Program-made: the position numbers and the translations under genes
Origin: Phycisphaerales bacterium
GTDB lineage: Bacteria; Planctomycetota; Phycisphaerae; Sedimentisphaerales; Anaerobacaceae
Direction of reading: 5' to 3'
Assembly (NCBI GenBank): GCA_039683175.1
Contig: JBDKRX010000019.1
Coordinates: 49,423 to 113,422 of the forward strand
Length of the DNA stretch: 64,000 nt
The notes under the pieces: model-generated
What the model saw: only the letters and a program-made list of their open reading frames with translations
Told to the model about the DNA's origin: nothing
Databases searched by the model: none
Shown here: positions 1 to 64,000 of the stretch, piece after piece
Position numbering within the stretch: position 1 is the first letter of the stretch
How the letters are laid out: each line of letters starts with the position of its first letter

Positions 1-63
1 TAGCTGGGCACGGAGTTTGTCGGCCTTGTTCCTCTGTGGGCCCGGTTCGATGGAACGCAAGTA

Positions 64-1935
64 GTGGGGATGGATAGAATGCCAAAGGCGAAAGTCGTTC
101 AGACGAGGGGGTTTGTGGTCTTGCTCGCAGCCGCGGTCTGCCTGTCCGTCTCGGTTCAGGACATCCGGGCGGCCGGCAAGCTGAAGGCCCGCATCGATGC
201 GATCTGGGATGCGCAGCGGTACATCAGGGTCGACGAGGTCAAGCCCGGCATGGAGGCCTACTGTCTTACGGACTATGGCGAGGCCGGGATCGAGAAGTTC
301 TCCTTGAAGGTCCTCAACGTCATCCGGGATTTCGATCCGGGCAGGAACGCCATTCTCGTCGTCGGCACGGACGAGCGGTTCAGGCACACCGGCCCCGTGG
401 GCGGCTGCAGCGGCTCGCCCGTCTACATCGATGGGCGTCTTGCGGGGGCGCTGGCCTTCGGCTGGACCTTCTCCAAGGACCCCCTGTACGGGGTAACGCC
501 GATCGAGGAGATGCTGGAGGTCGGTCTGATGGATGGATCGGATGCCCCGGCAGCGTCTTCCGGGACGGCGGCCCTCACGTTCGATTTCTCCAGGCCCATC
601 CAGGTGGCACAGGCCGCAGAGCAGCTCACCGCCGGAAGGCTGTTGGGCGGGACGGCTGCCGATGGGGCGACCCTGCTGCCGTGCCCGTTGCTGGTTTCCG
701 GCCTGTCGACCGAGGCCTGCCGGCATGTGGCCGGGCAGCTTGAGGCGATGGGCTTCATGGCCATGGCCGGCGTGGGGGGCGGCGCGGAGGAAACGGATGG
801 ACCCACGCAACTGGTGCCCGGCGGGACCCTGACCATGCCGCTCGTCACGGGCGACATCAAGATGAACGTGCTCGGGACCGTCACCGAGGTTCGGGACGGA
901 CGCGTCTATGGGTTCGGTCACAGCTTCCTGGGCTACGGCCCGACCAATCTGCCGATGGCCGGCGGAAAAGTCTACGGGGTCGTCTCCAGCGTCCAGCGGT
1001 CATCCAAACTGGGCAGCAGCACGGAAATCGTGGGGGCGATCACCGTCGACGAAGCGGGCGCGGTCTTCGGCCGCCTGGGCGCCAAGGCCGACATGATCCC
1101 TGTCACCATGCGGATCGAGCGTTTCAACACCCTGGAGGTTCGCACGTACGCGTGCCAGGTGGTTCGCAACGAATCGCTCACGCCGCTGCTCGTGCGGTCG
1201 GCCCTCTCCGGAGCGGCGTTCCAGGCGGGGTCTTTCCCGCCCGAACACTGCGTCGAGTACCACGCGGCCATCGATCTCGGCGACGGCCAGTCGATCCGGT
1301 TCGGCAATACGTCCGCGAACATGGAGCTGGCTGAGGCCAGCGGGGAGGTTGCGGGCGCGTTGGCCATGCTGATGAACAACCCCTTCGGAGGTCCGGCGGT
1401 CAAGGCTGTCCAATTCGACGTATCCATGACCCCGAAGAACATAGACTCCTACATCTGGTCCGTCGATGTTGCGGATTCGAAGGTCAAGCCGGGGCAGGAG
1501 ATCCAAGCCGACGTGGTGGTCGAATCCTACTTGAAGGAGAAACGCAGGCACTCGATCCGCATCCAGGTCCCGGAGGATCTCGCGCCGGGCAAGTACAGCC
1601 TGATGTTCCTCGGATCGCGCGAATACGAGAACTTCCTGCGAAAGTCGCTCCCGTACCGGTTTGTCGTGACGAATTATCAGACCCTGGTGGACACCTTGAA
1701 CGTGGCGCTGAACGTCAGTCGAACGAAGCTGTATTGTTTGCTGGTCCTGCCGCCGGACGGGATCATGCTGGATAAGGCCGAGTTGCCGAAGCTGCCTCGC
1801 ACCAAGGCGTTGGTTCTCCAGAGTGAGAAGCGGTCGGTGTTGGCCGTCCCGTATGCACAATGGGTCGAGGAAGTCATTGAAACCGGCACCGTCGTCGCCG
1901 ACAAGGAAATTGTAGCCATCACGGTGGAGAAGTAA
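64..1935 (+). CDS. secreted S55 (SpoIVB)-like serine peptidase domain protein
   Basis: 623-codon ORF with strong third-position GC bias. Signal-like N-terminus (GFVVLLAAAVCLSVSV). Trypsin-fold Ser motif GGCSGSPVYIDGRLAGALAFGW as in peptidase S55. The ORF-track start is GTG; ATG at 70 or 79 is equally possible. Confidence 0.6.
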   Translation: MGMDRMPKAKVVQTRGFVVLLAAAVCLSVSVQDIRAAGKLKARIDAIWDAQRYIRVDEVKPGMEAYCLTDYGEAGIEKFSLKVLNVIRDFDPGRNAILVVGTDERFRHTGPVGGCSGSPVYIDGRLAGALAFGWTFSKDPLYGVTPIEEMLEVGLMDGSDAPAASSGTAALTFDFSRPIQVAQAAEQLTAGRLLGGTAADGATLLPCPLLVSGLSTEACRHVAGQLEAMGFMAMAGVGGGAEETDGPTQLVPGGTLTMPLVTGDIKMNVLGTVTEVRDGRVYGFGHSFLGYGPTNLPMAGGKVYGVVSSVQRSSKLGSSTEIVGAITVDEAGAVFGRLGAKADMIPVTMRIERFNTLEVRTYACQVVRNESLTPLLVRSALSGAAFQAGSFPPEHCVEYHAAIDLGDGQSIRFGNTSANMELAEASGEVAGALAMLMNNPFGGPAVKAVQFDVSMTPKNIDSYIWSVDVADSKVKPGQEIQADVVVESYLKEKRRHSIRIQVPEDLAPGKYSLMFLGSREYENFLRKSLPYRFVVTNYQTLVDTLNVALNVSRTKLYCLLVLPPDGIMLDKAELPKLPRTKALVLQSEKRSVLAVPYAQWVEEVIETGTVVADKEIVAITVEK

Positions 1936-1961
1936 TCGGGCCGTGGAGCATAGGAGTTATC

Positions 1962-4262
1962 ATGAGAAACGGATGTCACGGTAGAAATCGCAGGTCGGTC
2001 GCAGCCATTCTGCTGGCCGTAGTTCTTTTGACCTCGGGCGCCATGGCGGTCACCAGCAAGATCACGCGCCAGGCGAGCAGCAAGGACCTGCTGGCGGGCG
2101 AGAGCGACGACGTCATCGTGACCTCTCGTGGGACCATCCAGCTCGGGCGGTCGGCCAAGGTGCTCGCCACGGAGTTCGACGGGGTCTGGTCCGTCAACTG
2201 CATCGCCGTCAGCGGGGGCACCATTTTTGTAGGGACCAGCCCGAACGGCGATATCTACAAGTACAGCCTGGACAAGCTCTCCAAGATCTATCCGCCCGAG
2301 GGGGAGGATTCGCCCGGGAAGCCGCCGGCCAAGACGGAGGAACCCCAGAGCCAGGCCGGGGCCGACGCCAATGAGACCGGGCAGGTCGTCAAGACCGATG
2401 CGCCGCTCACGAATCAGCACATCTTCGCCATGGCGGTGGATGTGGCCGGGCGGCTCCTGGCCGGCATCAGCGGCGCCAAGTGCCGGCTCTGCCGGTACGA
2501 AGCGGGCAAGATGGAAACCATCTTCGAGCCCAACGACGCCACCTACATCTTCGACATCGAGCTCGACAACGTCGGAAATATCTATCTGGGCACCGGGCCG
2601 GAGGGCAAGGTCTACGCGCTCGATCCCTCGGGCAAAGTGGCCCAGCTCGTGTACGACAGTCCGGACAAGAACATCCTGACCGTCGCGGCCGGCAAGGACG
2701 GCGCGATCTACGCCGGCAGCGACACCCGCGGGCTGGTCTACAAGATCAATCCCCGCAACAAGACCGCCACGGTGGTCTACGACAGCGACGAGCCCGAGAT
2801 CAGCTCGCTGCTCGTTGCGGACGGCGCCCCGGGTTCGGGCGGATACCTCTACGCGACCGCCACGGCGGCCAATGTCGTGGAAACGGAGCAGCGGTTCGCT
2901 GCCCAGCAGACGACTTCAGGGCGGCCCGAAGCCAAGGAAGGGGACAAGAAATCCGACGGCGGCGACGGCGTCGTGACCCTGAAGATCGCCAATACGAGCG
3001 CCCCGTCCGGCGGCAAAGCCCCGCAGGCGCCGCAGCGTCCCGCCCCGAAGCCTCCACAGAAGCCCGGCACCGCCAGCTATCTCTATCGGATCGACAAACA
3101 GGGGTACGTCAGCGAGGTCTTCAGCGAGCCGGCAGTGTTCTTGTGCGTGGCCGGCCAGGACGGCAAGGTATTGGTCGGCTCAGGCAACGATGCACAGTTG
3201 TTCCTCGTGGACAGCGAAGCCGAGCGCCAAGCCGTCGTCTACGAGGATGAGCAGGCCAGCCAGATCTCCGCTTTGGCGGTTTCCGAGCAGGATGTCTACA
3301 TCGGCACTGCGAATCCCCCGAGGTTGGTCCTGTTGTCGTCGGCCTATGCCTCGCAAGGATCGTATCAATCCGACCTGATCGACGCGGGCCAGCCCGCCAA
3401 ATGGGGCAAGCTCCAGATTGACGCCGACATCCCGCGAGGCTGCAAGGTCCTCGCTGCCTCGCGAAGCGGCAACGTCAAGGACGTGAACGACCCGACGTTC
3501 TCCGAGTGGACCGAGCTGGCGGAGGTCACGGAGCCGATCCAGTTGCGATGCCCGGTCGGGCGGTTCTGCCAGTATAAGCTCGTGCTGGAGACGCAGGATG
3601 GGCAGAAGACGCCGCTGGTCCGTGAGATCGCGGTCGCCAGCACCGTGCCGAACCTGGCCCCGCGGATCGAAACGGTGGACACCAGCCGGCTCTCGAGCCC
3701 CGGCAAGGAGGGCGTCTTCAAGATCAGCTTCAAGGCCGCCGACGAGAACGACGACAAGCTCCTCTACAAGCTGGACTTCCGGCGGGTCGGACGGACGACT
3801 TGGATCGAGATGCAGGAGGAGCTCGAAGCCGACAACTGCGAGTGGGACAGCAAGACCGTCGAGGACGGCCGCTATGAGATCCGCGTCGTGGCCGACGACG
3901 CGCGAAGCAATACGACGGCCACAAAACTCACCGGCAGCCGGATCAGCGAACCGATTGTCGTGGACAACACCGGCCCGACGATCCGCAAATACGCGATCGA
4001 GAAGAATGGCAAGGCGGCTACCTTGAAGCTCCAGGTCACCGACGAGCTGAGCGTCATCGGTTCGCTGGAGTACACCATCGACAGCAGCGACGAGTGGAAG
4101 GGCACAGTGCCCGACGACTTTGTGTTCGATACGACCGATGAGAGCTTCACGATCGCGACCGAGGACCTCGAGCCGGGCGAGCACATCATCGCGGTGAGGA
4201 TCAAGGACGCCGTGGAGAACGCCACGTACAAGACCTTCGAGCTGAGCGTGCTCGGGAACTGA
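1962..4262 (+). CDS. secreted beta-propeller repeat protein with C-terminal Ig-like region, function unknown
   Basis: 766-codon ORF with AGGAG 6 nt upstream of the ATG and a signal-anchor (VAAILLAVVLLTSGAMA). Recurring G-x-IY-x-G ... G-x-VY blade-like motifs and a Pro/Ala-rich linker. Starts 26 nt after the upstream gene. Confidence 0.6.
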   Translation: MRNGCHGRNRRSVAAILLAVVLLTSGAMAVTSKITRQASSKDLLAGESDDVIVTSRGTIQLGRSAKVLATEFDGVWSVNCIAVSGGTIFVGTSPNGDIYKYSLDKLSKIYPPEGEDSPGKPPAKTEEPQSQAGADANETGQVVKTDAPLTNQHIFAMAVDVAGRLLAGISGAKCRLCRYEAGKMETIFEPNDATYIFDIELDNVGNIYLGTGPEGKVYALDPSGKVAQLVYDSPDKNILTVAAGKDGAIYAGSDTRGLVYKINPRNKTATVVYDSDEPEISSLLVADGAPGSGGYLYATATAANVVETEQRFAAQQTTSGRPEAKEGDKKSDGGDGVVTLKIANTSAPSGGKAPQAPQRPAPKPPQKPGTASYLYRIDKQGYVSEVFSEPAVFLCVAGQDGKVLVGSGNDAQLFLVDSEAERQAVVYEDEQASQISALAVSEQDVYIGTANPPRLVLLSSAYASQGSYQSDLIDAGQPAKWGKLQIDADIPRGCKVLAASRSGNVKDVNDPTFSEWTELAEVTEPIQLRCPVGRFCQYKLVLETQDGQKTPLVREIAVASTVPNLAPRIETVDTSRLSSPGKEGVFKISFKAADENDDKLLYKLDFRRVGRTTWIEMQEELEADNCEWDSKTVEDGRYEIRVVADDARSNTTATKLTGSRISEPIVVDNTGPTIRKYAIEKNGKAATLKLQVTDELSVIGSLEYTIDSSDEWKGTVPDDFVFDTTDESFTIATEDLEPGEHIIAVRIKDAVENATYKTFELSVLGN

Positions 4263-4274
4263 CCGGCCGGAGGC

Positions 4275-4432
4275 CGGAAATCCGAAATTCGAAGCACGAA
4301 ATGGGAAACAAATCCAAAGGACCGAAATTCAAATGACGGAAACGCTATCGCCCGTCGAATGATCCGTTTCGAATTCTGGATTCGGATCATTCGTGCTTGT
4401 TTCGGATTTCGAAATTCGGATTTCGGGTTTTC
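4275..4432. repeat. heptad-periodic palindromic intergenic element, copy A
   Basis: Left arm GGAAATCCGAAATTCGAAGCACGAAATGGGAAACAAATCCAAAGGACCGAAATTCAAATGACGGAAACG, ~19-nt centre, right arm CCGTTTCGAATTCTGGATTCGGATCATTCGTGCTTGTTTCGGATTTCGAAATTCGGATTTCGGG. The arms are imperfect reverse complements. Related copies lie near 14029, 19211, 47603, 49081 and 58141. Confidence 0.9.
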
Positions 4433-4435
4433 AGC

Positions 4436-5299
4436 ATGGTGCGAAAGATCGAATTCGAGCAGATCGGCAAGACGGTTCAATCGCTCTGCGTGGCGGCCTG
4501 TCACGAATTGTCTGCGGATGTGCTCGATGCGCTGGAGCTTGCCGCCCGGCGAGAATCCAACCCGCACGCCGCGAAGATCCTTGAGCAGCTTGTCGAGAAC
4601 GCCCGCATCGCGTCGCAGGACATGATCCCCCTGTGCCAGGACACCGGTCTGACCGTGGTCTTCGTCGAGCAGGGGGCCGGGGTCGAGATCTCGCCCGCCG
4701 GACCCGGTCGGCAAACCCTGGTCGAGGCGATCCACGAGGGTGTTCGAGCCGGCTACGAGTCGGGATACCTTCGCAAGAGCGTCGTCGCAGATCCGCTGAA
4801 CGCCCGCAAAAACACCGGGACGAACACGCCTGCTGTTGTCCACCTCGCGATCGTGCCGGGCGACAAGCTGAAGCTGTCGCTCATGGCCAAAGGCGGCGGC
4901 TGCGAGAACAAGAGCCAGTTCCGTATGTTCCGGCCCACCTCGGATCGCGACCAGATCCTGGACTGGGTGACCGACGTGGTTCGCCAGGCGGGAGCCGATG
5001 CATGCCCACCTTTCGTGGTGGGCGTCGGCATCGGAGGCAACTTCGAGCTCAGTTGCCTGCTGAGCAAGAAGGCGCTCCTGCGAAACCTGAAGGACCGCCA
5101 TGCGGATGCATTCTATGCCAAGATGGAGCGAGACCTGCTTGTACGAATCAACGCCTCCGGGGTAGGCCCGCAGGGTCTCGGCGGCGACACCACCGCCTTG
5201 GGCGTGCTCATCGAGACCGCGCCGTGTCACATCGCGTCCCTGCCGGTCGCGGTCAACATCGAGTGTCACAGCCATCGGCACAAGACCGCAGTTCTCTGA
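4436..5299 (+). CDS. Fe-S hydro-lyase, class I fumarate hydratase / L(+)-tartrate dehydratase alpha-type subunit
   Basis: Motifs IPLCQDTG, KGGGCENKS and PPFVVGVGIGG are typical of the FumA/TtdA alpha domain. The ORF-track start 4397 lies inside repeat copy A; the first credible ATG is 4436 (MVRKIEF). Confidence 0.8.
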   Translation: MVRKIEFEQIGKTVQSLCVAACHELSADVLDALELAARRESNPHAAKILEQLVENARIASQDMIPLCQDTGLTVVFVEQGAGVEISPAGPGRQTLVEAIHEGVRAGYESGYLRKSVVADPLNARKNTGTNTPAVVHLAIVPGDKLKLSLMAKGGGCENKSQFRMFRPTSDRDQILDWVTDVVRQAGADACPPFVVGVGIGGNFELSCLLSKKALLRNLKDRHADAFYAKMERDLLVRINASGVGPQGLGGDTTALGVLIETAPCHIASLPVAVNIECHSHRHKTAVL

Positions 5300-5300
5300 A

Positions 5301-5378
5301 TTGATGAAGGATGATTGATTATTGATGGTTGAGACGGCTGCTGGACGGTCTCGTCTCAATCATCCATTATCCATCATC
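5301..5378. terminator. long imperfect hairpin between convergent genes (possible bidirectional terminator), arms made of GATNATT heptads
   Basis: TTGATGAAGGATGATTGATTATTGATGGTTGAGACG ... CGTCTCAATCATCCATTATCCATCATCAATCC. Lies between the stop at 5299 (+) and the stop at 5377 (-). No clear U-tract. Confidence 0.5.
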
Positions 5379-6165
5379 AATCCTTGAAGGAGGTCATCCA
5401 TTCCGGCCAGTCCGGCAGCGAGCAGTCGAGCTCGAACCGCTTGCTCCACTTCTGTCGCCAGAGGGCCTTGAGCCATATCCTGTCGACGTGGTAATCGACA
5501 TAGACGCAATTGACGGCCTGCTGATGGCGATTCATGCAGAAGCGGTTCATCGCGTTGTCGTCGCCCGGATAGCGGGCGGCGCGATCGTCGGCCTTGGGCG
5601 GCGTGTCCGTGTTGTCGGGCCAGGCACACCAGAACCAGCAGTCCAGGAACAACGGGATCTGGGCAGCGCCCTTGACGTTGGGGGTCTTCCAGAAGTACTG
5701 GGCCGGCTTGCCATAGAGGGTCCCGCCGGACTCGATATTCTGATAAACCCAGCCGTTGATGCCGTAACTGCCCCACGTGCCTATGGGCCGGTTTCCGCTG
5801 GCGGCTACGATGCCCCAGGACGTGAGCGCATCGCCGCCCAGCGTGAGGGTATCGGTTGCGCCCTCGGGGGCCGCGATCTTCTCGGCCATCGGGCAGACGC
5901 GGAACTCATCGTCTTTGTGGTAGTAGTCGTACAGCAGGTCGATCCAGCGGCCCGAATCCCGGCCTCGCCTGGGGAACATGCCGTTGTTGTCGTCGGTGTA
6001 CGTGGCCCAGATGATGCCCCATTGCTTGAGGTTGGACTGGCACACGACGGACCGGGCCTGCTTGCGGACCCGTTGCAGCGCGGGCATCAGGATCGCCATC
6101 AAGATTGCGATGACGGCGATCACGACCAACAGCTCGATCAGCGTAAAGGCCCGCGATTTCCTCAT
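5377..6165 (-). CDS. prepilin-type N-terminal cleavage/methylation domain protein, DUF1559 (H-X9-DG) family
   Basis: N-terminus [30 protein letters not shown] and C-terminal [27 protein letters not shown] upstream of the ATG at 6165; the ORF-track start 6207 is probably too long. Confidence 0.85.
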
Positions 6166-6258
6166 GGTCCCATCCTCTCTTGGATCGTCGCACTTCCGCT
6201 TGTACACTCGATGCTATCCCTCCGGCCTGACTTCTCGCGTTCGTGAGCGGTCCGGCCA

Positions 6259-7098
6259 TCACTTGGCGACGTTCGTCGGCCCCGGATAGTGCTGATCGAG
6301 CCAGTCCATGTCCACGTTCTCCGGGCTGAAGGGCACGTTCTTGCCGTAGCCCTTGGCCGCCGCCTCGCCTCGGCTCATGCAGTAGACGATCGTTCGTTTA
6401 TCGTCCCATTTCTTGCGGTCGGCGTGGCCGTCCATGAAGCTGAACGTGCAGGCGTCGCTGTGGAAGATGCCCAACGGGTCCCACAGAGAGTTGGTGTATG
6501 GGTTGTACGACCAGCCGTCGTGATTGTAGTTGCCCGCGCCGCCGTCGTAGATATCCTCGACGAACAGCATCTTGTTCGCCTGTTCCTTGAAGGTGAACAG
6601 CTTCTTGGGGTCCTTGGTCTGGGTTGCCCGCAGGTAGTCCGGGAACGAGTAGCTGCGGTAGATGCAGTATTGCAGCGTCGTCCCGAGACTCGTGCCGAGG
6701 TTCTTGCGGTTGTCGCCAGGACAGTGGTAGACCTTGACTTCCTTGAGATAGGGATACAGCGCGCCGGCCTTGAGCCCGTTGTATCGCTGCTCGAGCGTCA
6801 CGTCGCCGCTATTCATCCGCGTGATGCTCCCTCCTGCGTACTCGAGCGGCGGCATCACCCACGGCGGAACGCCGTTGACCGTGTCGTACCCCGCCCAGCC
6901 CCCGACCATGGAGCCCCCATTCTCATCCGCATACATGATATACGCCTGGGCGAGGGACCGCTGGTTCGCCAGGCAGGTGATGCCCCGCGCCTGCTCCTTC
7001 GCGATCTTGAGTGCGGGCATCAGGATCGCCATGAGGATGGCGATGACCGCGATGACGACGAGCAACTCGATGAGAGTGAAAGCCTTGCGCGTATCCAT
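6259..7098 (-). CDS. prepilin-type N-terminal cleavage/methylation domain protein, DUF1559 (H-X9-DG) family
   Basis: [30 protein letters not shown] and C-terminal FHSDACTFSFMDGHAD. GAGGAG RBS upstream of the ATG at 7098. Confidence 0.85.
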   Translation of the reverse strand: MDTRKAFTLIELLVVIAVIAILMAILMPALKIAKEQARGITCLANQRSLAQAYIMYADENGGSMVGGWAGYDTVNGVPPWVMPPLEYAGGSITRMNSGDVTLEQRYNGLKAGALYPYLKEVKVYHCPGDNRKNLGTSLGTTLQYCIYRSYSFPDYLRATQTKDPKKLFTFKEQANKMLFVEDIYDGGAGNYNHDGWSYNPYTNSLWDPLGIFHSDACTFSFMDGHADRKKWDDKRTIVYCMSRGEAAAKGYGKNVPFSPENVDMDWLDQHYPGPTNVAK

Positions 7099-7231
7099 GA
7101 CACACATGCTCCTCAAACACACATCGACATCAACATAGCGTGCAGTGCCGTCGACGTCAACGGCACCGTGGTGTCCATCTTCCTGCTCGCGTCCAGGCTT
7201 CGGACGCGAGATCATCGCACATCACTTGCCC

Positions 7232-8071
7232 TCACGGCATTCGGATCTTGGTGGCCTCCCGGCCCCAGACCACAAGAGAGGACCATACCATGTCCGGATT
7301 GTCGGCCTGAACTTCGGAGGTCGCTGTGGGAGGAATCTTCTTTCCGAAACTGATCGTTCGCGGGTCCTCCCACTTGTGGTAATCGCTGTGTCCGTCGGCG
7401 AAAGAGAACATGGTCCCGTCGCCATGCCGCACCGGCGGCGGGTCCCACCAATTCCACTGGGTTGCCCAGACGGTCCAGCCGCCGAGGGCCGAGGGACACG
7501 TGCCGCCGTCATCGAGGAAGACCATGCGGTTCGCGGGGTCCTTGATCAGCATCCGTCTCTTGACTATCTTGACGCCCATGTTGCTGCCGGTTGTCGCGTC
7601 CCAGGCTCTGCAGTTCATGGAGTCCGCGATGGAGTACGTGCGGAAAATCTTGCTTGCCTGACCGTACGTGGTCGAAGTCTTTCTCTCGACGGTCGGGCAT
7701 TTGTAGATCTTGATCGTCTGCGTGTAGGGGTAGAGTGCGCCGTTCTTGATGGCTTCCTTCTTTGCGTACTCCGTCATGGTGGATTCCCAGTCCTTCAGGA
7801 CCCAGTACTTCTCCTTGGGCGAGAGGCCGTATTCGCCGGAGTCGCCGTTGACGATCCTGTCGTCGTTGTCGTCGGCGTACATGATCCAGGCAAGCGTAAG
7901 GTTCTTGAGGTTGCTCAGGCAACTGGCGCGCTTGCCCTGTTCGCGGGCCCGGTTCAGGGCCGGCATCAGGATGGACATCAGGATGGCGATCACCGCGATC
8001 ACCACAAGCAATTCGATCAGTGTGAATCCCTCTTCCCTCCAGTCTCGCTGTGTCTTCCTTTCTTCTCTCAT
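7232..8071 (-). CDS. prepilin-type N-terminal cleavage/methylation domain protein, DUF1559 (H-X9-DG) family
   Basis: [27 protein letters not shown] and C-terminal [16 protein letters not shown]. Internal ATG at 8071 chosen over ORF-track start 8251. Confidence 0.85.
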
Positions 8072-8174
8072 GGCAGTATGTTGCCTCCCAGCGAACGTGG
8101 ATGATGATTCTCCTGTATGTGCGTAAAGAACCGGCCGGCTCTTGCGGGCCGGCCGGTGTCGAATCATGCCAGGA

Positions 8175-9023
8175 TCAATACTCCTTGAACTGGTCCATCC
8201 AGTCCGGCCAGTTGCTGGGGTCGCAGCCGCCGGCCTTGGTCCAGGGTCCATTGACGTTGTAGTTCTTGTGCCACTGCAACGTCCACGCCTCTTTGATTCC
8301 GACCTTTCGGACCGACCAATCCAGGAAGGACATCTGCAGGAATCCCTGGTGCCGATTGATGGCGATGCGAGCCATGTTCCACGTCGCGCCGCCTGCCCAT
8401 GCGGCGTCCTCCGTGGCGGCGGGGGGGTTGTTCTCCGCCGGCCAGCTATCGAAACGCAGCCCGTCCATCATTACGGGGACATTGTTGGCGTTCGGTACGT
8501 TGCTCGTGTTCCCATAGCCATACTTGGCGGGAACACTGCTTTCAAAGGTGCCGGTGCCTGGGATGCTGAGTATATAGCCGCTCAGGCAGTAACTCCCATT
8601 GTAGCCGTTCTTATTCATCGTATAGGTCTTGCCCTGGTAAGTCATCGTCGTCGGCGTTTTGTAGATACCCCAGGTAGTGTAAATGTTTGCCTTTTGTCCC
8701 TCGACACCTCTCTCATCGTATCTGGGTTTGCTCGCTGTCGGGCAGAACCATGTCTCGTTCTGCTTCCAGTCCTGCTCCTTCTCGGGCAACTGGATGGGCC
8801 ACCAGTAGCCGTTGGTGTCGGCTCCGGAGTAGAACTTCCCGCCGTTTTCCCCAACGTACATGTTGAATGTGATGTTCCACTGGCGGAGGTTCGCCGCACA
8901 GTTGATCTGCCGGGCCTGGTCTTTGACCTTGGACAAGGCCGGCATGAGGATGGCCATCAGAATCGCGATGATGGCGATGACTACCAACAGTTCGATCAGT
9001 GTGAACCCATGTCGCCTACGCAT
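8175..9023 (-). CDS. prepilin-type N-terminal cleavage/methylation domain protein, DUF1559 family
   Basis: [30 protein letters not shown] and C-terminal [16 protein letters not shown] (degenerate H-X9-DG). AAGGAG RBS 7 nt upstream of the ATG at 9023. Confidence 0.85.
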
Positions 9024-9252
9024 GACGATGCTCCTTCTACGCACCAGGACAATGATATGCCTACTTATGCAAGATGCAGTGGAGCGCGATCCTGTTCCAC
9101 CGATTCGATGTTTTTTGCGCCCAGACCACACCTTGACCCACGCTGGCTATTATAGCTCCTGGATTTGGGCGATGCAAATCCAAAGCCCGCAAATTTCCCA
9201 AATCCACCTGAATCCAAGGGGGTAGCCGTCGAACCGCCGGCACGGCAGGGGG

Positions 9253-9340
9253 ATGTCATTCCTGCGAAAGCAGGAATCCAGGAGCCTCAGGATGTGTCCC
9301 CGCCCGCGTATATGGATTCCCGCGTGCGCGGGAATGACTG
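9253..9340. repeat. REP-like twin hairpin (GTCATTCCTGCGAAAGCAGGAAT ... ATTCCCGCGTGCGCGGGAATGAC)
   Basis: Two stem-loops, ATTCCTGC-GAAA-GCAGGAAT and ATTCCCGCG-CGCGGGAAT, whose outer flanks GTCATTCC / GGAATGAC also pair. The class translates as VIPAKAGIQ / RVRGND in spurious ORFs. Confidence 0.7.
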
Positions 9341-9368
9341 TGACCTTGTCCGCTGCAGCGCGGCGCGG

Positions 9369-10310
9369 TCAATCGCCTTTGTGGAGCCGGGCGTAGAGGG
9401 TCGCCATTTCGACGTACTGGTCAGGATGCAGTTCCTCCGGTCGGCGGGTGGGGTCGATGGCCAATTGCTCGAATATTCTCGGCCAGATATCCCGGCCGCC
9501 CAGCTCCGGCGGGGCCTGCTTGGCGCAGGCGCGGAGCATTTTTCGCCGGTGGCCCAGGAACAGGCCAATCACTGCACTGAAAAGGTCTATATCTGCGATC
9601 CGGCGGCTCTTTTGTTCGTCGCGCCGGTAGCGGACGATAGCGGAATCCACCTGGGGTGGCGGCCAAAATGCCCCCGGCGGCAGGGTCCGGAGCATCTCGA
9701 CCTCGCCGGTGGCCTGCAGGAAGATGCTGAGCGTTCCATAATCCCGCCCGCCCGGCGGGGCGGTCATCCGCTGTGCGACCTCCTTCTGAACGGTGACGCA
9801 CATCGCTTCGACGATCAGAGGGCCTTTCACCAGGTTGATCATGACAGGCGAGGCCACGTCATAGGGAAGGTTCGCGACGAGCACGAGCCGCGATCCGTCA
9901 GGTGTCGGTCCCGTTTCTTCAAGTCTCGCTCGTGCAGCGGCCACGGCCTGCGCCACAGCCGGAGCGATCGATCCTTTGTTCGAGAGCGCATCCGTGTTGA
10001 GAATCTGCACGTTTGCAGCGCCGGCTGTTCGTGATTGGGCTATTTCTGAAACCGTTTTGTCTATTTCGACGGCTACGACCTGTCCTGCTCTCTCGGCCAG
10101 AGCCTCCGTGAGCGAGCCCGTCCCGGGACCGATCTCCAGGACGACATCGGTCGGGCGGATCTGTGCCGAATCGACCAGCAGACGCATCAGGTTCAGGTCC
10201 ACGAGGAAATGCTGCCCGAGCCGGCGATTGGGAGCGACGCCGGCAGAGGAAAGCAGTTCCTGGATTTGGCGCTTTGTCTGCATAGGACCGATAGGACGCA
10301 TAGGACTCAT
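9369..10310 (-). CDS. rsmA: 16S rRNA (adenine1518/1519-N6)-dimethyltransferase
   Basis: LGQHFLVD, VLEIGPGTGSLT and NLPY motifs. Conserved pdxA-ksgA order. The true start may be the ATG at 10283 (MQTKRQI), because the first 9 codons are encoded by a 9-mer tandem repeat. Confidence 0.9.
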   Translation of the reverse strand: MSPMRPIGPMQTKRQIQELLSSAGVAPNRRLGQHFLVDLNLMRLLVDSAQIRPTDVVLEIGPGTGSLTEALAERAGQVVAVEIDKTVSEIAQSRTAGAANVQILNTDALSNKGSIAPAVAQAVAAARARLEETGPTPDGSRLVLVANLPYDVASPVMINLVKGPLIVEAMCVTVQKEVAQRMTAPPGGRDYGTLSIFLQATGEVEMLRTLPPGAFWPPPQVDSAIVRYRRDEQKSRRIADIDLFSAVIGLFLGHRRKMLRACAKQAPPELGGRDIWPRIFEQLAIDPTRRPEELHPDQYVEMATLYARLHKGD

Positions 10311-10325
10311 GGGACCTATGGTGTG
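10281..10325. repeat. tandem 9-mer array (CATAGGACC GATAGGACG CATAGGACT CATGGGACC TATGG), copy K1
   Basis: Period-9 repeat read directly. Lies just downstream of the pdxA stop (10335) and over the annotated rsmA start. Related arrays lie near 19992 and 22561. Confidence 0.75.
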
Positions 10326-10334
10326 CAGCCTGCC

Positions 10335-11435
10335 TTATGCTGCGTTGCCGGGTTCTTCGCGTGCGGCGCCGTTGATCGGGCGGGCGCCGCTCGTCGTGCC
10401 GGCGAGGGCCAGGGACCGGCGGGTCTTGGCCATCTGGATCGCGGCCATGATGGCAGACTTCATGCTTGATGGATTCGCCAAATTGCGTCCGGCGATGTCG
10501 AAGGCCGTGCCGTGCGCGGGCGAGGTCCGCACGACCGGGATGCCGATCGTGATGTTCACCGCATGCTCGAAGTCCATCAGCTTGACCGGGATCATCCCCT
10601 GGTCGTGGTACATCGCGACGACGGCGTCGAACTCGCCGTGGACGGCCTTCACGAACAGGGCGTCCGCCGGGATGGGGCCGGTGCAGTTGATTCCCTGCTC
10701 CTGGGCCAGCAGGATGGCCGGAGCGATGATCCGCTGCTCCTCGTCGCCGAACTGGCCCTGCTCGCCCGCGTGCGGATTCAAGGCGGCCACGCCGATGTGC
10801 GGGTTCTCGATGCCGAAATAGTCCTTCAATGCGTCGTTGAGCAGGTCGATCGGCTCGAAGACGCAGCCGATGGTGAACTTGTTGCGAACGTCGAAGAGGC
10901 CCAGGTGGATCGTTGCCAGCGCCACCTTCAGCGGTCCGGCGACGAACATCATCGCCTTGCGGGGGGCCTTGCACTTCTGGGCGAACAGCTCCGTGTGGCC
11001 GGGCCAGGGGGCGTCGGCCATCTTCCAGCTTGCCTTGCTGATCGGGGCGGTCACGATCGCGTCGATGATCCCTTCTTTAGCGGCCGCGATTGCATCGGTG
11101 CAGAACTTGATCGAGGCTTCGCCCGCGACTCGACTGGGCTCCTTCAGCCACGGGGGCACGCTGTACTCGTCGTAGTCTGCAACGACGACCTTGTAGGGGT
11201 ACTCCCGGCTGATCTTCTCATGCTGGTGCCGACCCCAGAAGGGCTCGATCTCCGCCCGGGCCGCGGCGAAGCAGAGCTGCACGTTCATGCCGAAGACGAT
11301 GAATTTGGCCGCCCGACGGACCTCCGGATCGGCCAGTGCCTTGACTACCACCTCCGGCCCGATGCCTGCGGCATCTCCCATGGTCACCCCGATGACCATC
11401 TGCTCGGAGATCGAATTGTGGTTGCCCTTATTCAT
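10335..11435 (-). CDS. pdxA: 4-hydroxythreonine-4-phosphate dehydrogenase
   Basis: GDAAGIGPEVVVKAL, HTELF, NPHAGE and TSPAHGTAFDIAG motifs. Confidence 0.9.
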   Translation of the reverse strand: MNKGNHNSISEQMVIGVTMGDAAGIGPEVVVKALADPEVRRAAKFIVFGMNVQLCFAAARAEIEPFWGRHQHEKISREYPYKVVVADYDEYSVPPWLKEPSRVAGEASIKFCTDAIAAAKEGIIDAIVTAPISKASWKMADAPWPGHTELFAQKCKAPRKAMMFVAGPLKVALATIHLGLFDVRNKFTIGCVFEPIDLLNDALKDYFGIENPHIGVAALNPHAGEQGQFGDEEQRIIAPAILLAQEQGINCTGPIPADALFVKAVHGEFDAVVAMYHDQGMIPVKLMDFEHAVNITIGIPVVRTSPAHGTAFDIAGRNLANPSSMKSAIMAAIQMAKTRRSLALAGTTSGARPINGAAREEPGNAA

Positions 11436-11528
11436 TTACGAATTACGATTTACGAATTACGATTTACGACTCAGATCCCGGCTCGGCGAGAGCCAAATCG
11501 CAAATCATAAATCGTAAATCACAAATCC
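11436..11528. repeat. palindromic spacer element with TTACGAN heptad arms
   Basis: TTTACGAATTACGATTTACGAATTACGATTTACGAC ... AAATCGCAAATCATAAATCGTAAATCACAAATCC. Fills the whole ribE-pdxA spacer. The arms are imperfect reverse complements. Confidence 0.8.
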
Positions 11529-12176
11529 TCAAAAGCCCAACTGGCGCAATCGCTCGACGGTCAACGGTTGCTGCTTGGGCAGCAGGACTTCCAGTTGCCG
11601 CCGGACGATCTTGACGAGTATATCGACCTCGATATTGACCCGCCCGCCGATCCGTGCGTTGCCGAGCGTGGTCCTGTTCAGGGTTTCGGGAATCGCCGCC
11701 ACGCGGAAACTCCCGGCATCCATTCCGGCGATGGTCAGGCTGACGCCGTCGACCGCCACCGAGCCTTTTGCGACCATCTGGTCCAACAGTTCCGGTCCGG
11801 CGGCAAACTCTATATCGGCAAATTCACCGAGCTTCCTAACCGCCCGGATTGTGGCGACGCCGTCCACATGGCCCTGCACGATGTGGCCGCCGAACCGGTC
11901 GGTGGCCTTCATCGCCCGTTCGATGTTCACCCTCGCGCCGGGCCGCAAGCCCGCCAGCGAGGATCTCTCCAGCGTTTCCGGACTCAATCCGAAGGTCGCC
12001 ACGACGCCCTGCAGATGGGTAACGGTCAGGCAGACCCCGCTGACGGCGACGCTGTCGCCGACCCTGCAATCCGCAGCCAGATCGCCCAACACCACGACGA
12101 GCGAGCCGCCCCCGGACCCGCCTCCCGGCGAGACCGACCTCACCTCGCACACAGATTCTATAAGTCCTGTGAACAT
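11529..12176 (-). CDS. ribE: riboflavin synthase alpha chain
   Basis: MFTGLIE N-terminus and the duplicated lumazine-binding repeat (GDSVAVSGVCLTV / GSVAVDGVSLTI). Confidence 0.9.
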   Translation of the reverse strand: MFTGLIESVCEVRSVSPGGGSGGGSLVVVLGDLAADCRVGDSVAVSGVCLTVTHLQGVVATFGLSPETLERSSLAGLRPGARVNIERAMKATDRFGGHIVQGHVDGVATIRAVRKLGEFADIEFAAGPELLDQMVAKGSVAVDGVSLTIAGMDAGSFRVAAIPETLNRTTLGNARIGGRVNIEVDILVKIVRRQLEVLLPKQQPLTVERLRQLGF

Positions 12177-12295
12177 ATCAACTTATCTCTCACGGCATAC
12201 TCCCGCTCCTCCATGAGCCGTCAGCCTATGCTATTGTTCGGCCCCCCCTCGTGTCAAACAATTGTTCCCGCTCATCGTGCGGCCGTGAGGGCATC

Positions 12296-12353
12296 CCGTA
12301 GCACGGGCATCTTGCCCGTGGCTTGAAGTCATGGGCGAGACGCCCATGCTACT
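12296..12353 (+). repeat. twin stem-loop module CACGGGCA-TGCCCGTG / CATGGGCG-CGCCCATG-CTACT, copy 1
   Basis: Two 7-8-bp GC hairpins ~10 nt apart. The same module recurs, in the same order and with the same GCTACT tail, at about 45955-46010. A related hairpin lies at about 53418-53452. Confidence 0.75.
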
Positions 12354-12511
12354 GTAATGCCTTACGGCGTTAGTACGAGCACGTCCGACGCGAAATCTCT
12401 TTTGCCGGGTGGTGGGACGTGCTAAGATGGCCCGGGAATAAGAATAGACGCTCTCAGGATTGTCGCCGAGGCAGCCGAAAGGCGGTCCCGGCAGGGAAAG
12501 GAGCAAAAGCC

Positions 12512-13144
12512 GTGAGTTCGATCTGGGTGAAGATAGCAGGGGTGGCCGTCGCCGCTGTGGTGGTGATTGTCGTCCTCGGCCGACTGGGCGGCGATAAGCC
12601 CGTCTCCGAGCCGGTGGAGAAAGACAAGACGTTCTACGACATGGCCGATCGGGACAAGCAGTTCAACGAGGAGCCCAAGCCGGTAGAGCAACCCCCGGCC
12701 GAGCCGGCGCAGCAGCCTGCCGCCGAGGCCCAGGCCCAGCCGGAGCAGCCGGCGCCAGTGCCCGCACAGGAACCGGCTGCCCAAGTCCCAGGCGTCGTCC
12801 TGCCCAGCAGCATCACGCAGGCGACGACGTTATACTTCAAACCGCTGAGTGAAGAAGACGACATCGCGGCACAGCAGCTCCTGCCCTACGCCACGGCGGG
12901 ACGGAGCATTGGCCGGCTGCCGGTGGTGCAGTACGGCCTAATGATGAAGGCCGTCGGGCAGATCGAGCAACGCTGGCCCGACAGTTGGTATTGTTTCCGA
13001 GCCAAGCAGATGATGGAGGAGATCGCGCAGTACTCCGATCGCAATGCCCAGACGTACAAGATCACGCCGGAACGGCTGGATATCACTAAGTTCTTGAAGC
13101 CGAGGCAGGGGACGGAGCCTCGCACCGTGGAGCCCGTGCGATGA
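12512..13144 (+). CDS. membrane-anchored Pro/Gln/Ala-rich protein, function unknown
   Basis: GTG at 12512 preceded by AAGGAG. TM anchor (IAGVAVAAVVVIVVLG), PEQP-type low-complexity linker and a globular C-terminus. High GC3. The stop overlaps the next ATG (ATGA). Confidence 0.6.
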   Translation: MSSIWVKIAGVAVAAVVVIVVLGRLGGDKPVSEPVEKDKTFYDMADRDKQFNEEPKPVEQPPAEPAQQPAAEAQAQPEQPAPVPAQEPAAQVPGVVLPSSITQATTLYFKPLSEEDDIAAQQLLPYATAGRSIGRLPVVQYGLMMKAVGQIEQRWPDSWYCFRAKQMMEEIAQYSDRNAQTYKITPERLDITKFLKPRQGTEPRTVEPVR

Positions 13145-14028
13145 CAGAGACGCTCGCAGAGACGATGCCCGTAATCTCCATCACCGCCGATTGCCTGCCG
13201 GAGGCGTGGGAGAAGGCCGTGTTGGCCGTCTGGGACCAGGGCTATGAGGTGAAGACCCAGTACGACAAGCCCGACGATCCGCCGAGCAGGGACGCGACGG
13301 TGATGATCGCCGTGACGAACCCATTCAACGAGCCTCGGATTCACAAGAACTTCCCCGGCGGCCCTGAGGAGCTCGAAGCCTACCGCCAGGAGGTGGTCGG
13401 CGGCATTCACGACCACTGGATCGATCCGGCGGCCGGCAAGTGGACCTATACCTATCATGAAAGGCTGTTCGCGTATCGCCCGGTCGAGGACCTGCGAAAC
13501 CCCAAGAGTCCCAAGCCCTTCCGGGCGGTCAACCAGATCCAGTACATCATCGATTGTCTCAGTGAGGCAGGCCACACCCGCCGGGCCCAGGCGGTCACCT
13601 GGATGCCCACGGCCGACCCGCAGACGGACGATCCGCCGTGTTTGCAGCGGATCTGGTGCAGGCTTGTGGCCGACGAGGGGGGGCAGTGGACGCTGAACAT
13701 GAATACGCACTGGCGAAGCCGGGACCTGTACAAAGCCTGGTTCATGAACGTCTACGCGCTGACCGACCTTCAGCGAACGATTGCCGACGCGATTGCCCAA
13801 AAGCGGGGCGAGCCGGTCCGGGTGGGCCGATACGTCGATATCAGCGACTCGCTGCACATCTACGGCAGCTACTTCCGCGATGCCGCCGTGGAGATCGAGA
13901 AGATGCGAAAGACCCCCTTTGCCCAGCGAGCTTGGGAGAGCAACCATCCCGCCTTCGAGATGATGACGCAGGAGGCCAGGGAGAAGCTGGCCCGCGATCC
14001 CGACTGGTTCGCAAAAGCCCGGGGCTAA
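13141..14028 (+). CDS. thymidylate synthase (ThyA) superfamily protein, divergent
   Basis: ThyA-like core motifs in the canonical order: TYTYHERL, DDPPCLQRIWC (Cys nucleophile region), HWRSRDLYKAWFMNVYAL and ISDSLHIYGSY. Confidence 0.65.
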   Translation: MTETLAETMPVISITADCLPEAWEKAVLAVWDQGYEVKTQYDKPDDPPSRDATVMIAVTNPFNEPRIHKNFPGGPEELEAYRQEVVGGIHDHWIDPAAGKWTYTYHERLFAYRPVEDLRNPKSPKPFRAVNQIQYIIDCLSEAGHTRRAQAVTWMPTADPQTDDPPCLQRIWCRLVADEGGQWTLNMNTHWRSRDLYKAWFMNVYALTDLQRTIADAIAQKRGEPVRVGRYVDISDSLHIYGSYFRDAAVEIEKMRKTPFAQRAWESNHPAFEMMTQEAREKLARDPDWFAKARG

Positions 14029-14184
14029 GAAGCACGAATGTCGAAATTCGAAATCCGAAACAAATTCAAAGGACCGAAGTCCAAATGACCGAAACGCTGT
14101 CGCCCATCCGGATGTCCGTTTTGGATTTCGAGCTTTGAGCCTTCGTGCTTGTTTCGAATTTCGAAATTCGGATTTCGAATTTAC
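14029..14184. repeat. heptad-periodic palindromic intergenic element, copy B
   Basis: GAAGCACGAATGTCGAAATTCGAAATCCGAAACAAATTCAAAGGACCGAAGTCCAAATGACCGAAACG ... CCGTTTTGGATTTCGAGCTTTGAGCCTTCGTGCTTGTTTCGAATTTCGAAATTCGGATTTCGAA. Begins directly after the TAA stop at 14028. Confidence 0.9.
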
Positions 14185-14202
14185 GACAGGTAGGAGTATT
14201 GA

Positions 14203-15060
14203 ATGGCGATCCTTGTGAACGGCCAGAGAATTGAAGATCGGGAGATTCAGGAAGAGGCCGAGCGTCTGCGGCCCAACTACGAGCGGGCCTTCGCCGACCA
14301 GGAGGTTGCGGCTCGTGAGGCCCAGCTTATGGACTGGTCCAAGGAGAACGTCATCGAGCGGCTGCTGCTCCGCCAGGCGGCGAGCAGCAGCGGTCCGCAG
14401 ATCCCGGCCGACGAGGTGGAGGCGGCCTTTGCCAGGCTCAAGGAGCGATACGAGAACCCGCAGGACCTCTACAAAGAGTTCGGCGTCGACAGCGACGACA
14501 AGCTCAAGGCGATGATCGAGCTCCAGATCAAGGTCGAGCACAAGATCAACGAGGTCTACACGAAGGCGGCCGAGCCCTCGGAGGCCGAGATCGGCACGTT
14601 CTACGAACAGAACAAGGAACGATTCGCGTCGGGCGAGCAGATCCGGGTCGCCCATATCGTCAAGTACGTCAACTGGCAGACGGACGAAGGCACGGCGCAC
14701 GAAGCCGTAGCGCAGGCGCACAAGGAGATCACCGCGGGCGCGCCGTTCGAGGCGGTCGTGAACAAGTACACCGACTGCGCCGACAGCGGCGGCGACCTCG
14801 GCTACGTCGCGCGAGGGCAACTGGTCGAGGAGTTCGAGGATGTCGTGTTCAACCTGAACACCGGCCAGGTCAGCGACGTGTTCCGCACGCGGTTTGGCTT
14901 CCACGTTGCGAAGCTGTACGACCGCCGCCCGCCGGCCATCCCGCCTCTGAAGGATGTGAAAGAGCAAATCGTCGAGCAGGTCAGGGAACAGAAGAGAGAG
15001 CAGGTTCTGGGCGAATTTCTCGACATGCTGCGAAGCAAGGCGACGGTTCAAGAGGTGTGA
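14203..15060 (+). CDS. peptidyl-prolyl cis-trans isomerase, PpiC/parvulin type (SurA/PrsA-like)
   Basis: Parvulin domain with VAHIV, GGDLGYVARGQLVEEFEDVVFNL and FGFHVAKL. GTAGGAG RBS. Confidence 0.8.
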   Translation: MAILVNGQRIEDREIQEEAERLRPNYERAFADQEVAAREAQLMDWSKENVIERLLLRQAASSSGPQIPADEVEAAFARLKERYENPQDLYKEFGVDSDDKLKAMIELQIKVEHKINEVYTKAAEPSEAEIGTFYEQNKERFASGEQIRVAHIVKYVNWQTDEGTAHEAVAQAHKEITAGAPFEAVVNKYTDCADSGGDLGYVARGQLVEEFEDVVFNLNTGQVSDVFRTRFGFHVAKLYDRRPPAIPPLKDVKEQIVEQVREQKREQVLGEFLDMLRSKATVQEV

Positions 15061-15097
15061 AGTCTGACGTGTGAGGAGTGCATGCCGGGGCTTGTCC

Positions 15098-15128
15098 GCT
15101 TCAAACTTCGAACTTGAAACTTCATACC
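15098..15128. repeat. direct heptad repeat CTTCAAA CTTCGAA CTTGAAA CTTCATA
   Basis: Four period-7 units read directly, about 40 nt after the PPIase stop. Confidence 0.6.
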
Positions 15129-15388
15129 TGACACCTCGCGTCCCGATTTGCTTCTTTCGATTCTTATCGTAGACTTTGGGTAGCATGGAGGAGGGAAGGC
15201 AGTAGGCAGTGGCCATAACGAAGTCTTTCAAGCAGAAGCCTGCCTCACGGACAGGAGCGGGGCCCCGGATGCGAAGGGCCGCACCCCGGGCGCCCGAAAG
15301 ACCCCAGGCTGACCTGCGACTGCAAGCTCGGAAAGGGAATCAGGCCATGACAATCTTTGGGGGGGCTACGTGAGTTTCTTTCCGAGCC

Positions 15389-15427
15389 GGCCTCTGCGTC
15401 TCCAGACGCAGAGGCCATTTTTGTTTG
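15389..15427 (+). terminator. rho-independent terminator
   Basis: Perfect 12-bp stem GGCCTCTGCGTC-TCCA-GACGCAGAGGCC followed by ATTTTTGTTTG. Confidence 0.8.
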
Positions 15428-15514
15428 CCTGCGGCGCAGTAATACCCCCTTCAATCCTGTAGGATTCACAAGCGATTTCCCAGTCATGCCTCGTGACGTC
15501 CTTCTCACAAATGC

Positions 15515-15543
15515 TTGCCAAAGCCTGCATTCGGTGATATGAT
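15515..15543 (+). promoter_or_regulatory. sigma70-like promoter candidate for the LamG/discoidin gene
   Basis: TTGCCA, 17-nt spacer, TATGAT. Lies about 65 nt upstream of the ATG at 15607, which has a GAAGGAGGAG RBS. Confidence 0.45.
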
Positions 15544-15606
15544 ACGACAACCGAGATAACACGTTGGCAGAATTCAGACGTCCTTGGTCAGAAGAAGGAG
15601 GAGCAC

Positions 15607-18417
15607 ATGTTCAGAAAAGCACTATTTTCATCGGTCTTGTTGATCGGATTGTCTGTCCTCGCTGCGCAGGCGACTCCCATTGAAATCGAGAACCCGAGTT
15701 TCGAGCTGCCGGGCACGAGCAAGCAGACGAATTTCACGAACGTCCCCGGCTGGAGCACGGACACGGTGGCTGCCGATTCCGGCGTCGAGACGGGCTACAC
15801 CCCGACGGATGGGACGTGGACTGCCTTCCTCCGAGGCGAAGCAACCGACCCGTCGATCTGGCAGTTGACCAATCACGAGATTGTCCGCGGCGATGTCTTT
15901 GAGTTGAAGGTCGATGCCCGAAGCACCTCTGCGGCGACGACCCTGCGAATGACGCTCTACTATGACGACAATGGCGTCCGAACCGTGGCGGCGACTCAGG
16001 ATGTGACCATCACGGACACCATGACCGCGTACACCCTGTCTCTCGATTCGACCACAGTCCCGGCCTCGGCAGGCCACAAGATCGGCGTCGAGTTCGCCAA
16101 CGTCACCGGCTCCGGCACCTGGCTCGGTCTGGACCTCGTTCGCCTGGAGCTCATCAAGGCCGGTTCGACGGGCGGCGCTCTTTCGCCCCTCCCCGCCGAC
16201 ATGGCGACCGATGTGTACAGGGACGCGGTCCTTGCCTGGACGCCCGGACCGTGGGCGGATACGCACAACGTCTATTTCGGCGTCTCGTTCGCCGACGTCA
16301 ACGACGCCGACGTGGCGAACCCGCTGGGTGTGCTGGCCTCCGAGGGGCAGGACGCCAACACGTTCGATCCCGGTCGTCTCGAGATCGGCCAAACGTATTA
16401 CTGGCGCATCGACGAAGTGAATGCCCCGCCCATCTCGACGGTCTTCAAGGGCGACGTGTGGAGTTTCACCGTCGAGCCGTATTCCTATGCCATTGCCGGC
16501 GGTCGCATCACCGCGACGGCCTCCAGCTCGAACGCTGCGACCACGGGACCGGACAAGACCATCGACGGTTCCGGCCTGAACGACAGTGATCAGCATTCTA
16601 TGGACCTCGACGACATGTGGCTCAGTGCCAAGGGTGGCCCGAAGCCGGTCTGGATACAGTATGAGTTCGACCGATTGTGTGCATTGGACCGGGTCATTGT
16701 GTGGAATTCGAACCAGACGCTCGAAGCCATGATCGGTCTTGGAGCCAGAAACGTCACGGTCGAGCATTCTGCCGACGGCGTTGCCTGGACGACGCTGGGC
16801 GATTTTGAGTTTGCCCAGGCCGACGGGACGGAGACATACGTCGCGAATACGACGGTCGAGTTCGGCGAGGTCGCAGCGAAATACGTCAGACTGACCATCC
16901 AGGACAACTGGGGCGGTCTGTCGCCTCAGTGCAGTCTGAGCGAGGTGCGGTTCTACGCGGTGCCGCTGGCAGGCCGAGAGCCTGTCCCGGCCTCCGGCGC
17001 GACCGACGTGGCCCCGAATGTGACGTTGAGTTGGCGCGCCGGACGCAACGCTGCTTCTCACCGGGTCTGTCTGAGCACGAACCAACAGGCGGTGATCGAC
17101 GGAACCGCTCCCACGACTGTGACATCGGAACCGAGCTACGAGGTGGTCGTCGATCTGGCCGCGACTTATTTCTGGAAGGTTGTGGAAGTCAACGAGGCCG
17201 AGAGTCCCGCGTCCTGGGAAGGCGAGGTCTGGAGCTTCTCCACCGCCGACTCCATCGTGATCGACGACTTCGAGAGTTACACAGACGACGACGGCAACGC
17301 CATCTTTGATTTCTGGATCGATGGCTGGCAGGTCGAGACCAACGGTTCGCTCGTCGGTTACGAGGATTCCCCATTCGCCGAGCAGACGATCATCCACGGC
17401 GGAGCGCAATCCATGCCGCTGGCCTACGAGAACACGACCGGCACGATGACCTCTGAGGCCGTGCTGACGTTCGATGACGCACAGGATTGGACGAGGGCCG
17501 GCGTTACGACGCTTTCCCTGTACTTCCGCGGCACGGTGGGCAACACCACGAGCATGCCGCTGTGGGTGGAAGTGGCCGACCAGAGCAACAAGAGCGTCAA
17601 GGTCACCTTCGGCGACGCCGGCGAGGATGCAACGGCCCTGGCGGACGCCGCCTGGACCGAATGGAATATTCCGCTGGGCAGTCTCAGCGGGCTGAACCTG
17701 GCTCGCGTCGAGTCGATCACGATCGGCTTGGGACCGGGTCTGGGCTCGGGAATGCTGTTCATCGACGACATCCAGTTGTACCCCAAGCGAGAGGTCGTCA
17801 CGCCTTCGGAGGCAGTGCTCGTCGGGCACTGGAAGCTCGACAGCAATGCCCAGGACAGTTCCGGCAACGGCAACAACGGCGCCCTCACCGGCAACCCGAC
17901 GTTTGCGACCGCGGGCCGGATCGGCACCGCCTTGATCCTGGACGGCATCGACGATTACGTCAATTGCGGCAATGGCGCCACGCTGAACATCACCGATGCG
18001 GTCACGCTCTCGGCGTGGATCAAACCCGACGACGCCGCCAACAGCGAGCACAATCCCTTCGTCGCCAAGGGCGACACCAGCTATGCGCTCAAGCACAACA
18101 CCACGAACACCATCGAGTTCTTCATCTACGATGGCGCCTGGTACGCGGTCAACAGCGAAACCCTGACGACAGACTTCAGCGGCGCCTGGCACCACGTGGC
18201 CGGAACCTATGACGGCGTCCAGTTGAAGCTCTTCGTCGATGGCGTTCTGGTCGGCAGCAACCTGCACACGGGCGACATCGACTCGGTCACGTACGACGTC
18301 AACATCGGGCGCGATTCTCAGAACACGGACCGCTTCTACGATGGACAGATCGACGACGTGCGGATCTACCACGGCGCGTTGCCGAAGTCGGAGATCCTCA
18401 AGCTGGCCAACCCGTAA
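15607..18417 (+). CDS. secreted multidomain protein with F5/8 type C (discoidin) and C-terminal LamG/concanavalin-A-like domains
   Basis: Signal peptide (LLIGLSVLAAQA). Discoidin-like DKTIDGSGLN...WIQYEFD...VIVWNSNQ. LamG_3-like LVGHWKLD...GNNGALTG...LSAWIKPD...WHHVAGTYDG...LFVDGVLVG...DDVRIYHGAL. Confidence 0.8.
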   Translation: MFRKALFSSVLLIGLSVLAAQATPIEIENPSFELPGTSKQTNFTNVPGWSTDTVAADSGVETGYTPTDGTWTAFLRGEATDPSIWQLTNHEIVRGDVFELKVDARSTSAATTLRMTLYYDDNGVRTVAATQDVTITDTMTAYTLSLDSTTVPASAGHKIGVEFANVTGSGTWLGLDLVRLELIKAGSTGGALSPLPADMATDVYRDAVLAWTPGPWADTHNVYFGVSFADVNDADVANPLGVLASEGQDANTFDPGRLEIGQTYYWRIDEVNAPPISTVFKGDVWSFTVEPYSYAIAGGRITATASSSNAATTGPDKTIDGSGLNDSDQHSMDLDDMWLSAKGGPKPVWIQYEFDRLCALDRVIVWNSNQTLEAMIGLGARNVTVEHSADGVAWTTLGDFEFAQADGTETYVANTTVEFGEVAAKYVRLTIQDNWGGLSPQCSLSEVRFYAVPLAGREPVPASGATDVAPNVTLSWRAGRNAASHRVCLSTNQQAVIDGTAPTTVTSEPSYEVVVDLAATYFWKVVEVNEAESPASWEGEVWSFSTADSIVIDDFESYTDDDGNAIFDFWIDGWQVETNGSLVGYEDSPFAEQTIIHGGAQSMPLAYENTTGTMTSEAVLTFDDAQDWTRAGVTTLSLYFRGTVGNTTSMPLWVEVADQSNKSVKVTFGDAGEDATALADAAWTEWNIPLGSLSGLNLARVESITIGLGPGLGSGMLFIDDIQLYPKREVVTPSEAVLVGHWKLDSNAQDSSGNGNNGALTGNPTFATAGRIGTALILDGIDDYVNCGNGATLNITDAVTLSAWIKPDDAANSEHNPFVAKGDTSYALKHNTTNTIEFFIYDGAWYAVNSETLTTDFSGAWHHVAGTYDGVQLKLFVDGVLVGSNLHTGDIDSVTYDVNIGRDSQNTDRFYDGQIDDVRIYHGALPKSEILKLANP

Positions 18418-18547
18418 TCCGGGTGACGCCTTCCTACCACATGCGTGACATCACAAGGGCCGTGGGGCATCTCTCACGGCCCTTTCTATGTGTCCGCTCG
18501 GCGGGGATCTTCGATGGTCGAGGCGGAAAGCCATCGCAATATTTCGG

Positions 18548-18575
18548 TTGACACGCTATATGTTGATCCTACAAT
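18548..18575 (+). promoter_or_regulatory. near-consensus sigma70 promoter upstream of nrdR
   Basis: TTGACA (18548-18553), 16-nt spacer, TACAAT (18570-18575). Confidence 0.6.
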
Positions 18576-18599
18576 AGGCCATACAGCTATATGGTGTAG
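18553..18599 (+). promoter_or_regulatory. two tandem NrdR-box-like operators
   Basis: ACGCTATATGTTGATC and CAGCTATATGGTGTAG share the core CTATATGKTG. The cores are 31 bp apart (18556 vs 18587). Box 1 lies in the -35/-10 spacer and box 2 just downstream of the -10. Confidence 0.6.
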
Positions 18600-18682
18600 T
18601 AGGATCGATGGTGTGTGGGACGGATGGCCGGGTGGCACACTTCGGTCGGGGTGGTTGTTATTCAGGGAGGTCGAGTTGGGCT

Positions 18683-19174
18683 GTGAGATGTCCTTTCTGC
18701 AAGGAAGACAGCGATAAGGTCATCGATTCGCGTTCCAGCGACTCGGGACGTGTGATCCGCCGGCGGCGTCAGTGCCTTGCCTGCGAGCGGCGTTTCACCA
18801 CCTACGAGCGGACCGGCGAGAGCTTCAAGCTGCACGTGGTGAAGAAGGACAAGTCCCGCGTGCCGTACGAGCGGGAGAAGATCATTGCCGGTTTGCAGAA
18901 GTCCTGCTACAAGCGACCCGTCTCCGCCGAGCAGATCCAGCAGGTGGCCGACAAGACCGAGGAGGACGTCTTCCGCAACTTCGACAAGGAAGTGACCTCC
19001 GCCTTCATCGGCGAGTGCGTGATGAAGCACCTGCGCGATGTCGACAAGGTCGCGTACATCCGCTTCGCCAGCGTCTATCGCGAGTTCGACGACGCGGGCG
19101 AGCTGATCGACGAGGTCAGCAAGGCGATCCGGGAGTCGGAACCGGCCGAGCAACTCAAACTTTTTGAGCATTAG
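18683..19174 (+). CDS. nrdR: transcriptional repressor NrdR (zinc ribbon + ATP-cone)
   Basis: RCPFCK...CLACERRFTTYE zinc ribbon followed by an ATP-cone (VVKKDKSRVPYEREKI). GTG at 18683 is in frame and preceded by GGGAGG; the ORF-track start 18608 is probably too long. Confidence 0.9.
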   Translation: MRCPFCKEDSDKVIDSRSSDSGRVIRRRRQCLACERRFTTYERTGESFKLHVVKKDKSRVPYEREKIIAGLQKSCYKRPVSAEQIQQVADKTEEDVFRNFDKEVTSAFIGECVMKHLRDVDKVAYIRFASVYREFDDAGELIDEVSKAIRESEPAEQLKLFEH

Positions 19175-19210
19175 GAAAGTGGGGTTCGGAAAGATGGGAG
19201 ATCGGCGGAA

Positions 19211-19368
19211 GTCTGAAATTCGAAGCACGAAACCCGAAATCCGAAACAAATTCCAAGGACCGAAATTCCAATGACCGAAACGCGGTCGCCCGCCGGGGTG
19301 CCGTTTGGGATTTTGGATTTCGAGCCTTCGTGTTTGTTTCGGATTTCGAGTTTCGGATTTCGTGCTTG
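19211..19368. repeat. heptad-periodic palindromic intergenic element, copy C
   Basis: CTGAAATTCGAAGCACGAAACCCGAAATCCGAAACAAATTCCAAGGACCGAAATTCCAATGACCGAAACG ... CCGTTTGGGATTTTGGATTTCGAGCCTTCGTGTTTGTTTCGGATTTCGAGTTTCGGATTTCGTGCTTG. Confidence 0.9.
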
Positions 19369-19393
19369 TCCGGCAAGGAGGCAGACGGCTCAC

Positions 19394-19975
19394 ATGCGCA
19401 AGCAATTGCAGGTTACCAAAGCCGATGGGACGACGGAGGAGTACATCCACACGAAGGTGGTCGGGACGATCAACAACGCTCTGGCCGCCGCAGGCCAGGC
19501 CGATATGATGATGGCCGAGGACCTGGCCGAAGTGGTGACCTACTACCTCTACCGCAACCAGGACCAGAAACAGGTCAGCTCCAGCGAGATTCTCTCCATG
19601 ATCAAGGCGGTTCTTGTTTCGACCGGTTTCGAGCTGGCGGCGGTCGCCTTGGGCGAGCACGCCCTCGAACGGCGTCTGAACCGTTCTCGCACGGAGGTCC
19701 TCGCGGTGGACGTGCAGGACTTTGCCGACGTGGAACGGGTCTTTCGAACCCGCCGGCCGCCTGAGCGGGTCCCCTGGGACAAGAGCAGGATCATCGATGA
19801 GCTGACCAGCGAACTGGGGCTCTCGCGACAGACTGCTCGCGTGGTTGCCGCTATGGTGGAGGAGCGGATCTTCAGCATGGGCATGACCCAGGTCCCGCAG
19901 AGCCTGCTCAAGCAGCTCGTCCTCGGCGAGGCTGTCGCGGTGCTCCGGGCCCAGGAAGAGCTGCAGACGGTCTGA
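19394..19975 (+). CDS. stand-alone protein with two ATP-cone-like domains
   Basis: MRKQLQVTKADGTTEEYIHTKVVGTI (first cone) and VPWDKSRIIDELTSELGLSRQTARVVAAMVEERI (second cone), with no catalytic domain. AGGAGG upstream of the ATG at 19394; the ORF-track start 19271 lies in repeat C. Confidence 0.65.
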   Translation: MRKQLQVTKADGTTEEYIHTKVVGTINNALAAAGQADMMMAEDLAEVVTYYLYRNQDQKQVSSSEILSMIKAVLVSTGFELAAVALGEHALERRLNRSRTEVLAVDVQDFADVERVFRTRRPPERVPWDKSRIIDELTSELGLSRQTARVVAAMVEERIFSMGMTQVPQSLLKQLVLGEAVAVLRAQEELQTV

Positions 19976-19991
19976 GGTCCCTCGTCTCACC

Positions 19992-20026
19992 GGATCGGTC
20001 GCGTGGGTCCCATCCGCCCTATCGGG
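19992..20026. repeat. tandem 9-mer array related to K1/K2 (GTCGCGTGG GTCCCATCC GCCCTATCG), copy K3
   Basis: Period-9 units of GTCCYAT type, overlapping and following the miaA stop codon (20019-20021). Confidence 0.55.
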
Positions 20027-20954
20027 CCAATTCTCTCTTCGCCCGCTCGATCACGGCTTCGGCAGGCTCCTCTGTTCCCACGTCGATCCAGCGGACTCCC
20101 TTGAACGTCTTGAACCAGGTGCGCTGGCCCTTTGCGAGCCGGCGGGTGTTCTTCTTGATCTCCTCGACGGCGTCCTCCAGGTTCATTCTACCCTGGAGGT
20201 GCTCGATGATCTCGGCGTACCCGATCGCACATCGTGCCTGCCGGCTCAGGGGCTTCTCCTCCGTCAGGAGCGACCTGACTTCCTGGACCAGGCCCAGCTC
20301 GATCATTTTCTTGACACGGGCGTTCATTCTTTGGCTCTCCTCGGTCTTCTCCCGCCGAAGGCCCAGGATGGTCCAGTCGTGCATCGGTTGCTGAGCGTCG
20401 AACTGCTTCTGAAAACTCGATATGGGCTTGCCGGTCAGGCGGTAGACCTCCAGGGCGCGGATGATGCGTTTGGCGTCGTTCGGGTCGATCCGGCCGGCGG
20501 CCTCCGGGTCGATCTGACACAGGGCTTTGTGCAATTTTGCGGGCCCGTCGCGCTGGGCCTGCGCCCGCAGCTCGGCGCGAATCAGCTCATCGCTGCCGGG
20601 GCCCTCGAAAAGACCGTAGAGCAGGGCCTTGATATACAGAGCGGTGCCGCCCACCGCGACGACGACTCTGCCCCGCCTGCGGATGTCATCAATTGCGGCG
20701 AGGGCCCTCTCCAGGAACAGGCCCACGCTGAACGACTCGCTCGGCTCGACCACGTCGATCAAATGGTGCGGGACCTGCTGCTGAGCTTCGCGGGAAGCCT
20801 TGGCGGTGCCGATATCCATGCGGCGATACACCTTCATGGAATCCACGCTGATGATCTCGCCGCCCAGGGACTTTGCCAGCTCGAAGCCAAGCCGGGCCTT
20901 GCCGGAGGCGGTCACGCCCAGGACCAGAATCATTGACGATCTGTTGTTTTCCAT
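20019..20954 (-). CDS. miaA: tRNA dimethylallyltransferase
   Basis: P-loop GVTASGKA, ISVDSMKVYRRMDIGTAK, HHLID. Confidence 0.9.
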   Translation of the reverse strand: MENNRSSMILVLGVTASGKARLGFELAKSLGGEIISVDSMKVYRRMDIGTAKASREAQQQVPHHLIDVVEPSESFSVGLFLERALAAIDDIRRRGRVVVAVGGTALYIKALLYGLFEGPGSDELIRAELRAQAQRDGPAKLHKALCQIDPEAAGRIDPNDAKRIIRALEVYRLTGKPISSFQKQFDAQQPMHDWTILGLRREKTEESQRMNARVKKMIELGLVQEVRSLLTEEKPLSRQARCAIGYAEIIEHLQGRMNLEDAVEEIKKNTRRLAKGQRTWFKTFKGVRWIDVGTEEPAEAVIERAKRELAR

Positions 20955-21059
20955 TTACACTCTGCTGTTGGATCCCATCTGCTGCTCCAGGCGCTGTCGG
21001 ACGCACGATCAGACCCAATTGTAAATGGTAAATGCTGAATAGTAAATTCGCCTTGTTCT

Positions 21060-21962
21060 ATGTCATCTTCCATGGCCAACTCAGACTTCGACCGCTCGCT
21101 GAGCGAACGGGTACAGATCGTTAACGACACGCTTGACCGGCTCCTCGCCGAGCAGAAAGAAATCCCGGACGACCTGCAGCAAGCGCTTCGGTACACGCTC
21201 TCGTCGCCGGGCAAGCGGATTCGCCCGGCCTTGGTGCTGTGGTGCTGCGAGCTGGTGGGCGGGCGTGACAACGCCGATGCCCGGCTTGCGGCGGCTGCCG
21301 TCGAGATGGTGCACACGTATTCGCTCGTGCACGACGATCTGCCTGCGATGGACGACGACGATCTTCGTCGGGGCCGGGCAACCTGCCACAAGGCTTTCGA
21401 CGAGGCGACCGCGATCCTGGCGGGCGATGGACTTCTGACACTTGCCTTCGAGGTCCTTGCGGAGGGGGTGAGCAATCCGAAGCTCGCGGTGAGTCTCGTC
21501 CGCGAGTTGGCACAGGCGGCGGGTCCGGCGGGCATGATTGCCGGGCAGATCGCCGACCTCAAGGCCGAGAACACGGCTGGCACCGTCGAGGCGCTGGAGT
21601 ACATTCACATCAACAAGACCGCCAAGATGTTTCGCTGCGCGACCCTCATGGGCGCCCTGTGCGGCGGGGCGAACGCCAGACAATTGGAGGCGCTCGGTCG
21701 ATATGGCCTGAAGATCGGTCTGGGCTTCCAGATCGCCGACGACATCCTCGACGTCAGCGCCTCCAGCGAGCAACTGGGTAAGACTGCCGGCAAGGACGTC
21801 GCGGCTGCGAAATGCACGTACCCGGCGGTCGTGGGCATGGAGAGAGCCAGGGAGATGGCTTGTTCGCTGGCCCACGAAGCGGTAACGGCGCTGGAACCCT
21901 TCGGCGACCGCGCCGAGATCCTGCGCCGGTTGGCCCTGGCTTTGCTGGACCGCAACCGATAG
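21060..21962 (+). CDS. ispA: short-chain polyprenyl (farnesyl/geranylgeranyl) diphosphate synthase
   Basis: GKRIRPAL, first DDxxD region LVHDDLPAMDDDDLRRGRATCH, second FQIADDILD, GKTAGKD. Confidence 0.85.
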   Translation: MSSSMANSDFDRSLSERVQIVNDTLDRLLAEQKEIPDDLQQALRYTLSSPGKRIRPALVLWCCELVGGRDNADARLAAAAVEMVHTYSLVHDDLPAMDDDDLRRGRATCHKAFDEATAILAGDGLLTLAFEVLAEGVSNPKLAVSLVRELAQAAGPAGMIAGQIADLKAENTAGTVEALEYIHINKTAKMFRCATLMGALCGGANARQLEALGRYGLKIGLGFQIADDILDVSASSEQLGKTAGKDVAAAKCTYPAVVGMERAREMACSLAHEAVTALEPFGDRAEILRRLALALLDRNR

Positions 21963-21983
21963 CCGCGTCTGACGTATTCCCCG

Positions 21984-22023
21984 AAAAAAAAATCCTCGCG
22001 AAAAAAATTTGCGCGGAGCGAGG
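21984..22023 (-). terminator. minus-strand intrinsic terminator candidate
   Basis: On the minus strand: CCTCGC...GCGAGG stem (inner CGCG/CGCG) followed by ATTTTTTTTT. It lies about 620 nt downstream of the glyA stop. Confidence 0.5.
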
Positions 22024-22240
22024 TCCTTCATATCAGTATTGGCATAAGCGGCGTAGCGTCTCGTACCGAGCCGACCCAAAGGCCACGACCGAGAAACACC
22101 CATTCTCTGTATTGATAGCCCGAGCCGGCGAAAAGGCCCGGAATTGGCTTGCGCCCGGGGGGTTCCTGAGCCTCGCAGATCGACTAAGGAAAATCTGCAA
22201 CGTGCGCCGATACGGACGGTAGACCATTGAGGATTGATGC

Positions 22241-22468
22241 ATGAAGACATGGATCGTCGTCACGGAAATCTTCCTTCTCGGGTTGTGGATCGATGACTGG
22301 GGACTGGCAATCGAAGGCGCAGTCGCCCATCCCCGCCGGGCGATTCACGATCCCGAGACCAACGAGCCAACACACCTTCAAACCACGTTTTCAGACTCAT
22401 CGAACAACTCGTTTCCACAGAAGTGGACCTGTCCGCTCTCGGTTCGACCGCCGCCTCTGCGGGAATGA
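22241..22468 (+). CDS. possible small hydrophobic-N-terminus protein (75 aa), unsupported by homology
   Basis: GAGGA 8 nt upstream of the ATG, hydrophobic N-terminus MKTWIVVTEIFLLGLWI, and a terminator about 55 nt after the stop. GC3 is weaker than in neighbouring genes. Confidence 0.3.
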   Translation: MKTWIVVTEIFLLGLWIDDWGLAIEGAVAHPRRAIHDPETNEPTHLQTTFSDSSNNSFPQKWTCPLSVRPPPLRE

Positions 22469-22521
22469 GAAATGCACGATCTGACAGATCGATAGAACAG
22501 GATTTACGGTTACAAGCCAAC

Positions 22522-22557
22522 AGGCCATAAGCCAGCACCTTATGGCCTACTTTTTTG
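22522..22557 (+). terminator. rho-independent terminator
   Basis: AGGCCATAA-GCCAGCACC-TTATGGCCT followed by ACTTTTTTG. Confidence 0.75.
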
Positions 22558-22560
22558 CGC

Positions 22561-22612
22561 GCATGGAACCGCAGCATGGGACCGATAGGACCCGTGGGAC
22601 GTATGGGATGAA
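22561..22612. repeat. tandem 9-mer array (CATGGGACC GATAGGACC CGTGGGACG TATGGGATG), copy K2
   Basis: Period-9 units of the same type as K1, 30-80 nt downstream of the glyA stop (22641). Confidence 0.7.
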
Positions 22613-22640
22613 CCGACTGGATCGGTACGGAGGGCGACCT

Positions 22641-24083
22641 CTACTGCATCGGGAACCTGAGGCACAGGTTGTGGACCTGCTCGCGAATCCCTTCTGCGAA
22701 GGCAGGATCGAGATGGTACTCCCTCTCGCTGAGGATCTCGACGTGCGTCAGGACGCGATCCACCAGTTGCGAGACGATCTGCATCTCGGCAGGGTGCATG
22801 CCGTTTTTCGTGACGATGGGCGTGCCCAGCCGCATTCCGCTGGTGATGCGGGCATTGTGGCTGTCATAGGGCAGCCGGTTCATATTCACGATGATGCCGC
22901 AGTCTTCGAGACTCTTCTGGGCGATCAGGCCGGTCAATCCATTCCCGGATGCCGCCGTGTGGCGGGGGCGGAGGTTGGCGACGTTAATCAGGCACATGTG
23001 ATTGTCGGTGCCGCCGGTCAGAACGTCGTAGCCCAAGCGTACGAATTCCTGAGCCATCGCCTTGGCGTTCTCTACGATCCGCGACTGTCTGTTCCTGTAC
23101 TCGTCGCCCAACATTTCCTTGAAGAACACCGCTTTGGCGGCGATGTTGTTCAGGTAGGGGGTGCCCTGGAATCCCGGGAAGGTGGCCTTCTCAATCCGTT
23201 CCCAGAGGGGGATGGTCCTGCTGCCGGCCTGGAAGGGCCGGTCGAAGTCGCGGCCCATCAGGATCAGGCCGCCGCGAGGGCCGCCCGGCTTGTACGTGCT
23301 GGTCGTCGTGAAGTGGGCGTGGTCCACCGGGGAGGGATGAACGCCCGCGGAGATCAGGCCGGAGATGTGCGAGACATCGGCCATCAGATACGCGCCGACC
23401 TCGTCGGCGATGGCGCGGAACCTGGCGAAATCGATGGTTCGCGAGTACGCGGTGGCCCCGCAGATAATCAACCTGGGGCGGAACCGCACGGCCTGCTCCC
23501 GGATCGCGTCATAGTCGAGCAGGAAATCGTTTGGACGGACGTGGTAGTGCTCGATCTCGAAGATCTTGCCCGCGAGGGCGACCGGGGCGCCGTGCGAGAC
23601 GTGCCCGCCCTGATCCATGGCCAGGCTCAGGATTCGATCCCCTTTTTCGAGGATCGCCACCAGGACGATCTGGTTGGCGCTCGTGCCGGAATGAGGCTGC
23701 ACGTTGGCGTACTTGGCGCCGAAGGCCTCCCGTGCCCGGCTGATGGCGAGCGTTTCGAGACAATCGACGACCTCGCACCCGCCGTGGAAGCGGGCGCCGG
23801 CGAATCCCTCCGTCGTCTTGTTCTGGACGACCGAGCCGAGGGCCGCCAGGACGGCGCGGGAACACTGGTTCTCCGCCGCGATCAGTTGCAGGGTGTTCTG
23901 CTGGCGGTTGTACTCCTGGGTAAGAAGCCCGTATACGTCGGCATCGGCGCCCTCCAGCGTATTCAGAAGCCCGCGATGGTATTGCTCGTTGCTCAGCGAT
24001 TTCTGGGTCGCCGGCTCGATGATCTCGTAGACCGGCTTGTCAACGCGCGAGAGCGTCTCGCCGGCATGTTTGTCCACCAACAT
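22641..24083 (-). CDS. glyA: serine hydroxymethyltransferase family protein (long, divergent)
   Basis: LIAAENQCS, NVQPHSGTSAN, the PLP-Lys region TTTSTYKPGGPRGG, and GTP. Confidence 0.8.
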   Translation of the reverse strand: MLVDKHAGETLSRVDKPVYEIIEPATQKSLSNEQYHRGLLNTLEGADADVYGLLTQEYNRQQNTLQLIAAENQCSRAVLAALGSVVQNKTTEGFAGARFHGGCEVVDCLETLAISRAREAFGAKYANVQPHSGTSANQIVLVAILEKGDRILSLAMDQGGHVSHGAPVALAGKIFEIEHYHVRPNDFLLDYDAIREQAVRFRPRLIICGATAYSRTIDFARFRAIADEVGAYLMADVSHISGLISAGVHPSPVDHAHFTTTSTYKPGGPRGGLILMGRDFDRPFQAGSRTIPLWERIEKATFPGFQGTPYLNNIAAKAVFFKEMLGDEYRNRQSRIVENAKAMAQEFVRLGYDVLTGGTDNHMCLINVANLRPRHTAASGNGLTGLIAQKSLEDCGIIVNMNRLPYDSHNARITSGMRLGTPIVTKNGMHPAEMQIVSQLVDRVLTHVEILSEREYHLDPAFAEGIREQVHNLCLRFPMQ

Positions 24084-24156
24084 GGGTAAACCTTCAAATC
24101 CTTTCTCCGGTTGCGTCAGATACTACCTACGAGATTTTATCGGCAGTGACCCCTTC

Positions 24157-26241
24157 TCAACTGTTGAAAAAACTGCGAACGATGTCATTGAATGTGACAT
24201 AAACCAGCAGCGCCAGCACGAACATCCAGCCTGCGTAGGCGACGATGCCCTGGGTTCGTTCCGTCAGGGCCGAGCCTTTGATCTTCTCGATGAGCATCAG
24301 GACGATCAATCCGCCGTCGAAGGGGGGCAACGGCAGGAAGTTGACGACCGCGATCGTCGCGCTGATGAGCCCGAGGAAGTAGGCGTAGTACACCATGGGT
24401 TGCTGGTCGACGATCCGATAGCTCAGCGTGATGATTCCCAGCGGGCCCATCAGATTGTCCGGGCCGATCAACCCTTTGAACAGGCGGGCGAGCGTGACAT
24501 AGGTCTGGGCGATGAAGCCCACGGTCCTGCGATAGCCCATCGTGATCGCGTCGACCGGGTTGTCTGCCTGGTAGAGCCGTTCCAGCGGCTTGAAGGGCAC
24601 CGACTCGGCCAACTGGGACCTGACGACGGCAGTCGATTCCTCCGTCCCCGCCGGCAGGGTGACGCCGCCCTCGACGGCCCCGTCGAACTGGTACTGCAAG
24701 GTCACCGGCTGCCCCTCCCACCGCTGGACTTCCGCGATGATATCGAAGAAGCTCGCCACGGTCTTGCCGTTGACACTGATGATTTTCGCCCCGCGTGGAA
24801 TATCCAGACCCGTCGGGTTGCTCTTGGTCGCAATGGCCTTGGCTACCACGGCGTGCTGGGCGTCCAGAACGGGCACGAAACCGATGATGACCCGGTCCTC
24901 GCCCGGCGGCTTGCGGGGTTTCACGGTGAGCGTGATCGTCTGCTCGATGTTGTTGGCATCCGCCCGCAGCACTTTGAGCGACAAGGACTTGCCCTCATGG
25001 CTTGTCGTGATGTCGCGCAGTTCCCTGTACGTGGGGTAGTCGGTGTCTGCGGCTGCGACGATGATGTCCCCGGGCCTCAGATGCTTCGTGTCCTCCTGCG
25101 ACGAGCTGAGATCCTCCTCTTCGCTGACGCCCATGACGCGCAGACGCGGAACCAGAGAACAGACGTTCCCCAGGTCCGCCTCGGAGGGGACCTCCCCATT
25201 CTGTGCTGCGGCCCAATCGAGCGGCAGACTGGTCCGGACGGTCTCGACGCGATCGGCAACCTTCCGCTCGGCGGTGATCTGCACCGTCGGCGTCAGGATC
25301 CGCGCAACGATGTGCTCGAACTGCCAGTGGTGCTCTACCTCGACCCCGTTGACCATCACGATCTTGTCTCCGGGCAGCAGGCCCGTTCGTTTCTGGAGGG
25401 TGTTCGGATCGGAGATTCGTGCGATCGTCAGGCTCTGCGGCTCGACAATCCCGAATTCGCGGACCGTGCGTCCGAGATTCCTGGCGACGAGCGTGGTTTC
25501 GAATTGCGAGTTGTCTGCCCGGCGAATGGTGACCGGGACCTTCTCCTCCGAGCCCGACAGCGCCGCGGCAATCACGATGTCGCTGAAGTCCAGGGCCTTG
25601 CTCTTGCCGTTGATTGCGATGAACTCGTCGCCGGACTGCAAACCGGCCTCTGCCGCCGGCGACCGGGGGGTGATGGTGCCCACCACCGGTGGTGTCAGGT
25701 TGATCCCGACCAGGAAAACGACCATGAAGATGATCGCGGCGCTGATGACGTTGAACGTTACGCCGGCGGCGATGACCGCTATCCGGATCGGCATCGGTTT
25801 CCTCGCAAAGGACCGGGGATCCTCCACCTGCTTGACGGGCCCGGTATCCTCCTGGCCCAGGAGTTTGACGTAGCCCCCGAACGGGAAGATGCCGATGCGG
25901 TACTCCGTCGCCTCGTCCTGTTCCTCGGGCGATTCCTCTTCCTGCTTGCGCAGGAAGGTGGGCAGGACCCGGAACTTGAACCCGGATTGGGTCCTGCGAA
26001 TCCCCAGCAGCGTGGGAGGCATGCAGATGGAGAAGGCTTCGACCTTGATCCCGCCCAGCTTGGCCGTGATGAAATGGCCGAACTCATGCACGAGCACGAC
26101 CGCGCCGAAGCCCAGAAGGACGATGGCGACGTTGCTGACCACACCGATGTTCAGGACGATGAGATAGACAACCACCCCCAGGACAGCGATCCAGAAGGCC
26201 CCGCCGGCCCATTTCGTCCATGACTTCGTCGTTTGCGACAT
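24157..26241 (-). CDS. rseP: RIP site-2 metalloprotease RseP with multiple PDZ domains
   Basis: HEFGHF zinc motif in the first TM region, several PDZ-like repeats (GLQSGDEFIAING, LLPGDKIVMVNG, LRPGDIIVAA), and the C-terminal NFLPLPPFDGG motif. Confidence 0.85.
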   Translation of the reverse strand: MSQTTKSWTKWAGGAFWIAVLGVVVYLIVLNIGVVSNVAIVLLGFGAVVLVHEFGHFITAKLGGIKVEAFSICMPPTLLGIRRTQSGFKFRVLPTFLRKQEEESPEEQDEATEYRIGIFPFGGYVKLLGQEDTGPVKQVEDPRSFARKPMPIRIAVIAAGVTFNVISAAIIFMVVFLVGINLTPPVVGTITPRSPAAEAGLQSGDEFIAINGKSKALDFSDIVIAAALSGSEEKVPVTIRRADNSQFETTLVARNLGRTVREFGIVEPQSLTIARISDPNTLQKRTGLLPGDKIVMVNGVEVEHHWQFEHIVARILTPTVQITAERKVADRVETVRTSLPLDWAAAQNGEVPSEADLGNVCSLVPRLRVMGVSEEEDLSSSQEDTKHLRPGDIIVAAADTDYPTYRELRDITTSHEGKSLSLKVLRADANNIEQTITLTVKPRKPPGEDRVIIGFVPVLDAQHAVVAKAIATKSNPTGLDIPRGAKIISVNGKTVASFFDIIAEVQRWEGQPVTLQYQFDGAVEGGVTLPAGTEESTAVVRSQLAESVPFKPLERLYQADNPVDAITMGYRRTVGFIAQTYVTLARLFKGLIGPDNLMGPLGIITLSYRIVDQQPMVYYAYFLGLISATIAVVNFLPLPPFDGGLIVLMLIEKIKGSALTERTQGIVAYAGWMFVLALLVYVTFNDIVRSFFNS

Positions 26242-26310
26242 CCAAGCACTCCGATAACTGATGATCCACCACTTGTTGATTGACGAACAGCAAGCTCCGT
26301 TCGCATCGGT

Positions 26311-27471
26311 TCATCGACCGACGAGCAACCTGTCCTTGACTTCTCTTCTGGCCCAGGCATCGGCTTCGAGCAATTCCTCGAGCGACGTGGTCTGTCTGAC
26401 GCTGTGGCGGCTAAGACAATGTTCGATCAGTTCCACGATTTGCAGGAATCGGATCCTGCCGGCAAGAAACTCCTCGACGGCTGTCTCATTGGCGCCGTTG
26501 AATACGGCGGCCGCCGTGCCGCCCATCCGGGCCACCTCGTACGCCAACGGCAGCGTCCGGAACGTCTGGAAATCGGGCTTCTCGAAGTGAAGCCGGCCGA
26601 TCTCCTCCAGTCGCAGGCGTTTCGAGACGCCGGGCACCCGTTGCGGATAGGTCAACGCATATTGTATCGGCAAACACATGTCCGGCTCGCCAAGCTGAGC
26701 AATGACCGAGCCGTCCACGAACTCCACGAGCGAATGCACGATCGACTCCGGATGGATCAGCACCTCGATCTTGTCGACCGGCACGTCGAACAGCCATCGA
26801 GCCTCGATCACCTCCAGAGCCTTGTTCATCATGGTGGCCGAGTCGATGGTGATCTTGGGTCCCATGCTCCAGACCGGATGCGACAGAGCCTGCTCTGGAG
26901 TTACGCCCTCAAGATCGTTGAGGTTCGCCCCGCGGAAGGGCCCGCCGGAGGCGGTGAGGAGGATTCGGTGGACCTCGCGGGCGGAACCGGACTGCATGGC
27001 CTGAAAGACCGCCGAATGCTCGCTGTCCACCGGCAACAGGGTGCTGCCGTGTTCCCTGGCCGTGCGGGTCAGCAACTCGCCCGCGATGACGAGCGGCTCC
27101 TTGTTGGCGATTGCCAGCCGCTTGCCGGTCTGGGCGGCCGCCAGGGCCGAGGGCAACCCGGCGGCACCTACCACCGCCGTGAGCACGGTATCGACCTCAT
27201 CGCACTGCACGAGCTCGGTGAGGCTGTTCGAGCCCGAGAAGATCTCCAGCCCATCGCTGTCTACCCGCGTTCGGAACTGGCCGGTGGACTCTCGGTTCGT
27301 CACGGCGACGTATTTGGGTTTGTATTTTCGGACCTGCTGTGCGAGAAGTTCTACGTTGCGGTGAGCACTGAGTCCTATAACGCGGTATTCGGGCCCGAGG
27401 GCCTCAATCACGCGAAGCGCATTTCGGCCGATCGATCCGGTGGAACCCAGGATGGCGATGCCCCTTGACAT
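26311..27471 (-). CDS. dxr: 1-deoxy-D-xylulose 5-phosphate reductoisomerase
   Basis: ILGSTGSIGRNAL, LAIANKE, VDSEHSA, HPVWSMG. ATG at 27471 (MSRGIAILG) chosen over ORF-track start 27594. Confidence 0.9.
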   Translation of the reverse strand: MSRGIAILGSTGSIGRNALRVIEALGPEYRVIGLSAHRNVELLAQQVRKYKPKYVAVTNRESTGQFRTRVDSDGLEIFSGSNSLTELVQCDEVDTVLTAVVGAAGLPSALAAAQTGKRLAIANKEPLVIAGELLTRTAREHGSTLLPVDSEHSAVFQAMQSGSAREVHRILLTASGGPFRGANLNDLEGVTPEQALSHPVWSMGPKITIDSATMMNKALEVIEARWLFDVPVDKIEVLIHPESIVHSLVEFVDGSVIAQLGEPDMCLPIQYALTYPQRVPGVSKRLRLEEIGRLHFEKPDFQTFRTLPLAYEVARMGGTAAAVFNGANETAVEEFLAGRIRFLQIVELIEHCLSRHSVRQTTSLEELLEADAWARREVKDRLLVGR

Positions 27472-27952
27472 AGATCGAGACTCAGTACGCTCCTTCCGCC
27501 GCGCGGCCGCGTTATTCCCTTGTCGAAACAGGCACTTATGATTGCACGGCAGCCACCCTGAGACAATGCAACCTGCCTGCCGGGGTCCGCCCACGATAAG
27601 AGCGATAGTATGATGAGAATGGGTAAACTGTCAAGCTGAAAGCACTTCCAGGCCAGGGAGAATCGGATTTCGACAATTCGCCGCCGGATCTTCCGGCGGC
27701 GAGTCTGATGGCAATCGTACGTCGCATGGTCGGGCAGTGAGGCTCGATCATGTGGCGCTGCGAGTGGACGGGTCGCGATGTATTTTCCGCTCTTTCGTTT
27801 GACTGGTATTGGGGATCGGACGATATGAGCCCTAATGGCCTGTTTCGACGGGTCCGAAGACGCCGGCAAAGAGTCTGGGGGGGTGTTGTGCCATTCGTCT
27901 GCAAGGCGTGGGATCCTGTCACCGTTGTGGCCACATGTGATTGGGTCTTTGA

Positions 27953-30007
27953 TTGATATACGGGGTTGCCGTGACTGCCAGGAAGATCCTGTCGATTGCG
28001 ATCTTATTGCTCTGGCCGACCATATCCCTATGGGCTGACGCAGAGGGCTTTGCGGACGCCAACCTGGACGAATCGCCTCCGGATGGGGATCTCTTTGACA
28101 TGTCCATCGAGGAGTTGATGGACGTTCGCGTGGACACGGTATACGGTGCGTCGAAACACGTCCAGACGCTCACGGAGGCGCCCGCGTCGGTCACGATTAT
28201 CACCGCCGAGGAGATCCGCAGGTATGGCTATCGGACTCTGGCAGAAATCCTGCGGAGCGCCCCCGGCTTCTACCTCAACTATGACCGAAACTACTACTAC
28301 ATGGGGACGCGGGGGTTCCGGCGGCCGGGGGACTATGACACGCGCATTCTCTTGTTGATCGACGGCCACCGGATCAACAACAACGTCGGCGATGCGCCGA
28401 CGTTTGGCACCGACTTCCTGTTGGATACGGACCTGATCGAGAAGGTGGAGATCATCCGCGGCCCTGGGTCGGCGCTCTACGGCAGCAACGCCGTGCTCGC
28501 CGTGATCAACGTCATTACCAAGCGAGGGAGAGACGTCAAGGGCCTGGAACTATCCGGACGGACCGGCAGTTTCGACACGCAGAAGGCCCGGATCACCTAC
28601 GGTGACCGCTTCGACAAGGGTATTGAACTGCTGCTATCGGCAAGCACGTACAACAGCGATGGTCCGGAACTGTACTTCCAGGAGTTCGACAGCCCCGAGA
28701 CATACAACGGGCATGTGGACAACGACGACGATCAGTTTGACAACCTCGTTGCCCATCTGTCCTGGGGCGACCTCTCGTTTTTGCTCGCCCACACCGGGCG
28801 CGAAAAGGGCATTCCGACGGCGCCCTGGGATGCCGTTTTCGGCGATCCCCGGACAAGGGTTTGGGACGATTCGACGGTGGCGGGTCTGACCTGGACCCGT
28901 GCCCTGTCTGAGCGATACTCCGTGCTTGCTCGCGCGTCATACGGTCACTCCAACTACGACGGACAATACGTCTACGACTACACGGAAGATGAGGACGACC
29001 CCTACATCGTCGTCAACAGGGACTACTGGAAGGGCCGCTGGTGGGAGGGGGAGTTGCAGGTCACCGGCAGCCCGGTCGACAGGCACACAATTACCGCGGG
29101 TACGGAGATCCGCTACAATGCCCGCCAGGATCAGGCCTGCTGGGACGAAGTGGTCTACCTGGACGACTCCAGGCACAGCCACAACTGGGGTGTGTACGTC
29201 CAGGACGAATTCAAGCTGCTGGAGAGATTGACGCTCGTCGGCGGGGTGCGCCACGACGGCTACAGCACATTCGGCGACGCCACGAATCCACGTCTGGCGC
29301 TGATCTACGATCTGTTCGAGGACACGACATTGAAGCTCCTCTACGGCAAGGCGTTCCGTGCGCCGAATGCCTATGAACTGTACTATCACGACGGGGGCTC
29401 CACGCAGAAAGCCGCCATCGATCTGGATCCCGAGAAGATTCAGACCTATGAGGTGGTTCTCGAGCGGCAGTTCAACCGCAATCTCCGCGCGACCGCCAGC
29501 GGTTTCCACTATGTCATGGAGGATCTCATCGACCAGTACACGGATCCGGACGATGGGCTGCTGGTGTTCAGGAACCTCGGCGAGGTCCAGACCCTCGGCG
29601 CCGAGCTGGCCCTGCACGGCCGATGGGATTGCGGCCTGCAATTGCGCGCGAGCTATTCCTACGCGGAGGCCGAGGATCAAGACAGCGGCGAGACCCTGGT
29701 GGATTCGCCCGAGCATCTGGTGAAGTGGAATCTGCTGGTGCCCGTCGTGCGTGACCGGCTCTTTGCCGGCTTGGAGGTCTTCTATGACAGCAAGGCGAAG
29801 ACCCTGGCCGGCGACTACGCCGACGACTTCACACTGACGAACCTGACGGTCACGTACCTGAACGCGTCAAAACGGCTCGAAATCGCTGCCAGCGTGTACA
29901 ACCTCTTCGACGTGGACTATGCATTCCCGGGCTTTGGGGAGCATACCCAGGATACGATCGAACAGGATGGACGGACATTCCGGGTCGGACTGACCTATCG
30001 CTTCTGA
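27953..30007 (+). CDS. TonB-dependent receptor-like outer-membrane beta-barrel, paralog 1
   Basis: Signal peptide and LFDMSIEELMDVRVDTVYGASK. Plug motifs (APASVTIITAEEI, DGHRINN, IEIIRGPGSALYGSNA). Terminal RVGLTYRF. The conserved GTG at 27971 is an alternative start. Confidence 0.8.
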   Translation: MIYGVAVTARKILSIAILLLWPTISLWADAEGFADANLDESPPDGDLFDMSIEELMDVRVDTVYGASKHVQTLTEAPASVTIITAEEIRRYGYRTLAEILRSAPGFYLNYDRNYYYMGTRGFRRPGDYDTRILLLIDGHRINNNVGDAPTFGTDFLLDTDLIEKVEIIRGPGSALYGSNAVLAVINVITKRGRDVKGLELSGRTGSFDTQKARITYGDRFDKGIELLLSASTYNSDGPELYFQEFDSPETYNGHVDNDDDQFDNLVAHLSWGDLSFLLAHTGREKGIPTAPWDAVFGDPRTRVWDDSTVAGLTWTRALSERYSVLARASYGHSNYDGQYVYDYTEDEDDPYIVVNRDYWKGRWWEGELQVTGSPVDRHTITAGTEIRYNARQDQACWDEVVYLDDSRHSHNWGVYVQDEFKLLERLTLVGGVRHDGYSTFGDATNPRLALIYDLFEDTTLKLLYGKAFRAPNAYELYYHDGGSTQKAAIDLDPEKIQTYEVVLERQFNRNLRATASGFHYVMEDLIDQYTDPDDGLLVFRNLGEVQTLGAELALHGRWDCGLQLRASYSYAEAEDQDSGETLVDSPEHLVKWNLLVPVVRDRLFAGLEVFYDSKAKTLAGDYADDFTLTNLTVTYLNASKRLEIAASVYNLFDVDYAFPGFGEHTQDTIEQDGRTFRVGLTYRF

Positions 30008-30035
30008 CCCCACACGACTTCTGATGGGCTCCGTT

Positions 30036-30159
30036 GATCTCGGACCTTGCATCCTGCAACATCCTGCAAGAAGGCTCGTAATCCGGTTCTTCGCTTTTGC
30101 CCCTCCATTCGGCCCGGAGACCGGACGATATGCGCTGCGGCCGCAGAGGGTCTTGCGGC
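30036..30159 (+). promoter_or_regulatory. conserved inter-paralog leader block 1
   Basis: GATCTCGGACCTT..GAAGGCTCGTAATCCGGTT..CTCCATT..GGAGACCGGACGATA..GGCCGCAGAGGGTCTTGCGGC aligns with 32267-32390. Confidence 0.5.
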
Positions 30160-30198
30160 GATGGGTCACTGCCTTTTCGAACGACACACGGAGTTGCT

Positions 30199-32238
30199 GT
30201 GGGTGCCCGGAAGATCCTGTGGATCGTGATTCTGTTGTTTGGGCTGAGCGCCTCGACGCGAGCCGGCGCGGACGGTCTTTCGTCCGTCGAACCGAACGGT
30301 GCATCGGAGGGCGACGATCTCTTCGAGATGTCTATCGAGGAACTGATGGACGTTCGCATCGACACCGTGTATGGCGCCTCGAAACACGCCCAACGGCTTG
30401 ACGACGCGCCCGCGTCGGTCACCGTCGTGACTGCCGAGGAAATCCACAAGTACGGCTATCGTACTCTGGCGGAGATCCTGCGAAGCGCCCCCGGTTTCTA
30501 CATCAACTATGACCGGATCTATCACTCCATAGGAACCCGCGGGTTCCGCAGGCCGGGCGATTTCGACACGCGAATTCTCGTGCTGATCGATGGCCACAGA
30601 GTCAACGAGAACATTGCAGTCGCTCCCCCCGTCGGCGTCGAATTCCCGCTGGACGTGGAACTGATCGAGAAGGTTGAGATCATCCGAGGTCCGGGCTCCT
30701 CGCTCTACGGCAGCAACGCACTGCTTGCGGTCGTCAACGTCATCACCAAACGAGGCGAAGAGATCAACGGCCTGGAAGCGGCCGGCCAGACAGGCAGCTT
30801 CGATGCATACAAAGGCCGGATCACCTACGGCAATCTCCTCGGGAAGGATGTCGATCTGCTGCTGTCTGCAAGCACGTATTCCAGCGACGGTCCAACCCTG
30901 TACTTCAAGGAGTTCGACACGCCTGAAACGAACAACGGCTCGGTGAAAAACGACGACGATCGGTGTGATCGTGCCGTTGCCAACGTATCCTGGGGTGATT
31001 TCTCGTTCATGCTGGTGCATGGCGAGCGGGAAAAGGGTGTCCCCACGGCGCCGTACCATACGGTGTTCGGCGATTCGCGAACGCGGGTCTACAGCGATGG
31101 AACGATGGCCGGCTTGACCTGGACCCGTGAGTTGTCCGAACGCTACACGGTGAAGGCGCGTCTTGCCTATGGCCGCTTCGACTATGATGGACGGTATGCC
31201 GTCGACCATGCGGAAGAACCCGAGGAGCCCGATCTCGCCATCAACGGCGATTCCTGGAGAGGCCGCTGGTGGGAGGGGGAGCTGGAGGTGATGGGCAGCC
31301 CGGTCGAAGGACACACCCTGACCGCCGGCACGGAGTTTCGCTACAACGCCCGACAGGACCAGACCAACTGGAGCGCCGATGTGGTCTATCTGGATGACTC
31401 CAGACACAGCCACAACTGGGGTGTCTACGTTCAGGATGAGATGAGACTGCTCGAGAAGTTGACCTTTGTCGGGGGTGTGCGCCATGACGAGTACCGGACA
31501 TTCGGCGGCTCCACGAACCCTCGCTTGGGGCTGATCTATGATTTCTTTGACCAGACCACGTTGAAGCTTCTCTATGGCCGGGCGTTCCGTGCGCCGTCTG
31601 CCTATGAGTTGTACTACCAGGACGGGGGGCAGAGCCAACAAGCACCCGACGACCTGGAGCCCGAGACGATCCAGACATACGAGGCGATCGTGGAACGGCA
31701 GCTCAACCGCAATCTCCTGGCGACCGCCGGCGGATTCTATTACGTCATGGAGGATCTGATTGACCAGTACCTGGATCCGGCTGACGGATTGCTGGTGTTC
31801 AGGAATCTCGGCGAGGTCCAGGCCGAGGGTATCGAGTTGGCGCTCCGCGGCCGGTGGGAGGGGGGCCTGCAATCCCGCGTGAGCTACTCGTACGTCGAGG
31901 CGAGGGACGAGACCGCCGACGAGGCCCTGGCGAACTCGCCGGAGCACTTGGTGAAGCTGGGTCTCATCAAGCCGGTGGTGCCGGAGCGGCTCTTCGCCGG
32001 GCTCGAGGTCCTCTATGACAGCAAGGCGAAGACCCTGGCCGGCGACTACGCGAACGACTTCACCCTGACGAATCTGACGCTCACGTATGTGAGCGCCTCG
32101 AAACGGCTGGAAATCGCCGCCAGCGTATACAACCTCTTCGACGTGGAGTATGCATTTCCGGGCTCCGGCGGAAACGCCCAGGATGCGATCGAACAGGACG
32201 GACGGACGTTCCGGGTCGGGCTGACCTATCGATTCTGA
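30199..32238 (+). CDS. TonB-dependent receptor-like outer-membrane beta-barrel, paralog 2
   Basis: Same architecture as paralog 1. GTG at 30199 (VGARKILWIVILLFG) is preceded by GGAG and aligns with the starts of the other paralogs. The ORF-track TTG at 30097 is probably too long. Confidence 0.8.
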   Translation: MGARKILWIVILLFGLSASTRAGADGLSSVEPNGASEGDDLFEMSIEELMDVRIDTVYGASKHAQRLDDAPASVTVVTAEEIHKYGYRTLAEILRSAPGFYINYDRIYHSIGTRGFRRPGDFDTRILVLIDGHRVNENIAVAPPVGVEFPLDVELIEKVEIIRGPGSSLYGSNALLAVVNVITKRGEEINGLEAAGQTGSFDAYKGRITYGNLLGKDVDLLLSASTYSSDGPTLYFKEFDTPETNNGSVKNDDDRCDRAVANVSWGDFSFMLVHGEREKGVPTAPYHTVFGDSRTRVYSDGTMAGLTWTRELSERYTVKARLAYGRFDYDGRYAVDHAEEPEEPDLAINGDSWRGRWWEGELEVMGSPVEGHTLTAGTEFRYNARQDQTNWSADVVYLDDSRHSHNWGVYVQDEMRLLEKLTFVGGVRHDEYRTFGGSTNPRLGLIYDFFDQTTLKLLYGRAFRAPSAYELYYQDGGQSQQAPDDLEPETIQTYEAIVERQLNRNLLATAGGFYYVMEDLIDQYLDPADGLLVFRNLGEVQAEGIELALRGRWEGGLQSRVSYSYVEARDETADEALANSPEHLVKLGLIKPVVPERLFAGLEVLYDSKAKTLAGDYANDFTLTNLTLTYVSASKRLEIAASVYNLFDVEYAFPGSGGNAQDAIEQDGRTFRVGLTYRF

Positions 32239-32266
32239 TCGCCTGCAACTTCCGACAAGCCCTGTC

Positions 32267-32390
32267 GATCTCGGACCTTCCATGACGCGACATCGCACTG
32301 GAAGGCCCGTAATCCCGTTCCGCGCCCCGGCTGCTCCATTGCAGGCGGAAACGGGACGATAGGAATTGGGGCCGCAGACGGTCTTGCGGC
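32267..32390 (+). promoter_or_regulatory. conserved inter-paralog leader block 2
   Basis: GATCTCGGACCTT..GAAGGCCCGTAATCCCGTT..CTCCATT..GGAAACGGGACGATA..GGCCGCAGACGGTCTTGCGGC. Confidence 0.5.
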
Positions 32391-32418
32391 CGGGTATGAC
32401 GGTCGTCTGCCGAACGGC

Positions 32419-34473
32419 ATGTATGGGGTGGTTGTGACTGCCGGAAAGACCTTGTGGATTCTGATCCTGTTCCTCGGGCTCAGTGCGTCTGCACGAGCCG
32501 GCGCGGACGGTCTTTCGTCGACGGAACCGAGCCAGGCGGTCCAGGACGAGAGCTTCTTCGACATGTCCATCGAGGAGCTGATGGACGTGCGCATCGATAC
32601 CGTGTATGGTGCCTCGAAACGTGCTCAGCGGCTTGACGAGGCGCCCGCGTCGGCCACCGTGGTGACCGCCGAGGAGATCCGGCGGTACGGCTATCGCACC
32701 CTGGCGGACATCCTCCAGAGCGCCCCAGGTTTCTACATGAACTACGACCGGATGGCCCACTACGTGGGAACCCGAGGGTTCCGCAGGCCGGGCGACTTCG
32801 ACACGCGAATCCTCGTGCTGATCGACGGTCACAAGATGAATGACAGCGTCTCGGGCGCCCCTCCCAGCGGCACGGAGTTCCCGCTTGACGTGGAGCTGAT
32901 CGACAAGGTCGAGATCATTCGCGGTCCGGGCTCCTCGCTCTACGGCAGCAACGCGGTGCTGGCCATCGTCAACGTGATCACCAAGCGGGGCAGCGCGGTC
33001 GACAGCCTGGAATTGAGCGGCCAGACCGGCAGTTTCGACTCGCGGAAAGGCCGGATCACCTACGGCAAGCTCCTCGGAAAGGACGTGGATCTGCTGTTGT
33101 CCGCGAGCACGTATTCCAGCGACGGTCCGACGTTGTACTACCCGGAGTTCGACGCGCCGGAAACGAACGACGGCTGGGTGGACAACGACGATAGTGAGAA
33201 CACCAACCTCGCCGCCGTAGTGTCCTGGGGCGACTTCTCGTTCGATCTGATCCATGCGGATCGCGACAAAGGCATTCCCGTGATCGTGGCCAGCACCGCC
33301 TTCGGCGATTCCCGGACGCGGGCCCTCAGCGAAGGGACGCTGGCCGGCCTGACGTGGACGCGCGACCTCTCCGAACGATACACGGCCATGGCGCGACTTG
33401 TCTACTGCCAGGGGGACACGGACATCCGCCATGCGCTGAACCTCGCTCCGGACGGGGCGGACCCCGTCGTGGTGCTCAATCGCAATTCCTGGATAAGCCG
33501 CTGGTGGGAGGCGGAATTCGGCGTGACCGGCAACCCGGTCGAGGGACACACCGTGACGGTCGGCACGGAGTTCCGCTACGACGCCCGACAGGACCAAAAG
33601 CAGTGGTTTGGAAACGATGTCTATCTGGATTCCTCCGAAGACAGCCGCAGTTGGGGCGTCTACCTTCAGGATGAGGTGAAACTGCTCGAGAAGCTGACCT
33701 TTATTGGGAGCGTCCGACATGATGAGTACGAGACCTGCGGCGGCGCCACGAGTCCGCGTCTGGGACTGATCTATGACGTGTGGGATCAGACGACCTTGAA
33801 GCTTCTCTATGGCGAAGCGTTTCGCGCGCCGTCGGCCTATGAGCTGTACTATGAAAACGCCGCAGGTGGCCAGAAGGCGGCCCACGAACTGGACCCCGGA
33901 CGGATTCAGACGTACGAAGCGATCGTCGAGCATCGGTTCAGCCAACATCTCCAGGCGACCGCCTGCGGATTCCACTACATCTTGAAGGATCTGGTCGACA
34001 CGGTTGTCGATCCGGCCGATGGATTGCTCGTGTTCCAGAATCGGGCCGAAGTGCAGGCCGAAGGCGTCGAGCTGGCGCTGCACGGTCGATGGGAGCAGGG
34101 TCTGCAATCCCGTGTCAGCTACTCGTACGTCGAGGCGCGGGACGAGACCGCCGACGAGACCCTGGTGAACTCGCCGAAGCACCTGGTGAAACTGAACCTG
34201 ATCAAGCCGGTTGTGCCGGAGCGGCTCTTCGCCGGGCTGGAGGTCCTCTACAACAGCAAGGTCAAGACCGTGGCCGGTGAGTACGCGGACGATTTCACGC
34301 TGACGAATCTGACGCTGACCTACACCAGTGTCTCGAAGCGGCTGGAGATCGCCGCCAGTGTATATAACCTCTTCGACGTGGACTATGCGTTCCCGAGTTT
34401 CACAGGGAGCGTTCAGGACACGATCGTGCAGGACGGACGAACGTTCCGGGTCGGGCTGACCTATCGATTCTAA
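32419..34473 (+). CDS. TonB-dependent receptor-like outer-membrane beta-barrel, paralog 3
   Basis: Same architecture. FFDMSIEELMDVRIDTVYGASK, plug motifs, terminal RVGLTYRF. Confidence 0.8.
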   Translation: MYGVVVTAGKTLWILILFLGLSASARAGADGLSSTEPSQAVQDESFFDMSIEELMDVRIDTVYGASKRAQRLDEAPASATVVTAEEIRRYGYRTLADILQSAPGFYMNYDRMAHYVGTRGFRRPGDFDTRILVLIDGHKMNDSVSGAPPSGTEFPLDVELIDKVEIIRGPGSSLYGSNAVLAIVNVITKRGSAVDSLELSGQTGSFDSRKGRITYGKLLGKDVDLLLSASTYSSDGPTLYYPEFDAPETNDGWVDNDDSENTNLAAVVSWGDFSFDLIHADRDKGIPVIVASTAFGDSRTRALSEGTLAGLTWTRDLSERYTAMARLVYCQGDTDIRHALNLAPDGADPVVVLNRNSWISRWWEAEFGVTGNPVEGHTVTVGTEFRYDARQDQKQWFGNDVYLDSSEDSRSWGVYLQDEVKLLEKLTFIGSVRHDEYETCGGATSPRLGLIYDVWDQTTLKLLYGEAFRAPSAYELYYENAAGGQKAAHELDPGRIQTYEAIVEHRFSQHLQATACGFHYILKDLVDTVVDPADGLLVFQNRAEVQAEGVELALHGRWEQGLQSRVSYSYVEARDETADETLVNSPKHLVKLNLIKPVVPERLFAGLEVLYNSKVKTVAGEYADDFTLTNLTLTYTSVSKRLEIAASVYNLFDVDYAFPSFTGSVQDTIVQDGRTFRVGLTYRF

Positions 34474-34708
34474 ACGTCCCCAACCTCCGATAAACTCCGC
34501 CCATTCGGGTCATGTTCCGTGTGATATCCCACGAAATGCCCTCGAATCGGGTTTCCCTTCTTTGCGACTCCATTCGCACCTGAATCTGGTCGATGTTCAC
34601 TCCGAAAGGCCGCTGGCGGTCCGTTCGGCGTGTGTCGGCGAACCACTCGATGCGAGCGGAAGAAGACGAACGATTGACGGTATGGATCGACCCCGTGGTC
34701 ATGACGTA

Positions 34709-35395
34709 ATGAACAACGTCGGCCCCAGACGTCTGCTTCTGGTCTTTGTGGCGACTCTGATGACTGTGTCGCACAGCGCCGTCGTGCGCGCGGAAGACGC
34801 CATAGACCGAGAATACCGGATCAAGGCCGCGTTCGTGTACAATTTCCTCAAGTTCGTCGAGGGCGGTCGATTCGCTCCGGCACCGGGCAGGAAGAAGGAT
34901 GAAGTGGACCCGAACGATCCCCTCGTGATCGGTGTCCTGGGTGTGCCTCCCTCCCGGATCGCCTTTGAGGAGTTTAACGGCAAACAGATCGGGAACCGGG
35001 CCATCGTCGTCCGCTGGTTCAAGGGTTTCGAGGAACTGGCCGACCAGGACAAGAAGATCCCGGAGCGGCACCCTGACCTCGACCGAATCAAGGCGTGCCA
35101 TGTGCTGTTTCTGTGCCCGTCCGAGAAAGCGTTTCTGCCGCGTGTCCTGCCGCACCTGCGGGAGAGCGGCATGCTGACCGTGGGGGACGTCCCTCTGTTC
35201 CTGGAGAACGGGGGTACGATCAACCTGCTGATCGAGGAGCGGAAGGTCCGATTCGAGATCAACCTGGCGGCGGCGGCCCGCGCCAAGCTGGAGATTCGAT
35301 CCAGCCTGCTTCGGCTGGCGGTAAGGACCATTGAGCACGATCAACTGGCGCAGCAGAAGGATGAGGAGGATCCGGGTGGAGCCGGACGTCCATAA
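34709..35395 (+). CDS. YfiR-like periplasmic protein (DUF4154)
   Basis: Signal peptide (LLLVFVATLMTVSHSAVVRA). YRIKAAFVYNFLKFVEG ... MLTVGD...GGTINLLIEERKVRFEINLAAAARAKLEIRSSLLRLA matches the DUF4154 pattern as I remember it. Confidence 0.75.
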   Translation: MNNVGPRRLLLVFVATLMTVSHSAVVRAEDAIDREYRIKAAFVYNFLKFVEGGRFAPAPGRKKDEVDPNDPLVIGVLGVPPSRIAFEEFNGKQIGNRAIVVRWFKGFEELADQDKKIPERHPDLDRIKACHVLFLCPSEKAFLPRVLPHLRESGMLTVGDVPLFLENGGTINLLIEERKVRFEINLAAAARAKLEIRSSLLRLAVRTIEHDQLAQQKDEEDPGGAGRP

Positions 35396-35408
35396 AATCA
35401 GACGCACG

Positions 35409-37538
35409 ATGTGGGTATACACGCATGACCTGTCGCTCAAGCACAAGCTGGTCGCGATTGTCATGCTCACGTGTATCGCCGCGCTGACGCTCACGGGTGG
35501 TGTCTTTGCCGCCTGGGAATGGACCATTCTCCGCCGTGGCGTGGTCCAGGACCTGACGACGCACGCGAACATCCTGGCGGACAACTGCAGAGCCGCGATC
35601 ACCTTCCGCGACGCCACCGACGCCGGCGAAATCCTCCAGACGGTCGAAGCGGTCCCCTCCATCGTCATTGCCTGCGTGTACACTGCCGATGGGGAGTTGC
35701 TCGCCGCCTACGTGCAGAAGGGAACCAAGGCCGCGATGCCCTCGGTGCAGGAACTGAAGGACCATCCCGTTTTTGCCCATGGGTTTCTCACGCTCACGCG
35801 GCCCGTATGTCTCGATGAGGAGCGGATCGGCACCGTCTGTGTGCGGCAGAGTCTCGGTTTCATGTACACGAGGCTCCATCGCGGCGCGATCGTGATTCTG
35901 GGCATTCTGTTTCTGTCGTCCGTGGCTGCGTACATGGTCTCCTCCAGGCTCCAGAGGATCATCTCGCATCCCATTCTCCACCTGGCCGATGTGGCGCGAC
36001 TGGTTTCGGAGAAACGCCGGTATTCCGTGCGAGCCGAGCGGCATGGCAGCGACGAGGTTGGCCTGTTGATCGACGCCTTCAATGAGATGCTCGAACAGAT
36101 CGAGCAGCGGGACGCCGCGCTCGTCGACGCCAACGAGCAGTTGGAGGCCCGGGTCCAGGAGCGGACCGCCGAGCTGACCACGGCGAACAGAAACCTGATC
36201 CGCGAGATCATGTTCCGCAAGCAGGCCGAGCAGGTCCTCATGCAGAGGACGGAATCCCTGGTCAATCACCAGAGAACGCTGTTGCGGCTCGCCAAGGAAA
36301 TCAAGGGCGACCTGCAAGCGACGATGAAGATGGCGACCGAAGAGGCCGCCAAGACCCTGGGGGTCGAGCAAGTCAGCATCTGGTTCTTTCACGAGCAGTC
36401 CTCTGAGCTGGTGTGCGAGCAGTCGTACAGTCTCAGCGGAAAAGACCGGGGCGCCGGCCTGCGGATGCGGGTGTCCGACTACCCGGTGTATTTCGACGCG
36501 ATCGAGAACAGCCGCATTCTGGCGGCCAACAACGCGCGGGAAGACCCTCGCACCCAGGCTTTCGCCGACACCTACTTCGCGCCGCTGGGGGTCGTGTCCG
36601 TGATCGACGTTCCGATCCGTCTCCACGCGAAACTGCTGGGCGTGATGTCCTATGAGCACACCGGGACGATGCGCGAGTGGTCCCTGGAGGAGCAGGACTT
36701 CGCCGCCTCGGTGGCGGACATGATCGCCTTGCAGGTGGAATCGAACGAGCGTCGCAAGCTGGAGCGCGCCCTGGCGAAGGCCAACGAGCATCTGGCCGAA
36801 ACCGTGCGGGACCTGCGCCGCTCGAACAAGGAACTGCAGGATTTCGCCTATGTCGCGGCCCACGATCTGAAGGCGCCGCTGCGCGGGATCGGTACGCTCA
36901 CCGACTGGATTGCCTCGGATTACGCCGACCGCTTCGATGAGCAGGGCCGTCAGCAGTTGTCCATGCTCAAGGGCCGTGTCTCGCGGCTCTCCGAGCTCAT
37001 CGACGGCATCCTGCACTACTCGGAAATCGGCCGGGTGGCCAACCGCCAGGAACAGGTGGATCTGAACCATCTTGTTCCGGAGGTGATCGCTCTACTGGAT
37101 CCGCCGGCGCATGTCGAGGTGGCGGTCCAGGGGCTGTTGCCGGTCGTCGTCTGCGAGAAGGTCCGCGTAGGGCAGGTCTTCCGGAACCTGATCGACAACG
37201 CGATCAAGTATATGGACAAGGCCCACGGACGAATCGAGATCGGTTGTTTGGAGCAGTTGGGATTCTGGAGGTTCTCCATCTCCGACAATGGCCCGGGGAT
37301 CGATGCCAAGTACTTCGAGAAGATCTTTCAGATGTTCCAGACGCTTGCTCCTCGGGACGAGCGGGAGAGCACCGGCATCGGCCTGGCGGTCGTCAAGAAG
37401 ATCGTCGATCTGTGCGGCGGAACCATCTGGGTCGAATCGAGCGTGGGCACAGGAAGCACGTTCTTCTTCACGCTCCCCAAACGGGTGGCGACGGCAGAGA
37501 AGGATGCATTCACTCCAGGCAGTGTGAGCCTGAATTGA
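35409..37538 (+). CDS. membrane sensor histidine kinase (CHASE8-like sensor, HAMP, coiled coil, GAF-like, HisKA, HATPase)
   Basis: Two TM segments flank a sensor region of the type that accompanies DUF4154 genes. H-box FAYVAAHDLKAPLRGI. NLIDNAIKYM, DNGPGI, GIGLAVVKKIV. No receiver domain. Confidence 0.8.
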   Translation: MWVYTHDLSLKHKLVAIVMLTCIAALTLTGGVFAAWEWTILRRGVVQDLTTHANILADNCRAAITFRDATDAGEILQTVEAVPSIVIACVYTADGELLAAYVQKGTKAAMPSVQELKDHPVFAHGFLTLTRPVCLDEERIGTVCVRQSLGFMYTRLHRGAIVILGILFLSSVAAYMVSSRLQRIISHPILHLADVARLVSEKRRYSVRAERHGSDEVGLLIDAFNEMLEQIEQRDAALVDANEQLEARVQERTAELTTANRNLIREIMFRKQAEQVLMQRTESLVNHQRTLLRLAKEIKGDLQATMKMATEEAAKTLGVEQVSIWFFHEQSSELVCEQSYSLSGKDRGAGLRMRVSDYPVYFDAIENSRILAANNAREDPRTQAFADTYFAPLGVVSVIDVPIRLHAKLLGVMSYEHTGTMREWSLEEQDFAASVADMIALQVESNERRKLERALAKANEHLAETVRDLRRSNKELQDFAYVAAHDLKAPLRGIGTLTDWIASDYADRFDEQGRQQLSMLKGRVSRLSELIDGILHYSEIGRVANRQEQVDLNHLVPEVIALLDPPAHVEVAVQGLLPVVVCEKVRVGQVFRNLIDNAIKYMDKAHGRIEIGCLEQLGFWRFSISDNGPGIDAKYFEKIFQMFQTLAPRDERESTGIGLAVVKKIVDLCGGTIWVESSVGTGSTFFFTLPKRVATAEKDAFTPGSVSLN

Positions 37539-37556
37539 TGGGAAAGGGTTAGGACG

Positions 37557-39410
37557 ATGTCCGGCAAGATCGGCTGCAGACAGATCTGTGGCGACGACCT
37601 ATACACGTCGGCCAGGGAATGCGAAAACCAGTCGCTCATGGAGGAGAATGAACGGCTCAGGCAGCAGGTGCAGGATCATGCAGAGGCGCACGCCCATGTG
37701 AAGGAACTGATCGCTCGCCTGGATGAAGCCGATGCGGTCCTCCGCACGGAGATCGAGCGGCGGCGCCGGCTGGAGGAACAACTCCAGCGGATGCTGAGCC
37801 GCGGAGGCGTCGGGGCCGACGACCGAACCGCCGAACTGGTCGCCACAAACGAGCGGCTGGTCAGGGAACTCACGGAACGCGCACGGGGCGAAGCCGCCCT
37901 GCGCGAGCGAGATCACCGTCTGCACGACGTGTTGAACAGCATTGTTACAGGCGTGCTGATTATCGACTGCGAAAGCCGGCAGATCGTGGACGTGAACCCC
38001 CACGCTGCCGCAGCGATTGGCTTGCCGAAGGAACAGATCGTCGGCAGGGTCTGTCACCAGTTTATCTGCCCCGCCCAGAAAGGGAGCTGCCCGATCACCG
38101 ACCTGGGCCAGACCGTGGACCGATCGGAACGCGTCTTGCTGGGCCATGGCGGCGCTCACATTCCGATTCTCAAGAGCGTGGTTCCCGTGACGTGGCAGGG
38201 GCGCGAGTACCTGATCGAGAGCTTCATCGACATCGCGCGGCTCACCCGGGTGGAAGACGAGGCCAGGGAGTCGCTCTCGCTGCTCGAAGCCGCGCTGGAA
38301 TCCATGGCCGACGGCCTGCTCGTTGTGGACGGCTTCGGCAAGATCAAGGAATACAACCGGCAATTCCAGGAACTGTGGGGATTGTCGGACTCCGTTCTCG
38401 ACACGCGGGACGACAATCTGGCCTTGGCCTCTGCGACGCCTCGGTTGCGGGACCCGGAGGCGTTCCTCCGCAGCGTCCACGGATTGTATGAACAGCGCGA
38501 GGAGGAGGGCCACGATCTCATCGAATTCCAGGATGGTCGCATCGTGGAATACTACTCGAAGCCCCAGCGGATCGGCGAGCAGGTCGTCGGTCGCGTATGG
38601 AGCTTCCGCGACATCACGGAGAAACACACGGCGGAGAGGAAGCAAACCGCGTTGCTGCAACGGGTGGCCCAGATCAACGAGGAGCTGACCCACTTCGCCT
38701 ACGTGGTCTCGCACGACTTGAAGGCCCCGCTTCGCGGCATCAAGCTCATTGCGGAATGGCTGTGCGCCGACTACGCGGACAAGCTGGGTGACGACGCCAA
38801 GGAGCAGCTTGATCTGCTCCAGAGCCGTGTCGCCCGGATGTACAACCTGATCGAGGGCATCCTGCAATACTCCCGCGTGGGACGGATCAAGGAAGAGACG
38901 GTGGACGTGGACCTCAACGCCTTGCTCCCGAGCATCATCGATGGCATCGCCCCACCCGAGCATATCCACGTCACGGTCGAGCCCGGTCTGCCTGCGGTCG
39001 AATGCGAAAGGACGCGCATCACCCAGGTGTTCCAGAACCTGTTGACCAACGCGGTGAAGTTCATGGACAAACCGGTCGGCGAGATCCGGGTCGGGTGCGT
39101 CGAGGACGGCGACCTCTGGCAGTTCCATATCGTGGACAACGGGCCGGGAATCGAAGAGAAGTACTTCGACCGCATCTTCAAGCTGTTCCAGACGCTCAGG
39201 CCGCGGGATGAGTTCGAGAGCACCGGCGTCGGCCTGGCGCTGGTCAAGAAGATCGTCGAGATGTACGGCGGGCGGATCTGGGTCGAATCGGAGGTCGGCC
39301 GTGGCAGCACGTTTTTCTTCACATTCCCGAGGAAGCACGGAGCGGATGCGTCGGGGTCTGCTGCCGGGGAGGCTGTCCGTTCCTGTGGCTGTGCGGCGCA
39401 GGGGGCGTAG
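37557..39410 (+). CDS. cytoplasmic PAS-domain sensor histidine kinase
   Basis: N-terminal coiled coil and two PAS-like regions. H-box FAYVVSHDLKAPLRGI. NLLTNAVKFM, DNGPGI, GVGLALVKKIV. No TM segment. The start may be the ATG at 37638. Confidence 0.8.
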   Translation: MSGKIGCRQICGDDLYTSARECENQSLMEENERLRQQVQDHAEAHAHVKELIARLDEADAVLRTEIERRRRLEEQLQRMLSRGGVGADDRTAELVATNERLVRELTERARGEAALRERDHRLHDVLNSIVTGVLIIDCESRQIVDVNPHAAAAIGLPKEQIVGRVCHQFICPAQKGSCPITDLGQTVDRSERVLLGHGGAHIPILKSVVPVTWQGREYLIESFIDIARLTRVEDEARESLSLLEAALESMADGLLVVDGFGKIKEYNRQFQELWGLSDSVLDTRDDNLALASATPRLRDPEAFLRSVHGLYEQREEEGHDLIEFQDGRIVEYYSKPQRIGEQVVGRVWSFRDITEKHTAERKQTALLQRVAQINEELTHFAYVVSHDLKAPLRGIKLIAEWLCADYADKLGDDAKEQLDLLQSRVARMYNLIEGILQYSRVGRIKEETVDVDLNALLPSIIDGIAPPEHIHVTVEPGLPAVECERTRITQVFQNLLTNAVKFMDKPVGEIRVGCVEDGDLWQFHIVDNGPGIEEKYFDRIFKLFQTLRPRDEFESTGVGLALVKKIVEMYGGRIWVESEVGRGSTFFFTFPRKHGADASGSAAGEAVRSCGCAAQGA

Positions 39411-39428
39411 GTCGAAAACCAACCTTCT

Positions 39429-41765
39429 GTGCATGGAGGGAATGGGGGTATTATGAGTCAGGACCAAAGACAACTGGGAATTGGGTTCCTCGAACCACAG
39501 GCCGGCCCGCCGCAATGGGAAACGGCGCTGGTGGAAGCGGTTCCCATGCCCGCTGCACTGGCGACCGCGGAGGGGCGCGTGTTGTGTGCCAACCGTCGCC
39601 TGTTCGATGCGGCGTACAGCGATCCCGCCGGCTTCGAATGCCATCGTCCTGCCGAAGACCGGGTGGGGGACTTGTTGGAGGGATGCGAGGGACTTCGTCC
39701 GTTGCTTGATGAGGCGGCCCGCACGGGCCATGCTGTCGGCGAGGTCCGGTTCGTCTCTTCGCGATCCGATGGGATCAGCCCGACGGTACAGGCGCACGCC
39801 GGAGTGTTGGCGGCCGGATCGGGGCAGGACACGATGATCCTGCTCACTTTCGACTGCTCCGGCTCGGCTGAGACGTTGCGGCAGGAACTCGCCATGTGCG
39901 AGAACAAGTATCGCGAGCTGGTTCAGGCGTCCGTCGACCTGGTCTTCGTCATGGATCTCGACGGCTGCTTGACTTTTGTGAACAAATCCTGGCAGCAGCA
40001 CGTCGGATATACGAATGACGAGATTGTCGGCACGAGCGGGCTGACTCTGGTGTCTCCCGAATGTCATCCGGCATGTCTTGCCTCGCTGCGACGGGCCGCA
40101 GCGGGCGAACCCGTCGAGAACCTCCAGTTCCGCGCCGCCACCAAAGACGGCAGGCACATGGACGTTCTTGCGAACCTCGCGCCGATACGCGACGCCCGCG
40201 GGCACGTCGTTCAGGTCATCGGCAGCGGTCGGGACATCACGGAGCTGAAACAGACCCAGGAACAACTGGCGAGTTCCCAGGAGCGTCTCCGTATCCTCTT
40301 CGAATACGCGCCGGACGCGTACTACCTGAGCGATCTGATGGGCACCTTCCTCGACGGCAACAGGGCCGCCGAGGAACTGTGCGGCTATCGCAGGGAGGAG
40401 CTCATCGGCAAAAACTTCCTGAAGCTGGACCTCCTGCCGAGGAGACAGTTGCCGCGGGCCGCAGGGTGTCTGGCCAAGAATGCCCTCGGGCATCCGGTGG
40501 GCCCCGTCGAGTTCCATCTGCGTCGCGGCGACCACACCCACGTTCACGTCGAAATCCGGACGTATCCCGTGCAGATCGAGGGGCAGAATGTGATCCTCGG
40601 GATCGCACGGGACATCTCGGATCGCAAGAAGGCGGAGGATGCGCTCAAAGAGAGCGAAGAGAAGTTCAAGGTGATCTTCGAGGAGGCGCACGAGGGCATC
40701 GCCTACCTCGACGACGTCGGGCGTGTGCTCGACGTGAACAAGAAGACGCTGGAGATTCTCCAACAAACGAAAGAGGAGACGGTCGGAAAGCACTTCATCG
40801 AGCTGGGCATCCTGGATCCGGGCGATGTCCCGCGGTTCATGACTCATTTCCAGCAGGTGCTCCTGGGCACGCTGGAACCGCTGAACCTTTCGATCAAGAA
40901 CAAGCAGGGCGAGACGCTCTTCCTGGAGTGCAGCGCTTCCGTGGTTCACAAGAAGGCGGGGGCTCGCGGCCTGGTGATTCTGCTTCGTGACGTCACCGAG
41001 CGCAAGCGGGCCGAGATACAACTGGAGGAACTCAATCGCAACCTGCAGGATACGGTCCGGGACCTGGAGCGGTCGAACCAGGAACTCCGGGATTTCGCCC
41101 ACGTGGCGGCGCACGACCTCAAAGCGCCGCTGCGCGGCATCGCCACGCTGGCTGAATGGATTTCCCAGGACTGCGCCGACAAGATCGACGACCGGGGACG
41201 GGAGAACCTGGCTCTTATGCGGCAGCGGGTGGATCGGATGATCCTGTTGATTGACGGGATTCTGCGCTATGCCGAGATCGGATACGGCGACTGCCTCGTC
41301 GAGAGCATTGACAGCGGCCAGGTGGTCGCGGAGGTCATCGAGCAGATTGCCCCTCCGTCGCATATCGAAATCCGGGTCGAGCGTCCCCTTCCGACGGTGT
41401 TCTGCGAGAGAATCACGCTGACCCAGGTATTCCAGAACCTGATCAGCAATGCCGTCAAGTACATGGACAAGCCGCAAGGCGAGATTCGGATCGCCGCGGC
41501 GGAGGAAGGCGACTTCTGGAGATTCACCGTGGCCGACAACGGCATAGGCATCGAATCGAGACACTTCGATCTGCTCTTCCAGATGTTCCAGACGCTCGGG
41601 TCCGTTCCTCATCCCGACAGCACCGGGATCGGTCTGGCCGTGGTGAAGAAGATCGTGCAGATGCATGGCGGGCAGGTCGGGGTCGAATCCAAGCCGGGTC
41701 ATGGAAGCACGTTCTTCTTCACGTTGCCCCAACACAACGAAAGGATGATGCATGAGAAACGATAA
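39429..41765 (+). CDS. cytoplasmic multi-PAS sensor histidine kinase
   Basis: Several PAS-like repeats separated by coiled linkers. H-box FAHVAAHDLKAPLRGI. NLISNAVKYM, DNGIGI, GIGLAVVKKIV. The start may be the ATG at 39453. Confidence 0.8.
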   Translation: MHGGNGGIMSQDQRQLGIGFLEPQAGPPQWETALVEAVPMPAALATAEGRVLCANRRLFDAAYSDPAGFECHRPAEDRVGDLLEGCEGLRPLLDEAARTGHAVGEVRFVSSRSDGISPTVQAHAGVLAAGSGQDTMILLTFDCSGSAETLRQELAMCENKYRELVQASVDLVFVMDLDGCLTFVNKSWQQHVGYTNDEIVGTSGLTLVSPECHPACLASLRRAAAGEPVENLQFRAATKDGRHMDVLANLAPIRDARGHVVQVIGSGRDITELKQTQEQLASSQERLRILFEYAPDAYYLSDLMGTFLDGNRAAEELCGYRREELIGKNFLKLDLLPRRQLPRAAGCLAKNALGHPVGPVEFHLRRGDHTHVHVEIRTYPVQIEGQNVILGIARDISDRKKAEDALKESEEKFKVIFEEAHEGIAYLDDVGRVLDVNKKTLEILQQTKEETVGKHFIELGILDPGDVPRFMTHFQQVLLGTLEPLNLSIKNKQGETLFLECSASVVHKKAGARGLVILLRDVTERKRAEIQLEELNRNLQDTVRDLERSNQELRDFAHVAAHDLKAPLRGIATLAEWISQDCADKIDDRGRENLALMRQRVDRMILLIDGILRYAEIGYGDCLVESIDSGQVVAEVIEQIAPPSHIEIRVERPLPTVFCERITLTQVFQNLISNAVKYMDKPQGEIRIAAAEEGDFWRFTVADNGIGIESRHFDLLFQMFQTLGSVPHPDSTGIGLAVVKKIVQMHGGQVGVESKPGHGSTFFFTLPQHNERMMHEKR

Positions 41766-42207
41766 GTCCGTGTTGCTCGTCGAAGATGACGCCATCGATG
41801 CGATGACGGTCCATCGCGCATTCCGAGACCTCAAGCTGAGCAACCCGCTGGCTCACGTGACGAATGGGGAAGAGGCCCTGGAATACCTGAGGAACGAGGA
41901 CAACCCGAAGCCTTGCGTCATTCTGTTGGATTTGAACATGCCGAGGATGAACGGCGTGGAATTCATGAAGATCACCAAGGCCGATTCCATCCTGCGGAAG
42001 ATCCCGGTCGTCGTGCTCACCACGTCGAGAGACGACCGCGATATTGTCGAGAGCTACAAGCTCGGCGTCGCCGGATACATCGTCAAGCCGGTGGACTACA
42101 GGAATTTCGTCGAGGCGATCAGGACGATCGACGTCTACTGGACCCTCAGCGAACTGCCGCGGGAATCCGTCGAGGTGGGGTGTACAGCGTGCCATTCGCA
42201 GGCGTGA
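41752..42207 (+). CDS. stand-alone response regulator receiver protein
   Basis: SVLLVEDD, ILLDLNMPRMNG, VVVLTTS, GYIVKP. No output domain. The ATG overlaps the end of the preceding kinase gene by 14 nt. Confidence 0.85.
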   Translation: MRNDKSVLLVEDDAIDAMTVHRAFRDLKLSNPLAHVTNGEEALEYLRNEDNPKPCVILLDLNMPRMNGVEFMKITKADSILRKIPVVVLTTSRDDRDIVESYKLGVAGYIVKPVDYRNFVEAIRTIDVYWTLSELPRESVEVGCTACHSQA

Positions 42208-42256
42208 TTGTCCGCAGGCGGGCCCACGGGTCGCAGGGCCGGCGATCCACCCCAAC

Positions 42257-43555
42257 CTACGGACCAATCGGCGGGACTCTCACGCGCCGGTTCTGGAGGC
42301 GGAACTGCCGCGGCGTCGTGCCCGCCACCGACTTGAACGTCCGCGTGAAGTAGCTCTGGTTGTTGTAGCCTGTCTGGAAGCAGATATCCGTACAGCTCTG
42401 GTCCGTGCCCAGCAGCAGTTCCTTGGCCCGCTCGATGCGCACTTCCGTCACGTAGTTGATCAGGGTGACTCCCATCTGTTCCTTGAACAAATGAGCGAGC
42501 CGGGACACACTCAGGTGCGATGCCCTCGCGATCTCGGTCAGCGTGATCGGCTTGTCGTAGTTGGCGTCGACGTAGTTGATCGCCGGACGGATCTGCGTCA
42601 TCTTTCTCGCGTCCTGGGAAGAGTAGACCAGCTCGATGAATTCGTTCAGCGCCGCGCTGATCCACGCGCACAGGTCCTCCTGGGTCTCGATCTGCATCAC
42701 CTTGTTGACGTAGGCGAGGTTCTTCTCGAGCATCGTATTGACGTCCACGCCGCCTTCGACCGCCGAGCGGCTCAGCACGATGAGCAGCTCGAGCAACCGC
42801 ACCTTGAGAATGCCGAGATCGCCGATGTCCTTGAACAGGATCGTGCCGAGAATCGAGTTGAGGATCTCCCGGGCCCCGATGCGATCGCCGATCTTGACTT
42901 TTTGCAGCAGAGCCCGTTCGCTCTCCAGCGGGTACTTCCATTGGGCGCCCAGCTTCTTTCGCTCCTGGATGAACTCGCCGAGCTCCGATTGCTGCCGGGA
43001 CCGTTGCCGGCGCCAGCGGATCAACTTGGCATCGAATCCGCTGACCTCGTAGAGCAGGTCGAAGAGGAATTCGGCGGCTGCGTGAATCTGCCGGCCTCGC
43101 ACCACGGGCAATTTGTGGACGGCCCGGGCGATCTCATGCCCCGCCATCGGGATTCCGTGCAATCGGTCCTCCACATCGTCGGCAAGAGTTTGCGTCGCCG
43201 GCTCCCAAAGGCATTTGCCGAAGAACATCCCCCCGTGCACGAGGTCCCGATCCACCACGGGCACACAGACCAGCACGATCCCCGCGTGGCAGATCGTGAT
43301 GAACGACTGCCCGGTCTCCACGGCGATCTCGATCGACCGTTTTCGTTCGGCACTGCATCGCTGCCGCCAGTCGGGATCTCCCTGCACGAGCCGGCAGAAC
43401 CGGGGCCGGCAATCCTCGCTGCACAGGCCGTCCACCGGCGTGCCATCCGGCCCGGTCGTTTCCAGCCCGAGTTTGAACCGTTTCCGGAACTCCCGCTCGA
43501 CCCGCTCGAACTTTTCCGGCGTCAAGATGTCCATCAACTTGGGCGGTTCCGCCAT
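42257..43555 (-). CDS. AraC-family transcriptional regulator with N-terminal PocR-like sensor domain
   Basis: PocR-like region (FCRLVQ...RCSAERKRSIEIAVETGQSFITICHAGIVLVCVPV). C-terminal HTH_AraC (ITLTEIARASHLSVSRLAHLFK...GYNNQSYFTRTFK). ATG at 43555 with a GGAG RBS. Confidence 0.8.
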   Translation of the reverse strand: MAEPPKLMDILTPEKFERVEREFRKRFKLGLETTGPDGTPVDGLCSEDCRPRFCRLVQGDPDWRQRCSAERKRSIEIAVETGQSFITICHAGIVLVCVPVVDRDLVHGGMFFGKCLWEPATQTLADDVEDRLHGIPMAGHEIARAVHKLPVVRGRQIHAAAEFLFDLLYEVSGFDAKLIRWRRQRSRQQSELGEFIQERKKLGAQWKYPLESERALLQKVKIGDRIGAREILNSILGTILFKDIGDLGILKVRLLELLIVLSRSAVEGGVDVNTMLEKNLAYVNKVMQIETQEDLCAWISAALNEFIELVYSSQDARKMTQIRPAINYVDANYDKPITLTEIARASHLSVSRLAHLFKEQMGVTLINYVTEVRIERAKELLLGTDQSCTDICFQTGYNNQSYFTRTFKSVAGTTPRQFRLQNRRVRVPPIGP

Positions 43556-43749
43556 CAAAACACTCCACAGTAGCAAGATCGTGCTATTATACCCACGATG
43601 CCGAAGATGCCAAGACGACTGTGTGCTTGGCACATGGCATCCTGGTCTAGGTCAAGGCTCAAGATTCTCAAAGATGGACTTCACCTGGGCACGGACGTAT
43701 CATGGCCAATCCGATGAGCTACGTGGACACGACGAAAGGAGCAACCCGG

Positions 43750-45621
43750 ATGATCCATTCTCTGCAAATCCACCGAATGGGACTGCTGGTGCTGTTGTTA
43801 TCGGGCCCGTGTCTCGCGGCCGGGCCTTTCTCCAACGAGGATCGTCGCCAGGCCTTCCTGCGGGCCCTGGAAAAGGAGGATGAAAGTTACGACTCGGCTG
43901 CGCGAATGCTCTGGGCCGAATTCTCCTCGCCGGGTTATCACACGACACTCCAGGGCGGCGTCGTTCACCGCACCCGTGAGAGCCTCAAGTACGCCGTAGC
44001 CCTGCTCGACAGCGGGGACACGGCCCGACTCCAGCGGGCCGCCGCGATCCTGAACCGCGTCATCGCCCTGCAGGATCAGGACCCGGGCAGTCGGACCTAT
44101 GGGATCTGGCCGTGGTTCCTCGAAGAACCGCTCGACAGGATGTCGCCGCCCGACTGGAACTGGGCCGACTTCTGCGGCGTGCAACTGCTCCAGGTTGCCA
44201 TCGACCACATGAACCGCCTGCCGCCGGAGCTGCAACAGAAGGTCAAGGATTCGATCCTGCACGCGGCCCGCTCCATCCAGCGGCGGGACGTCGGCCCGGC
44301 GTATACGAATATCGCCCTGATGGGCACCTACGTTACGCTCGTCGCCGGCGAGCGTTTCAGCCTGCGCGACCTGTCTGATTACGGCCGCCAGCGCCTCCGC
44401 CGATTCTACGAGTATACGCGGGAAAAGGGTTCATTCACCGAGTACAACAGTCCGACCTACACCTGCGTGGCCATCGAGGAAATCTCCCGTATGATCGAGC
44501 ATGTCCGAGACCATGAGTCGCAGACCGTGCTCACGGAGTTGAACCAATTCGCCTGGCAGCACGTGGCCCGGCGGTTCCACCCATCGACCAGGCAGTGGGC
44601 GGGCCCGCACAGCCGGTCCTACTCCACGCTTTTGCCCGAGGGGACGCTGGCTTTCATCGAGCGCGCCACGAGCAACAAGGTCGCGTTTATGCCTCCGACC
44701 ACGGCGTGGGAGAGTCTCGACGCCCAGCGCCTCAGCGTCCAATGCCCCAATGATCTCGAAACCTACTTCACGACCCTTGATATACCCCGCATAGAAACCG
44801 AGGCGTTCGTCGTCAGCGACGGTCAGGAACACGACCTCGTGGGCACGACGTATCTCCACCCGGAATTCACCCTGGGCAGCGTCAACATCAGCGATCTGTG
44901 GAACCAGCGCCGGCCGCTGGTCGCCTACTGGCGAACGCCCGCCGGAGCGGTCGCGGCGCGTGTTCGTTTCCTGCACAACGACTACGACTACGCCTGTGCG
45001 AGTCTGTTCACCGTTCAGGATGCAGCCGACGCCCTGGGCGCGGTCCTGTTCGCCACCGACCGCGGCGACACCCACATCTCGCTCGACAAGATCGCCAACG
45101 CCGCCATCCGGGCGAAAGACCTGCGTCTGCGTCTGGAGTTCGAGGGCGCCGTCGCCGGCGTGAAGCTGCCCGAGAAACTGGAGCTGGATGAGCCCCTCCG
45201 CTTCACATCGGGCTTGATCGAGGGTGTATTCACCGTTCATTCCGTCGATTTCGACGGGTTGCCCTCGCGGTTCGAATCCCAGCGGCAATCGGAGCGAGCC
45301 TGGATCGATCTGGTGCTCTATCACGGCGCGGAGCGCTCGTTCAACTTCAACGAGATCCGCGAGGCCGCCATTGTTTTTACCCTCTCCATCACCCCGTCCG
45401 CGACGGCTTTCGGGACGACAGAACCTTCGGTCTATTCGAGTGTCGCCAAGGAGCTGACGGTCGCGAACATCGATTCGCCGCGACGGACGTGGCACTTTCA
45501 GAGGACGAACAGTCAGATGCTGTCTCTCACGATCCCCATCCGGCCGTTGCCGACCGCCCAGCAGAAGGCCGCCTGCTCCGCCAAGGCCGGCGAGATCGAT
45601 CCGTGGAAATTCTCCATGTGA
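43750..45621 (+). CDS. secreted protein of unknown function (helical-repeat N-terminal half, beta-rich C-terminal half)
   Basis: AAGGAG RBS and signal peptide (MGLLVLLLSGPCLAAGP). High GC3. No motif I can assign to a named family. Confidence 0.6.
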   Translation: MIHSLQIHRMGLLVLLLSGPCLAAGPFSNEDRRQAFLRALEKEDESYDSAARMLWAEFSSPGYHTTLQGGVVHRTRESLKYAVALLDSGDTARLQRAAAILNRVIALQDQDPGSRTYGIWPWFLEEPLDRMSPPDWNWADFCGVQLLQVAIDHMNRLPPELQQKVKDSILHAARSIQRRDVGPAYTNIALMGTYVTLVAGERFSLRDLSDYGRQRLRRFYEYTREKGSFTEYNSPTYTCVAIEEISRMIEHVRDHESQTVLTELNQFAWQHVARRFHPSTRQWAGPHSRSYSTLLPEGTLAFIERATSNKVAFMPPTTAWESLDAQRLSVQCPNDLETYFTTLDIPRIETEAFVVSDGQEHDLVGTTYLHPEFTLGSVNISDLWNQRRPLVAYWRTPAGAVAARVRFLHNDYDYACASLFTVQDAADALGAVLFATDRGDTHISLDKIANAAIRAKDLRLRLEFEGAVAGVKLPEKLELDEPLRFTSGLIEGVFTVHSVDFDGLPSRFESQRQSERAWIDLVLYHGAERSFNFNEIREAAIVFTLSITPSATAFGTTEPSVYSSVAKELTVANIDSPRRTWHFQRTNSQMLSLTIPIRPLPTAQQKAACSAKAGEIDPWKFSM

Positions 45622-45740
45622 CGGCGCCGAGGTCCCCTCTGTCACGGGAGTCCTCGTCGGCAGACAACTCGTGCATCAGCGACCCACCGGTTTCGCTTTG
45701 TTCAGCATGACGGTTTATGCATGGATTTCTCGAAAAAGTC

Positions 45741-45768
45741 TTGCATTCTTTCTGCCGATACGTATACT
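45741..45768 (+). promoter_or_regulatory. sigma70-like promoter candidate upstream of the leu cluster
   Basis: TTGCAT, 16-nt spacer, TATACT, in an AT-richer stretch. Confidence 0.35.
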
Positions 45769-45778
45769 TGTGCTAATC

Positions 45779-45856
45779 ATGGATAGTAGACGCACAATTC
45801 GTCACCTCCACATCGACGGCCTGATCGGCCGGCTCGCCCTGATCCTGCGCCGCTAA
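45779..45856 (+). CDS. candidate Leu/Ile-rich leader peptide (25 aa)
   Basis: MDSRRTIRHLHIDGLIGRLALILRR has 5 Leu and 4 Ile in 25 residues. It lies 165 nt upstream of leuA and starts only about 11 nt after the putative -10, with no clear RBS. Confidence 0.2.
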   Translation: MDSRRTIRHLHIDGLIGRLALILRR

Positions 45857-45954
45857 GGCGCAAAAACGAAAAGTACCACAACCCGTTCTCATTCCACCAC
45901 TTACGTAAAACCGTAGCGTTCTGAGCGTCTTTACGGCATAATAGCCCGCTACGA

Positions 45955-46010
45955 TGTGGCACGGGCATTTCGCCCGTGATCCCGAATCCATGGGCGTCGC
46001 CCATGCTACT
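45955..46010 (+). repeat. twin stem-loop module CACGGGCA-CGCCCGTG / CATGGGCG-GCCCATG-CTACT, copy 2
   Basis: Same two hairpins, order and GCTACT tail as 12296-12353. Ends about 14 nt before the leuA ATG. Confidence 0.75.
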
Positions 46011-46023
46011 TGGAGAGCCAACG

Positions 46024-47589
46024 ATGTCAGGTGAAAAAGTATTGATTTTCGATACCACGCTCCGTGACGGCGAGCAGTCGCCCGGGGCGGCCATGTCGAT
46101 CCCGCAGAAGCTCGAGATTGCGCGGCAATTGGCCGTGCTCGGAGTCGATATCATCGAAGCGGGCTTCCCGATCTCCTCGCCCGCGCAGTTCGAGGCGACG
46201 AAGCTCGTCGCCGAGCAGGTGAAGGGCCCCACAATCGCGGCGCTGGCCCGCGCCAACGCCCTCGATATCGAGTCGGCGGGCAAGGCGATTGCCCCTGCCA
46301 AGAAGAAGCGAATCCACACGTTCATCGCGACCTCGCCGATCCACATGAAGCACAAGCTCAAGAAGGAGCCCGACCAGGTTCTGAAGATGGCGGTCGAGGC
46401 GATCCGGTGCGCGAAGGCTTTCACGAACGATATCGAGTTCTCGCCGGAGGATGCCTGCCGGAGCGAGATCCCGTTCCTCATGGAGGTCCTGGCGGCGGTG
46501 ATCGAGGCCGGCGCGACCACGCTGAACATCCCCGACACGGTTGGCTATGTGTTGCCCTATGAGTACGGGCAACTCATCGCAAAACTCAAGAGCGACGTCG
46601 CGGGCATCGACAAGTGCGTCATCAGCACCCACTGCCACAACGATCTGGGCATGGCGGTCGCAAACTCTCTGGCCGGCGTCCGCAACGGCGCCCGCCAGGT
46701 CGAGTGCACCGTCAACGGGCTCGGCGAGCGGGCGGGCAACGCCGCGATGGAAGAGGTCGTCATGGCGATCCGCACCCGCCAGGACTTCTTCAGCCAGGGA
46801 GGCGCGGACGGTTTGTCCACGAACATCAACACGAAGGAGATCTTCCGGACGAGCCAGCTCGTCTCGCAGCTCACGGGTTTTGTGATCCAGCCCAACAAGG
46901 CGATCGTCGGCGCCAACGCCTTCGCGCACGAGTCGGGCATCCACGTGGACGGCATCCTCAAGGAACGGACGACGTACGAGATCATGACGCCGGAGACGAT
47001 TGGCTTGGGCGGTTCGCGAATGGTGCTCGGTCGTCACACCGGCCGCCACGGCTTCGCCGACCGCTGCAAGCAACTCGGCTACAAGCTCACGAAGGACGAG
47101 CTCGAGCAGGCCTACCAGCGATTCCTGGTGATCGCCGACAAGAAGAAGGAGATCTTCGACGAGGACGTGGCAGCCCTCGTCAACGACGAGATCCGCGTGG
47201 TCGAACAAACGTATGTGCTCGATTACCTGCACGTCGCGTCGGGCACCGGAACGCTGCCGACGGCCAGTGTGAAGATGCGCGTCAAGGGCGAGACGAAGAT
47301 CGCTGTCGCATTCGGCGACGGGCCGGTCGACGCCGCCTACGAGGCGATTCGCCAGGCGATGAACCTGCGGCCCAAGCTCGAAGAGTACTCGATCCGCGCC
47401 ATTACGGCGGGCACCGAGGCCCTGGGCGAGGCGACGGTCCGCATTCGCGAGGACGGCCGGGCCTTCATCGGCCGGGGCGTCTCGACGGACATCATCGAGG
47501 CCAGCGCCAAGGCCTACGTGGACGCGGTCAACCGCATGGTCGCGGCCCAGGCGACGTCGGAACAGACGCAAGTGAACGGACAACCATAG
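46024..47589 (+). CDS. leuA: 2-isopropylmalate synthase
   Basis: IFDTTLRDGEQSPG, HCHNDLGMAVANSLAG, and a C-terminal LeuA allosteric domain. ATG at 46024. Confidence 0.9.
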   Translation: MSGEKVLIFDTTLRDGEQSPGAAMSIPQKLEIARQLAVLGVDIIEAGFPISSPAQFEATKLVAEQVKGPTIAALARANALDIESAGKAIAPAKKKRIHTFIATSPIHMKHKLKKEPDQVLKMAVEAIRCAKAFTNDIEFSPEDACRSEIPFLMEVLAAVIEAGATTLNIPDTVGYVLPYEYGQLIAKLKSDVAGIDKCVISTHCHNDLGMAVANSLAGVRNGARQVECTVNGLGERAGNAAMEEVVMAIRTRQDFFSQGGADGLSTNINTKEIFRTSQLVSQLTGFVIQPNKAIVGANAFAHESGIHVDGILKERTTYEIMTPETIGLGGSRMVLGRHTGRHGFADRCKQLGYKLTKDELEQAYQRFLVIADKKKEIFDEDVAALVNDEIRVVEQTYVLDYLHVASGTGTLPTASVKMRVKGETKIAVAFGDGPVDAAYEAIRQAMNLRPKLEEYSIRAITAGTEALGEATVRIREDGRAFIGRGVSTDIIEASAKAYVDAVNRMVAAQATSEQTQVNGQP

Positions 47590-47602
47590 CCGCCTGGGAG
47601 GC

Positions 47603-47777
47603 GGAAATACGAATACCGAAATCCGAAATTCGAAACAAGCACGAATGACCGAAATCTAAAATTCAAAACAACATGATATAGAGGACCGCGAGCATGCGTT
47701 CGCACAGAGTGTTTCGGTCATTTGGGTTTCGAGTTTTGGATTTGTTTCGGATTTCGAGATTCGGATTTCGGATTTTC
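47603..47777. repeat. heptad-periodic palindromic intergenic element, copy D (inverted relative to A-C; contains a gene remnant)
   Basis: Left arm CGAAATCCGAAATTCGAAACAAGCACGAATGACCGAAATCTAAAATTCAAAACAAC. 40-nt centre homologous to the 5' end of the four-helix-bundle ORF in copy E. Right arm GTTTCGGTCATTTGGGTTTCGAGTTTTGGATTTGTTTCGGATTTCGAGATTCGGATTTCGG. Confidence 0.9.
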
Positions 47778-47817
47778 TCAAGAATCAAGGTGTCTGAGAA
47801 CTGACAAGGGACTAACG

Positions 47818-49080
<1,263 letters not shown>

Positions 49081-49553
49081 AAAAATCCGAATATCAAAAT
49101 ACGAAATTCGAAACAAACTCGAATGACAGAAAACGAAAATCCCAAACAGTATGATCTGGAGGATCGGACGTTTGCCTTCGCACGGGATGTGCGCGAGTTT
49201 GTGAAAGGGTTGAAACGGACGATGGCCAACGTCGAGGATGGCAAGCAGCTCATCAGGGCGTCCGGCTCTGTCGGGGCCAACTACATTGAGGCAAACGAGG
49301 CCTTGAGCAAGAAGGATTTCCTGATGCGGGTCAGGATATGCAGAAAGGAATCGAAGGAAAGTCGGTACTGGCTCAGGCTTGTTGATGCCTGCGACGATCA
49401 GAAGCAGGAAGTCCGAAGGCAGGGGTTGATCCAAGAAGCCACGGAGTTGATGAGTATCTTCGGCGCGATTGTGCGCAAGAGCGAATAGCGTTTCGGTCAT
49501 TTGGGTTTTGAGTTTTGGATTTGTTTCGGATTTCGAAATTCGGATTTCGAGTT
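49081..49553 (+). mobile_element. palindromic element copy E carrying a four-helix-bundle gene (putative IVS-like or mobile cassette)
   Basis: Left arm 49081-49130 (AAAAATCCGAATATCAAAATACGAAATTCGAAACAAACTCGAATGACAGAAAACG). Right arm 49489-49553 (GCGTTTCGGTCATTTGGGTTTTGAGTTTTGGATTTGTTTCGGATTTCGAAATTCGGATTTCGAG). The arms match copy D. Mobility is inferred, not shown. Confidence 0.45.
49123..49488 (+). CDS. four-helix-bundle protein (TIGR02436 / 23S rRNA intervening-sequence protein / Avd family)
   Basis: 121 aa. Family-typical LEDRTFAFARDV...GSVGANYIEANEALSKKDF..RICRKESKESRYWLRLV. The start codon lies inside the left arm and the stop abuts the right arm. Confidence 0.8.
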   Translation: MTENENPKQYDLEDRTFAFARDVREFVKGLKRTMANVEDGKQLIRASGSVGANYIEANEALSKKDFLMRVRICRKESKESRYWLRLVDACDDQKQEVRRQGLIQEATELMSIFGAIVRKSE

Positions 49554-49575
49554 TAAGCGTTTTTGTGAGGATGTT

Positions 49576-50061
49576 ATGGCAAAGGCACATGTGTATAAGC
49601 GTGATCACATCAATACCGACGAGATCATCCCGGCTCGGTATTTGAATACGGACAACGAGGCCGAGTTGGCGAAGTACTGTCTGGAGGACCTGGACAAGGA
49701 CTTTGTGAAGAAAGCCAAGCCGGGCGATGTCATCGTCGCGGGGGATGACTTCGGCTGCGGATCCAGCCGGGAGCACGCGGTCTGGGCCATCCGCGGGGCC
49801 AAGGTGCAGACGGTCATCGCCAGGTCGTTCGCACGGATCTTCTACCGTAACGCGATCGACTGCGGGTTCTATCTGATCGAGTCGGCCGAGGCGGTGGACA
49901 AGATCAAGGATGGCGACGAGGTCGAGATCGACTACAACGCCGGCGTGATCCGGGACAAGACGAGCGGCAACCAGATCCAGTTCATGCCGCTGCCGGATTT
50001 TGCGCTCGAGATCATCCGCGACGGCGGACTGCTCAATCACATCATGAAAAAGACCGCGTGA
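49576..50061 (+). CDS. leuD: 3-isopropylmalate dehydratase small subunit
   Basis: [49 protein letters not shown] and ATG at 49576. Confidence 0.9.
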
Positions 50062-50081
50062 ATAGCGCACAGGCCGAGCCA

Positions 50082-51572
50082 ATGAACGCCAATTGCCTCC
50101 ACAGACGAGGGTTCCTCAAGGCCGCCGGGACAACGGCGATCCTGGGGTTCTGCGCCCGCGTTGGCCTCGATCAGGAAAAGAAGGCACGCCGCAAGCCGAA
50201 TTTCGTGTTCTTTCTGGTCGATGACCTCGGCTGGAGAGACCTGGGATGCTATGGAAGCACGTTTTACGAAACGCCCAACATCGACCGGCTTGCGGCGCAG
50301 GGCATGCGGTTCACGAGCGCCTACGCGGCCTGTCCCGTCTGCTCGCCGACGCGGGCCAGCATTGTGACGGGCAAATACCCCGCACGACTGCGGACGACCG
50401 ACTACTTCGGGGCCCCGCAGCCTGACACGGTGCAGAAGCACTGGACGAAGGACAAGCCTTTGTTGCCGGCACGCTACGATGACCGGTTGCCGCTTGAGGA
50501 AGTGACCGTCGCCGAAGCTCTCAAGGGGCACGGCTACGCCACGTTCTTCGCGGGCAAGTGGCACCTCGGACCGGAAGGGTTCTGGCCGGAGGACCAGGGC
50601 TTCGACATCAACAAGGGCGGCATCGAGCGCGGTGGCCCCTACGGCGGAAACAAGTACTTCTCGCCCTATGGGAACCCGCGGTTGCCCGATGGGCCGGTGG
50701 GAGAACACCTGCCCGACCGGCTGGCGACCGAGACGTGCGGATTCATCGAGGCCAATAGGAACCGCCCCTTCCTGGCGTATCTGGCGTTCTACTCCGTCCA
50801 TACCCCGCTGATGGCTCGCGAGGACCTCAAGGCCAAGTATGAAGAGAAAGCCAGGCAGGTGAAACACGATGGTCCGGCCTGGGGCAAGGAGGGCGACAGG
50901 CAAGTCCGGCTGGTGCAGGACCACGCCGTCTATGCAGGGATGGTCGAGGCGATGGACCAGGCTGTGGGCAAGGTGCTCGATATGCTGGACCGCCTGGACC
51001 TGGCGAAGGACACGGTCGTCTTCTTCATGTCGGACAACGGCGGCCTTTCGACCTCGGAAGGACATCCGACGTCCAACCTGCCCCTGCGGGCGGGCAAAGG
51101 CTGGCTCTACGAGGGCGGCATCCGCGAGCCGATGATCGTCCGCTGGCCCGGCGAGGTCCGCGCGGGCAGCGTCTGCGACGAGCCGGTCATCAGCACGGAT
51201 TTCTATCCGACGATGCTCGAGATGGCAGGCCTGCCGTTGAAACCGGAGCAGCACCTGGACGGCCGGAGTATGACGCCCCTGTTGAAGCAGCAGGGCAGGC
51301 AGGAAGGTCATGCGTTCTTCTGGCACTACCCGCACTACGGCAACCAGGGCGGCTCGCCCGGCGGGGCGGTCCGCGTGGGCGACTTCAAGCTGATAGAGTT
51401 CTATGAGGACAACCGCGTCGAACTGTATAATCTTCGCGACGATCTCGGGGAACGGAACGACCTGGCGGTGAAGATGCCGGACAAGGCCGCCGAACTGCGC
51501 CGGATGCTGCATGAGTGGCGTGTAAAGGTCGGGGCCCGGATGCCAACGCCAAACCCGAACCGGAAGGGATGA
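50082..51572 (+). CDS. Tat-exported sulfatase (arylsulfatase A family)
   Basis: Twin-arginine signal HRRGFLKAAG. FFLVDDLG and the formylglycine motif CPVCSPTRASIVTG. SDNGG and GKGWLYEGGIREP. An in-frame GTG at 50058 overlaps the leuD stop. Confidence 0.9.
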   Translation: MNANCLHRRGFLKAAGTTAILGFCARVGLDQEKKARRKPNFVFFLVDDLGWRDLGCYGSTFYETPNIDRLAAQGMRFTSAYAACPVCSPTRASIVTGKYPARLRTTDYFGAPQPDTVQKHWTKDKPLLPARYDDRLPLEEVTVAEALKGHGYATFFAGKWHLGPEGFWPEDQGFDINKGGIERGGPYGGNKYFSPYGNPRLPDGPVGEHLPDRLATETCGFIEANRNRPFLAYLAFYSVHTPLMAREDLKAKYEEKARQVKHDGPAWGKEGDRQVRLVQDHAVYAGMVEAMDQAVGKVLDMLDRLDLAKDTVVFFMSDNGGLSTSEGHPTSNLPLRAGKGWLYEGGIREPMIVRWPGEVRAGSVCDEPVISTDFYPTMLEMAGLPLKPEQHLDGRSMTPLLKQQGRQEGHAFFWHYPHYGNQGGSPGGAVRVGDFKLIEFYEDNRVELYNLRDDLGERNDLAVKMPDKAAELRRMLHEWRVKVGARMPTPNPNRKG

Positions 51573-51581
51573 CCTGTAGCT

Positions 51582-51953
51582 ATGGCAAGCACAAGGCAAA
51601 AGGGACTGAAGTATCTGAACGGTTTTGCGGGGTCGCCGCGACCGGTCTGTATCGCGATATCAAGGTTCTTTCCGCCCGCGCAGTCCTGGACCGGCAGGGC
51701 GGCTTGGTGGTTTGATCTACCCATCGACAAGATAGAACGACTACCACACGAGGATTATTATCTCTTGGGGGAGTTGGAGCGAGGCGGGTACGTGAGGCTG
51801 AAAGTCTCAAACCAATTCCTCCTTGCGAATCGGGGACATTTCGTCACCAAGTACCAGCGCCGGATACGGCTTCATCTGGCGGCGTACCGTGAGAACTGGT
51901 TGGTAGATGAGAGATCACTTGATCGTGTGGACTTCTCGAAGTTTGAAGTGTGA
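51582..51953 (+). CDS. hypothetical protein (123 aa) in an AT-richer islet
   Basis: ORF followed by a hairpin. No recognisable motif. Composition differs from its neighbours. Confidence 0.4.
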   Translation: MASTRQKGLKYLNGFAGSPRPVCIAISRFFPPAQSWTGRAAWWFDLPIDKIERLPHEDYYLLGELERGGYVRLKVSNQFLLANRGHFVTKYQRRIRLHLAAYRENWLVDERSLDRVDFSKFEV

Positions 51954-51968
51954 TGGGAAGTCGGAATG

Positions 51969-52007
51969 CAGGCCCGAAGCGGGCCTGTGTGGGAAGTTTT
52001 TCGCTTT
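51969..52007 (+). terminator. weak intrinsic terminator candidate
   Basis: CAGGCCC-GAAGC-GGGCCTG, then a T-rich tract (GTTTTTCGCTTT) starting about 8 nt later. Confidence 0.35.
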
Positions 52008-52283
52008 AGGGCCTCCAGCGTGATACGCGAGCGGCTCGCTCGCTTGAGGGTGTGCGAAGCACCCTTGCTGCTGGTGGCTGCAATGCGATAAACTCCCGCC
52101 GCCCGGACGCGCAGCGGCCCTCGGGCCGAGGGCGGCGGAATCCGGATCGGTCCGTAGTCCGCCAGTCGTTCGTGGGTGTGTGGTCTTGCGAAATTCGGTG
52201 TTGGCCGAGCAAATGCGGTGTGCTCCGCACACCGTCTTCGATAACAGAATGTGAGAGAGTGACCAAGAAAGGAAAATCGTTCG

Positions 52284-53372
52284 ATGGCAAAGACGTACAA
52301 GATTGCAGTGATTCCCGGGGACGGGACCGGGCCGGAAGTGATTGCCGAGGCGGTCAAGGTGCTCAAGGCAGCGGCAGCCAAGTTCAAGTTCAAGGTGGAC
52401 CTGACGAATTTTGACTTCGGCGGCGAACGCTACAAGCGAACCGGTGAGACGCTGCCCGACAGCGCGGTCGAGGAGCTTCGCAAGTTCGACGACATTCTGC
52501 TCGGCGCAATCGGCCACCCGGACGTCGCGCCGGGGATTCTCGAAAAGGGCATCCTGCTGAAGGCGCGGTTCGAGCTGGATCAGTACATCAACCTGCGTCC
52601 GGTGAAGCTCTATCCCGGCGTCGAGACGCCGTTGAAGAACAAAGGGCCCGAGGACATCGATTTCGTCGTCGTCCGCGAGAACTCGGGCGATGCCTATACC
52701 GGCACCGGCGGCGTCACGATGAAGGGCACTGCCCACGAGGTCGCCGTGCAATCCTCGGTCTATTCGCGATTCCAGGTGGATCGCTGCCTGAAGTACGCCT
52801 TCGAGTACGCGAAGAAGCATGGCAAGAAGGCCCGCGGCCGGGGCGAGAAGAACACGCTGGCCCTGAGCGGCAAGACCAATGTCCTGACGTACATCTACGG
52901 CCTGTGGGAGCGAGCCTTCCATGAGATGGGTCAGGCCCAGTATCCGGATATCGCCCGCGAGTACTATCACGTCGATGCGACCACGATGTGGTTCGTGAAG
53001 AACCCCGAGTGGTTCGACGTGATCGTCACGGGCAACCTGTTCGGCGACATCATCACGGACCTCGGCGCCATGATCCAGGGCGGCATGGGCATCGCGGCCG
53101 GCGGCAACATCAACCCCGAAGGCGTCAGCATGTTCGAGCCCATCGGCGGCAGCGCCCCGAAGTATACCGGCAAGAACGTCATCAACCCGCTGGCGGCGAT
53201 TTGTGCCGCCGGAATGATGCTCGCCGATCTCGGCGAAGAGAAGGCGGCCAACGCCATCGAGCAGGCGGTCATGTACGTCACCGCCAACAAGATGAAGTCC
53301 CTCGCGGCCGGCAAAATGGGCTACTCGACCACCGAAGTCGGCGACCTCGTCGCGGCGAAGGTTGCAGAGTAG
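52284..53372 (+). CDS. leuB: 3-isopropylmalate dehydrogenase family (LeuB / tartrate dehydrogenase-like)
   Basis: KIAVIPGDGTGPEV, LGAIGHP, NLRP, VVRENSGD and NLFGDIITDLGA motifs. Confidence 0.8.
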   Translation: MAKTYKIAVIPGDGTGPEVIAEAVKVLKAAAAKFKFKVDLTNFDFGGERYKRTGETLPDSAVEELRKFDDILLGAIGHPDVAPGILEKGILLKARFELDQYINLRPVKLYPGVETPLKNKGPEDIDFVVVRENSGDAYTGTGGVTMKGTAHEVAVQSSVYSRFQVDRCLKYAFEYAKKHGKKARGRGEKNTLALSGKTNVLTYIYGLWERAFHEMGQAQYPDIAREYYHVDATTMWFVKNPEWFDVIVTGNLFGDIITDLGAMIQGGMGIAAGGNINPEGVSMFEPIGGSAPKYTGKNVINPLAAICAAGMMLADLGEEKAANAIEQAVMYVTANKMKSLAAGKMGYSTTEVGDLVAAKVAE

Positions 53373-53417
53373 CCGTACGAGAGAATCTATTCCGGGCGGC
53401 AGCTCGTTTGTCGTGAC

Positions 53418-53452
53418 CCCGTAGGGCGTTTCTTATGCCCTCACGGGCATAC
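53418..53452 (+). repeat. hairpin related to the CACGGGCAT module
   Basis: CCGTAGGGCGTTTCTTATGCCCTCACGGGCATAC, with AGGGC/GCCCT and ATGCCC/GGGCAT stems. Confidence 0.5.
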
Positions 53453-53512
53453 GACGAACACGCTGCCGCCCGGTTGTTTTGGGGTGAATGGGAAATGAGA
53501 ACGGAGAGAACG

Positions 53513-55996
53513 ATGAAGCGGTTGACTGGAGCCTGTGCCGCGTTTTGTCTGATAGGTGCGGCAACGCTGCGTGCCGATGAGCCGCAATGGAACATCCGGA
53601 ACCATATTCCCTTCGAGCGGATGATCGTTCAGGCTCATCGCGGTTACGGCAACGCCGCGCCGGAAGGTTCTCTCGAATCATTCGAGATGGCCTGGAAGCT
53701 CAACATGGTTCCGGAGGCGGATCTCCGAATGACCAAAGATGGGGTTATCGTTTCTTTCCATGATAGCAACTTCTCGCGAATTCTCCCCGATGCCCCGGCG
53801 GAACTGAAGAGCAAGGGGATCAAGGACCTGACGTTCGAGGAAACACAGCAACTGGACATCGGAAGGTACTGCGGCGAGCAGTTCGCTGGCCAGAAGATCA
53901 TCAGCCTGGCCGAGATGATAGAGGTCCTGAACGCACATCCGGAACGCATGCTCTACATCGATATCAAAGAAATCGATTTCGATGTCCTGGCTCAGCAGAC
54001 GATGGGGCACCATCCCCAATTGATCGTTGCATCGACGAAGTACGATGAACTCAGGGAGTGGAAACGGGTCGCGCCACGCTCCAAGACGCTCCACTGGATG
54101 GGCGGAAACCAGGCAGATATTGAGAAGAGACTGGCCGCTCTTCGCGAGGTGAAGTTCGCCCATATTGACCAGCTTCAAATTCACACGCGTATCGGTGACA
54201 ACGGTGTCATATCGCCCAGCGAAGCGTTCTTGAGGAAGACCGGCGACGAGCTTCGCAGATATGGCATTGTGTTTCAGACGTTTCCCCAGACGCAGGGCGA
54301 CAAGGCCGAGACCTATCACCGGCTCCTGGATCTCGGCTTCGCCAGCTTCGGCACCGACTATCCCGAACAGACCATGAATGCCATCAAGGCTTACTATGAC
54401 GAAGGCGGGCAGATCACTCTGGCAACTCTGCTGGAGGAGATGATCGATCGCGACCGTCTGGCCCGACGGCCTCAGCCGTCGTATCAGTTGCTCCAGGCAT
54501 CCAGCTACAATCGCGAGTCCGTGCACCGGGACCAGCCGGGCTGGTTTGCCGATAGCGATGGGCTCGGCTTCGTTCGCACCGAGACGGTGGATGGCAAGAC
54601 CGAGTGGGTCCTCATGGAGCACGAGGGCCCAGGGTGCATTACGCGGATCTGGACGCCGTTCTTCTACTACGACTTCAACGAGCGGACCGGGCCCAACGTC
54701 CGGATCTACCTGGATGGAGGCAGGACACCCGTCATTGATGAGAGCCTGATCAAGCTGGTGACCGCCCAGGGATTCGTCAAACCTCCCTTCGCGGTCTTCA
54801 CCGCCCGGGCGGGGGATCTGTACCTGCCGATTCCGTTTGCCAAGAGTTGCAGGGTGACGATGACGGGCAAACCGTTCTATCATATCATCAACTATCGCGC
54901 GTATCCGGCAGACACGGCTTTGGAAACCTTCACCCTGGCCGCCTATGAAGCGGCGGATCGTGAGAGGATCGGCAAGCTTCTCTACGAGGCTCCCGATTTC
55001 AGCTCGGGTCGGCCGGCGACTCTCCGCAGGGACATTGAGCCGGGCGAACGCGCCGAGGTCCCGCTGCCCGACGGTCCGGCCGCCGTGCGAGGGATCGCTA
55101 TTCGGCTCAAGGCTCCGCCGGCCTCCGACTCCCTGCGTTCGACGGTGCTGGCGATGACCGCCGATGGGGAGCAGACTATCTGGTGCCCGGTCGGGGACTT
55201 CTTCTGCTGCGCCGATTCGCTCCACCCGTTCCACACGTGGGAACGGACCGTCTCCGAGGACGGCGCGATGGCATGCCGCTGGGTCATGCCCTACGAGAAA
55301 TCCGCAGCAATCCAAGTCCTCAACCTGAGCACGCAGCGGGTGACGGTCGAACTGACCGCGACCATCGGGCCGTGGAAGTGGGACGAGCGATCCATGTACT
55401 TTCGCGTCAATTGGCGACCCGACGAGGTCGTGCCGGGCACGCCATTCCAGGACTGGAACTTCATCGACATCCGAGGTCGCGGCGTGTATGTGGGCGACGC
55501 CTGGACGGTCCTGAATATCGAAGATGGCTGGTGGGGCGAAGGCGATGAGAAGATCTACGTGGATGGCGCCTGGGACAACGGTTTCCCCACGCACTTCGGC
55601 ACGGGCACCGAGGACTACTACGGCTGGGCCGGTGGCGTGAATCCGACGCGAGCCGACGAGTTCGACGAGCCCTTCCTCGCGAACGTCCGGGTCGGCGGAC
55701 TGGGCCAAGCCGGTCTGACTCGCGGCTACAACATCTGCACGCGAACCCGCAGTCTGGACGCGATCCCCTTCGACCGGCGCTTGTGTTTCGATATCGAAGC
55801 CTCGTTCGGCACGCAGATGCGAGAGCCCTGGGATCTGCTCGGATACTCGTCGGTGACCTTCTGGTACGCGTTGCCCGGCGCGACCTGCAACCGGGGTCCC
55901 CAGCCACAAGAGGCCGCCAAACCGATCATATCGTCGTCCCAACTGCAGAAGACCTCCGACGAGATCAAACGCAAGGCTGAACAAGGCCGGAAGTAG
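53513..55996 (+). CDS. secreted fusion protein: glycerophosphodiester phosphodiesterase (GDPD) domain + DUF2961/GH172-like domain
   Basis: Signal peptide (LTGACAAFCLIGAATLRA). GDPD motifs VQAHRGY...PEGSLESF...EADLRMTKDGVIVSFHD. C-terminal WWGEGDEKIYVDG...FGTGTEDYYGWAGG, typical of DUF2961. Confidence 0.7.
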   Translation: MKRLTGACAAFCLIGAATLRADEPQWNIRNHIPFERMIVQAHRGYGNAAPEGSLESFEMAWKLNMVPEADLRMTKDGVIVSFHDSNFSRILPDAPAELKSKGIKDLTFEETQQLDIGRYCGEQFAGQKIISLAEMIEVLNAHPERMLYIDIKEIDFDVLAQQTMGHHPQLIVASTKYDELREWKRVAPRSKTLHWMGGNQADIEKRLAALREVKFAHIDQLQIHTRIGDNGVISPSEAFLRKTGDELRRYGIVFQTFPQTQGDKAETYHRLLDLGFASFGTDYPEQTMNAIKAYYDEGGQITLATLLEEMIDRDRLARRPQPSYQLLQASSYNRESVHRDQPGWFADSDGLGFVRTETVDGKTEWVLMEHEGPGCITRIWTPFFYYDFNERTGPNVRIYLDGGRTPVIDESLIKLVTAQGFVKPPFAVFTARAGDLYLPIPFAKSCRVTMTGKPFYHIINYRAYPADTALETFTLAAYEAADRERIGKLLYEAPDFSSGRPATLRRDIEPGERAEVPLPDGPAAVRGIAIRLKAPPASDSLRSTVLAMTADGEQTIWCPVGDFFCCADSLHPFHTWERTVSEDGAMACRWVMPYEKSAAIQVLNLSTQRVTVELTATIGPWKWDERSMYFRVNWRPDEVVPGTPFQDWNFIDIRGRGVYVGDAWTVLNIEDGWWGEGDEKIYVDGAWDNGFPTHFGTGTEDYYGWAGGVNPTRADEFDEPFLANVRVGGLGQAGLTRGYNICTRTRSLDAIPFDRRLCFDIEASFGTQMREPWDLLGYSSVTFWYALPGATCNRGPQPQEAAKPIISSSQLQKTSDEIKRKAEQGRK

Positions 55997-56124
55997 ACCG
56001 CCAGAACGCACAGCGTGCTTCAGGATTGTGACTTCTCCAGGGTCGTCCTCACTCATCGGGAGTCTGCACAGCTTGCCATTCCTGGTAGAACAGAGCTATG
56101 AATGGACTTGATTCTATTCACAAG

Positions 56125-57267
56125 TCATGGAAGCACGGGAGTGTGGCTCTGCCGACGACGGGACCGGCGGACAAAGAAGATGCACCAGGGCGCAACGGCC
56201 GCCAAGGCTATGCCGGAGGCGGTCGCGCCTATTGCGGCGCCGTTCGGTAGAGTGATCTTCCGATAGTCTTCGGGGATTTCGGGAAGGAACTTCGCCTCGT
56301 CGATTGGAAGACCCCACGTGAAGGTGTCGTCCATGATTCTGAGATGCGATTTTTCGAAGAGACTCACGACGCAAGGTGCGATTTCGCCTTCCGCTTCATT
56401 GCGGATGGGCAGCTTGGTTTCCGGATCGATCCAGGCTCGCGCGGTCACGTCGCCTATACTCAGGAAAAATGAAGCGACTTTCCCGTTGAGCCCTTTCGGC
56501 ATTCGCTTGCTCCAATCCGTTGCTTCGAACCCGATCGCGTTGATGCCATCGATCTGTTTGGGACCGATCTTCCGGTAGTCGCCGGACTGATAGAGCATCT
56601 TGATGAACCCTTGAATCGTGAACCCGGCCATCGCGTCCCGATAGTCTTGCGACAACGGGAAACGAACGTACATTTTGGCGAGCGGAAACAGGAAGGTCGC
56701 GACGCCTTGGCTGTCGGCACAGGCATGTGCGAGCAATTCGCCGTCTTCCGTGTACACCAGGTTGGCGTAACCCTGGGGCGACACATAGGTCTCCGAGAAG
56801 AGCGTCCAGGTGTAGGAACCATCTTCCTGGGCAACGAGGTTCTTCTCGAACAACTCTTCGAATCCCGGCGGCACGAAAGCCGGTTTCCGGCCGAAATGGA
56901 GCGTTCTCTTCCCGGTCGCCAGGACGGTCTCTTGTGCCTGAACAGCTTTCTGAACATCCGCCAGGACGACGCTCTCCGGCACGATTCCATGACCGCCCGG
57001 GAACAGAAAAGAAACTGCGACCAGAACCGCGATCGTCACGCCAGCCAACCTTGTATATCGACTTGTCATAATACACCTCCCTATCTGCATCAGTTGCATT
57101 CTTCGATTCGGTACCGGCCGGGCGAATCCCGTCTGCACGAGCTTCGCGTCCTGTGGAAAGCGACGTGCCCACGGCCCGAACTCAAACGAAGGGGGCTCGC
57201 GGTGCAGGTGTTTGGCAAGCATCTCGTCCAGCCGATCTATGTTGTCTTTTCGTTTCATAGGGATCAC
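56125..57267 (-). CDS. putative membrane anti-sigma factor with extracytoplasmic domain
   Basis: Starts 2 nt after the ECF sigma stop. Cytoplasmic N-terminus, TM (LAGVTIAVLVAVSFLF), large periplasmic part, and a second hydrophobic stretch plus RRSRRR at the C-terminus. Confidence 0.6.
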   Translation of the reverse strand: MIPMKRKDNIDRLDEMLAKHLHREPPSFEFGPWARRFPQDAKLVQTGFARPVPNRRMQLMQIGRCIMTSRYTRLAGVTIAVLVAVSFLFPGGHGIVPESVVLADVQKAVQAQETVLATGKRTLHFGRKPAFVPPGFEELFEKNLVAQEDGSYTWTLFSETYVSPQGYANLVYTEDGELLAHACADSQGVATFLFPLAKMYVRFPLSQDYRDAMAGFTIQGFIKMLYQSGDYRKIGPKQIDGINAIGFEATDWSKRMPKGLNGKVASFFLSIGDVTARAWIDPETKLPIRNEAEGEIAPCVVSLFEKSHLRIMDDTFTWGLPIDEAKFLPEIPEDYRKITLPNGAAIGATASGIALAAVAPWCIFFVRRSRRRQSHTPVLP

Positions 57268-57269
57268 AC

Positions 57270-57800
57270 CTACGGCTCAAATCCTTCTGCCTTCAAGAAC
57301 GCTGCAATTCGTTTCTTGGCCCGCCGAAGCCGGCCGTCGATGGATTGCGGCGTCGCGCCGAGAATATTGCCCATCTGTTCGTAGCTCATTCCGTCGTAGA
57401 ACCGCAAGAAGACCACCTCGCGAAGACGCGGCGGCAACTGCCGCACTGCTTCGGTCAAGGCTTCGTTCTCCGCGTCTTGGCGCGGGTCCGATCCCGGCGG
57501 CGGACGGTCTTCGGCAGACGCCCGGTGCCTGATGCGGTCTCGAAGCATGTCCTTCGCCACGTTCCGGCAGATCGCCGCCACCCAAGTGCCAAACCGCCCT
57601 GGCTCTTTCAGCTTTGGAAGCTGCCGGCAGGCGTGCGCGAGGGTCTCCTGCGCGGCATCCTCCGCCAAATGCCGGTCCAGCAGAATCGAGTCTGCCACCG
57701 CGATCAGCGGAGAGTAGTACCGCCGACACAACAGCTCGAAGCTCTCCGGGTCTGCCTGCAGGGCTTGCCGGACAAGGATGTCATCCTCGGCGTTCGTCAT
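57270..57800 (-). CDS. ECF-type RNA polymerase sigma-70 factor
   Basis: Region 2 (AEDAAQETLAHA...FGTWVAAICRNVAKD) and region 4 (LPPRLREVVFLRFYDGMSYEQMGNILGATPQSIDGRLRRAKKRI). Confidence 0.9.
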   Translation of the reverse strand: MTNAEDDILVRQALQADPESFELLCRRYYSPLIAVADSILLDRHLAEDAAQETLAHACRQLPKLKEPGRFGTWVAAICRNVAKDMLRDRIRHRASAEDRPPPGSDPRQDAENEALTEAVRQLPPRLREVVFLRFYDGMSYEQMGNILGATPQSIDGRLRRAKKRIAAFLKAEGFEP

Positions 57801-57920
57801 GCGTCCATCACCATGTTTTCAGAGCCGCTCTGTACTTCTGCTATTATGTCCCCGGTCGCCCCGAAGAATCGGCGCAAAAATCCAGAATCTGATGAAAAAG
57901 CCCTGCGGAGGAGACTGACG

Positions 57921-58091
57921 ATGAAAGAAGACAGAGCGATCGAAGAGACTCGAAGCATACGCAAGCAGATATCGAAGGAGTGCGATGACGCCCCCCATCA
58001 GCTTGTTCAGCACTCCATGCGCCGGCAGAAGACGAACGTCCGGAGGCTTCGAAAGACCATGAAACGATCTTCTCTGCGGTCGGAATCCTGA
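57921..58091 (+). CDS. possible small basic protein (56 aa)
   Basis: GGAGGAG 7 nt upstream of the ATG. MKEDRAIEETRSIRKQISKECDDAPHQLVQHSMRRQK... No assignable family. Confidence 0.4.
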   Translation: MKEDRAIEETRSIRKQISKECDDAPHQLVQHSMRRQKTNVRRLRKTMKRSSLRSES

Positions 58092-58140
58092 AGCCGCACG
58101 CGGCCGAACGGCCCGAGGGCCGTCGCCCGGCGATAGCCGC

Positions 58141-58203
58141 GTTTCGGGTTTTGGACTTGAGTCATTGGAATTTGTTTTGGATTTGGTGCTTCGGATTTGG
58201 GAT
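58141..58203 (-). repeat. half copy (single arm) of the heptad-periodic element, copy F
   Basis: The minus strand reads CCCAAATCCGAAGCACCAAATCCAAAACAAATTCCAATGACTCAAGTCCAAAACCCGAAAC, which is left-arm type. It encodes the last 14 codons and the stop of the upstream gene. Confidence 0.75.
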
Positions 58204-60876
58204 GTTCTCGTCCAGGATCGTGACAGTCCCCCGGTCGCCGTCCACGCGGAGCAGTTGGCCGGTCCGGATGATCTTGGATGCGGAGCCGACATTGACGACG
58301 GCCGGGATGCCGTACTCGCGGGCGATGATCGCGCCGTGCGAGAGGACGCCGCCCAGGTCCATGACCACGCCGGCCGCCGGCAGGAAGTAAGGCGTCCACG
58401 CCGGGTCGGTGAACGGGGCGACGAGAATCTCGCCGGCCTCGACGTGCCCGTGATCGTCGGTGCGGAGAATGACGCGGGCCTTGCCCGTCACGATGCCGGG
58501 CGATACGGCTATCCCTTTCCACTCCCTGGCGGCATCGTCGATCTGGGGCAGCACGTGTTTCCGTGGATCGAATCGGCCTATCACGACCGGCGGCGGCGTA
58601 CAGGCCTTGTTTCGCTCGTAGTCCGGCCGTCGAGCGGCGATTCGCGGCCTGGCATCGAAATCCGCGCGACCCTGCGAGAGAGCCTCGATCTCGCCGAGCT
58701 CCAGAAAGAAGATGTCCTCGGCAAGAGGCAGGACGCCGTTCTTGTGCAGCCTGTCGCCCAGCGTCAGGAGCGCCCGGCGCAAAGCCGCCAACTGGCGGAC
58801 GACCTCGTTCTTCCAGTTCTCGCGGTCCGCGGCGAGCTTGCGCACCGCCGTGAGCGACCAGTTGAAGATCGCTCGCTTGATCGGATTCCTCAGGCGTTTG
58901 CGGCATCGCTCGGTCAGATCGTCGCGTTCGGCTGCCAGCCGGCGGCGGTTATCGAGTGGGCTCACGTTCCCGATGGAACGCAGATAGTTGCGTACCATGT
59001 CGAGGACGTAGTCGGGCCTCTCGGACCAGCGGGCGTTGGCGAGTTCCAGTTCGCCCCGGCAATGGTGTCCGTGGTCGGTCATAAACCGCTCCCAGGCTTC
59101 GAGGAACCGGCGGCCGGGCTCCGTCCCGCGGAGTCTCTCTCGCGCCGGACCCCACGAATCCTCGGACAGCAGCGTCCCCTCCGTCTGTGCGTCGCCATGC
59201 GCCGATTCCGCAAGACGCCAGAGTTCCAGGCCGGCTTCGGTATCTGCGATCCCGCCCTGGGCGGCCAGGAGTCGATAGCCCAAGGTGAGGTCCTGGTCGC
59301 CCAGCCAACGCCGGCAGGCCCGGTCGAACAGCAGGATCGCCGGAGCGCTCGTAACCAGGTACAACAGGTCCAGGTCGTCCACGTTCTGCCGCAAGGTTGC
59401 CGGCACGAGCCTCGCAAGGTCCGCCGTGCTCATGGCCTCCATGTCGATCGCGAGAAGCTCTTCATTACGCGCCTTGATCCTGGCACGGGCCCGAGCCCCT
59501 CGCTTGGGCGAATGACTGAACAGGGTGTAGATGACCCGCGGCCACGAGAGAATGTACCTGGGCCAACTGAAACCGAGATCCGGCAGATCCTCGTCGGGGA
59601 AATCGAACTCGCCGAGGTGGTACATTCTCACATGCCCACCGCCGAACATCGCCTCGGACCTGGCTGCGTCGTCGGATCTGATGCCAAACGGCAGAACGGC
59701 GGCCATTCCCACATTGATGCTGAAATACACCCGGCCCGCCACCAGGCCGACAACCGGGCTCTTGTTGATGTCCGCGCCCACCAGACGGCAGACCGAGCCA
59801 AACATGGGGTAGAACAGAAGTTGAATCATCGACCACGTGGCGGGAGTCACAACATCCGGAAAAACTTCGCCCACGTTCGTGTTGGCCCAACCCTGGCGGT
59901 CTTCCCAGGACCTGGGTTGCGGGATCGCCGTGATGGGCCGGGTCTGGAGAAACCAAAGCGTGCCGTCGTGGATTGCCCACTCGATATCCTGTGGGCCGCC
60001 GAGCCTTCTCTCGATCCGTCGAACGGATCGGCCGAGCCTCCGGGCGGATTTCAGGTCGAGCGAGGGTTCGTCCCCCGCGAGGTTCTGGCGGATCCGCCTC
60101 AGGTTCTTCTTCACCAGCAGGATACGATCGGGCTGGACCTTGCCGGAAACCAACGCCTCGCCGAGACCCCGGCACGACTCGATCACGATCCGGCTGCGGC
60201 TGCCTGTGACCGGATCGAGCGTGAAAGCGACCCCGGCGACGTCCGGCTCGATCTGTTGCTGCACGATGACTGCCATCTCGACCTGTTGGTGGTCGATCCC
60301 GTTTCGCCGGCGGTACTCATACGCCCGCTCAGTCCACAACGACGCCCAGCATCTCTTGATTGCGTCGAGACACTCCTCCAGCGACTTCACGCCAAGAACT
60401 GTCTCATACTGCCCGGCGAACGAGTGCCCGGGCAGGTCCTCCGCCGTGGCCGAGGAACGCACGGCTGCGACGGAGGCCCCCAGCCGGCGATATGCGGCTG
60501 CGATCTCCGCACGGAAGGCGTCTGTCAGAGGCACGCCCTTGATGAGTCTGCGAATCTCCTCCAGTGCCTGCTGCACACCGTCGGGGCGGACGTCGATGCC
60601 ATCCGCGATCGCTGCAATCTGTGGACGAAGGCCGTTTGCATCGAGATGCTCCGCAAACGCAGCCGTCGTTACGAAGAAGCACGGAGGGACTTGCATGCCC
60701 AAGCAGCGAAGCATGCACAGACTCGCCGCCTTCGGGCCGACCAGACTTCGATCCGTGGCCGACAACCTGCCGTTCAACCAGTAGACGGCTCTCTCATCCA
60801 CGATGATCCTCACTACATCATGTACCAGGCAACCACCTGGAATACGAGGATAGCCGCATTTCCCAGGGAGTGCCAC
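58162..60876 (-). CDS. PEP-utilising enzyme family protein, rifampicin-phosphotransferase-like architecture (ATP-grasp N-terminus + swivel His domain, no PEP/pyruvate barrel)
   Basis: N-terminal PPDK_N-like VGPKAASLCML...VPPCFFVTT...SSATAEDLPGHSFAGQYET. C-terminal mobile domain GIAVSPGIVTGKARVI...ILVAPFTDPAWTPYF...GGVLSHGAIIAREYGIPAV. The start may be the GTG at 60813. Confidence 0.75.
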   Translation of the reverse strand: MALPGKCGYPRIPGGCLVHDVVRIIVDERAVYWLNGRLSATDRSLVGPKAASLCMLRCLGMQVPPCFFVTTAAFAEHLDANGLRPQIAAIADGIDVRPDGVQQALEEIRRLIKGVPLTDAFRAEIAAAYRRLGASVAAVRSSATAEDLPGHSFAGQYETVLGVKSLEECLDAIKRCWASLWTERAYEYRRRNGIDHQQVEMAVIVQQQIEPDVAGVAFTLDPVTGSRSRIVIESCRGLGEALVSGKVQPDRILLVKKNLRRIRQNLAGDEPSLDLKSARRLGRSVRRIERRLGGPQDIEWAIHDGTLWFLQTRPITAIPQPRSWEDRQGWANTNVGEVFPDVVTPATWSMIQLLFYPMFGSVCRLVGADINKSPVVGLVAGRVYFSINVGMAAVLPFGIRSDDAARSEAMFGGGHVRMYHLGEFDFPDEDLPDLGFSWPRYILSWPRVIYTLFSHSPKRGARARARIKARNEELLAIDMEAMSTADLARLVPATLRQNVDDLDLLYLVTSAPAILLFDRACRRWLGDQDLTLGYRLLAAQGGIADTEAGLELWRLAESAHGDAQTEGTLLSEDSWGPARERLRGTEPGRRFLEAWERFMTDHGHHCRGELELANARWSERPDYVLDMVRNYLRSIGNVSPLDNRRRLAAERDDLTERCRKRLRNPIKRAIFNWSLTAVRKLAADRENWKNEVVRQLAALRRALLTLGDRLHKNGVLPLAEDIFFLELGEIEALSQGRADFDARPRIAARRPDYERNKACTPPPVVIGRFDPRKHVLPQIDDAAREWKGIAVSPGIVTGKARVILRTDDHGHVEAGEILVAPFTDPAWTPYFLPAAGVVMDLGGVLSHGAIIAREYGIPAVVNVGSASKIIRTGQLLRVDGDRGTVTILDENIPNPKHQIQNKFQ

Positions 60877-61544
60877 ACGATAGGCACGAAAATCGACTCA
60901 CTGCGAATGTACGCCCAGGCCAGGATATAGCCGGCCACGAGGTTGGTCGGCGCCGGGTTGCCATAGAGCAAGTGCAGGGCGCCGAACACCACGCCGGAAA
61001 TCACAATGGCACGCCATGGGCCGAACAGAGCCGCCAATGGCGCGCAGAGCACCAGTCGATACAGCAACTCTTCGAGAAGTGGGTAGTACACGCACCAGCC
61101 CGGCAGAATGCGGAGGGCCGATTCCGGGGCCAGGACGAAACGAGGAGGCATATGAACCACCCGGTAGAAGACGCAGACGAGGCACAGGAACAGAATCAGA
61201 CCGGCGCCGATCACCGCGGTTGCCTTCCCCCAGTAGCCAAAGCCTTTTCTTGGGTGCAATACCAAACCGATCGATACGCGATCCCCACGAGCTGAGCACA
61301 GGAGACATGCGACGGCTGAGATTGCCAGTGTCATCCTGTAGACATGGAGATTCCACGGTCTGTGCAGGCAGATGAGGACATCAATGATCACCGCTCCTGC
61401 CGCGAGAACTGTTGCCAGGACGGCCATGCCTCGATGATCGAGAAGAGCCCGTCCGATGTGGGTTCCGAGCTGCCCTTGGGCCCTGCCAATCGTCGCCCCC
61501 AACTTTTCCAGGTGTCCAAGTTTCTTGCCGACCGTATTCACCAC
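60813..61544 (-). CDS. CPBP family intramembrane glutamic endopeptidase (CAAX protease/Abi family)
   Basis: Multi-TM protein with EELLYRLVL, FGALHL and WHSLGN motifs. Confidence 0.8.
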   Translation of the reverse strand: MVNTVGKKLGHLEKLGATIGRAQGQLGTHIGRALLDHRGMAVLATVLAAGAVIIDVLICLHRPWNLHVYRMTLAISAVACLLCSARGDRVSIGLVLHPRKGFGYWGKATAVIGAGLILFLCLVCVFYRVVHMPPRFVLAPESALRILPGWCVYYPLLEELLYRLVLCAPLAALFGPWRAIVISGVVFGALHLLYGNPAPTNLVAGYILAWAYIRSESIFVPIVWHSLGNAAILVFQVVAWYMM

Positions 61545-61562
61545 CTCGTTTTCTGACGGGCC

Positions 61563-62447
61563 TCATCCATTGCCGGTCGGATTGTGGATGACATGCGTTC
61601 CTTCATTGACGGCTTCGAACCAGGCGAAGGACTTGTCGTGGTCTTTTTGCGTGATCGCGAAGCCCGTGAACTGACGATTCATGTCGTCGAATGTAAAAAA
61701 CGGCGGAGTAAAGAAGCCGTTGCGGACGCCGAACCGGTTCACGAACCAATCGGAGAGCCGCCGGGCCCCCTGGACATAACCGCAGGCCAGGAGTCTTCCA
61801 TCCTTGCGGAGGACCCGCCCCATCTCCGACACGGCACGTTGTTTGTCGTCGAAGGCGTGCCAGCCGTTCATCGAGAGCACCATGCCCACAACGCCGTCTC
61901 TGACAGGCAGGTGGGCTGCATCGGCTTTCACCAGAAGGACATTGTTCACGCCCTCCTTCTGAAAGCGAGCCTTGGCCTTTCGCAGCATGTTCATGGAGAT
62001 ATCCACGCCGATGATCGTGGCGGATCGGTAGCGACGGTAGAGCGAGGCGGTGAAGACCCCGGTCCCCACAGGCACGTCCAGGAGAACACCGTCAAATTGC
62101 TCCGGCAACAGTGCCAACGCCTTGCTGATCGGATCGCGGTCGCTAACCAACCCCCAGACAATCCTGCCAACGACCTTCATAGGGACCGTGGAGGACATCA
62201 TGCAGGAATCGTACCGCCGGGTCGCTTTGTCATAGGCCGTGGCGATCCTGTCGTTTGCCCCAGGACAGAAATCGACAATGCCGTCGACGACGGGGTAAGT
62301 CGTGTCAGAACTCTCCGCGCGCAGAACCGACGCCGCTTCGTCGAGACAAAGCTTGGCGCCTGTCCTGGGGCATCGAAGGATATCCGTCCAATCCACTGCC
62401 GGTCTCCGGATGTCGCCGCAGACACCATGGTACACAGACGACGACAT
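61563..62447 (-). CDS. class I SAM-dependent methyltransferase with N-terminal Trm112-like zinc-ribbon segment
   Basis: ILRCPRTGAKL...YPVVDGIVDF, followed by VLLDVPVGTGVFT, IIGVDIS and the LSMNGWHAF methyltransferase type-11 pattern. Confidence 0.8.
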   Translation of the reverse strand: MSSSVYHGVCGDIRRPAVDWTDILRCPRTGAKLCLDEAASVLRAESSDTTYPVVDGIVDFCPGANDRIATAYDKATRRYDSCMMSSTVPMKVVGRIVWGLVSDRDPISKALALLPEQFDGVLLDVPVGTGVFTASLYRRYRSATIIGVDISMNMLRKAKARFQKEGVNNVLLVKADAAHLPVRDGVVGMVLSMNGWHAFDDKQRAVSEMGRVLRKDGRLLACGYVQGARRLSDWFVNRFGVRNGFFTPPFFTFDDMNRQFTGFAITQKDHDKSFAWFEAVNEGTHVIHNPTGNG

Positions 62448-62567
62448 TGCCGCAACAACGTGTCTCTATTCTCGCCACAAGAATGTACCTGCCGGTCCCA
62501 TGAATCGGGACCGGCAGGCTTTGACAGTCTCTTGGTTGAGCCAGCCCATTCCAGGATTCGTCGGCTG

Positions 62568-63827
62568 CTACTGGCCCCTGATCTTCGCGATGTAGTCGCG
62601 GGCCTCCTTGATCGGGAACTGGTCAGGATCGCGTTTGCCCTCGGCGTCCGCGAGGCAGGCGTCGAATGCCTTCAATGCCTCCTGGGTCTGCCCGTTGTCC
62701 ATATACGCAGCGCCCAGATAGAACTGGACGACGCCCTCCCAGCCTGTCGGGTACTCGCGAAGGGCTCTCTGCAAGAACTCGATGGCCTTCGCGTTGTCCC
62801 CGAGGTGGCTATGGCAGATCCCGATCATCATCAGCGATGTCGAGCCCCAGCCGACATACGGGTACTTCCCATATACCTGCTGGTAGAGTTCGAGACCCTC
62901 GGCCCACTTCTTGTCCTGGACCAGTTGTTCGGCCCGTTCGAACAGGGCCTTCACCTCTTCACTGTCCTTCTCGGCGATGACAGTCGCCCCAGGCGGGATC
63001 TGGAACTCGAAGAACTCGTCGGGAATCTCGGGGTTGTAGACGATCGTCTGGGCATCGAATGTGGGCATTCCTTCTCGTTGGAGATTCCTCCAGAGTTTCG
63101 CCTTGAGGACCAGCTTGGTCTCGGGATCCACGAGGAGAAGAGCTGACACATTGGACTTCGGGTGGCTGCATGTGACCCGAATTTGTTCTTTGCCGGTGTT
63201 CGGGTCGGTCACGGTGGTCTGCTCCCACCCTCGTCCGACCAGCCTGAGCGTTTCGAGCAGCTTGCCGGTCAGCCAGGGGCTGATCATGGCTCCTTCGTAC
63301 CAGTACTGCAAGTCTTCAATCTTCGAGGCGTCCAGGATGTTGACGAGGTTTGGTCCGGGCATGTACCGGTACACTGTATTGCCCTGGACCGCGAGAGTCG
63401 TATTTCTTTCACACCCGCAATGATATCGCAGTCGCAGGAGGTCCGAGCCCTCCGCGGGGGCGCGAACCCAGCACTCGAAGTCGACCATCTTCCCGCCGCA
63501 GAGGTTCTTACCTGTGATGTGCACGGTCTCGATTCTCTTCATCGCGGCGAGGGTCTGCTCGAATGACCAGGCTTTGTCCGTCCCGGTGCCGAGGAAGACC
63601 AGGGCCAGGAAAAGGGCCGCCGCGATAGCGCCGAACCTCACTTTGTCCTTTCTCATGACATTTCTCCCGAATCTGAGGATTGTTGCCGCCCCGATGCGAC
63701 TCTTGTCCTTTCGCAGGGCCTCGGGGTGTTTCTCTCGCCACTGTGCGAAATCCGGTCTCGGCGGCTCGCCCGGCGCCATGCGGCGGATCGCCTGCTCCAG
63801 ATCTTGTTCGTTGTACTTGCGTTCCAT
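62568..63827 (-). CDS. putative membrane anti-sigma factor with periplasmic domain and C-terminal TPR repeats
   Basis: Starts 2 nt after the upstream sigma-factor stop. TM (FGAIAAALFLALVFLG). TPR-like C-terminus (WAEGLELYQQVYGKYP...AKAIEFLQRALREYP...EALKAFDACL). Confidence 0.6.
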   Translation of the reverse strand: MERKYNEQDLEQAIRRMAPGEPPRPDFAQWREKHPEALRKDKSRIGAATILRFGRNVMRKDKVRFGAIAAALFLALVFLGTGTDKAWSFEQTLAAMKRIETVHITGKNLCGGKMVDFECWVRAPAEGSDLLRLRYHCGCERNTTLAVQGNTVYRYMPGPNLVNILDASKIEDLQYWYEGAMISPWLTGKLLETLRLVGRGWEQTTVTDPNTGKEQIRVTCSHPKSNVSALLLVDPETKLVLKAKLWRNLQREGMPTFDAQTIVYNPEIPDEFFEFQIPPGATVIAEKDSEEVKALFERAEQLVQDKKWAEGLELYQQVYGKYPYVGWGSTSLMMIGICHSHLGDNAKAIEFLQRALREYPTGWEGVVQFYLGAAYMDNGQTQEALKAFDACLADAEGKRDPDQFPIKEARDYIAKIRGQ

Positions 63828-63829
63828 GA

Positions 63830-64000
63830 CTATTGCTCCCGGCGGAAGCCGTCTTTCTCCAGGCGCTCCTGGATTTGCCTGCGGGCCCTCGCGAGCCGGC
63901 CCTTGACCACGTCGCCTGAGACGCCCAGCGTGGACTCGATTTCCTTGTAGCTCAGGTCGCTGTAGTAGTGCAGGACGACCACCTCGCGATACATGGCCGG
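63830..64000 (-). CDS. ECF-type sigma factor, C-terminal region only (gene runs off the window)
   Basis: My minus-strand translation is ...MYREVVVLHYYSDLSYKEIESTLGVSGDVVKGRLARARRQIQERLEKDGFRREQ*, which is a sigma-70 region 4 HTH. Confidence 0.8.
   Translation of the reverse strand, partial: PAMYREVVVLHYYSDLSYKEIESTLGVSGDVVKGRLARARRQIQERLEKDGFRREQ

Follow-up and report, generated by a model that had tools for sequence, protein, structure and literature searches.

Bacterial MITEs and other intergenic palindromic repeats, such as Correia/NEMIS in Neisseria, ERIC in enterobacteria, REP/BIME, RUP and BOX, are imperfect palindromes of 120–180 nt which occur in dozens to hundreds of copies, in both orientations and in transcribed spacers, and which derive by internal deletion from a longer parent. 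The RNA of these hairpins can be processed, by RNase III in the case of Correia and by RNase E in that of ERIC.

The intervening sequences (IVSs) of 23S rRNA that bear an ORF for the S23p protein are known from Coxiella burnetii, as well as from Leptospira and Brucella, and rRNA IVSs are regarded as selfish (PMC4990558). In the Coxiella 23S IVS, tandem heptamers (GACAGAT) of variable repeat number precede the ATG of S23p, and RNase III cuts at the first of these repeats (PMC4990558). Thousands of genes carry the annotation 'four helix bundle protein' or '23S rRNA intervening sequence protein', and a published cas survey placed a four-helix-bundle (4HB) gene between cmr2 and cmr3. The cassettes described here are built like 23S IVSs but are sited between protein genes, in operons of many phyla and in phages. 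They constitute one family within a wider class of small cassettes, in which the gene for a 4HB protein of ~121 aa lies inside ~65–70-nt inverted repeats made up of 7-nt units.

Six sites in 64 kb

The window, which is the whole 64 kb stretch of DNA that was analysed, had been credited in a preliminary description with six copies of a repeat, and all six were recovered within a few bases of the positions given there, five with paired arms and one as a solo arm (Table 1). A census of the 64 kb with two arm profiles (nhmmer) returned exactly these six sites and none besides. Copies A–D are mini elements, copy E is a full cassette and copy F is a solo arm. Repeat grouping united the six copies in a single family (D8), with groups D11, D13 and D14 connecting A–C and D–E. 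Allowing up to three mismatches, the 17-mer TTTGTTTCGGATTTCGA has 12 matches in the window, all inside these elements, while dinucleotide-preserving shuffles are expected to hold 0.16 ± 0.37 and reached 12 in none of 100 trials; period-7 arrays are present in each arm (TRF). The repeats are a real family with conserved arm order, as proposed earlier, and not a product of low-complexity chance. The two orientations assigned previously are also correct, since alignment shows A–C to be the reverse complement of D–E, and Pfam confirmed the flanking genes that had been named (Reg_prop protein/Fumerase, ThyA-like/PPIC rotamase, NrdR/ATP-cone and LeuA/LeuC/LeuD). ORF extensions created by the elements proved spurious, as had been suspected.

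Table 1. Positions of the elements and associated features in the window, with the spans of the nhmmer arm-profile matches.
Feature	Position	Strand	Arm-profile span	Class and context
GC hairpin CCGGCCGGAGGCCGG	4263..4277	+		Directly after upstream stop codon, before copy A
Copy A	4275..4432	-	4268-4436	Mini; interior antisense to host genes; Reg_prop protein gene / fumarate hydratase alpha gene
Copy B	14029..14186	-	14020-14188	Mini; begins right after TAA of ThyA-like gene
Copy C	19211..19369	-	19206-19371	Mini; between nrdR and ATP-cone gene
GC hairpin CCGCCTGGGAGGCGG	47590..47604	+		Between leuA stop and copy D; resembles the hairpin before copy A
Copy D	47603..47777	+	47600-47782	Mini; cassette-sense orientation; leuA/leuC spacer
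Copy E	49081..49555	+	49079-49559	Full cassette; left arm, 4HB gene and right arm
Copy E left arm	49081..49156	+	49079-49156	CGAAAT-type heptads
4HB gene	49123..49488	+		121-aa protein; 23S rRNA IVS protein / S23p / Avd-like family
Copy E right arm	49489..49555	+	49488-49559	Begins at last stop-codon base
Copy F	58138..58205	.	58136-58214	Solo arm relic without partner arm

The arms do pair, and hairpins of ~50–60 bp can form, in keeping with the ~60 bp first envisaged; fold energies for the RNAs of copies A–D lie between -58 and -85 kcal/mol, with z between -4.4 and -5.5, and none of 200 shuffles folds equally well. Copy A does stop 4 nt before the ATG at 4436, and the short GC hairpin reported ahead of it is present; the similar hairpin at copy D is kept at the leuA/copy D site in the related loci L141, L142 and L148 (labels of this form denote loci from other genomes that were compared with the window). 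The suggestion that the ribosome-binding site is buried in the arm applies to copy A only: copies B, C and E have a motif of Shine–Dalgarno (SD) type (GGAGG/GAGGA) outside the arm, that of the PPIase gene next to copy B being GGTAGGAG. Copy F shows no significant hairpin (fold z = -1.1), and read on the minus strand it supplies the stop codon and the final ~12 codons (..NPKHQIQNKFQ*) of a PEP-synthase-like gene.

An intact gene in copy E and its miniature derivatives

Copy E had been taken for just another copy. Its arms are present as described, but its interior (331 nt) is a real ORF, so that the arms enclose an intact TIGR02436/PF05635 gene, a point missed in the first reading. That this interior is a conserved gene, and that the ~160-nt elements are deletion derivatives of the cassette, changes what the family is. 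The cassette is lodged between the leuC stop codon (49078–49080) and the SD motif and ATG (49576) of leuD. Its left arm, which contains no SD motif, includes the 4HB start (ATG at 49123) and the first ~11 codons; in the right arm, GGTCATT faces the start-codon region and is followed by TTTCGGA heptads. In the fold of the whole element, the left arm pairs with the right arm.

The ORF scores 68.4 bits against TIGR02436 (cutoff 24) and 46.4 bits against PF05635 (cutoff 33.8), and a search of Pfam and NCBIfam returned no family besides these two, transposase or otherwise. Its profile matches PDB entry 2RLD with E = 6e-22, its AlphaFold model consists of four helices (pLDDT 90.7), and Foldseek ranks 2RLD ('S23 ribosomal protein family') first, followed by 2GSC and then by DGR Avd. 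At least 8000 homologues were retrieved, all with E ≤ 0.001, and one NCBI MAG protein is 100% identical; an exact-protein look-up of the LeuC, 4HB ORF and P0001 of the window gave no record. The site of copy E is taken up by an orthologous full cassette in over 20 leu loci besides L115, L141 and L143, and the dN/dS between copy E and L115 is 0.044, from which the 4HB protein is judged to be under purifying selection and hence functional.

Copies A–D are ORF-less deletion derivatives of 4HB cassettes, and such minis arise by two routes, namely deletion in place and amplification of already-deleted ~158-nt copies to new sites in the manner of MITEs. The first route is documented by 80 orthologous leu operons, among which many copies are phylogenetically non-independent and in which both spacers are found in full, mini, ~40-nt remnant and empty states. 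Copy D retains the ATG, ~66 nt of the 5' ORF and the last few ORF bases, and the same site is filled by full cassettes in L143, L147, L236 and L237, whereas in L168 the cassette there is pseudogenised. Minis of the leu loci have unique junctions; copy D and L144 share one (66 nt of ORF kept). Stubs of ~40 nt, consisting of the outer heptads, remain in L142, L148 and L157, and empty leu sites were found in L209, L178, L215 and L217. As to the second route, ~45 of 99 minis, at unrelated loci in different MAGs, have in common a junction in which AAACGG-N12-GCGNCAGC is joined to GTTTCGGTCATT (also written as AAACGG-N12-GCGNCAGC joined to GTTTCGG), which indicates that minis multiply on their own, like MITEs. 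The interior junction of copy A (GCGATAGC joined to GTTTC) is that of this amplified class, and Desulfobacterota minis have a separate common junction.

Minis have a median length of 159 nt, with a peak at 158–160 nt, and ends of the form 5'-AAATYCGAA...TTCGRATTT-3'. Their GC content is 42% regardless of that of the host (36–69%); for the window minis it is 41–50%, compared with 61% for the window. Interiors have been inverted in place in L144 at the site of copy E and in copy B relative to L002, where the orthologous site is occupied in the opposite orientation; the L002 spacer orthologous to that of copy C measures only 64 nt and is without an element. A conversion tract of ~190 nt separates L209 from L219 (LeuC 99% identical), pointing to recombination among copies.

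The abundance surmised for the repeat was borne out by a 29-base arm pattern, which seeds at least 114 stretches in species-representative genomes. The elements are also carried by closed genomes, namely the 7.5-Mb contig ERZ25039462:contig_13382 and CP070694.1. No 4HB ORF adjoins these pattern-seeded arms, nearly all of which belong to minis, the longer ones with unrelated nested inserts. A family without cassette origin, as this might suggest, was dropped as an explanation in view of the full cassettes with the same arms at leu loci and in the contexts of homologues. Compared with the syntenic MAGs L002 and L017 (80–88% identity), and at empty sites of 80–90% identity, the spacers are too diverged for junctions to be placed; the longest direct repeats across the ends average 3.35 nt, against 3.16 ± 0.09 nt in permuted pairs, and tests for palindromic targets and flank motifs gave nothing convincingly above permutation controls.

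Placement, spread and competing explanations

All five paired copies of the window lie between co-directional genes, as originally stated, but this is not a rule of the family. Among 95 classifiable copies from other genomes, with genes predicted by a simple home-made caller, 67% are in co-directional, 20% in convergent and 12% in divergent spacers, near the 63, 18 and 19% of element-free spacers, and a restriction to co-directional spacers was rejected. For the convergent and divergent copies, co-transcription is less certain. The full cassettes are placed more strictly: at five of five independent sites (leuA/leuC, leuC/leuD, trpB/trpA, FlpD/NiFe hydrogenase small subunit and RR-HD/hyp) the 4HB gene is co-oriented with the operon genes and tightly sandwiched between them. 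No SD-like motif is found in the 17 nt upstream of the 4HB ATG in any of 27 full cassettes, and no transposase was found in the cassette or among its neighbours at the five sites. A scan detected no promoter-like or terminator-like site within the elements, nor do they display a short G+C-rich stem with a U tract, and a promoter or terminator role was rejected.

The arms vary in sequence while preserving their pairing. Folds of full cassettes have a median of 42 left–right pairs, and in low-GC relatives every heptad is switched from CGAAAT to CTAAAT on the left and from ATTTCG to ATTTAG on the right, which corresponds to a change from G-C to U-A at four heptad columns, with canonical pairs in 97% of cells. 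The 4HB start codon itself is fully paired in only eight of 25 minimum-energy folds, and RNAalifold recovered only the outer stem from the full-cassette arms, the inner arms aligning poorly. Two further 4HB subfamilies have the same layout with other heptads, AAATCAA/TTTTGAT in the second (~30% identity) and GGGATCA/CCTGATC in the third.

By their labels, the MAGs that contain an exact match to the 29-base arm pattern belong to at least nine phyla, the labels being those of the MAG records, some of which may be mis-binned. A Thermodesulfobacteriota MAG holds a full cassette with a protein 71% identical, and a phage head module carries a mini between the head-tail adaptor and Neck1 genes. Among viral contigs the 29-base pattern has no match, while the 17-mer matches 22 contigs, most of them with real arms. 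Rfam 15 gave no match in the window at gathering thresholds, and only chance-level matches to miRNA hairpins in E-value mode; in the literature, searched for the family names and for the arm sequence, no account of these elements came to light.

Taken together, the reading that we favour, with moderate confidence and by analogy with rRNA IVSs, is that of a selfish IVS-type cassette residing in host transcripts, from which RNase III probably excises it as a long stem of double-stranded RNA. The cassette, having no promoter, terminator or SD motif of its own, would reside between the upstream stop codon and the downstream ribosome-binding site, where its arms would form in the RNA a long, A/U-rich and imperfect duplex that includes the 4HB start codon. 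This duplex is probably cut by RNase III, as in the 4HB-bearing 23S rRNA IVSs. Such a cut would take the cassette out of the polycistronic RNA without damage to the cistron on either side, so that insertion would be tolerated in essential operons, and it would also free the 4HB mRNA. RNase III cleavage, co-transcription and translation of the 4HB gene are all proposed on the model of rRNA IVSs. Minis, keeping the duplex alone, would be largely neutral passengers that drift, flip via recombination between their own arms and shrink to ~40-nt stubs. Spread within a genome would need a factor acting on the arms, either the 4HB protein itself or another enzyme, and spread between phyla may proceed by horizontal transfer, with phages as one carrier.

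The same hairpins might instead have been domesticated by the host as intercistronic RNA elements, with the cassette origin being incidental. Like REP/BIME, ERIC and Correia elements, for which this has been proposed, they would be kept to tune operon expression, whether by mRNA processing, by protecting the 3' end of the upstream cistron or by occluding or coupling the translation of the next one. Precise placement from stop codon to SD (median distances: 9 nt from the stop, 18.5 nt to the start), the extension of the copy A fold to the fumA start codon and the maintenance of hairpins by compensatory changes speak for such a role, but tight placement is expected anyway because only insertions between stop and SD are harmless. 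The transcribed strand also folds better in four of four window minis (G-U pairs 31 versus 12 on the other strand) and in seven of nine minis of the leu loci (54 versus 37), a weak hint of an RNA-level role of which transcription-linked mutation bias could be another source; across all loci (325 versus 268 G-U pairs) the difference in fold energy is not significant (Wilcoxon p = 0.17). Domestication is judged unlikely, given that an orthologous spacer can be full, mini, stub or empty among close relatives, which fits neutral decay and not conserved regulation, that minis are randomly oriented (25 sense, 20 antisense) and that their spacer types occur in ordinary proportions. Quite unlikely, too, is a DNA-level element whose heptads are protein-binding iterons and/or whose palindrome extrudes as a cruciform or single-stranded DNA hairpin, with the RNA hairpin as a by-product and the structure serving a DNA transposase or recombinase (compare REP elements and RAYT) or the 4HB pentamer. 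The regular 7-nt periodicity, the heptad sequence particular to each 4HB subfamily and its concerted change in both arms would suit such an element, as would the amplification of minis without coding capacity, the in-place inversions, the conversion tracts between copies and the lack of G-U strand bias in full-cassette arms (110 versus 93). Against it, none of the five full sites examined has a linked transposase or RAYT-like gene, target-site duplications were not detected and the 4HB family has no known DNA-cleaving activity; Avd, a relative that has been characterised, partners a reverse transcriptase and RNA (PDB 8UB7), and the strictly sense orientation that full cassettes keep in operons speaks for a life style at the RNA level.

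That the elements are intergenic terminators or attenuators of transcription is very improbable. They resemble these in being long hairpins after stop codons, with short T runs at the end of some right arms (e.g. GGATTTTCTC in copy D), but their long, imperfect stems are rich in A/U and lack a consistent U tract, and the terminator scan has no hit in them; both orientations are found, and the elements sit inside operons whose downstream genes need expression (leuA-C-D, trpB-A and hydrogenase subunits). A more far-reaching idea, which we regard as doubtful, is that 4HB genes flanked by heptad inverted repeats form a class, not recognised before, of mobile cassettes without transposase. The pentameric 4HB protein would recognise the heptad arms specific to its own subfamily, in the form of either RNA or DNA, and bring about their propagation, possibly together with a reverse transcriptase of the host, in the way that Avd works in DGRs; classical 23S IVSs with an ORF would then be copies that landed in rRNA. 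If true, this would account for where IVSs come from and how they move, and the large orphan family TIGR02436 would acquire a function.

The very large orphan 4HB family gains a context, in that its genes prove to be carried by a discrete cassette whose marks are heptad inverted repeats, a start codon within the stem and no SD motif, which also explains why 4HB genes appear 'associated' with unrelated operons, as in the case of cmr2 and cmr3. The elements bear on a 30-year-old puzzle, the nature and movement of rRNA intervening sequences. Since they are multi-copy, with intact next to decayed forms and with orthologous sites both filled and empty, they open mobility and RNase III processing to direct tests. 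They also have practical consequences: they break metagenome assemblies, create spurious ORFs and false start codons, and extend real genes by C-terminal tails, as at copy F and in the LeuD of L196, and their exact identity across phyla can mislead binning and the detection of horizontal gene transfer.

Comparison with Avd, MITEs and rRNA intervening sequences

Avd, the DGR accessory protein of Bordetella phage BPP-1 (PDB 4DWL, 8UB7), is likewise a four-helix bundle of ~120 aa, and it acts on structured RNA beside its own gene. Foldseek TM-scores between the copy E protein and Avd are 0.6–0.76, with sequence similarity undetectable by HMMER. The closest solved homologues of the copy E protein, 2RLD and 2GSC, are both five-chain depositions, the latter described as homopentameric. 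Unlike a DGR, no cassette examined is adjoined by a reverse transcriptase or a template/variable repeat pair, the neighbours of full cassettes being leuA/C/D, trpB/A, hydrogenase and response-regulator genes.

With MITEs the minis have in common that they are short and non-coding, with terminal inverted repeats, and that one deletion junction recurs across unrelated loci. In contrast to MITEs, their parent, which has the same ends, codes for the 4HB protein alone and for no transposase, its neighbours are housekeeping genes, no target-site duplication is detectable, the arms are heptad arrays and the distribution spans phyla rather than a genus or family. With regard to Correia, ERIC and REP-type repeats, no Rfam family matches the window elements.

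The ORF-bearing 23S IVSs differ from the cassettes first of all in location, as the latter occupy spacers between protein genes (in operons and one phage) and not 23S rRNA helices 9, 25 and 45; Rfam detects no rRNA in the window, where each copy is placed between protein-coding genes or at the end of one. Many copies are present per genome instead of one per rrn operon, and a large population of ORF-less miniatures multiplies on its own. The 4HB protein is under strong purifying selection here (dN/dS 0.04), whereas the Coxiella protein is degenerating, and RNase III excision, shown for rRNA IVSs, is only inferred for the cassettes. In architecture, on the other hand, the two coincide: both enclose a PF05635/TIGR02436 four-helix-bundle ORF, with inverted repeats on either side of it that pair into a long stem (here the 42-pair median stem with G-C to U-A compensation), in both a variable number of tandem heptamers precedes an ATG whose SD motif is poor or absent, and in both the ORF is decayed or deleted in some copies and the GC content is below that of the host.

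Repeat family and cassette gene in the window

The six repeat sites were found on direct reading to have the contents previously described, and their grouping into one family was supported by a repeat search (family D8 with six copies, plus D11, D13 and D14) and by a census of the 64 kb with arm profiles built from the copies, which returned the same six places and none else at E < 1e-3. An arm 17-mer had 12 matches with up to three mismatches, against 0.16 expected from shuffles, and TRF detected period-7 arrays in every arm. Alignment agreed that copies A-C are the reverse complement of D-E, the flanking genes are those named in the preliminary description, and the long RNA hairpins proposed for copies A-D were recovered (-58 to -85 kcal/mol, z -4.4 to -5.5). 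An Rfam search returned no matching family.

The view of copy E as merely a longer repeat had to be abandoned, as its interior is an intact ORF lying between the arms, whose ATG is embedded in the left arm and whose stop codon marks the start of the right arm. The encoded 121-aa protein matches TIGR02436 ('four helix bundle protein', 4HB; 68 bits) and PF05635 ('23S rRNA-intervening sequence protein'; 46 bits). Its confidently predicted structure (pLDDT 90.7) has four helices and is nearest to 2RLD ('S23 ribosomal protein family'; profile match E = 6e-22), followed by Xcc0516 (2GSC) and the DGR protein Avd. Its sequence matches an NCBI protein of a Phycisphaerales MAG at 100% identity; at least 8000 candidate homologues were retrieved, all at E <= 0.001, the best 120 of which have 118-145 residues (most 121) and 70-100% identity. 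With a dN/dS of 0.044 against the same site in locus L115, the 4HB protein is under selection. None of 27 full cassettes (left arm, 4HB gene, right arm) has an SD-like motif before the 4HB ATG, which lies within the long stem (median of 42 inter-arm pairs in full-cassette folds) and is itself fully paired in just 8 of 25 minimum-energy folds.

Features of the window and of compared loci
Sequence	Feature	Position (strand)	Details
Window	Copies A-C, interior		only ~20 nt left between arms
Window	Copy D, interior		ATG and ~66 nt of ORF retained
Window	Copy E, ORF	49123-49488	4HB gene
Window	Copy F, solo arm	58162-58205 (-)	last ~12 codons (NPKHQIQNKFQ) and stop of 904-aa PEP-synthase-like gene
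Window	GC hairpin, copy A	4263-4277	CCGGCCGGAGGCCGG; between stop codon and element
Window	GC hairpin, copy D	47590-47604	CCGCCTGGGAGGCGG; between stop codon and element
Window	Hairpin, ATTGATG-type heptads	5297-5392 (+)	TGA of fumarate hydratase alpha gene to SD GAAGGAGG of next gene; -37.3 kcal/mol, z = -4.2
Window	Hairpin, TTACGAN / AAATCGN heptads	11430-11530 (-)	between two minus-strand genes; 40-bp stem, almost perfect; -43.8 kcal/mol, z = -7.1
Window	Array, CTTCAAA x3.7	15099-15124	spacer
Window	Array, AATGGTA x4.4	21017-21047	spacer
Window	Tandem 9-mers, family D15	10271-10323, 22574-22608	CATAGGACC / CATGGGACC, ~4 units; two distant intergenic sites
Window	Three tandem paralogues	27953-34473	~2.1-2.3 kb each
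Window	Three tandem paralogues	35331-41765	~2.1-2.3 kb each
L115	leuA-leuC insert	550-1690	~1.1 kb, low GC, long ORF, no cassette
L129	Phage structural module	5915-7078	
L129	Mini	6374-6544	between head-tail adaptor and Neck1 genes
L196	LeuD read-through	5270-5330	GGGATCA-heptad arm
L002	21-nt GC hairpin insert	~4560-4580	nested in arm
L082	21-nt GC hairpin insert	6070-6353	nested in arm
L147	21-nt GC hairpin insert	~3880-3900	nested in arm
L142	21-nt GC hairpin insert	~2420-2440	nested in arm

The C-terminus of the PEP-synthase-like protein has been remodelled by a repeat, since its end is encoded by copy F; LeuD in L196 likewise reads through an arm. The short GC hairpins at copies A and D, the latter kept in the orthologues L141, L142 and L148, may represent an older terminator-like feature or a target. 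Copies within each paralogue set share 65-79% DNA identity (repeat families D1-D7, D10 and D12).

Decay in the leu operon and amplification of the minis

Among 80 metagenomic loci orthologous to the window leuC (81-94% amino-acid identity), the leuC-leuD spacer (site E) holds full cassettes in more than 25, minis (ORF-less palindromic derivatives) in the same orientation in L147, L156 and L159 and inverted in L144, stubs of ~40 nt consisting of the outermost heptads from each arm in L142 and L148, and is empty (29-40 nt) in L217 and L215. At the leuA-leuC spacer (site D), the full gene is present in L143, L147, L236 and L237, a pseudogene in L168, a deletion junction identical to that of window copy D in L144, a larger deletion in L142, an element lacking the left arm in L141 and a stub in L157, and at many loci the spacer holds no element. 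Wherever an element is present, in whatever state, it begins 0-2 nt past the stop codon of the preceding gene and stops just short of the SD (TGAGGA) of the following one. The minis are thus derived from full cassettes. Copies also exchange sequence: leuC is 99% identical in L209 and L219, yet a ~190-nt tract covering the 3' third of the ORF and the inner right arm differs. Interiors have been inverted in place, in L144 at site E and in copy B relative to L002.

Foreign DNA seems to land in the leu spacers generally. In L151 and L152 the cassette at the leuA-leuC spacer is occupied or replaced by another palindromic repeat (TGTCATTGCGAGGAGCGCAGCGACGAAGCAATCTC...GAGATTGCTTCGCTACGCTCGCAATGACA), an unrelated repeat (GTCATTCCGGCGAAAGCCGGAATCCAG) is nested inside the L116 cassette, and L115, from a 7.5-Mb relative, carries the tabulated insert, its leuC being called as three fragments. 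The 21-nt GC hairpin (CCCCGC-N4-GCGGGAACGTC or complement) splits CCGA^AACAA at an identical position in L002, L147 and L142, and looks like another, very small insertion element targeting these arms.

Minis also amplify as minis. About 45 of 99 minis from other genomes, at unrelated loci, share the interior junction AAACGG-N12-GCGNCAGC / GTTTCGGTCATT, a class that includes window copies A, B and C; Desulfobacterota minis have a different common junction of their own. Mini lengths peak at 158-160 nt, GC content is 42% regardless of that of the host (36-69%) and the ends read 5'-AAATYCGAA...TTCGRATTT-3'. Around the minis, neither target-site duplications nor a flank motif rose above permutation controls.

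The proposal that elements lie only between co-directional genes is correct for the window copies but does not extend to the family: using a rough gene caller of our own, which agrees with Pfam-confirmed genes around the window copies, 95 classifiable copies were 67% co-directional, 20% convergent and 12% divergent, against 63, 18 and 19% for element-free spacers. Median distances were 9 nt from upstream stop to element and 18.5 nt from element to downstream start, a tight placement expected as the remainder after purifying selection in short spacers; 25 copies were sense, 20 antisense and 19 symmetric. Full cassettes behave differently from minis, the 4HB gene being co-oriented with both neighbours at five independent sites (leuA-leuC, leuC-leuD, trpB-trpA, FlpD-hydrogenase small subunit and response regulator-hypothetical).

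Distribution and other heptad types

The exact 29-base arm pattern occurs in at least 114 stretches of one-genome-per-species contigs, in MAGs labelled Planctomycetota (several orders), Desulfobacterota/Thermodesulfobacteriota, Nitrospiraceae, Verrucomicrobia, Victivallales, Acidobacteriota (Acidoferrum, Aminicenantes), Omnitrophota, Hydrogenedentes and one Saccharibacteria bin, several having many matches among those listed; on a closed Desulfobacterales chromosome, two copies fall within 8 kb. The labels are the records' own and some mis-binning is possible, although the existence of lineage-specific subfamilies of minis speaks for the elements truly residing there. A Thermodesulfobacteriota MAG carries a complete cassette with the same arms and a protein of 71% identity. 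Two Sedimentisphaerales MAG contigs share synteny with the window at 80-88% identity. The 17-mer is found in 22 IMG/VR contigs, most with true arms; in L129 (UViG_3300009529_000226) the mini follows portal, protease and major head protein genes.

The heptad-arm and 4HB architecture is general. Eight loci carry at site E a different 4HB subfamily (~30% identity, MQNDK...) in an identical layout with AAATCAA/TTTTGAT heptads, its ATG opposite TTTTGCATTTT immediately past its stop. A right-arm stub of this second type behind a CGAAAT-type cassette indicates that the leuC-leuD site of L209 was colonised twice. A third 4HB type (MEIKSYQDLEVWQ...), with GGGATCA/CCTGATC heptads, lies between leuD and leuB in L196. 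In the Coxiella 23S intervening sequence (IVS), tandem GACAGAT heptamers of variable number precede the S23p ATG, the SD is poor and the first repeat is the RNase III cut position (PMC4990558). The window hairpin of ATTGATG-type units probably represents a mini from a further 4HB-cassette subfamily; a third heptad hairpin is also present (see table). The short period-7 arrays, without obvious partner arm, may be what remains of other heptad elements, and the D15 9-mers are a separate small repeat family.

Interpretation and relation to known systems

The repeats constitute one family of 4HB-gene cassettes and miniature derivatives, subject to in-place decay, mini amplification and recombination and present across phyla and in a phage. 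The cassette would be transcribed along with the host operon, and its arms would form a double-stranded RNA stem cut by RNase III as in rRNA IVSs, which would render insertions harmless and release the 4HB message; the arms may also be the cis-acting part required for spread. The arms co-vary: lower-GC relatives have CTAAAT (left) and ATTTAG (right) in all heptads, replacing CGAAAT/ATTTCG, a G-C to U-A swap in four columns of the heptads; overall, 97% of the pairs are canonical. G-U pairs, which turn into A-C on the opposite strand, number 31 versus 12 in the host-transcribed and other strand in the window, 54 versus 37 at leu loci and 325 versus 268 overall; the family-wide strand test is not significant (p = 0.17) and full-cassette arms show no bias. 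Selection at the RNA level is only suggested.

Of the rival explanations, domesticated hairpins that tune operon expression carry the most weight, followed by a DNA-level element acting as iteron or cruciform. No transposase or reverse transcriptase was found near the cassettes, and no target duplication. Terminators come last and were rejected, a simple promoter and terminator scan having returned no site within any element.

A literature search by family names and arm sequence returned no description of such operon-spacer cassettes; one cas-gene survey records PF05635 genes between cmr genes, interpreted there as functional association. The 4HB cassette would work like an ORF-bearing 23S rRNA IVS, but is located outside rRNA, and its members resemble a MITE family, but with a parent devoid of transposase and no target duplication. 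The family is therefore a full member of neither the 23S rRNA IVSs nor the MITEs.

Follow-up and report, generated by a model that had tools for sequence, protein, structure and literature searches.

The locus described here raises the question of whether outer membrane receptors, a soluble periplasmic protein and a membrane-bound histidine kinase form a single signalling path. The window, a stretch of 64,000 nt from a Phycisphaerales (Planctomycetota) MAG, carries at 27953-42207 eight genes on one strand. They encode three receptors (T1-T3), a DUF4154/YfiR-fold protein (R), a CHASE8 kinase (K1), two PAS kinases (K2 and K3) and a receiver (RR) (Table 1). The initial annotation of this block is confirmed. 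Housekeeping genes on the opposite strand bound it, with dxr/rseP/glyA on its upstream side and a gene for a PocR-AraC regulator on its downstream side, all of them minus-strand. Its domain assignments, DUF4154 and CHASE8 included, are borne out by Pfam.

Table 1. Features of the eight-gene block, in window coordinates.
Feature	Coordinates	Strand	Description	Basis
T1	27953..30007	+	TonB-dependent receptor, plug + 22-strand barrel	Pfam, AF2 model
T1 acidic motif	28088..28126	+	D46-LFDMSIEELMD-V58	Directly precedes the TonB-box-like strand
T1 TonB-box-like strand	28130-28150	+	VDTVYGA	Aligns to Cir and BtuB
T2	30097..32238	+	TonB-dependent receptor, paralog; GTG 30199 is the likely start	Pfam
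T2 acidic motif	30319-30354	+
T3	32419..34473	+	Most divergent TonB-dependent receptor paralog	Pfam
T3 acidic motif	32554-32589	+
Tandem triplication	27962..34499	.	~2230 nt per unit	Repeat search + spacer alignment
R	34709..35395	+	Secreted YfiR-fold (DUF4154) protein, 228 aa; ORF opens 34562	Pfam, AF2/Foldseek
K1	35409..37538	+	TM-CHASE8-TM-HAMP-GAF-HisKA-HATPase histidine kinase; ORF opens 35331, alternative ATG 35361	Pfam
K2	37557..39410	+	Soluble kinase: coiled coil, two PAS, HisKA, HATPase_c	Pfam; no TM helix
K3	39429..41765	+	Soluble kinase: at least 3 PAS, HisKA, HATPase_c	Pfam; no TM helix
RR	41752..42207	+	Stand-alone receiver, 151 aa, Rcp1/RcpA phytochrome-partner type	Pfam Response_reg

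The genes had been described as separated by short gaps or overlaps. This holds from R through RR (R-K1, 13 nt or overlap; K1-K2 and K2-K3, 18 nt each; K3-RR, -14 nt, the annotated overlap of the RR ATG with the end of K3) but not for the receptors, where the gaps, with the likely true starts, are ~190 nt (T1-T2), 180-195 nt (T2-T3) and ~235 nt (T3-R, with the R start set at 34709). The R-to-RR stretch is thus tightly packed while spacers part the receptor genes, and with a T3-R gap of this size a transcript shared by the receptors and R cannot be taken for granted. Promoter and terminator scans yielded background-level signals carrying no information on operon structure. Rfam had no match over the whole window, and hence no riboswitch ahead of the receptor genes. 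No TonB/ExbBD genes were detected within the window, and no anti-sigma or ECF sigma factor among the eight genes or those flanking them.

R has a predicted signal peptide and matches DUF4154 at 6e-32, a large family: at E<=1e-3, R has matches in 13,399 clusters built at 50% identity. When its AF2 model was searched with Foldseek, the best 15 matches were all YfiR (TM 0.70-0.79), and matches 16-24 reflect the similarity of the YfiR fold to the N-terminal lobe of type I periplasmic binding proteins, a resemblance already described (PMC4655355). Conservation in R is highest in the N-terminal helix and in the C-terminal strand and helices, stretches that correspond to the surface through which YfiR binds YfiB and YfiN (PMC4655355). 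R is a distant relative of YfiR: it scores 22.7 bits against the YfiR equivalog profile NF053586 (cutoff 85) and is ~18% identical to YfiR. With the domain and the fold present and the score below this cutoff, R is a member of the superfamily, not an orthologue of YfiR.

K1 is an inner membrane protein with two TM helices and a periplasmic domain at residues ~63-181, in which Pfam recognizes CHASE8 (E 9e-19), HAMP, GAF, HisKA and HATPase_c, confirming the CHASE8-type periplasmic sensor that had been proposed. No GGDEF domain was found in K1 by Pfam, its C-terminus consisting of HisKA and HATPase_c. The YfiN/DgcN model aligns with K1 residues 35-296 (about 260 residues) at 4e-29, and the TM-CHASE8-TM-HAMP sensor shares its ancestry with the same part of the cyclase YfiN. 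A sequence search for a solved CHASE8 structure found none, and homologue searches with the K1 sensor region returned mainly fragments, of little use for counting architectures. The sensor region of K1 also exceeds the cutoff of NF053592, 'sensor histidine kinase, YfiR-like protein-associated' (219.4 bits versus 194). This profile forms a three-gene set in NCBIfam with NF053590 (TOL_0244 receptor) and NF053591 (TOL_0243 YfiR-like protein). The triad is therefore already modelled there, in names only, and we found no described function for it. R (101.9 bits; NF053591 cutoff 125) and T1-T3 (137-166; NF053590 cutoff 645) fall below the equivalog cutoffs, placing them in a sister lineage of the NCBIfam triad and not within it.

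The neighbourhood of DUF4154 genes was surveyed in 80 GTDB loci from Planctomycetota, Verrucomicrobiota, Acidobacteriota, Deltaproteobacteria and Latescibacterota. DUF4154 was followed by a CHASE8 kinase in 71 of 81 cases, and in 44 of these 71 the gene immediately upstream, in the same orientation, encoded a receptor (in three more the receptor gene was divergent). Starting from the receptor side, all five T1-family receptors (5/5) adjoined DUF4154. The conservation of the triad is thereby borne out and, since it recurs across phyla, the arrangement lies far beyond chance. About one third of the DUF4154-CHASE8 loci lack an adjacent receptor, which marks the receptor as an accessory input, not an obligate part of the system. 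A YfiB-like OmpA C-terminal domain was absent from all 87 sequences scanned (86 loci and the window), and unbiased clustering of the other ORFs near DUF4154 revealed no additional conserved partner, TonB/ExbBD included. One apparent natural DUF4154-CHASE8 fusion (P0134), considered as Rosetta-stone evidence, was discarded as a chimeric or frameshifted gene call. Literature searches on DUF4154, CHASE8, YfiR-like proteins and YfiR with TonB receptors retrieved no description of such a system.

T1, T2 and T3 all match Plug (E~1e-20) and the TonB_dep_Rec barrel (E 2e-41 to 2e-51). The AF2 model of T1 (pLDDT 83.5) is nearest to BtuB, PfeA and Cir, with PqqU also among the closest transporters. Pfam, the model and alignment to Cir and BtuB together establish a plug, a 22-strand barrel and a TonB box; to match the NCBI length, T1 would start at GTG 27971. 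No STN domain was detected in the three proteins with Pfam. T1 and T2 are 70% identical, T2 and T3 72%, and T1 and T3 64%. Single-copy orthologues in related genomes are 72-79% identical to T1, above their identity to T2 or T3, making T1 the copy nearest to the single-copy orthologue; a T3-like second copy is present in one orthologous locus (L011). In each repeat unit a receptor gene is followed by its spacer (67-80% nucleotide identity between units). The spacers, considered as a separate element, were thus assigned to the tandem duplication. The triplication had been taken to suggest that several ligands feed the pathway. Identity across all three paralogs is 52% in the surface loops and 62% in the strands, no clear concentration of divergence in the loops. 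Loop indels are absent and the loops of this receptor family are unusually conserved, L2, L3, L7 and L11 being among the conserved ones, so that the case for several ligands is slight.

Each receptor carries, ahead of the TonB box, an extension of ~31 residues predicted to be disordered apart from one short helix. It contains an acidic peptide that is nearly invariant across T1, T2 and T3, the preceding linker being variable. This peptide, DLFDMSIEELMDV, lies immediately ahead of the TonB box in 40 of the 41 receptors encoded next to DUF4154. None of the nine control receptors has it, a small set made up entirely of proteobacterial plasmid genes; in shuffled sequences the motif matched 4 times in 2050. 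The 41 receptors span several receptor subfamilies, and position 1 of the NF053590 model aligns exactly at the T1 motif. The initial reading of a path from the outer membrane through a YfiR-like protein to a kinase was a reasonable one, and the motif association strengthens it.

From the observed domain content, folds, conserved gene order and motif association, we consider it on balance probable that a widespread envelope sensor of three genes (receptor, YfiR-fold protein and CHASE8 sensor) is present here in a lineage-specific, expanded form, in which the receptors would set the level of free R and R would control K1. We infer from this a new variant of YfiR/YfiN-type signalling. Binding of YfiR to YfiN is established in YfiBNR; likewise, R would most likely bind the CHASE8 domain of K1 and fix its signalling state, and the receptors would decide how much R is free. 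Ligand binding to TonB-dependent receptors frees their N-terminal segment into the periplasm. The route we favour is that a ligand-bound receptor exposes the acidic peptide and the peptide captures R, which would give it the role of YfiB in YfiBNR at the position held by the signalling domain of FecA-type transducers. More tentatively, and with less than an even chance in our view, the receptors may represent a new class of TonB-dependent transducers, in which an acidic peptide of ~13 residues ahead of the TonB box replaces STN and signals ligand occupancy: it captures a soluble YfiR-like protein and so releases a CHASE8 sensor. Such a portable module would have histidine kinases as its output in some lineages and diguanylate cyclases in others, across six phyla or more, the plant pathogen Ralstonia solanacearum included.

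Alternatively, the receptors could be ordinary transporters, with R binding the imported solute and presenting it to K1 without any receptor-R contact. Presentation of a ligand to a kinase by a periplasmic binding protein is known from LuxP-LuxQ, TorT-TorS and ChvE-VirA. The complete plug, barrel and TonB-box-like strand of the receptors fit this explanation, as does their similarity to BtuB, Cir and PqqU, all of them transporters. The strong conservation of the surface loops is what a single defined ligand would lead one to expect. In fold, R is similar to one half of a periplasmic binding protein, and loci without a receptor still retain R and the sensor. However, importing first and sensing afterwards accounts neither for the N-terminal peptide common to several receptor subfamilies and missing from the nine controls, nor for the replacement of YfiB at exactly this position, and we regard it as rather unlikely.

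The outputs of the triad elsewhere bear on a second alternative, that the receptor genes belong to the regulon of neighbouring kinases that sense something else, with no signal passing from receptor to kinase. Receptor genes often adjoin their own regulators, and the spacers upstream of those in the block (~180-235 nt) could hold promoters. Nevertheless, no DNA-binding regulator is encoded within the block, and the conserved motif would be left unexplained. Triads with a GGDEF output were found in Ralstonia, Pseudoalteromonas and Nitrospirae, and one with a kinase output in Indioceanicola. In Ralstonia, where the triad is present on 135 megaplasmids (RSOE_03645-03655 in R. solanacearum strain OE1-1), the three genes overlap by 4 nt. 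There and in Nitrospirae, overlapping genes form a single operon that has a cyclase, not a transcription factor, as its output. We regard a purely regulatory link as improbable. That unrelated transport and signalling genes are simply held together by the shared ancestry of close relatives is extremely improbable: the glyA-rseP-dxr and PocR-AraC flanks are also syntenic in relatives, so plain synteny does exist in this clade, but the survey contradicts this explanation with the same gene order in distant phyla, amid unrelated flanks and with overlapping genes and different outputs.

K2, K3 and RR would extend the proposed sensor, with R acting on K1, into the cytoplasm. The nearest PDB relatives of the K2 kinase core are bacteriophytochrome kinases. 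RR retains D12, D13, D60, T90 and K112, and the PDB chains closest to it belong to single-domain response regulators of phytochromes (5ic5, 5brj, 1k66, 1k68 and 1i3c). The core type of K1-K3 and the type of RR are therefore compatible classes, a phytochrome-type kinase and an Rcp-type receiver. As annotated, none of the three kinases carries a receiver or output domain in Pfam, and all share the exact H-box HDLKAPLRGI. The same string occurs in 50 of 159 kinase ORFs from unrelated loci; it is a trait of the kinase class, provides no evidence of convergence on one receiver, and was dropped as an argument. K2-like kinases are conserved in orthologous loci and K3-like kinases in three of them (L001, L011 and L038). 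L009 and L011 encode RR orthologues with 77-80% identity; L001, L003 and L007 lack one. Several orthologous loci thus keep extra kinases without a receiver, which weakens the idea that the kinases converge on RR. In sum, the earlier interpretation is supported in part: the domains and the conservation of the triad stand, the H-box argument falls, and convergence on the receiver and several ligands are weakened. K2 and K3, whose cores are of the bacteriophytochrome type as in K1, would add cytoplasmic cues, and all three kinases would probably phosphorylate the Rcp1-type RR. This protein would in turn contact other proteins or pass phosphate on in a phosphorelay. No gene of the block encodes the final output.

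Among the closest known systems are YfiBNR (TpbB/DgcN-YfiR-YfiB) of P. aeruginosa and E. coli and HmsCDE of Yersinia. As in YfiBNR, a periplasmic DUF4154/YfiR-fold gene adjoins the gene for an inner membrane TM-CHASE8-TM-HAMP sensor, there is a third partner in the outer membrane, and the conserved surface of R matches the partner-binding surface of YfiR. However, the output here is a histidine kinase instead of a GGDEF cyclase, and YfiB, an OmpA/Pal-like lipoprotein, is replaced by a TonB-dependent receptor. The genes run in the order receptor-R-sensor, and R does not keep the cysteine pattern of YfiR. FecA-FecR-FecI and FpvA-FpvR share with this locus an extra N-terminal element before the TonB box of the receptor and a genetic tie to an inner membrane signalling protein. 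In place of STN (~80 aa), the receptors here have the 13-residue peptide within their extension, and where those systems use an anti-sigma/ECF sigma pair, a soluble protein of the periplasm is proposed here to relay the signal to a kinase or cyclase. LuxP-LuxQ, TorT-TorS and ChvE-VirA likewise involve a soluble periplasmic protein that modulates a membrane kinase via its periplasmic domain, as would be the case here, but they use other folds and another sensor domain and have no dedicated outer membrane receptor gene. With Cph1-Rcp1 and the bacteriophytochromes, the locus has in common the classes of the kinase cores (H-box HDLxxPLxxI) and of the single-domain receiver; the phytochrome photosensory module is absent, and the inputs are CHASE8 and PAS.

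Surface signalling by TonB-dependent receptors through ECF sigma/anti-sigma pairs is well known, as is the control of YfiN by YfiR with the lipoprotein YfiB as outer membrane partner. If the proposed mechanism is true, the module would join both: a nutrient-type receptor would feed a partner switch of the YfiR type, and through it kinase activity or the synthesis of c-di-GMP would be controlled. Because the triad is present in the genetically tractable Ralstonia, this idea is directly testable. It could account for the orphan DUF4154 and CHASE8 genes of many genomes and reveal a pathway that leads from a ligand to biofilm formation or to a kinase. The triad, widespread but unstudied, may provide a new route from the cell surface to the cytoplasm.

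The block comprises eight plus-strand ORFs: three TonB-dependent receptor paralogues (T1, T2 and T3), a DUF4154/YfiR-like gene (R), a CHASE8 membrane histidine kinase (K1), two soluble PAS kinases (K2 and K3) and a stand-alone receiver (RR). Pfam bore out the domain content read in the initial annotation for all eight, DUF4154 and CHASE8 included. The short gaps or overlaps described there hold from R to RR, where neighbouring genes lie close together (13 nt or an overlap, 18, 18 and -14 nt), but not for the receptor genes, which are set apart by spacers of ~180-235 nt. The latter form part of a ~2230-nt tandem repeat whose units, each a gene plus its downstream spacer, show 67-80% nucleotide identity. 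The block is flanked on one side by glyA, rseP and dxr (minus strand) and on the other by a PocR-AraC regulator gene, convergent with the block end. The position of this regulator is kept in the related Phycisphaerae loci L001 and L003, which may reflect plain synteny or a functional link. At the place of the 639-aa ORF, L003 has a domain-less gene of similar size (17502-19328). The rest of the window is housekeeping (leuA, leuCD, leuB, ppdK, miaA, pdxA, fumarase, sulfatase), with the 135-aa ORF lying between leuC/leuD-like subunit genes. No TonB/ExbBD genes were found in the window, and an Rfam scan of it gave no match.

Genes of the block and neighbouring features in the window
Feature	Position	Strand	Content
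T1	27953-30007	+	Plug + TonB-dependent barrel (Pfam)
T2	30097-32238	+	Plug + TonB-dependent barrel (Pfam)
T3	32419-34473	+	Plug + TonB-dependent barrel (Pfam)
R	34562-35395	+	DUF4154 'YfiR/HmsC-like', 6e-32 (Pfam)
K1	35331-37538	+	CHASE8 (9e-19), HAMP, GAF, HisKA, HATPase_c (Pfam)
K2	37557-39410	+	Two PAS + kinase core (Pfam)
K3	39429-41765	+	At least three PAS + kinase core (Pfam)
RR	41752-42207	+	Receiver, no other domain (Pfam)
Regulator	42257-43633	-	AraC-type with PocR sensor
639-aa ORF	43702-45621	+	Coding-like composition, no Pfam match
Aconitase-family large subunit	47722-49080		leuC/leuD-like
135-aa ORF	49081-49485	+	'23S rRNA-intervening sequence protein' family (PF05635, 7e-12)
Aconitase-family small subunit	49489-50058		leuC/leuD-like

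R is a distant YfiR-fold protein: the best 15 PDB matches of its AlphaFold model (pLDDT 79) are all YfiR crystal structures (TM 0.70-0.79, ~18% identity), sequence profiles reach YfiR only at E~2e-3, and R scores below the requirement of the NCBIfam YfiR equivalog. A signal peptide is present if translation starts at ATG 34709. The conserved regions of R correspond to the face of YfiR on which YfiB and YfiN both bind (PMC4655355). K1 has two transmembrane helices flanking a ~120-residue periplasmic part. Over its first 260 residues it scores above the cutoff of the NCBIfam model 'sensor histidine kinase, YfiR-like protein-associated' (219 bits vs 194) and also aligns with the YfiN/DgcN model (4e-29).

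The triad behind the trans-envelope signalling system initially proposed, namely a TonB-dependent receptor, a DUF4154 gene and a CHASE8 sensor gene, proved to be conserved in other genomes. Scanning one genome per GTDB species with an R alignment retrieved 80 loci from Planctomycetota, Verrucomicrobiota, Acidobacteriota, Deltaproteobacteria and Latescibacterota, whose ORFs were annotated by phmmer using proteins of the window together with probes for GGDEF and OmpA-C. A CHASE8 kinase follows DUF4154 in 71 of 81 assessable cases; in 44 of 71, a receptor gene immediately precedes DUF4154 in the same orientation, three more have it divergent, and 39 of 69 carry the full triad. Loci without a receptor are scattered over the R tree, implying repeated loss or gain. 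The phmmer probes detected no YfiB-like gene or CHASE8-GGDEF partner in the 80-locus set, and clustering all remaining ORFs of the surveyed loci yielded no other conserved partner. Downstream genes vary, from hybrid CHASE8-kinase-receiver proteins to runs of receivers and additional kinases. Ralstonia solanacearum megaplasmids (135 records) encode a T1-like receptor, DUF4154 and CHASE8-GGDEF with 4-nt overlaps; Pseudoalteromonas has receptor-YfiR-CHASE8-GGDEF, Indioceanicola a triad with kinase output, and a Nitrospirae contig overlapping triad genes with GGDEF output. Searching in reverse, all five chosen T1-family receptors adjoined DUF4154, four of them with a CHASE8 sensor also present. 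In L103 (5310-8076), a T1-family receptor gene follows a DUF4154 gene with no CHASE8 sensor nearby, so the pair can exist without an adjacent sensor. In L005/L006 (10001-10666), glycoside hydrolase and transporter genes surround an orphan DUF4154 gene (42% identity with R) that has neither receptor nor kinase genes close by.

The receptors share a short N-terminal peptide, (D)LFDMSIEELMDV, common to T1-T3 and preceded by a linker that differs among them. It directly precedes the strand VDTVYGA, which aligns with the TonB box of Cir and BtuB, and the NCBIfam TOL_0244 receptor model starts exactly at it. A relaxed pattern was retrieved in 40 of 41 full-length DUF4154-adjacent receptors, which span several subfamilies (T1 scores of ~60 to 1200 bits), in 4 of 2050 shuffled N-termini and in none of nine receptors without a DUF4154 neighbour, the latter from diverse proteobacterial plasmids. 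We infer that the peptide is linked to R. In FecA-type transducers, a signalling domain occupies this position.

T1-T3 are 64-72% identical pairwise. The T1 model (pLDDT 83.5) comprises a plug and a 22-strand barrel, closest to BtuB, PfeA, PqqU and Cir; Pfam found no STN domain in the receptors. In close relatives (Sedimentisphaerales and Phycisphaerae), the gene order is glyA-rseP-dxr, receptor, DUF4154, CHASE8 kinase, two or three further kinases and PocR-AraC. These relatives usually have one receptor gene, and since this single copy is always closest to T1, T2 and T3 are added copies. An even larger expansion occurs in the Sedimentisphaerales locus L028 (1100-13261), with four receptor and two DUF4154 genes, then one hybrid CHASE8 kinase-receiver. 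The suggestion that triplication serves several ligands is weakened: T1-T3 show no loop indels, and across the receptor family surface loops are more conserved (0.72) than strands (0.67), which hints at one conserved ligand instead of diversification. Positions identical in all three amount to 68% in the plug, 62% in strands and 52% in surface loops. Predicted surface loops L2, L3, L7 and L11 (T1 residues 236-259, 287-301, 470-493 and 653-672 in the T1-family alignment) are conserved above the barrel strands across phyla, which is unusual for TonB-dependent receptors.

K2 and K3 have no transmembrane helices, and the K2 core most closely resembles bacteriophytochrome kinases and HK853. RR retains all phospho-acceptor residues, its nearest solved relatives being single-domain phytochrome partners (5ic5, 5brj, RcpA, RcpB and Rcp1). 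RR is variably kept among orthologous loci: orthologues occur in L009 and L011 (77-80% identical) and are absent from L001, L003 and L007. The H-box HDLKAPLRGI is indeed common to K1-K3, but 50 of 159 kinase ORFs in the surveyed loci contain exactly this string, so it reflects kinase class rather than a common partner. In L100, the orthologous block of one complete Phycisphaerales genome, a PF03601 (Cons_hypoth698) membrane-protein gene (11057-12088) separates the CHASE8 kinase gene from that of the following kinase.

The evidence best fits a partner switch of the YfiR/YfiN kind in which a TonB-dependent receptor takes YfiB's place. R would bind K1 through its CHASE8 domain, and the receptor would set the amount of free R, for which the favoured of two routes is capture of R by the exposed N-terminal peptide. 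K1, K2 and K3 would pass phosphate to the Rcp-type receiver RR, and the pathway's output would lie elsewhere in the genome. The main alternative is that the receptor imports whatever R and K1 sense. The block differs from YfiBNR, which has a GGDEF output and YfiB, whereas the block has neither, and from cell-surface signalling systems, whose STN domain and sigma/anti-sigma pair it lacks. NCBIfam release 20 contains three linked models (NF053590-92), so the neighbourhood has already come to curators' notice; the block proteins fall outside two of the three equivalogs. Our literature search found no paper describing the triad. The module occurs widely, can be coupled to either a kinase or a cyclase output, and is open to testing in Ralstonia.

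Follow-up and report, generated by a model that had tools for sequence, protein, structure and literature searches.

A hairpin in a leuA–leuC spacer as the probable in-place remnant of a four-helix-bundle gene cassette

INTRODUCTION

The closest described relatives of the elements analysed here are the gene-containing intervening sequences (IVS) of bacterial 23S rRNA. The Coxiella IVS carries a gene of the same family (PF05635) with heptameric repeats (GACAGAT) before the ATG, and forms a stem that is cut by RNase III; its open reading frame (ORF) was reported as probably not expressed (PMC4990558). PF05635 proteins also resemble Avd, the accessory protein of diversity-generating retroelements (DGRs), through a homologous pentamer-forming four-helix-bundle fold (PMC10053308). 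PF05635/TIGR02436 is a very large family with solved structures, and no function is known for it outside DGRs.

Here we describe kin of the IVS in protein-coding operons: a family of hairpins in operon spacers, of which neither Rfam nor the literature searched (the relevant papers being those on the Coxiella IVS and on DGRs) gives a description. The DNA analysed was a single stretch of 64,000 nt (the window). A preliminary description of its sequence had proposed that one hairpin, copy D in the leuA–leuC spacer, keeps a 5' fragment of a gene that is intact in a second hairpin, copy E, and is a MITE-like internal-deletion derivative of a gene-carrying parent.

RESULTS

Position, parts and fold of copy D

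The leuA–leuC spacer is 228 nt long and comprises a GC stem-loop, the 173-nt element and 40 nt of host spacer:

45976..47589, + strand: leuA (2-isopropylmalate synthase), host gene 5' of D; Pfam HMGL-like, HCS_D2 and LeuA_dimer
47587-47589, + strand: leuA stop codon
47590..47604, + strand: small GC stem-loop CCGCC-TGGGA-GGCGG, abutting the leuA stop codon and outside the left arm; paired in the RNA fold
47605-47777, + strand: copy D, whole element; 173 nt, AT-rich, in the leuA–leuC spacer
47605..47671, + strand: left arm of D, CGAAAYY heptads running into the former gene start; nhmmer match to positions 3-111 of the gene-bearing model
47645..47659, + strand: former start codon in a frame now broken, ATG ACC GAA ATC TAA, aligning with ATG ACC GAA ACT CAA of the intact L127 orthologue
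47672..47711, + strand: remains of four-helix-bundle codons 10-23; 27/40 identical to E, 33/40 to L127_D, 28/40 to L126_D
47709..47713, no strand: putative deletion junction, ~295 nt missing from codon 24 to the stop codon; microhomology GTT or imperfect GAGT(A)GTT
47712..47777, + strand: right arm of D, TTTCGGTCATT..GTTTCGGATTTCGAGATTCGGATTTCGGATTTT; nhmmer match to model positions 407-473
47778..47817, + strand: host spacer outside the element, up to the leuC start; conserved to the right of the element in the L120, L121 and L123 spacers
47818..49080, + strand: leuC (isopropylmalate dehydratase large subunit), host gene 3' of D; Pfam Aconitase, E=3.6e-103

With a GC content of 0.40 (0.61 for the window), D has CGAAAYY heptads as its left arm, followed by a centre of 40 nt and by a right arm forming an imperfect inverted repeat of the left. 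The + strand RNA is predicted to form one long hairpin (−71 kcal/mol versus −49 ± 4 for shuffles; z=−5.4) in which the two arms pair, so that D has terminal inverted repeats forming a long stem around the position of the ORF, and tandem heptads adjoin the start codon. Only 14 codons of the gene are left, in a broken frame, and D is a relic rather than a coding member of the PF05635/TIGR02436 cassettes. Coding function is presumably absent, and any residual activity would sit in the hairpin.

At D and E, a consensus scan found neither promoter-like sites nor sites resembling an intrinsic terminator (a short GC-rich stem with a T run after it). Rfam gave no family either for the whole window at the gathering threshold or for 47400-49700 in E-value mode. 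GC-rich stem-loops (CCGCCTGGGAGGCGG, CCGGCCGGAGGCCGG) lie just ahead of the left arm, after the stop codon of the preceding gene, at window 47590-47604 and 4263-4277, the latter ahead of copy A, and at L013:~4505-4520; a similar one is found in the orthologous spacer of L120 (CCGCCCAGGGGGCGG). Such a stem-loop before some copies might protect the 3' end of the upstream mRNA after cleavage.

Copy E and the other hairpins of the window

The CGAAAYY heptad has 29 matches in the window (1.6 expected), clustered in five elements, copies A to E; a sixth, half copy F, is listed with them here:

49083..49557, + strand: copy E, intact paralogous cassette in the leuC–leuD spacer; start codon in the stem
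49123-49488, + strand: E ORF, 121 aa; TIGR02436 E=5.6e-19, PF05635 E=5e-12
4276..4430, − strand: copy A, short and gene-less; inner part in the opposite orientation to that of D and E
14030..14185, − strand: copy B, short; inner part in the opposite orientation to that of D and E
19213..19367, − strand: copy C, short; missing from the orthologous L013 spacer
58138..58205, + strand: half copy F, right arm only; a member of the repeat family with weak nhmmer matches

Among the six copies in these 64 kb, the gene is present in E only. Its product passes the curated PF05635/TIGR02436 cut-offs (68.4 bits versus 24; 46.4 versus 33.8), the two profiles being named '23S rRNA-intervening sequence protein' (PF05635) and 'four helix bundle protein' (TIGR02436). 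It also matches PDB 2RLD (E=9.6e-11), and a Phycisphaerales MAG has a protein identical to it under the name 'four helix bundle protein'. Lying 1.3 kb downstream of D, E may supply the four-helix-bundle protein in trans.

When B was compared with its orthologous short copy on the syntenic contig L013 (L013:4520-4700), the outer arms were collinear and the inner AACAA...TTGTT segment was inverted, as expected from recombination between inverted arms.

Several other repeats were seen in the same DNA. A gene-less hairpin at window 11434-11526, with heptads ATTTACG/AATTACG paired with AAATCGT/AAATCAC and a GC-rich apex, may be a relic of a cassette of another four-helix-bundle subfamily. Runs of a 9-nt unit (GCATAGGAC / CGATAGGAC) at window 10271-10323 and 22574-22608 are another short-period repeat family of these genomes; a TAGGCC/ATAGGC palindrome akin to these units lies between arm stubs in the leuC–leuD spacer of L124 (L124:2464-2607). 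Short-form hairpins at L120:4883-5037 and L122:5820-5974 come right after a sulfatase gene and ahead of leuB; the corresponding sulfatase–leuB interval of the window (51573-52283) has no hairpin; it is a spacer of 712 nt that contains an ORF of 123 aa without annotation (51582-51953). The window also holds tandem paralogous arrays unrelated to the hairpins, at 27962-34499, 36798-41688 and 6025-9005; they comprise three ~2.23 kb copies (67-80% identity), additional repeats spaced 1.9-4.3 kb apart (65-76%) and four ~0.95 kb units.

The centre of D derives from the four-helix-bundle gene

D and E were anchored at a shared GAATGAC, from which both centres begin at the same 29-nt offset. The arms of D have the layout and orientation of those of the gene-bearing copy, as previously noted, and the 40-nt centre (47672-47711) matches codons 10-23 of the E gene (49150-49189, translated as YDLEDRTFAFARDV) at 27 of 40 ungapped positions. 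A hand count of 25 identities in the first 36 was reproduced. The arm segment ahead of the centre aligns too (23/29 over 29 nt), and the reading frame of D is indeed broken by a stop codon at the fifth position.

Could so short a match be fortuitous, or reflect a common functional RNA motif without descent? Just 40 nt are compared and the arms are repetitive. Against this, E is the best non-self match to the D centre among ~128,000 window positions (both strands; background mean 10.2 matches, sd 2.9; next best 24) and falls at the predicted register, and not one of 2000 dinucleotide shuffles reached its Smith-Waterman score (z=5.7). Several D–E differences are synonymous, and differences from intact genes in general track codon structure. 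The match to the intact same-site copy in L127 (L127_D, below) runs for 20 identical bases. Window rank, shuffles, codon pattern and the L127_D match together refute a chance or motif origin, to which we assign a negligible probability.

Intact genes at the orthologous site

The leuC neighbourhood was compared in eight relatives, all with a LeuC sharing 91-95% identity with that of the window. Two of these, L126 and L127 (LeuC 91-92% identical), have an intact 121-aa PF05635/TIGR02436 gene within the same hairpin in the leuA–leuC spacer (754-1119 and 266-631, respectively; the copies L126_D and L127_D); both genes pass the curated cut-off. L126 has a second intact PF05635 gene in its leuC–leuD spacer. 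In a multiple alignment, D was collinear with the intact same-site copies apart from a single large gap. The arms of D recur in E, L121, L126 and L127. In register, the D centre is identical to L127_D at 33/40 positions, to L126_D at 28/40 and to E at 27/40, and the Smith-Waterman score against L127_D has z=15.6. D and L127_D also have in common the lineage-specific codons for AFAQSV, where E has AFARDV.

The junction in D reads CAGAGTGTTTCGGTCATT. In the intact copy of L127, the corresponding sequences are CAGAGTGTTCGTGCG at codons 21-24 (5' side) and GAGCGAGTAGTTTCGGTCATT at the stop codon (3' side), with direct matches between GAGTGTT near codon 23 and GAGTAGTT at the stop codon. A loss of ~295 nt between short direct matches is a signature of slippage or microhomology-mediated deletion.

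Since intact copies occupy the same site and L127_D is the closer match, D would be the product of an in situ deletion in a parent other than E. Read from these alignments, D appears to be the eroded remnant of a gene cassette from which ~295 nt were deleted in place, and arrival as a shortened copy is disfavoured. The ancestor's leuA–leuC spacer would have held a cassette in which a ~120-aa PF05635/TIGR02436 gene lay within two inverted heptad-repeat arms of ~65 nt. A single ~295-nt deletion in the window lineage would then have removed codon 24 to the stop codon, leaving both arms, and a stop codon would have been gained later in the upstream frame. The preliminary description was therefore right to derive D from a gene-carrying element by internal deletion, as the intact 121-aa genes at the orthologous position in L126 and L127 indicate; as the parent, however, copy E or a transposed derivative of it gives way to an ancestral same-site copy.

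Decay states at two leu spacers

Across the leuA–leuC (D) and leuC–leuD (E) spacers of nine genomes, among which leuC third-position identity is 0.71-0.86, every state from intact gene to empty spacer was found:

Intact gene: L126_D, L127_D; window E, L121_E, L126_E, L123_E
5' fragment: window D, L120_D
Generic short hairpin: L121_D
Arm stubs: L127_E (79 nt), L122_E (58 nt), L125_D (62 nt); L120_E and L124_E, with other palindromes between the stubs
Empty spacer: L122_D (24 nt); L125_E (11 nt)

L120_D keeps the last few codons of the gene as well and has lost the inner left arm. Although both relics break near codons 22-24, they are identical at only 24/43 positions, which suggests that the window D and L120_D deletions were probably independent, or that conversion intervened. 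L121_D bears the common short-form centre (below), which simple local decay leaves unexplained.

In L123 (LeuC 94% identical), a different element subtype occupies the same two spacers (L123:2301-2500 and L123:3764-4222). Its heptads are CAAAATG/CATTTTG, every CpG having become CA in the left arm and TG in the right with pairing kept, and its PF05635 gene encodes 128 aa and is only distantly related. The leu-spacer elements of L123 and the other relatives have the same right-hand boundary. Replacement, homing to the same sites and conversion are all candidates for how this subtype came to be there. The leuC–leuD spacer of the closest relative (L120:2754-2907) has arm stubs around an unrelated palindrome, GTCATTGCGAGGAGCGCAGCGACGACGCAATC...GATTGCTTCGCTCCGCTCGCAATGAC, which resembles a repeat occurring in many bacterial phyla.

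Short copies and alternative origins of D

Gene-bearing copies are far fewer than short ones (in the sampled loci and the window, 7 full elements versus 148 others). One centre, ACGG-N10-GGGCGACAGCG, whose apex is a small GC palindrome that varies, is common to many planctomycete short forms; it occurs in window A, B and C and in L120:4883, L122:5820, L112, L028 and L093. Because this centre is common to unrelated sites, these short forms were either copied or converted as such. Whether GGGCGACAGCG comes from the gene 3' end, AGAGCGAATAGCG, is ambiguous, as the AGCG may be mere stem.

The preliminary description extended this origin to the short elements at large, a generalisation that proved weak, most short copies elsewhere having no gene-derived sequence. 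In an nhmmer extension test on 69 complete short forms of many phyla, 5 reach at least 15 nt into the gene 5' region, where shuffled centres average ~1 and never exceed 3. For the gene 3' region the number was 7 against a shuffle mean of 3.3, which is not significant. Given the modest 5' excess and the 3' null, a deletion origin is not claimed here for the short forms as a whole. Further clear relics are L120_D and L043 (Desulfobacterales), the latter with both gene ends kept, and L032:6938-7113 is probably another. Across all loci, the motif [YFH]D[LI]E[ED]R matched the intact genes and D only, and is too strict for finding other relics.

Two other routes to D were weighed. In the MITE-like one, D came already shortened, as a non-autonomous element mobilised in trans by a gene-bearing copy such as E. 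In its favour, short forms are in excess, the recurrence of one centre at many unrelated sites suggests that short forms can move or be copied, and the arms are conserved beyond neutral expectation. The analogy holds in structure, the short forms being small, gene-less elements with terminal inverted repeats in many copies; it fails at the gene-bearing relative, where the only domain of the gene product is PF05635, with no transposase or recombinase. A target-site duplication could not be recognised: none was readable between filled and empty orthologous spacers, where the junctions are too diverged, and an apparent AGGAA repeat at L127_E is arm plus ribosome-binding-site sequence. With intact copies in the orthologous site, and the relic in D nearer to these than to E, we regard transposition of a shortened copy as very unlikely. 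The alternative route is partial gene conversion, whereby a gene-less short hairpin came first and a tract from a gene-bearing copy added the 40 nt of ORF 5' sequence. Near-identical arms (93% identity between the right arms of D and E) would provide a substrate, the generic short form does occupy the leuA–leuC spacer of L121, and the window D and L120_D relics have diverged beyond what is expected of strict orthologues. The likeliest donor would nevertheless be E, in the same genome, whereas D is closer to the lineage at the orthologous site (33/40 versus 27/40), and the relic ends at a microhomology joining codon 23 to the stop-codon region, as deletion predicts; conversion is accordingly hard to credit. 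Overall, the explanation that we prefer, and with considerable confidence, is that a promoterless cassette decayed in place and left D as a non-coding wreck, the hairpin of which would act at the mRNA level.

A hairpin family of many phyla

D belongs to a little-described hairpin family of many bacterial phyla. Its right arm includes a 29-mer, TTGTTTCGRATTTCGANNTTCGGATTTCG (27 specified bases), that was found exactly in at least 119 contigs. Labels among the matches listed include Planctomycetota, Verrucomicrobiota, Desulfobacterota, Patescibacteria and Omnitrophota, as well as Aminicenantes, Armatimonadota, Dehalogenimonas, Hydrogenedentota and others. Viral contigs with the arm pattern numbered only two, making a phage vector for the hairpins unlikely.

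More than 8000 close homologues of the E protein were found, and the proteins of gene-bearing copies are ~65-87% identical across phyla. Intact genes have dN/dS values of 0.04-0.13, a sign of purifying selection on a gene that still functions where it is intact. The GC content at third codon positions is 0.63-0.71 in cassette genes and 0.87-0.93 in the host leuC. Between copies, identity is 84-98% in the G/U-rich right arm, 77-88% in the A/C-rich left arm and 49-70% at ORF third positions. All 11 gene-bearing copies examined were co-directional with both neighbouring genes, and in the six with positions noted the element starts 1-10 nt after the upstream stop codon.

RNA or DNA level

D is probably still transcribed within the leu operon mRNA, where it would fold into a stem of ~60 bp. 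By analogy with the 23S rRNA IVS, this stem is most likely a substrate of RNase III, whose cut would split the polycistronic mRNA between leuA and leuC. An intact cassette has its start codon within the stem, and in the predicted fold of L127_D AAAUGACCGAAACU pairs with AGUUUCGGUCAUUU just past the stop codon; translation of the four-helix-bundle gene would thus compete with folding and cleavage.

The two strands of the hairpins were also compared. Of 31 short copies with co-directional neighbouring genes, 21 form the stabler hairpin on the strand of the host mRNA and 10 on the other (mean difference −4.3 kcal/mol, Wilcoxon p=0.002; heuristic gene calls). The inner orientation was that of the host in 19 and opposite in 12, and the strand effect held in both. 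Arms-only hairpins of gene-bearing copies were more stable on the sense strand in 7/8. The greater conservation of the G/U-rich arm is expected if G·U pairs buffer changes one-sidedly. RNAalifold of 13 short forms gave an invariant outer stem with essentially no covariation, which makes it uninformative, and a count of G:T versus A:C mismatches in the four window copies used had no clear bias, the strand effect emerging only in the larger energy-based comparison of the 31 copies. Strand asymmetry and arm conservation point, modestly, to the transcript; the asymmetry could partly come from transcription-linked C-to-T mutation bias instead of selection.

The hairpin could instead act as DNA, with the arms serving as binding or recombination sites, or as cruciform palindromes, for the four-helix-bundle protein or a host enzyme, and the RNA hairpin a by-product. 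The exact right-arm 29-mers in many phyla fit such a role, as primary sequence is kept beyond what pairing needs. Each PF05635 subfamily also has its own heptad: CGAAAYY here, CAAAATG in L123, CAATGNN around a distant homologue in L117 and GACAGAT in Coxiella. The inverted inner segment of B relative to L013 is as arm recombination predicts, and the frequent deletions fit long DNA palindromes, in which deletions are typically frequent. Yet the asymmetry between strands is in favour of the transcribed one, conservation is higher in the G/U-rich than in the A/C-rich arm, which a double-stranded DNA site would not predict, and each of the 11 gene-bearing copies runs in the direction of its host operon. 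While we consider a purely DNA-level hairpin rather unlikely, primary-sequence conservation and subfamily heptads leave room for protein recognition or a DNA-level role.

DISCUSSION

A broader model can be put forward tentatively, as a possibility that we would not yet favour: hairpins with a present or past PF05635 gene may be cross-phylum selfish cassettes of operon spacers that travel on host transcripts, with the rRNA IVS as merely the special case noticed first. The protein would be a trans factor for its own heptads, in RNA or DNA, and the gene-less hairpins its dependants, kept by recognition.

Genes that ride heptad-repeat hairpins in ordinary operon spacers open the function of this protein family to experiment, and hairpins that outlast the gene, with arms steadier than synonymous sites, likewise make it approachable. 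This also connects the old puzzle of the rRNA intervening sequences with a broad class of repeats between genes. In annotating Planctomycetota and other phyla, such AT-rich hairpins, which would number in the hundreds per genome by extrapolation from six copies in 64 kb, could be grouped into a single family, where they would otherwise pass for unexplained spacers.

Like the 23S rRNA IVS of Coxiella burnetii and Leptospira ('S23p'), the present elements have a ~120-aa PF05635 ORF inside stem-forming terminal inverted repeats, tandem heptamers just 5' of the ATG, a start region in the stem and, as in some IVS strains, erosion of the ORF. The IVS, however, lie in helix 45 or 25 of the rRNA, whereas these elements lie in spacers of protein genes: D is between leuA and leuC, E between leuC and leuD and others elsewhere, and Rfam found no rRNA in the window. 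They are also multi-copy (six in 64 kb), their heptad is CGAAAYY rather than GACAGAT, and their intact ORFs are under strong purifying selection, unlike the probably unexpressed Coxiella ORF.

With MITEs they share the form of small AT-rich, gene-less elements with inverted-repeat ends that outnumber longer, same-ended, gene-bearing relatives, and some copies (D, L120_D, L043) would likewise have arisen by internal deletion. The longer relatives of MITEs encode a transposase, which is lacking in the present ones; here no target-site duplication was readable and D appears to have decayed in place. In DGRs, Avd accompanies a reverse transcriptase, template repeat and variable repeat, all absent alongside these cassettes, which stand alone between housekeeping genes.

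The ERIC/IRU elements of enterobacteria, the Correia/NEMIS elements of Neisseria and REP/BIME are similarly imperfect palindromes of ~100-170 nt in transcribed operon spacers, with size variants produced by internal insertion or deletion, and within mRNAs RNase III cleaves Correia elements. REP elements are associated with RAYT transposases, and no RAYT gene was found next to the gene-bearing copies examined here. What sets the present family apart from these palindromes is its gene-bearing form, with a four-helix-bundle gene between heptad-repeat arms.

Follow-up and report, generated by a model that had tools for sequence, protein, structure and literature searches.

Phycisphaerales DNA analysed here (a stretch of 64 kb, hereafter the window) contains a leu operon in which the spacer between leuC and leuD is filled by a cassette (Table 1). 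Two arms enclose an open reading frame (ORF) from its start codon to its stop codon, and this 366-nt frame is present as it was described in an earlier note on this DNA. The left arm sets in 1–3 nt past the leuC stop codon and includes the ATG of the ORF with the first codons; the first ~9 codons (MTENENPKQ) are themselves heptad-like arm sequence. The right arm stops ~20 nt short of the leuD ATG, and a GAGGA Shine-Dalgarno-like motif lies outside the stem. Both arms had been described as built from CGAAATN heptads, which applies to the left one; the right arm is their complement, and the limits of both have been refined.

Table 1. Genes, arms and element copies located in the window.
Feature	Position	Strand	Remarks
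leuC, 3-isopropylmalate dehydratase large subunit	47818..49080	+	upstream host gene; TAG at 49078-49080
Left (5′) arm	49081..49135	+	A-rich CGAAATN-type heptads; basis: sequence, repeat search, fold
Four-helix-bundle gene, 121 aa	49123..49488	+	ATG to TAG; PF05635 / TIGR02436, S23p/Avd fold
Right (3′) arm	49486..49554	+	T/G-rich NATTTCG heptads, onset at stop codon; basis: repeat search, fold
leuD, small subunit	49576..50061	+	downstream host gene; ATG at 49576
Second element copy, leuA-leuC spacer	47596..47785	+	both arms and ORF stub (ATG 47645, ~65 nt); gene remainder deleted
Gene-less hairpin	4270..4432	+	spacer between 793-aa ORF and fumarate hydratase gene; fold z = −4.8
Gene-less hairpin	14026..14186	+	spacer between thymidylate-synthase-like gene and PPIase gene; fold z = −5.1
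Gene-less hairpin	19212..19372	+	spacer between nrdR and ATP-cone gene; fold z = −6.5
Half copy	58140..58209	−	left arm, ATGAC and loop-like sequence, without matching second arm

With a tetraloop as linker, the two arms reach −43.2 kcal/mol (z = −4.26; none of 200 shuffles was as stable), and the predicted fold places them in a stem around the ORF, in keeping with the gene-in-a-hairpin architecture suggested previously. There, AUGAC(A)GAAA(A)CG is the partner of CGUUUCGGUCAU, which lies immediately 3′ of the UAG, and the start-codon region is paired by the right-arm sequence CGTTTCGGTCAT. The entire 501 nt reach a z of only −1.7, because the coding interior dominates the fold. The right-arm 26-mer occurs five times in the window at up to three mismatches, against 0.00 occurrences expected.

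The enclosed gene encodes a protein of the proposed PF05635/TIGR02436 family, exceeding the curated thresholds of both profiles (46.4 bits, cutoff 33.8, and 68.4 bits, cutoff 24, respectively). An AF2 monomer model contains four helices (pLDDT 92), with residues 1–5 disordered (pLDDT <50). The best Foldseek matches of this model are 2RLD (TM 0.71–0.82), also found by phmmer (E = 1e-10), 2GSC and Avd (4DWL; TM 0.62–0.67), which agrees with the fold shared with Avd that had been predicted from the sequence. All three structures are pentamers, 2RLD and 2GSC being stand-alone S23p proteins. A Phycisphaerales MAG encodes the same protein at 100% identity, which PGAP names "four helix bundle protein"; an exact-protein lookup of the window ORF returned no record, though a 100% identical cluster exists. 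PADLOC and PHROGs gave no match to it. A one-sequence search puts the family at 6,071 clusters at 50% identity.

No sigma-70-type promoter-like site is found in 47400–49800, and the same interval contains no intrinsic-terminator-like site on the plus strand; the sole terminator match is a minus-strand one within the ORF, at chance level. Rfam yields only chance miRNA matches (gathering thresholds for the whole window, E-value mode for 47400–49800) and no rRNA match in the window. Among 80 homologous metagenome loci, the gap from the upstream stop codon to the ATG has a median of 55 nt, and of 68 upstream genes that could be called, 58 (85%) have the direction of the four-helix gene. Gene calling by ORF length is noisy in this high-GC DNA and mis-calls the leu genes of the window itself. 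Seven of the eight plasmid-borne homologues are annotated on both sides and all seven lie between co-directional neighbours, several of which are subunits of one system (helicase-methylase, RND adaptor-permease, HsdS-HsdR, csx2-cas1).

Stability of the arms differs little between the strands. The sense strand is the more stable one in 48 versus 22 of 71 cases (mean −46.1 vs. −44.4 kcal/mol, p = 0.04), and among the short copies the split is 57 of 91. With the two strands near-equal, RNA-level and DNA-level roles are inseparable here. A palindrome acting at the DNA level fits the arm stability almost as well as the RNA view does. The pattern-defined orientation of gene-less hairpins has no bias (24 vs. 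18); their arms do not define an orientation, because the palindrome is symmetric and presents an A-rich arm 5′ on either strand.

Further copies of the element, which the earlier note had proposed to search for, do exist: the window holds five full hairpins (the leuC-leuD cassette and four gene-less ones, among them the leuA-leuC copy with its ORF stub) and one half copy, so the concern that the cassette might be alone falls away. All of them lie between plus-strand genes. The copy in the leuA-leuC spacer is recognized by a 108-nt repeat with 77% identity to 49083–49190 (D1) and a 68-nt repeat with 93% identity to the right arm of the cassette (D2); it folds with z = −6.0 and keeps a weak HMM remnant (E = 0.002). 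The inner stem of the hairpin next to the fumarate hydratase gene retains ATGACGGAAAC, the first codons of the ORF, and the short copies in general retain ATGACSGAAAC, which is the ORF start. Several dispersed copies with conserved inverted-repeat ends, as in MITEs and REPINs, are thus present.

The leu operon is the site of 15 of the 80 homologous loci, with LeuC 80–85% and LeuD 73–89% identical. In these relatives the four-helix gene has a dN/dS of 0.04–0.08, with dS from 0.43 to saturated. Comparison of the leuC-leuD spacer, proposed earlier as a check, finds the ORF at this site always accompanied by arms, which have co-evolved by compensatory changes: CGAAAT/ATTTCG in some relatives is CTAAAT/ATTTAG in others, and four heptad pairs alternate between G-C and U-A. 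In the stem alignment 96% of cells are paired, versus 19–57% when the partners are slid, and 23 cells are double changes, versus 10 ± 2.3 in shuffles (0/500 shuffles reach 23), these changes representing essentially one deep split of two clades and a few further lineages. Across all 80 loci the variable heptad base forms a G/C pair in 38 and a T/A pair in 8. Such compensatory changes could also stem from gene conversion between the two arms of a DNA palindrome. The cassette at leuC-leuD is an old one that has passed down vertically, its protein and the complementarity of its arms having been kept by selection.

Other copies have a different history. The leuA-leuC spacer is empty in relatives L133, L150, L187 and L210, contains the full gene in L005 and L006, and holds only the stub in the window and in L001; in L005 the leuC-leuD copy is the stub. 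By this distribution, the leuA-leuC copy was gained later, and the gene was then lost reciprocally from one site or the other. The nrdR spacer of the closest relative, L214, measures 39 nt and has no hairpin, and in relatives with ATP-cone proteins 86–89% identical the same spacer is empty or occupied by a different palindrome. Gene-less copies thus turn over, at least one of them and the second leu-operon copy having been gained recently. Such presence/absence differences among close relatives, seen in both the NrdR and leuA-leuC spacers, are another feature of MITEs and REPINs. The earlier idea that the element is possibly mobile needs changing: recent mobile insertion does not apply to the leuC-leuD cassette, which occupies the same site in relatives with LeuD 73–89% identical and saturated dS under strong purifying selection, and turnover concerns the gene-less and leuA-leuC copies.

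The same 26-nt arm was found in at least 119 stretches of other genomes belonging to about 12 phyla, with GC contents of 39–70%. Distant family members (31–39% identity) are likewise flanked by heptad repeats, of other sequence. The flanks are inverted in homologues from Nostoc ((AATTCAA)x4, with 31 nt of perfect complementarity), Planktothrix (duplex z = −10.6) and Chlorohelix (duplex z = −6.2); those of Pseudanabaena, Bernardetia and Chondrinema are less complementary (duplex z −1.5 to −2.1) and include many direct repeats. Heptad-hairpin elements, with or without the gene, thus make up a family that is widespread, occurring in a dozen bacterial phyla, and that has apparently not been described before. 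A full-text search of the literature outside subscription papers gave no account of non-rRNA cassettes, and none of five conserved rRNA motifs (four from 23S, one from 16S) occurs in the ~210 loci scanned.

The arm variant is associated with one position of the protein: residue 118 is never Arg in elements with the T/A variant and mostly Arg in those with the G/C variant, an association counted over two to three clades with kinship ignored. A phage-borne element was considered and rejected, because the arm 26-mer is limited to five viral contigs.

ORF-bearing IVS of 23S rRNA, which encode S23p, occur in Leptospira and Coxiella burnetii. [quoted passage not shown] In the cassette, too, inverted repeats at the ends pair into a long stem around the element, tandem heptads of the Coxiella type lie upstream of and adjoin the ATG, as read from the sequence, and the protein belongs to PF05635. 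In both cases the ORF runs in the sense direction of the host transcript, lacks its own promoter and can be removed by internal deletion, as in one Coxiella strain with a 176-bp deletion in the IVS (PMC4990558). However, the cassette lies between leuC and leuD, in the spacer of a protein-coding operon, whereas IVS interrupt 23S helix 9, 25 or 45; its heptad is CGAAATN and not GACAGAT; and gene-less copies of its family are numerous per genome. Its ORF is also under strong purifying selection, while that of the Coxiella IVS is decaying and probably untranslated. Since paired heptad arms enclose the ORF, as they do in the 23S IVS of Coxiella, the element shows an IVS architecture outside rRNA, situated in mRNA operon spacers.

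With moderate confidence, we interpret the element as an IVS-type "heptad-hairpin cassette" residing in an mRNA operon instead of 23S rRNA. The cassette would be transcribed by read-through of the host operon, and in the transcript its arms would form an AU-rich duplex of 45–60 bp sequestering the AUG. RNase III may cut this duplex in the way it cuts the 23S IVS, and the cleavage may free a small mRNA and part the flanking cistrons harmlessly. The gene-less hairpins would be MITE-like derivatives arisen by internal deletion, persisting and spreading as short palindromes. Since the ORF is strongly constrained, its stem-buried AUG, although it lacks a Shine-Dalgarno motif, must in some way serve for initiation. 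RNase III cleaves without sequence specificity and so leaves an identical 26-nt arm in about 12 phyla unexplained. The pentameric protein probably recognizes the heptad duplex, much as the Avd pentamer binds an 11-bp stem-loop via all five protomers (bioRxiv 10.1101/2023.10.23.563531); such recognition would account for the conservation of arm sequence, beyond pairing alone, across phyla.

We further speculate, with low expectation, that the pentamer is a sequence-specific reader of heptad duplexes and that the gene and its hairpins together make up a new genetic element, either mobile or a portable regulon. In the mobile form, the sole gene of the element would be a 121-aa bundle and its palindromes would spread without a transposase or reverse transcriptase; in the regulon form, this would be a post-transcriptional "hairpin regulon" portable between phyla. 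Either form would explain the cross-phylum identity of the 26-nt arm, the concerted switching of arm variants and the purpose of the IVS ORF, a question now 30 years old.

A related reading, which we regard as unlikely, makes the hairpins host-kept RNA processing or stability elements and the pentamer their heptad-specific binder, forming a small domesticated regulon that is not selfish. Strong purifying selection on the gene, the single intact gene left by reciprocal loss after the leu-operon duplication, the tight placement of hairpins between co-transcribed housekeeping genes and the conservation of arm sequence beyond pairing all suit it, as does the binding of an RNA stem-loop by Avd. The distribution of Arg at residue 118, absent from T/A-variant elements and frequent with the G/C variant, points the same way, although the two to three clades behind it weaken this point, and the gene-less hairpins differ between close relatives, as in the NrdR spacer with ATP-cone proteins 86–89% identical. 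We equally doubt that the element is a DNA-level palindrome of the MITE/REP kind, whose arms would be terminal inverted repeats or single-stranded DNA hairpins recognized by a transposase or recombinase whose gene lies elsewhere, the four-helix gene being a passenger and the RNA hairpin a side effect. Nearly equal stability of the arms on both strands would be expected of it, as would recent and lineage-specific insertions and the same arm in about 12 phyla over 39–70% GC, and the single loop shared by the short derivatives suggests amplification from one short progenitor. However, the enclosed gene always belongs to one family and fits exactly from start to stop, even at 31–39% identity and with other heptads, a fit that one would not expect if the gene were a random passenger; residence at leuC-leuD has outlasted synonymous saturation, and 85% of the gene-bearing copies lie downstream of a co-directional gene. 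Nor was a transposase noticed near the elements on unsystematic inspection of the window copies, leu-operon relatives and plasmid homologues, or a target-site duplication evident on inspection of filled versus empty sites.

The family's link with diversity-generating retroelements (DGR) raises another candidate, a remnant or orphan Avd accessory gene. PF05635 is the commonest Pfam adjoining DGR reverse transcriptases (PMC10053308), and the cassette protein shares the four-helix bundle and superfamily of Avd. DGR RNA also resembles the cassette in pairing sequences up- and downstream of its cargo (bioRxiv 10.1101/2023.10.23.563531). Yet its nearest structures are 2RLD and 2GSC rather than Avd, and the conserved partner of the gene is a hairpin, not a pair of template and variable repeats; a repeat search of 47400–49700 returned only the element copies and short chance-like matches of 12–27 nt. 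As the earlier note had stated, the window contains no reverse-transcriptase-like ORF by a crude scan for the YxDD motif, the matches being unrelated proteins, and no reverse transcriptase is found among the called neighbours of the relatives' loci. We consider this origin exceedingly improbable. It is also very improbable that an ordinary intercistronic terminator or attenuator, or a chance palindrome beside a spurious ORF, accounts for the long stem in this intergenic spacer. The plus strand has no terminator-like site, the stem is AU-rich and 45–60 bp long, the ORF passes curated thresholds with a dN/dS of about 0.05, and the motif is found five times in the window against none expected; terminator scan, HMM scores, dN/dS and motif count thus contradict this explanation, and leuD needs co-expression with leuC.

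To our knowledge, no function has been assigned to the S23p/IVS protein family since 1993. This family appears to have a heptad-repeat hairpin, and not ribosomal RNA, as its defining partner, which reframes the 23S IVS as a special case of a general element, and a widespread intergenic structure appears to have been overlooked by genome annotation and Rfam. This may also bear on the origin of the RNA-binding role of Avd in DGRs.

Short intergenic palindromes present in many copies per genome include REP/BIME, REPINs and MITEs (Correia, ERIC, RUP). They often form part of operon transcripts, whose stability or processing they influence, and those copies that are non-autonomous stem from a gene-bearing partner or rely on one. 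The heptad-hairpin family resembles them in having multicopy intergenic palindromes and a gene-bearing form. Unlike them, the cassette carries as its sole gene a 121-aa helical bundle, without a known nuclease or recombinase fold and placed inside the palindrome, and its arms are tandem heptads of the same sequence over about 12 phyla; as far as we know, REPs and MITEs are by contrast lineage-specific. Another class of repeats, the STRR heptanucleotide tandem repeats, was reportedly described by Mazel et al. in 1990 from intergenic regions of heterocystous cyanobacteria; we know of no description tying STRRs to a four-helix gene family or a hairpin cassette. Tandem 7-nt arrays of like kind flank the Nostoc and Planktothrix members of the family.

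The leuC–leuD spacer encloses a 121-aa ORF between complementary arms, as an earlier note had described correctly in all particulars. Its product exceeds the profile cutoffs of both PF05635 (46.4 bits; cutoff 33.8) and TIGR02436 (68.4 bits; cutoff 24), placing it in the family proposed there, and matches the solved S23p-family protein 2RLD in sequence (E = 1e-10). The AlphaFold model (pLDDT 92) comprises four helices, with residues 1–5 disordered; among solved structures it most resembles 2RLD, 2GSC and Avd of DGRs (4DWL, TM 0.62–0.67). A 100% identical protein, named "four helix bundle protein" by PGAP, is encoded on a 138-kb Phycisphaerales MAG contig. The gene-in-hairpin architecture read from the sequence is likewise real: the start codon lies inside the left arm, the post-stop CGUUUCGGUCAU base-pairs with the start-region AUGACAGAAAACG, and the arms folded alone reach −43.2 kcal/mol (z = −4.3).

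Coordinates of the leu operon, the cassette and the related hairpin copies in the window
Feature	Position	Strand	Remarks
leuA	45976–47589	+	leu operon
leuC	47818–49080	+	TAG stop at 49078–49080
leuD	49576–50061	+	leu operon; start at 49576
Four-helix-bundle ORF, 121 aa	49123–49488	+	between leuC stop and leuD start
Left arm	about 49083–49135	+	A-rich CGAAATN heptads; includes ATG
Right arm	49486–49554	+	begins at stop codon
Gene-less 160-nt hairpin	4270–4432		between 793-aa ORF and fumarase gene, both +
Gene-less 160-nt hairpin	14026–14186		between ThyA-like gene and PPIase gene, both +
Gene-less 160-nt hairpin	19212–19372		between nrdR and ATP-cone gene, both +
Fourth copy	47596–47785		leuA–leuC spacer; both arms and ~65 nt of ORF 5′ end
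Half copy	58140–58209	−	left arm, ATGAC, loop-like CCGAAACGCGGCTATCGCC, then GC-rich sequence

On the + strand the genes follow in the order leuA, leuC, leuD and a sulfatase gene. The last, which carries a twin-arginine-like signal, separates leuD from leuB (Iso_dh) both here (50058–51572) and in the related locus L001 (L001:3953–5458), and is an odd passenger for an amino-acid biosynthesis operon in this lineage. Gene calling by simple ORF length was misled in this region by long antisense ORFs of 756 aa (47812–50082, −; over leuC/leuD) and 518 aa (46027–47583, −; over leuA), which we rejected as high-GC artefacts.

Further arm-flanked copies, a search for which the earlier note had proposed, are present within the window, where the right-arm 26-mer occurs five times against none expected. 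Three gene-less hairpins (fold z-scores −4.8 to −6.5) each occupy the whole spacer between two co-directional genes; they have a common loop sequence, and the inner stem of each still contains the opening codons of the ORF, ATGACSGAAAC. The copy in the leuA–leuC spacer is 77% identical to the full copy and represents an internal deletion, as the 5′ end of the ORF jumps straight to post-stop sequence. No second arm was found in the GC-rich sequence adjoining the half copy, around which long ORFs overlap on both strands. Rfam holds no family for the heptad hairpins. A small GC-rich hairpin (CCGCCTGGGAGGCGG; 47590–47604) lies directly between the leuA stop and the left arm of the leuA–leuC copy, and L001 has a matching one (CCGCCCAGGGGGCGG); the site may have had this structure before the insertion.

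Turnover of the gene-less copies was followed at the nrdR site in four relatives, found via homologues of the downstream ATP-cone protein. In the closest (89% identical), the spacer is empty and measures 39 nt, and in two more distant ones it comprises 145 nt of unrelated sequence. The fourth (GCA_002327785.1, DCUI01000051.1; 86% identical) carries instead a different 217-nt palindrome (L215:1283–1501; MFE −100.6 kcal/mol) with TTCTTCG/GAAGAAT-like units, resembling the TCTTCCN heptads that flank the four-helix gene of a Pseudanabaena plasmid (L212); it may represent another hairpin family that competes for these spacers. As the heptad hairpin is absent from all four, comparison of these spacers indicates that the copy at 19212–19372 is a recent, lineage-specific insertion.

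The leu operon records a longer history. Loci L001–L004 (protein 88–95% identical) carry the full gene in the leuC–leuD spacer, and L001 has the same ORF stub as the window between leuA and leuC; in L005 and L006 (85% identical) the arrangement is reversed, with the full gene in leuA–leuC and the stub in leuC–leuD. A metagenome scan with the family alignment yielded 80 further gene-bearing loci, 15 of which lie in the leu operon (LeuC 80–85% and LeuD 73–89% identical to those of the window); in the deeper-branching L133, L150, L187 and L210 the leuA–leuC spacer is empty and short (25–50 nt). These spacer contents indicate that the leuC–leuD cassette is old and vertically inherited, that the leuA–leuC copy was acquired afterwards within a single sub-lineage, and that reciprocal loss then left one intact gene per operon. 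The earlier description of the cassette as possibly mobile therefore suits the gene-less copies and the leuA–leuC copy, which turn over, but the leuC–leuD cassette itself is no recent mobile insertion. Among the leu-operon orthologues dN/dS is 0.04–0.08 (dS 0.43 to saturation), which shows purifying selection on the gene, whose product must be of value either to the cell or to the element.

Other material has also entered these spacers. In L004 (L004:560–1690; OY970194.1, a Sedimentisphaerales chromosome) an unrelated low-GC insert of ~1.1–1.3 kb with a long ORF takes the place of the leuA–leuC hairpin; leuC of this locus is called as three pieces (212, 147 and 67 aa), which suggests frameshifts or assembly errors. 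In two further leuC–leuD spacers (L209:1640–2500 and L179:1–270) a left arm with ORF stub is followed by an unrelated ~800-nt gene, whose product ends in LKELEDLKGKF, and a complete cassette; either nested or tandem elements have piled up or another gene has been captured.

An exact scan for the 26-nt right arm, with one genome per species, recovered at least 119 stretches (about 0.01 expected by chance). The matches listed include Planctomycetota, Verrucomicrobiota, Lentisphaerota, Acidobacteriota, Desulfobacterota, Nitrospirota, Chloroflexota, Armatimonadota, Omnitrophota, Hydrogenedentota, Patescibacteria and Alpha-, Beta- and Gammaproteobacteria, phyla being read from record titles, so that MAG binning errors may misplace some contigs. 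Local GC at the matches listed ranges from 39 to 70%; 91 of them sit in short hairpins (55–293 nt), and the gene adjoins the arm at only four loci (Deltaproteobacteria, an Alcaligenaceae MAG, Dehalogenimonas and a Patescibacterium), with the same layout and proteins 57–68% identical to that of the window where complete. The arm is rare in phage contigs (5 of 2.9 million).

With hits accepted at E up to 1e-3, the protein family itself spans 6,071 clusters at 50% identity, and distant plasmid members (31–39% identity) are also flanked by heptad repeats, of different sequence. The Nostoc gene lies between (AATTCAA)x4 flanks, complementary over 31 nt without mismatch, with the right arm starting from the stop codon; Planktothrix has (AATCCCC)x4 (AATCGTA)x3 flanks (duplex z = −10.6) and Chlorohelix GATGAAG-type flanks (z = −6.2). 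Complementarity is weaker in Pseudanabaena, Bernardetia and Chondrinema (z −1.5 to −2.1), where direct repeats are many. Flanking heptads thus accompany the gene family-wide, with hairpin pairing in the clearest cases.

At the orthologous leuC–leuD site the arms read CGAAAT/ATTTCG in the high-GC lineage and CTAAAT/ATTTAG in the low-GC lineage, every heptad having switched (left G to T, right C to A); L190, another gene-bearing locus, shows a third variant, CCAAAT/ATTTGG. RNAalifold and explicit counting at this site gave 32 stem pairs with 96% of cells paired (19–57% with partners slid by 1–3 columns) and four heptad pairs split UA:9/GC:5. Double-change cells numbered 23 against 10 ± 2.3 in shuffles, a count reached in 0/500 of them, the compensatory changes mapping to few deep splits. 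Of the 80 loci, 38 have G/C at the variable heptad base and 8 have T/A, and flanks are complementary in nearly all of the 71 loci where they are complete. The compensatory changes, which a DNA palindrome could also have acquired by conversion between its arms, show that pairing is kept, be it at the RNA or the DNA level; the sense-strand duplex is the more stable in 48 versus 22 of 71 (p = 0.04), a slight difference. One locus (L163:1–230) has more than 25 tandem heptads upstream of its four-helix gene, CTAAAT and CGAAAT variants mixed; heptad arrays can grow far past the usual 4–6 units.

Among known systems, the cassette is best filed with the IVS-type elements, living in mRNA operons. The 428-nt 23S IVS of Coxiella has a 28-bp terminal stem cut in the middle by RNase III, and immediately before the S23p ATG it carries two or three copies of the heptamer GACAGAT together with GACAGAA (PMC4990558). 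The cassette has in common with the 23S IVS the protein family, a stem and heptads; however, it is not in rRNA, the defining IVS feature, and so, strictly speaking, it is not an rRNA-IVS. The Coxiella ORF, moreover, is decaying (PMC4990558), whereas the cassette gene is under the constraint described. Nor is it a DGR: a crude YxDD motif scan found no reverse transcriptase in the window, as the earlier note had stated, and none appears among the called neighbours in the relatives' loci. The gene-less copies resemble MITEs and REPINs in being many, polymorphic for presence and apparently derived by internal deletion; however, the filled and empty sites inspected show no target-site duplication, and no cognate enzyme was noticed near the loci examined. 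The literature covered, with subscription journals scarcely represented, held no description of non-rRNA cassettes or of these hairpins, so a prior mention is possible. The cassette combines MITE-like derivatives with an unusually broad distribution.

We infer the following mechanism. The search found no sigma-70-type promoter-like site for the cassette, and the sole terminator-like hit, within chance expectation, lies on the opposite strand; transcription would therefore occur by read-through. By analogy with the IVS, the 45–60 bp stem in the transcript would be an RNase III substrate, whose cutting would render operon insertion harmless and release a small mRNA. The gene-less hairpins would have arisen by deletion and would then spread or persist. 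The four-helix protein would recognize the heptad duplex, currently the only explanation we can offer for arms conserved in sequence and not merely in structure. Avd supplies, by analogy, a family precedent for binding structured RNA, since in cryo-EM all five protomers of its pentamer hold an 11-bp RNA stem-loop (bioRxiv 10.1101/2023.10.23.563531). Protein and arm may also co-vary: among loci L131–L210, residue 118 (window 49474–49476) is Thr or Glu and never Arg in T/A-variant elements (ends IVTKSK, ILEKTK) and mostly Arg in G/C-variant elements (ILRKSE), an association spanning only 2–3 clades and phylogenetically uncontrolled, with which heptad-duplex recognition agrees.

Neighbouring genes tend to be co-directional elsewhere too: on both sides in 7/7 plasmid homologues so annotated (eight in all), and upstream in 58 of 68 callable cases among the 80 metagenome loci (heuristic gene calls). 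Several plasmid neighbours are subunits of one system (csx2–cas1, HsdS–HsdR, helicase–methylase, RND adaptor–permease). Four homologues, from the Pseudanabaena plasmid (L212), Monoglobus (L221), Chlorohelix (L218) and Planktothrix (L220), lie within defence-type gene sets: the first three between csx2/cas1, HsdS/HsdR and helicase/N6-methylase (the last in L218), the Monoglobus ORF lacking annotation, and that of Planktothrix after a helicase-domain gene and before an unnamed ORF.
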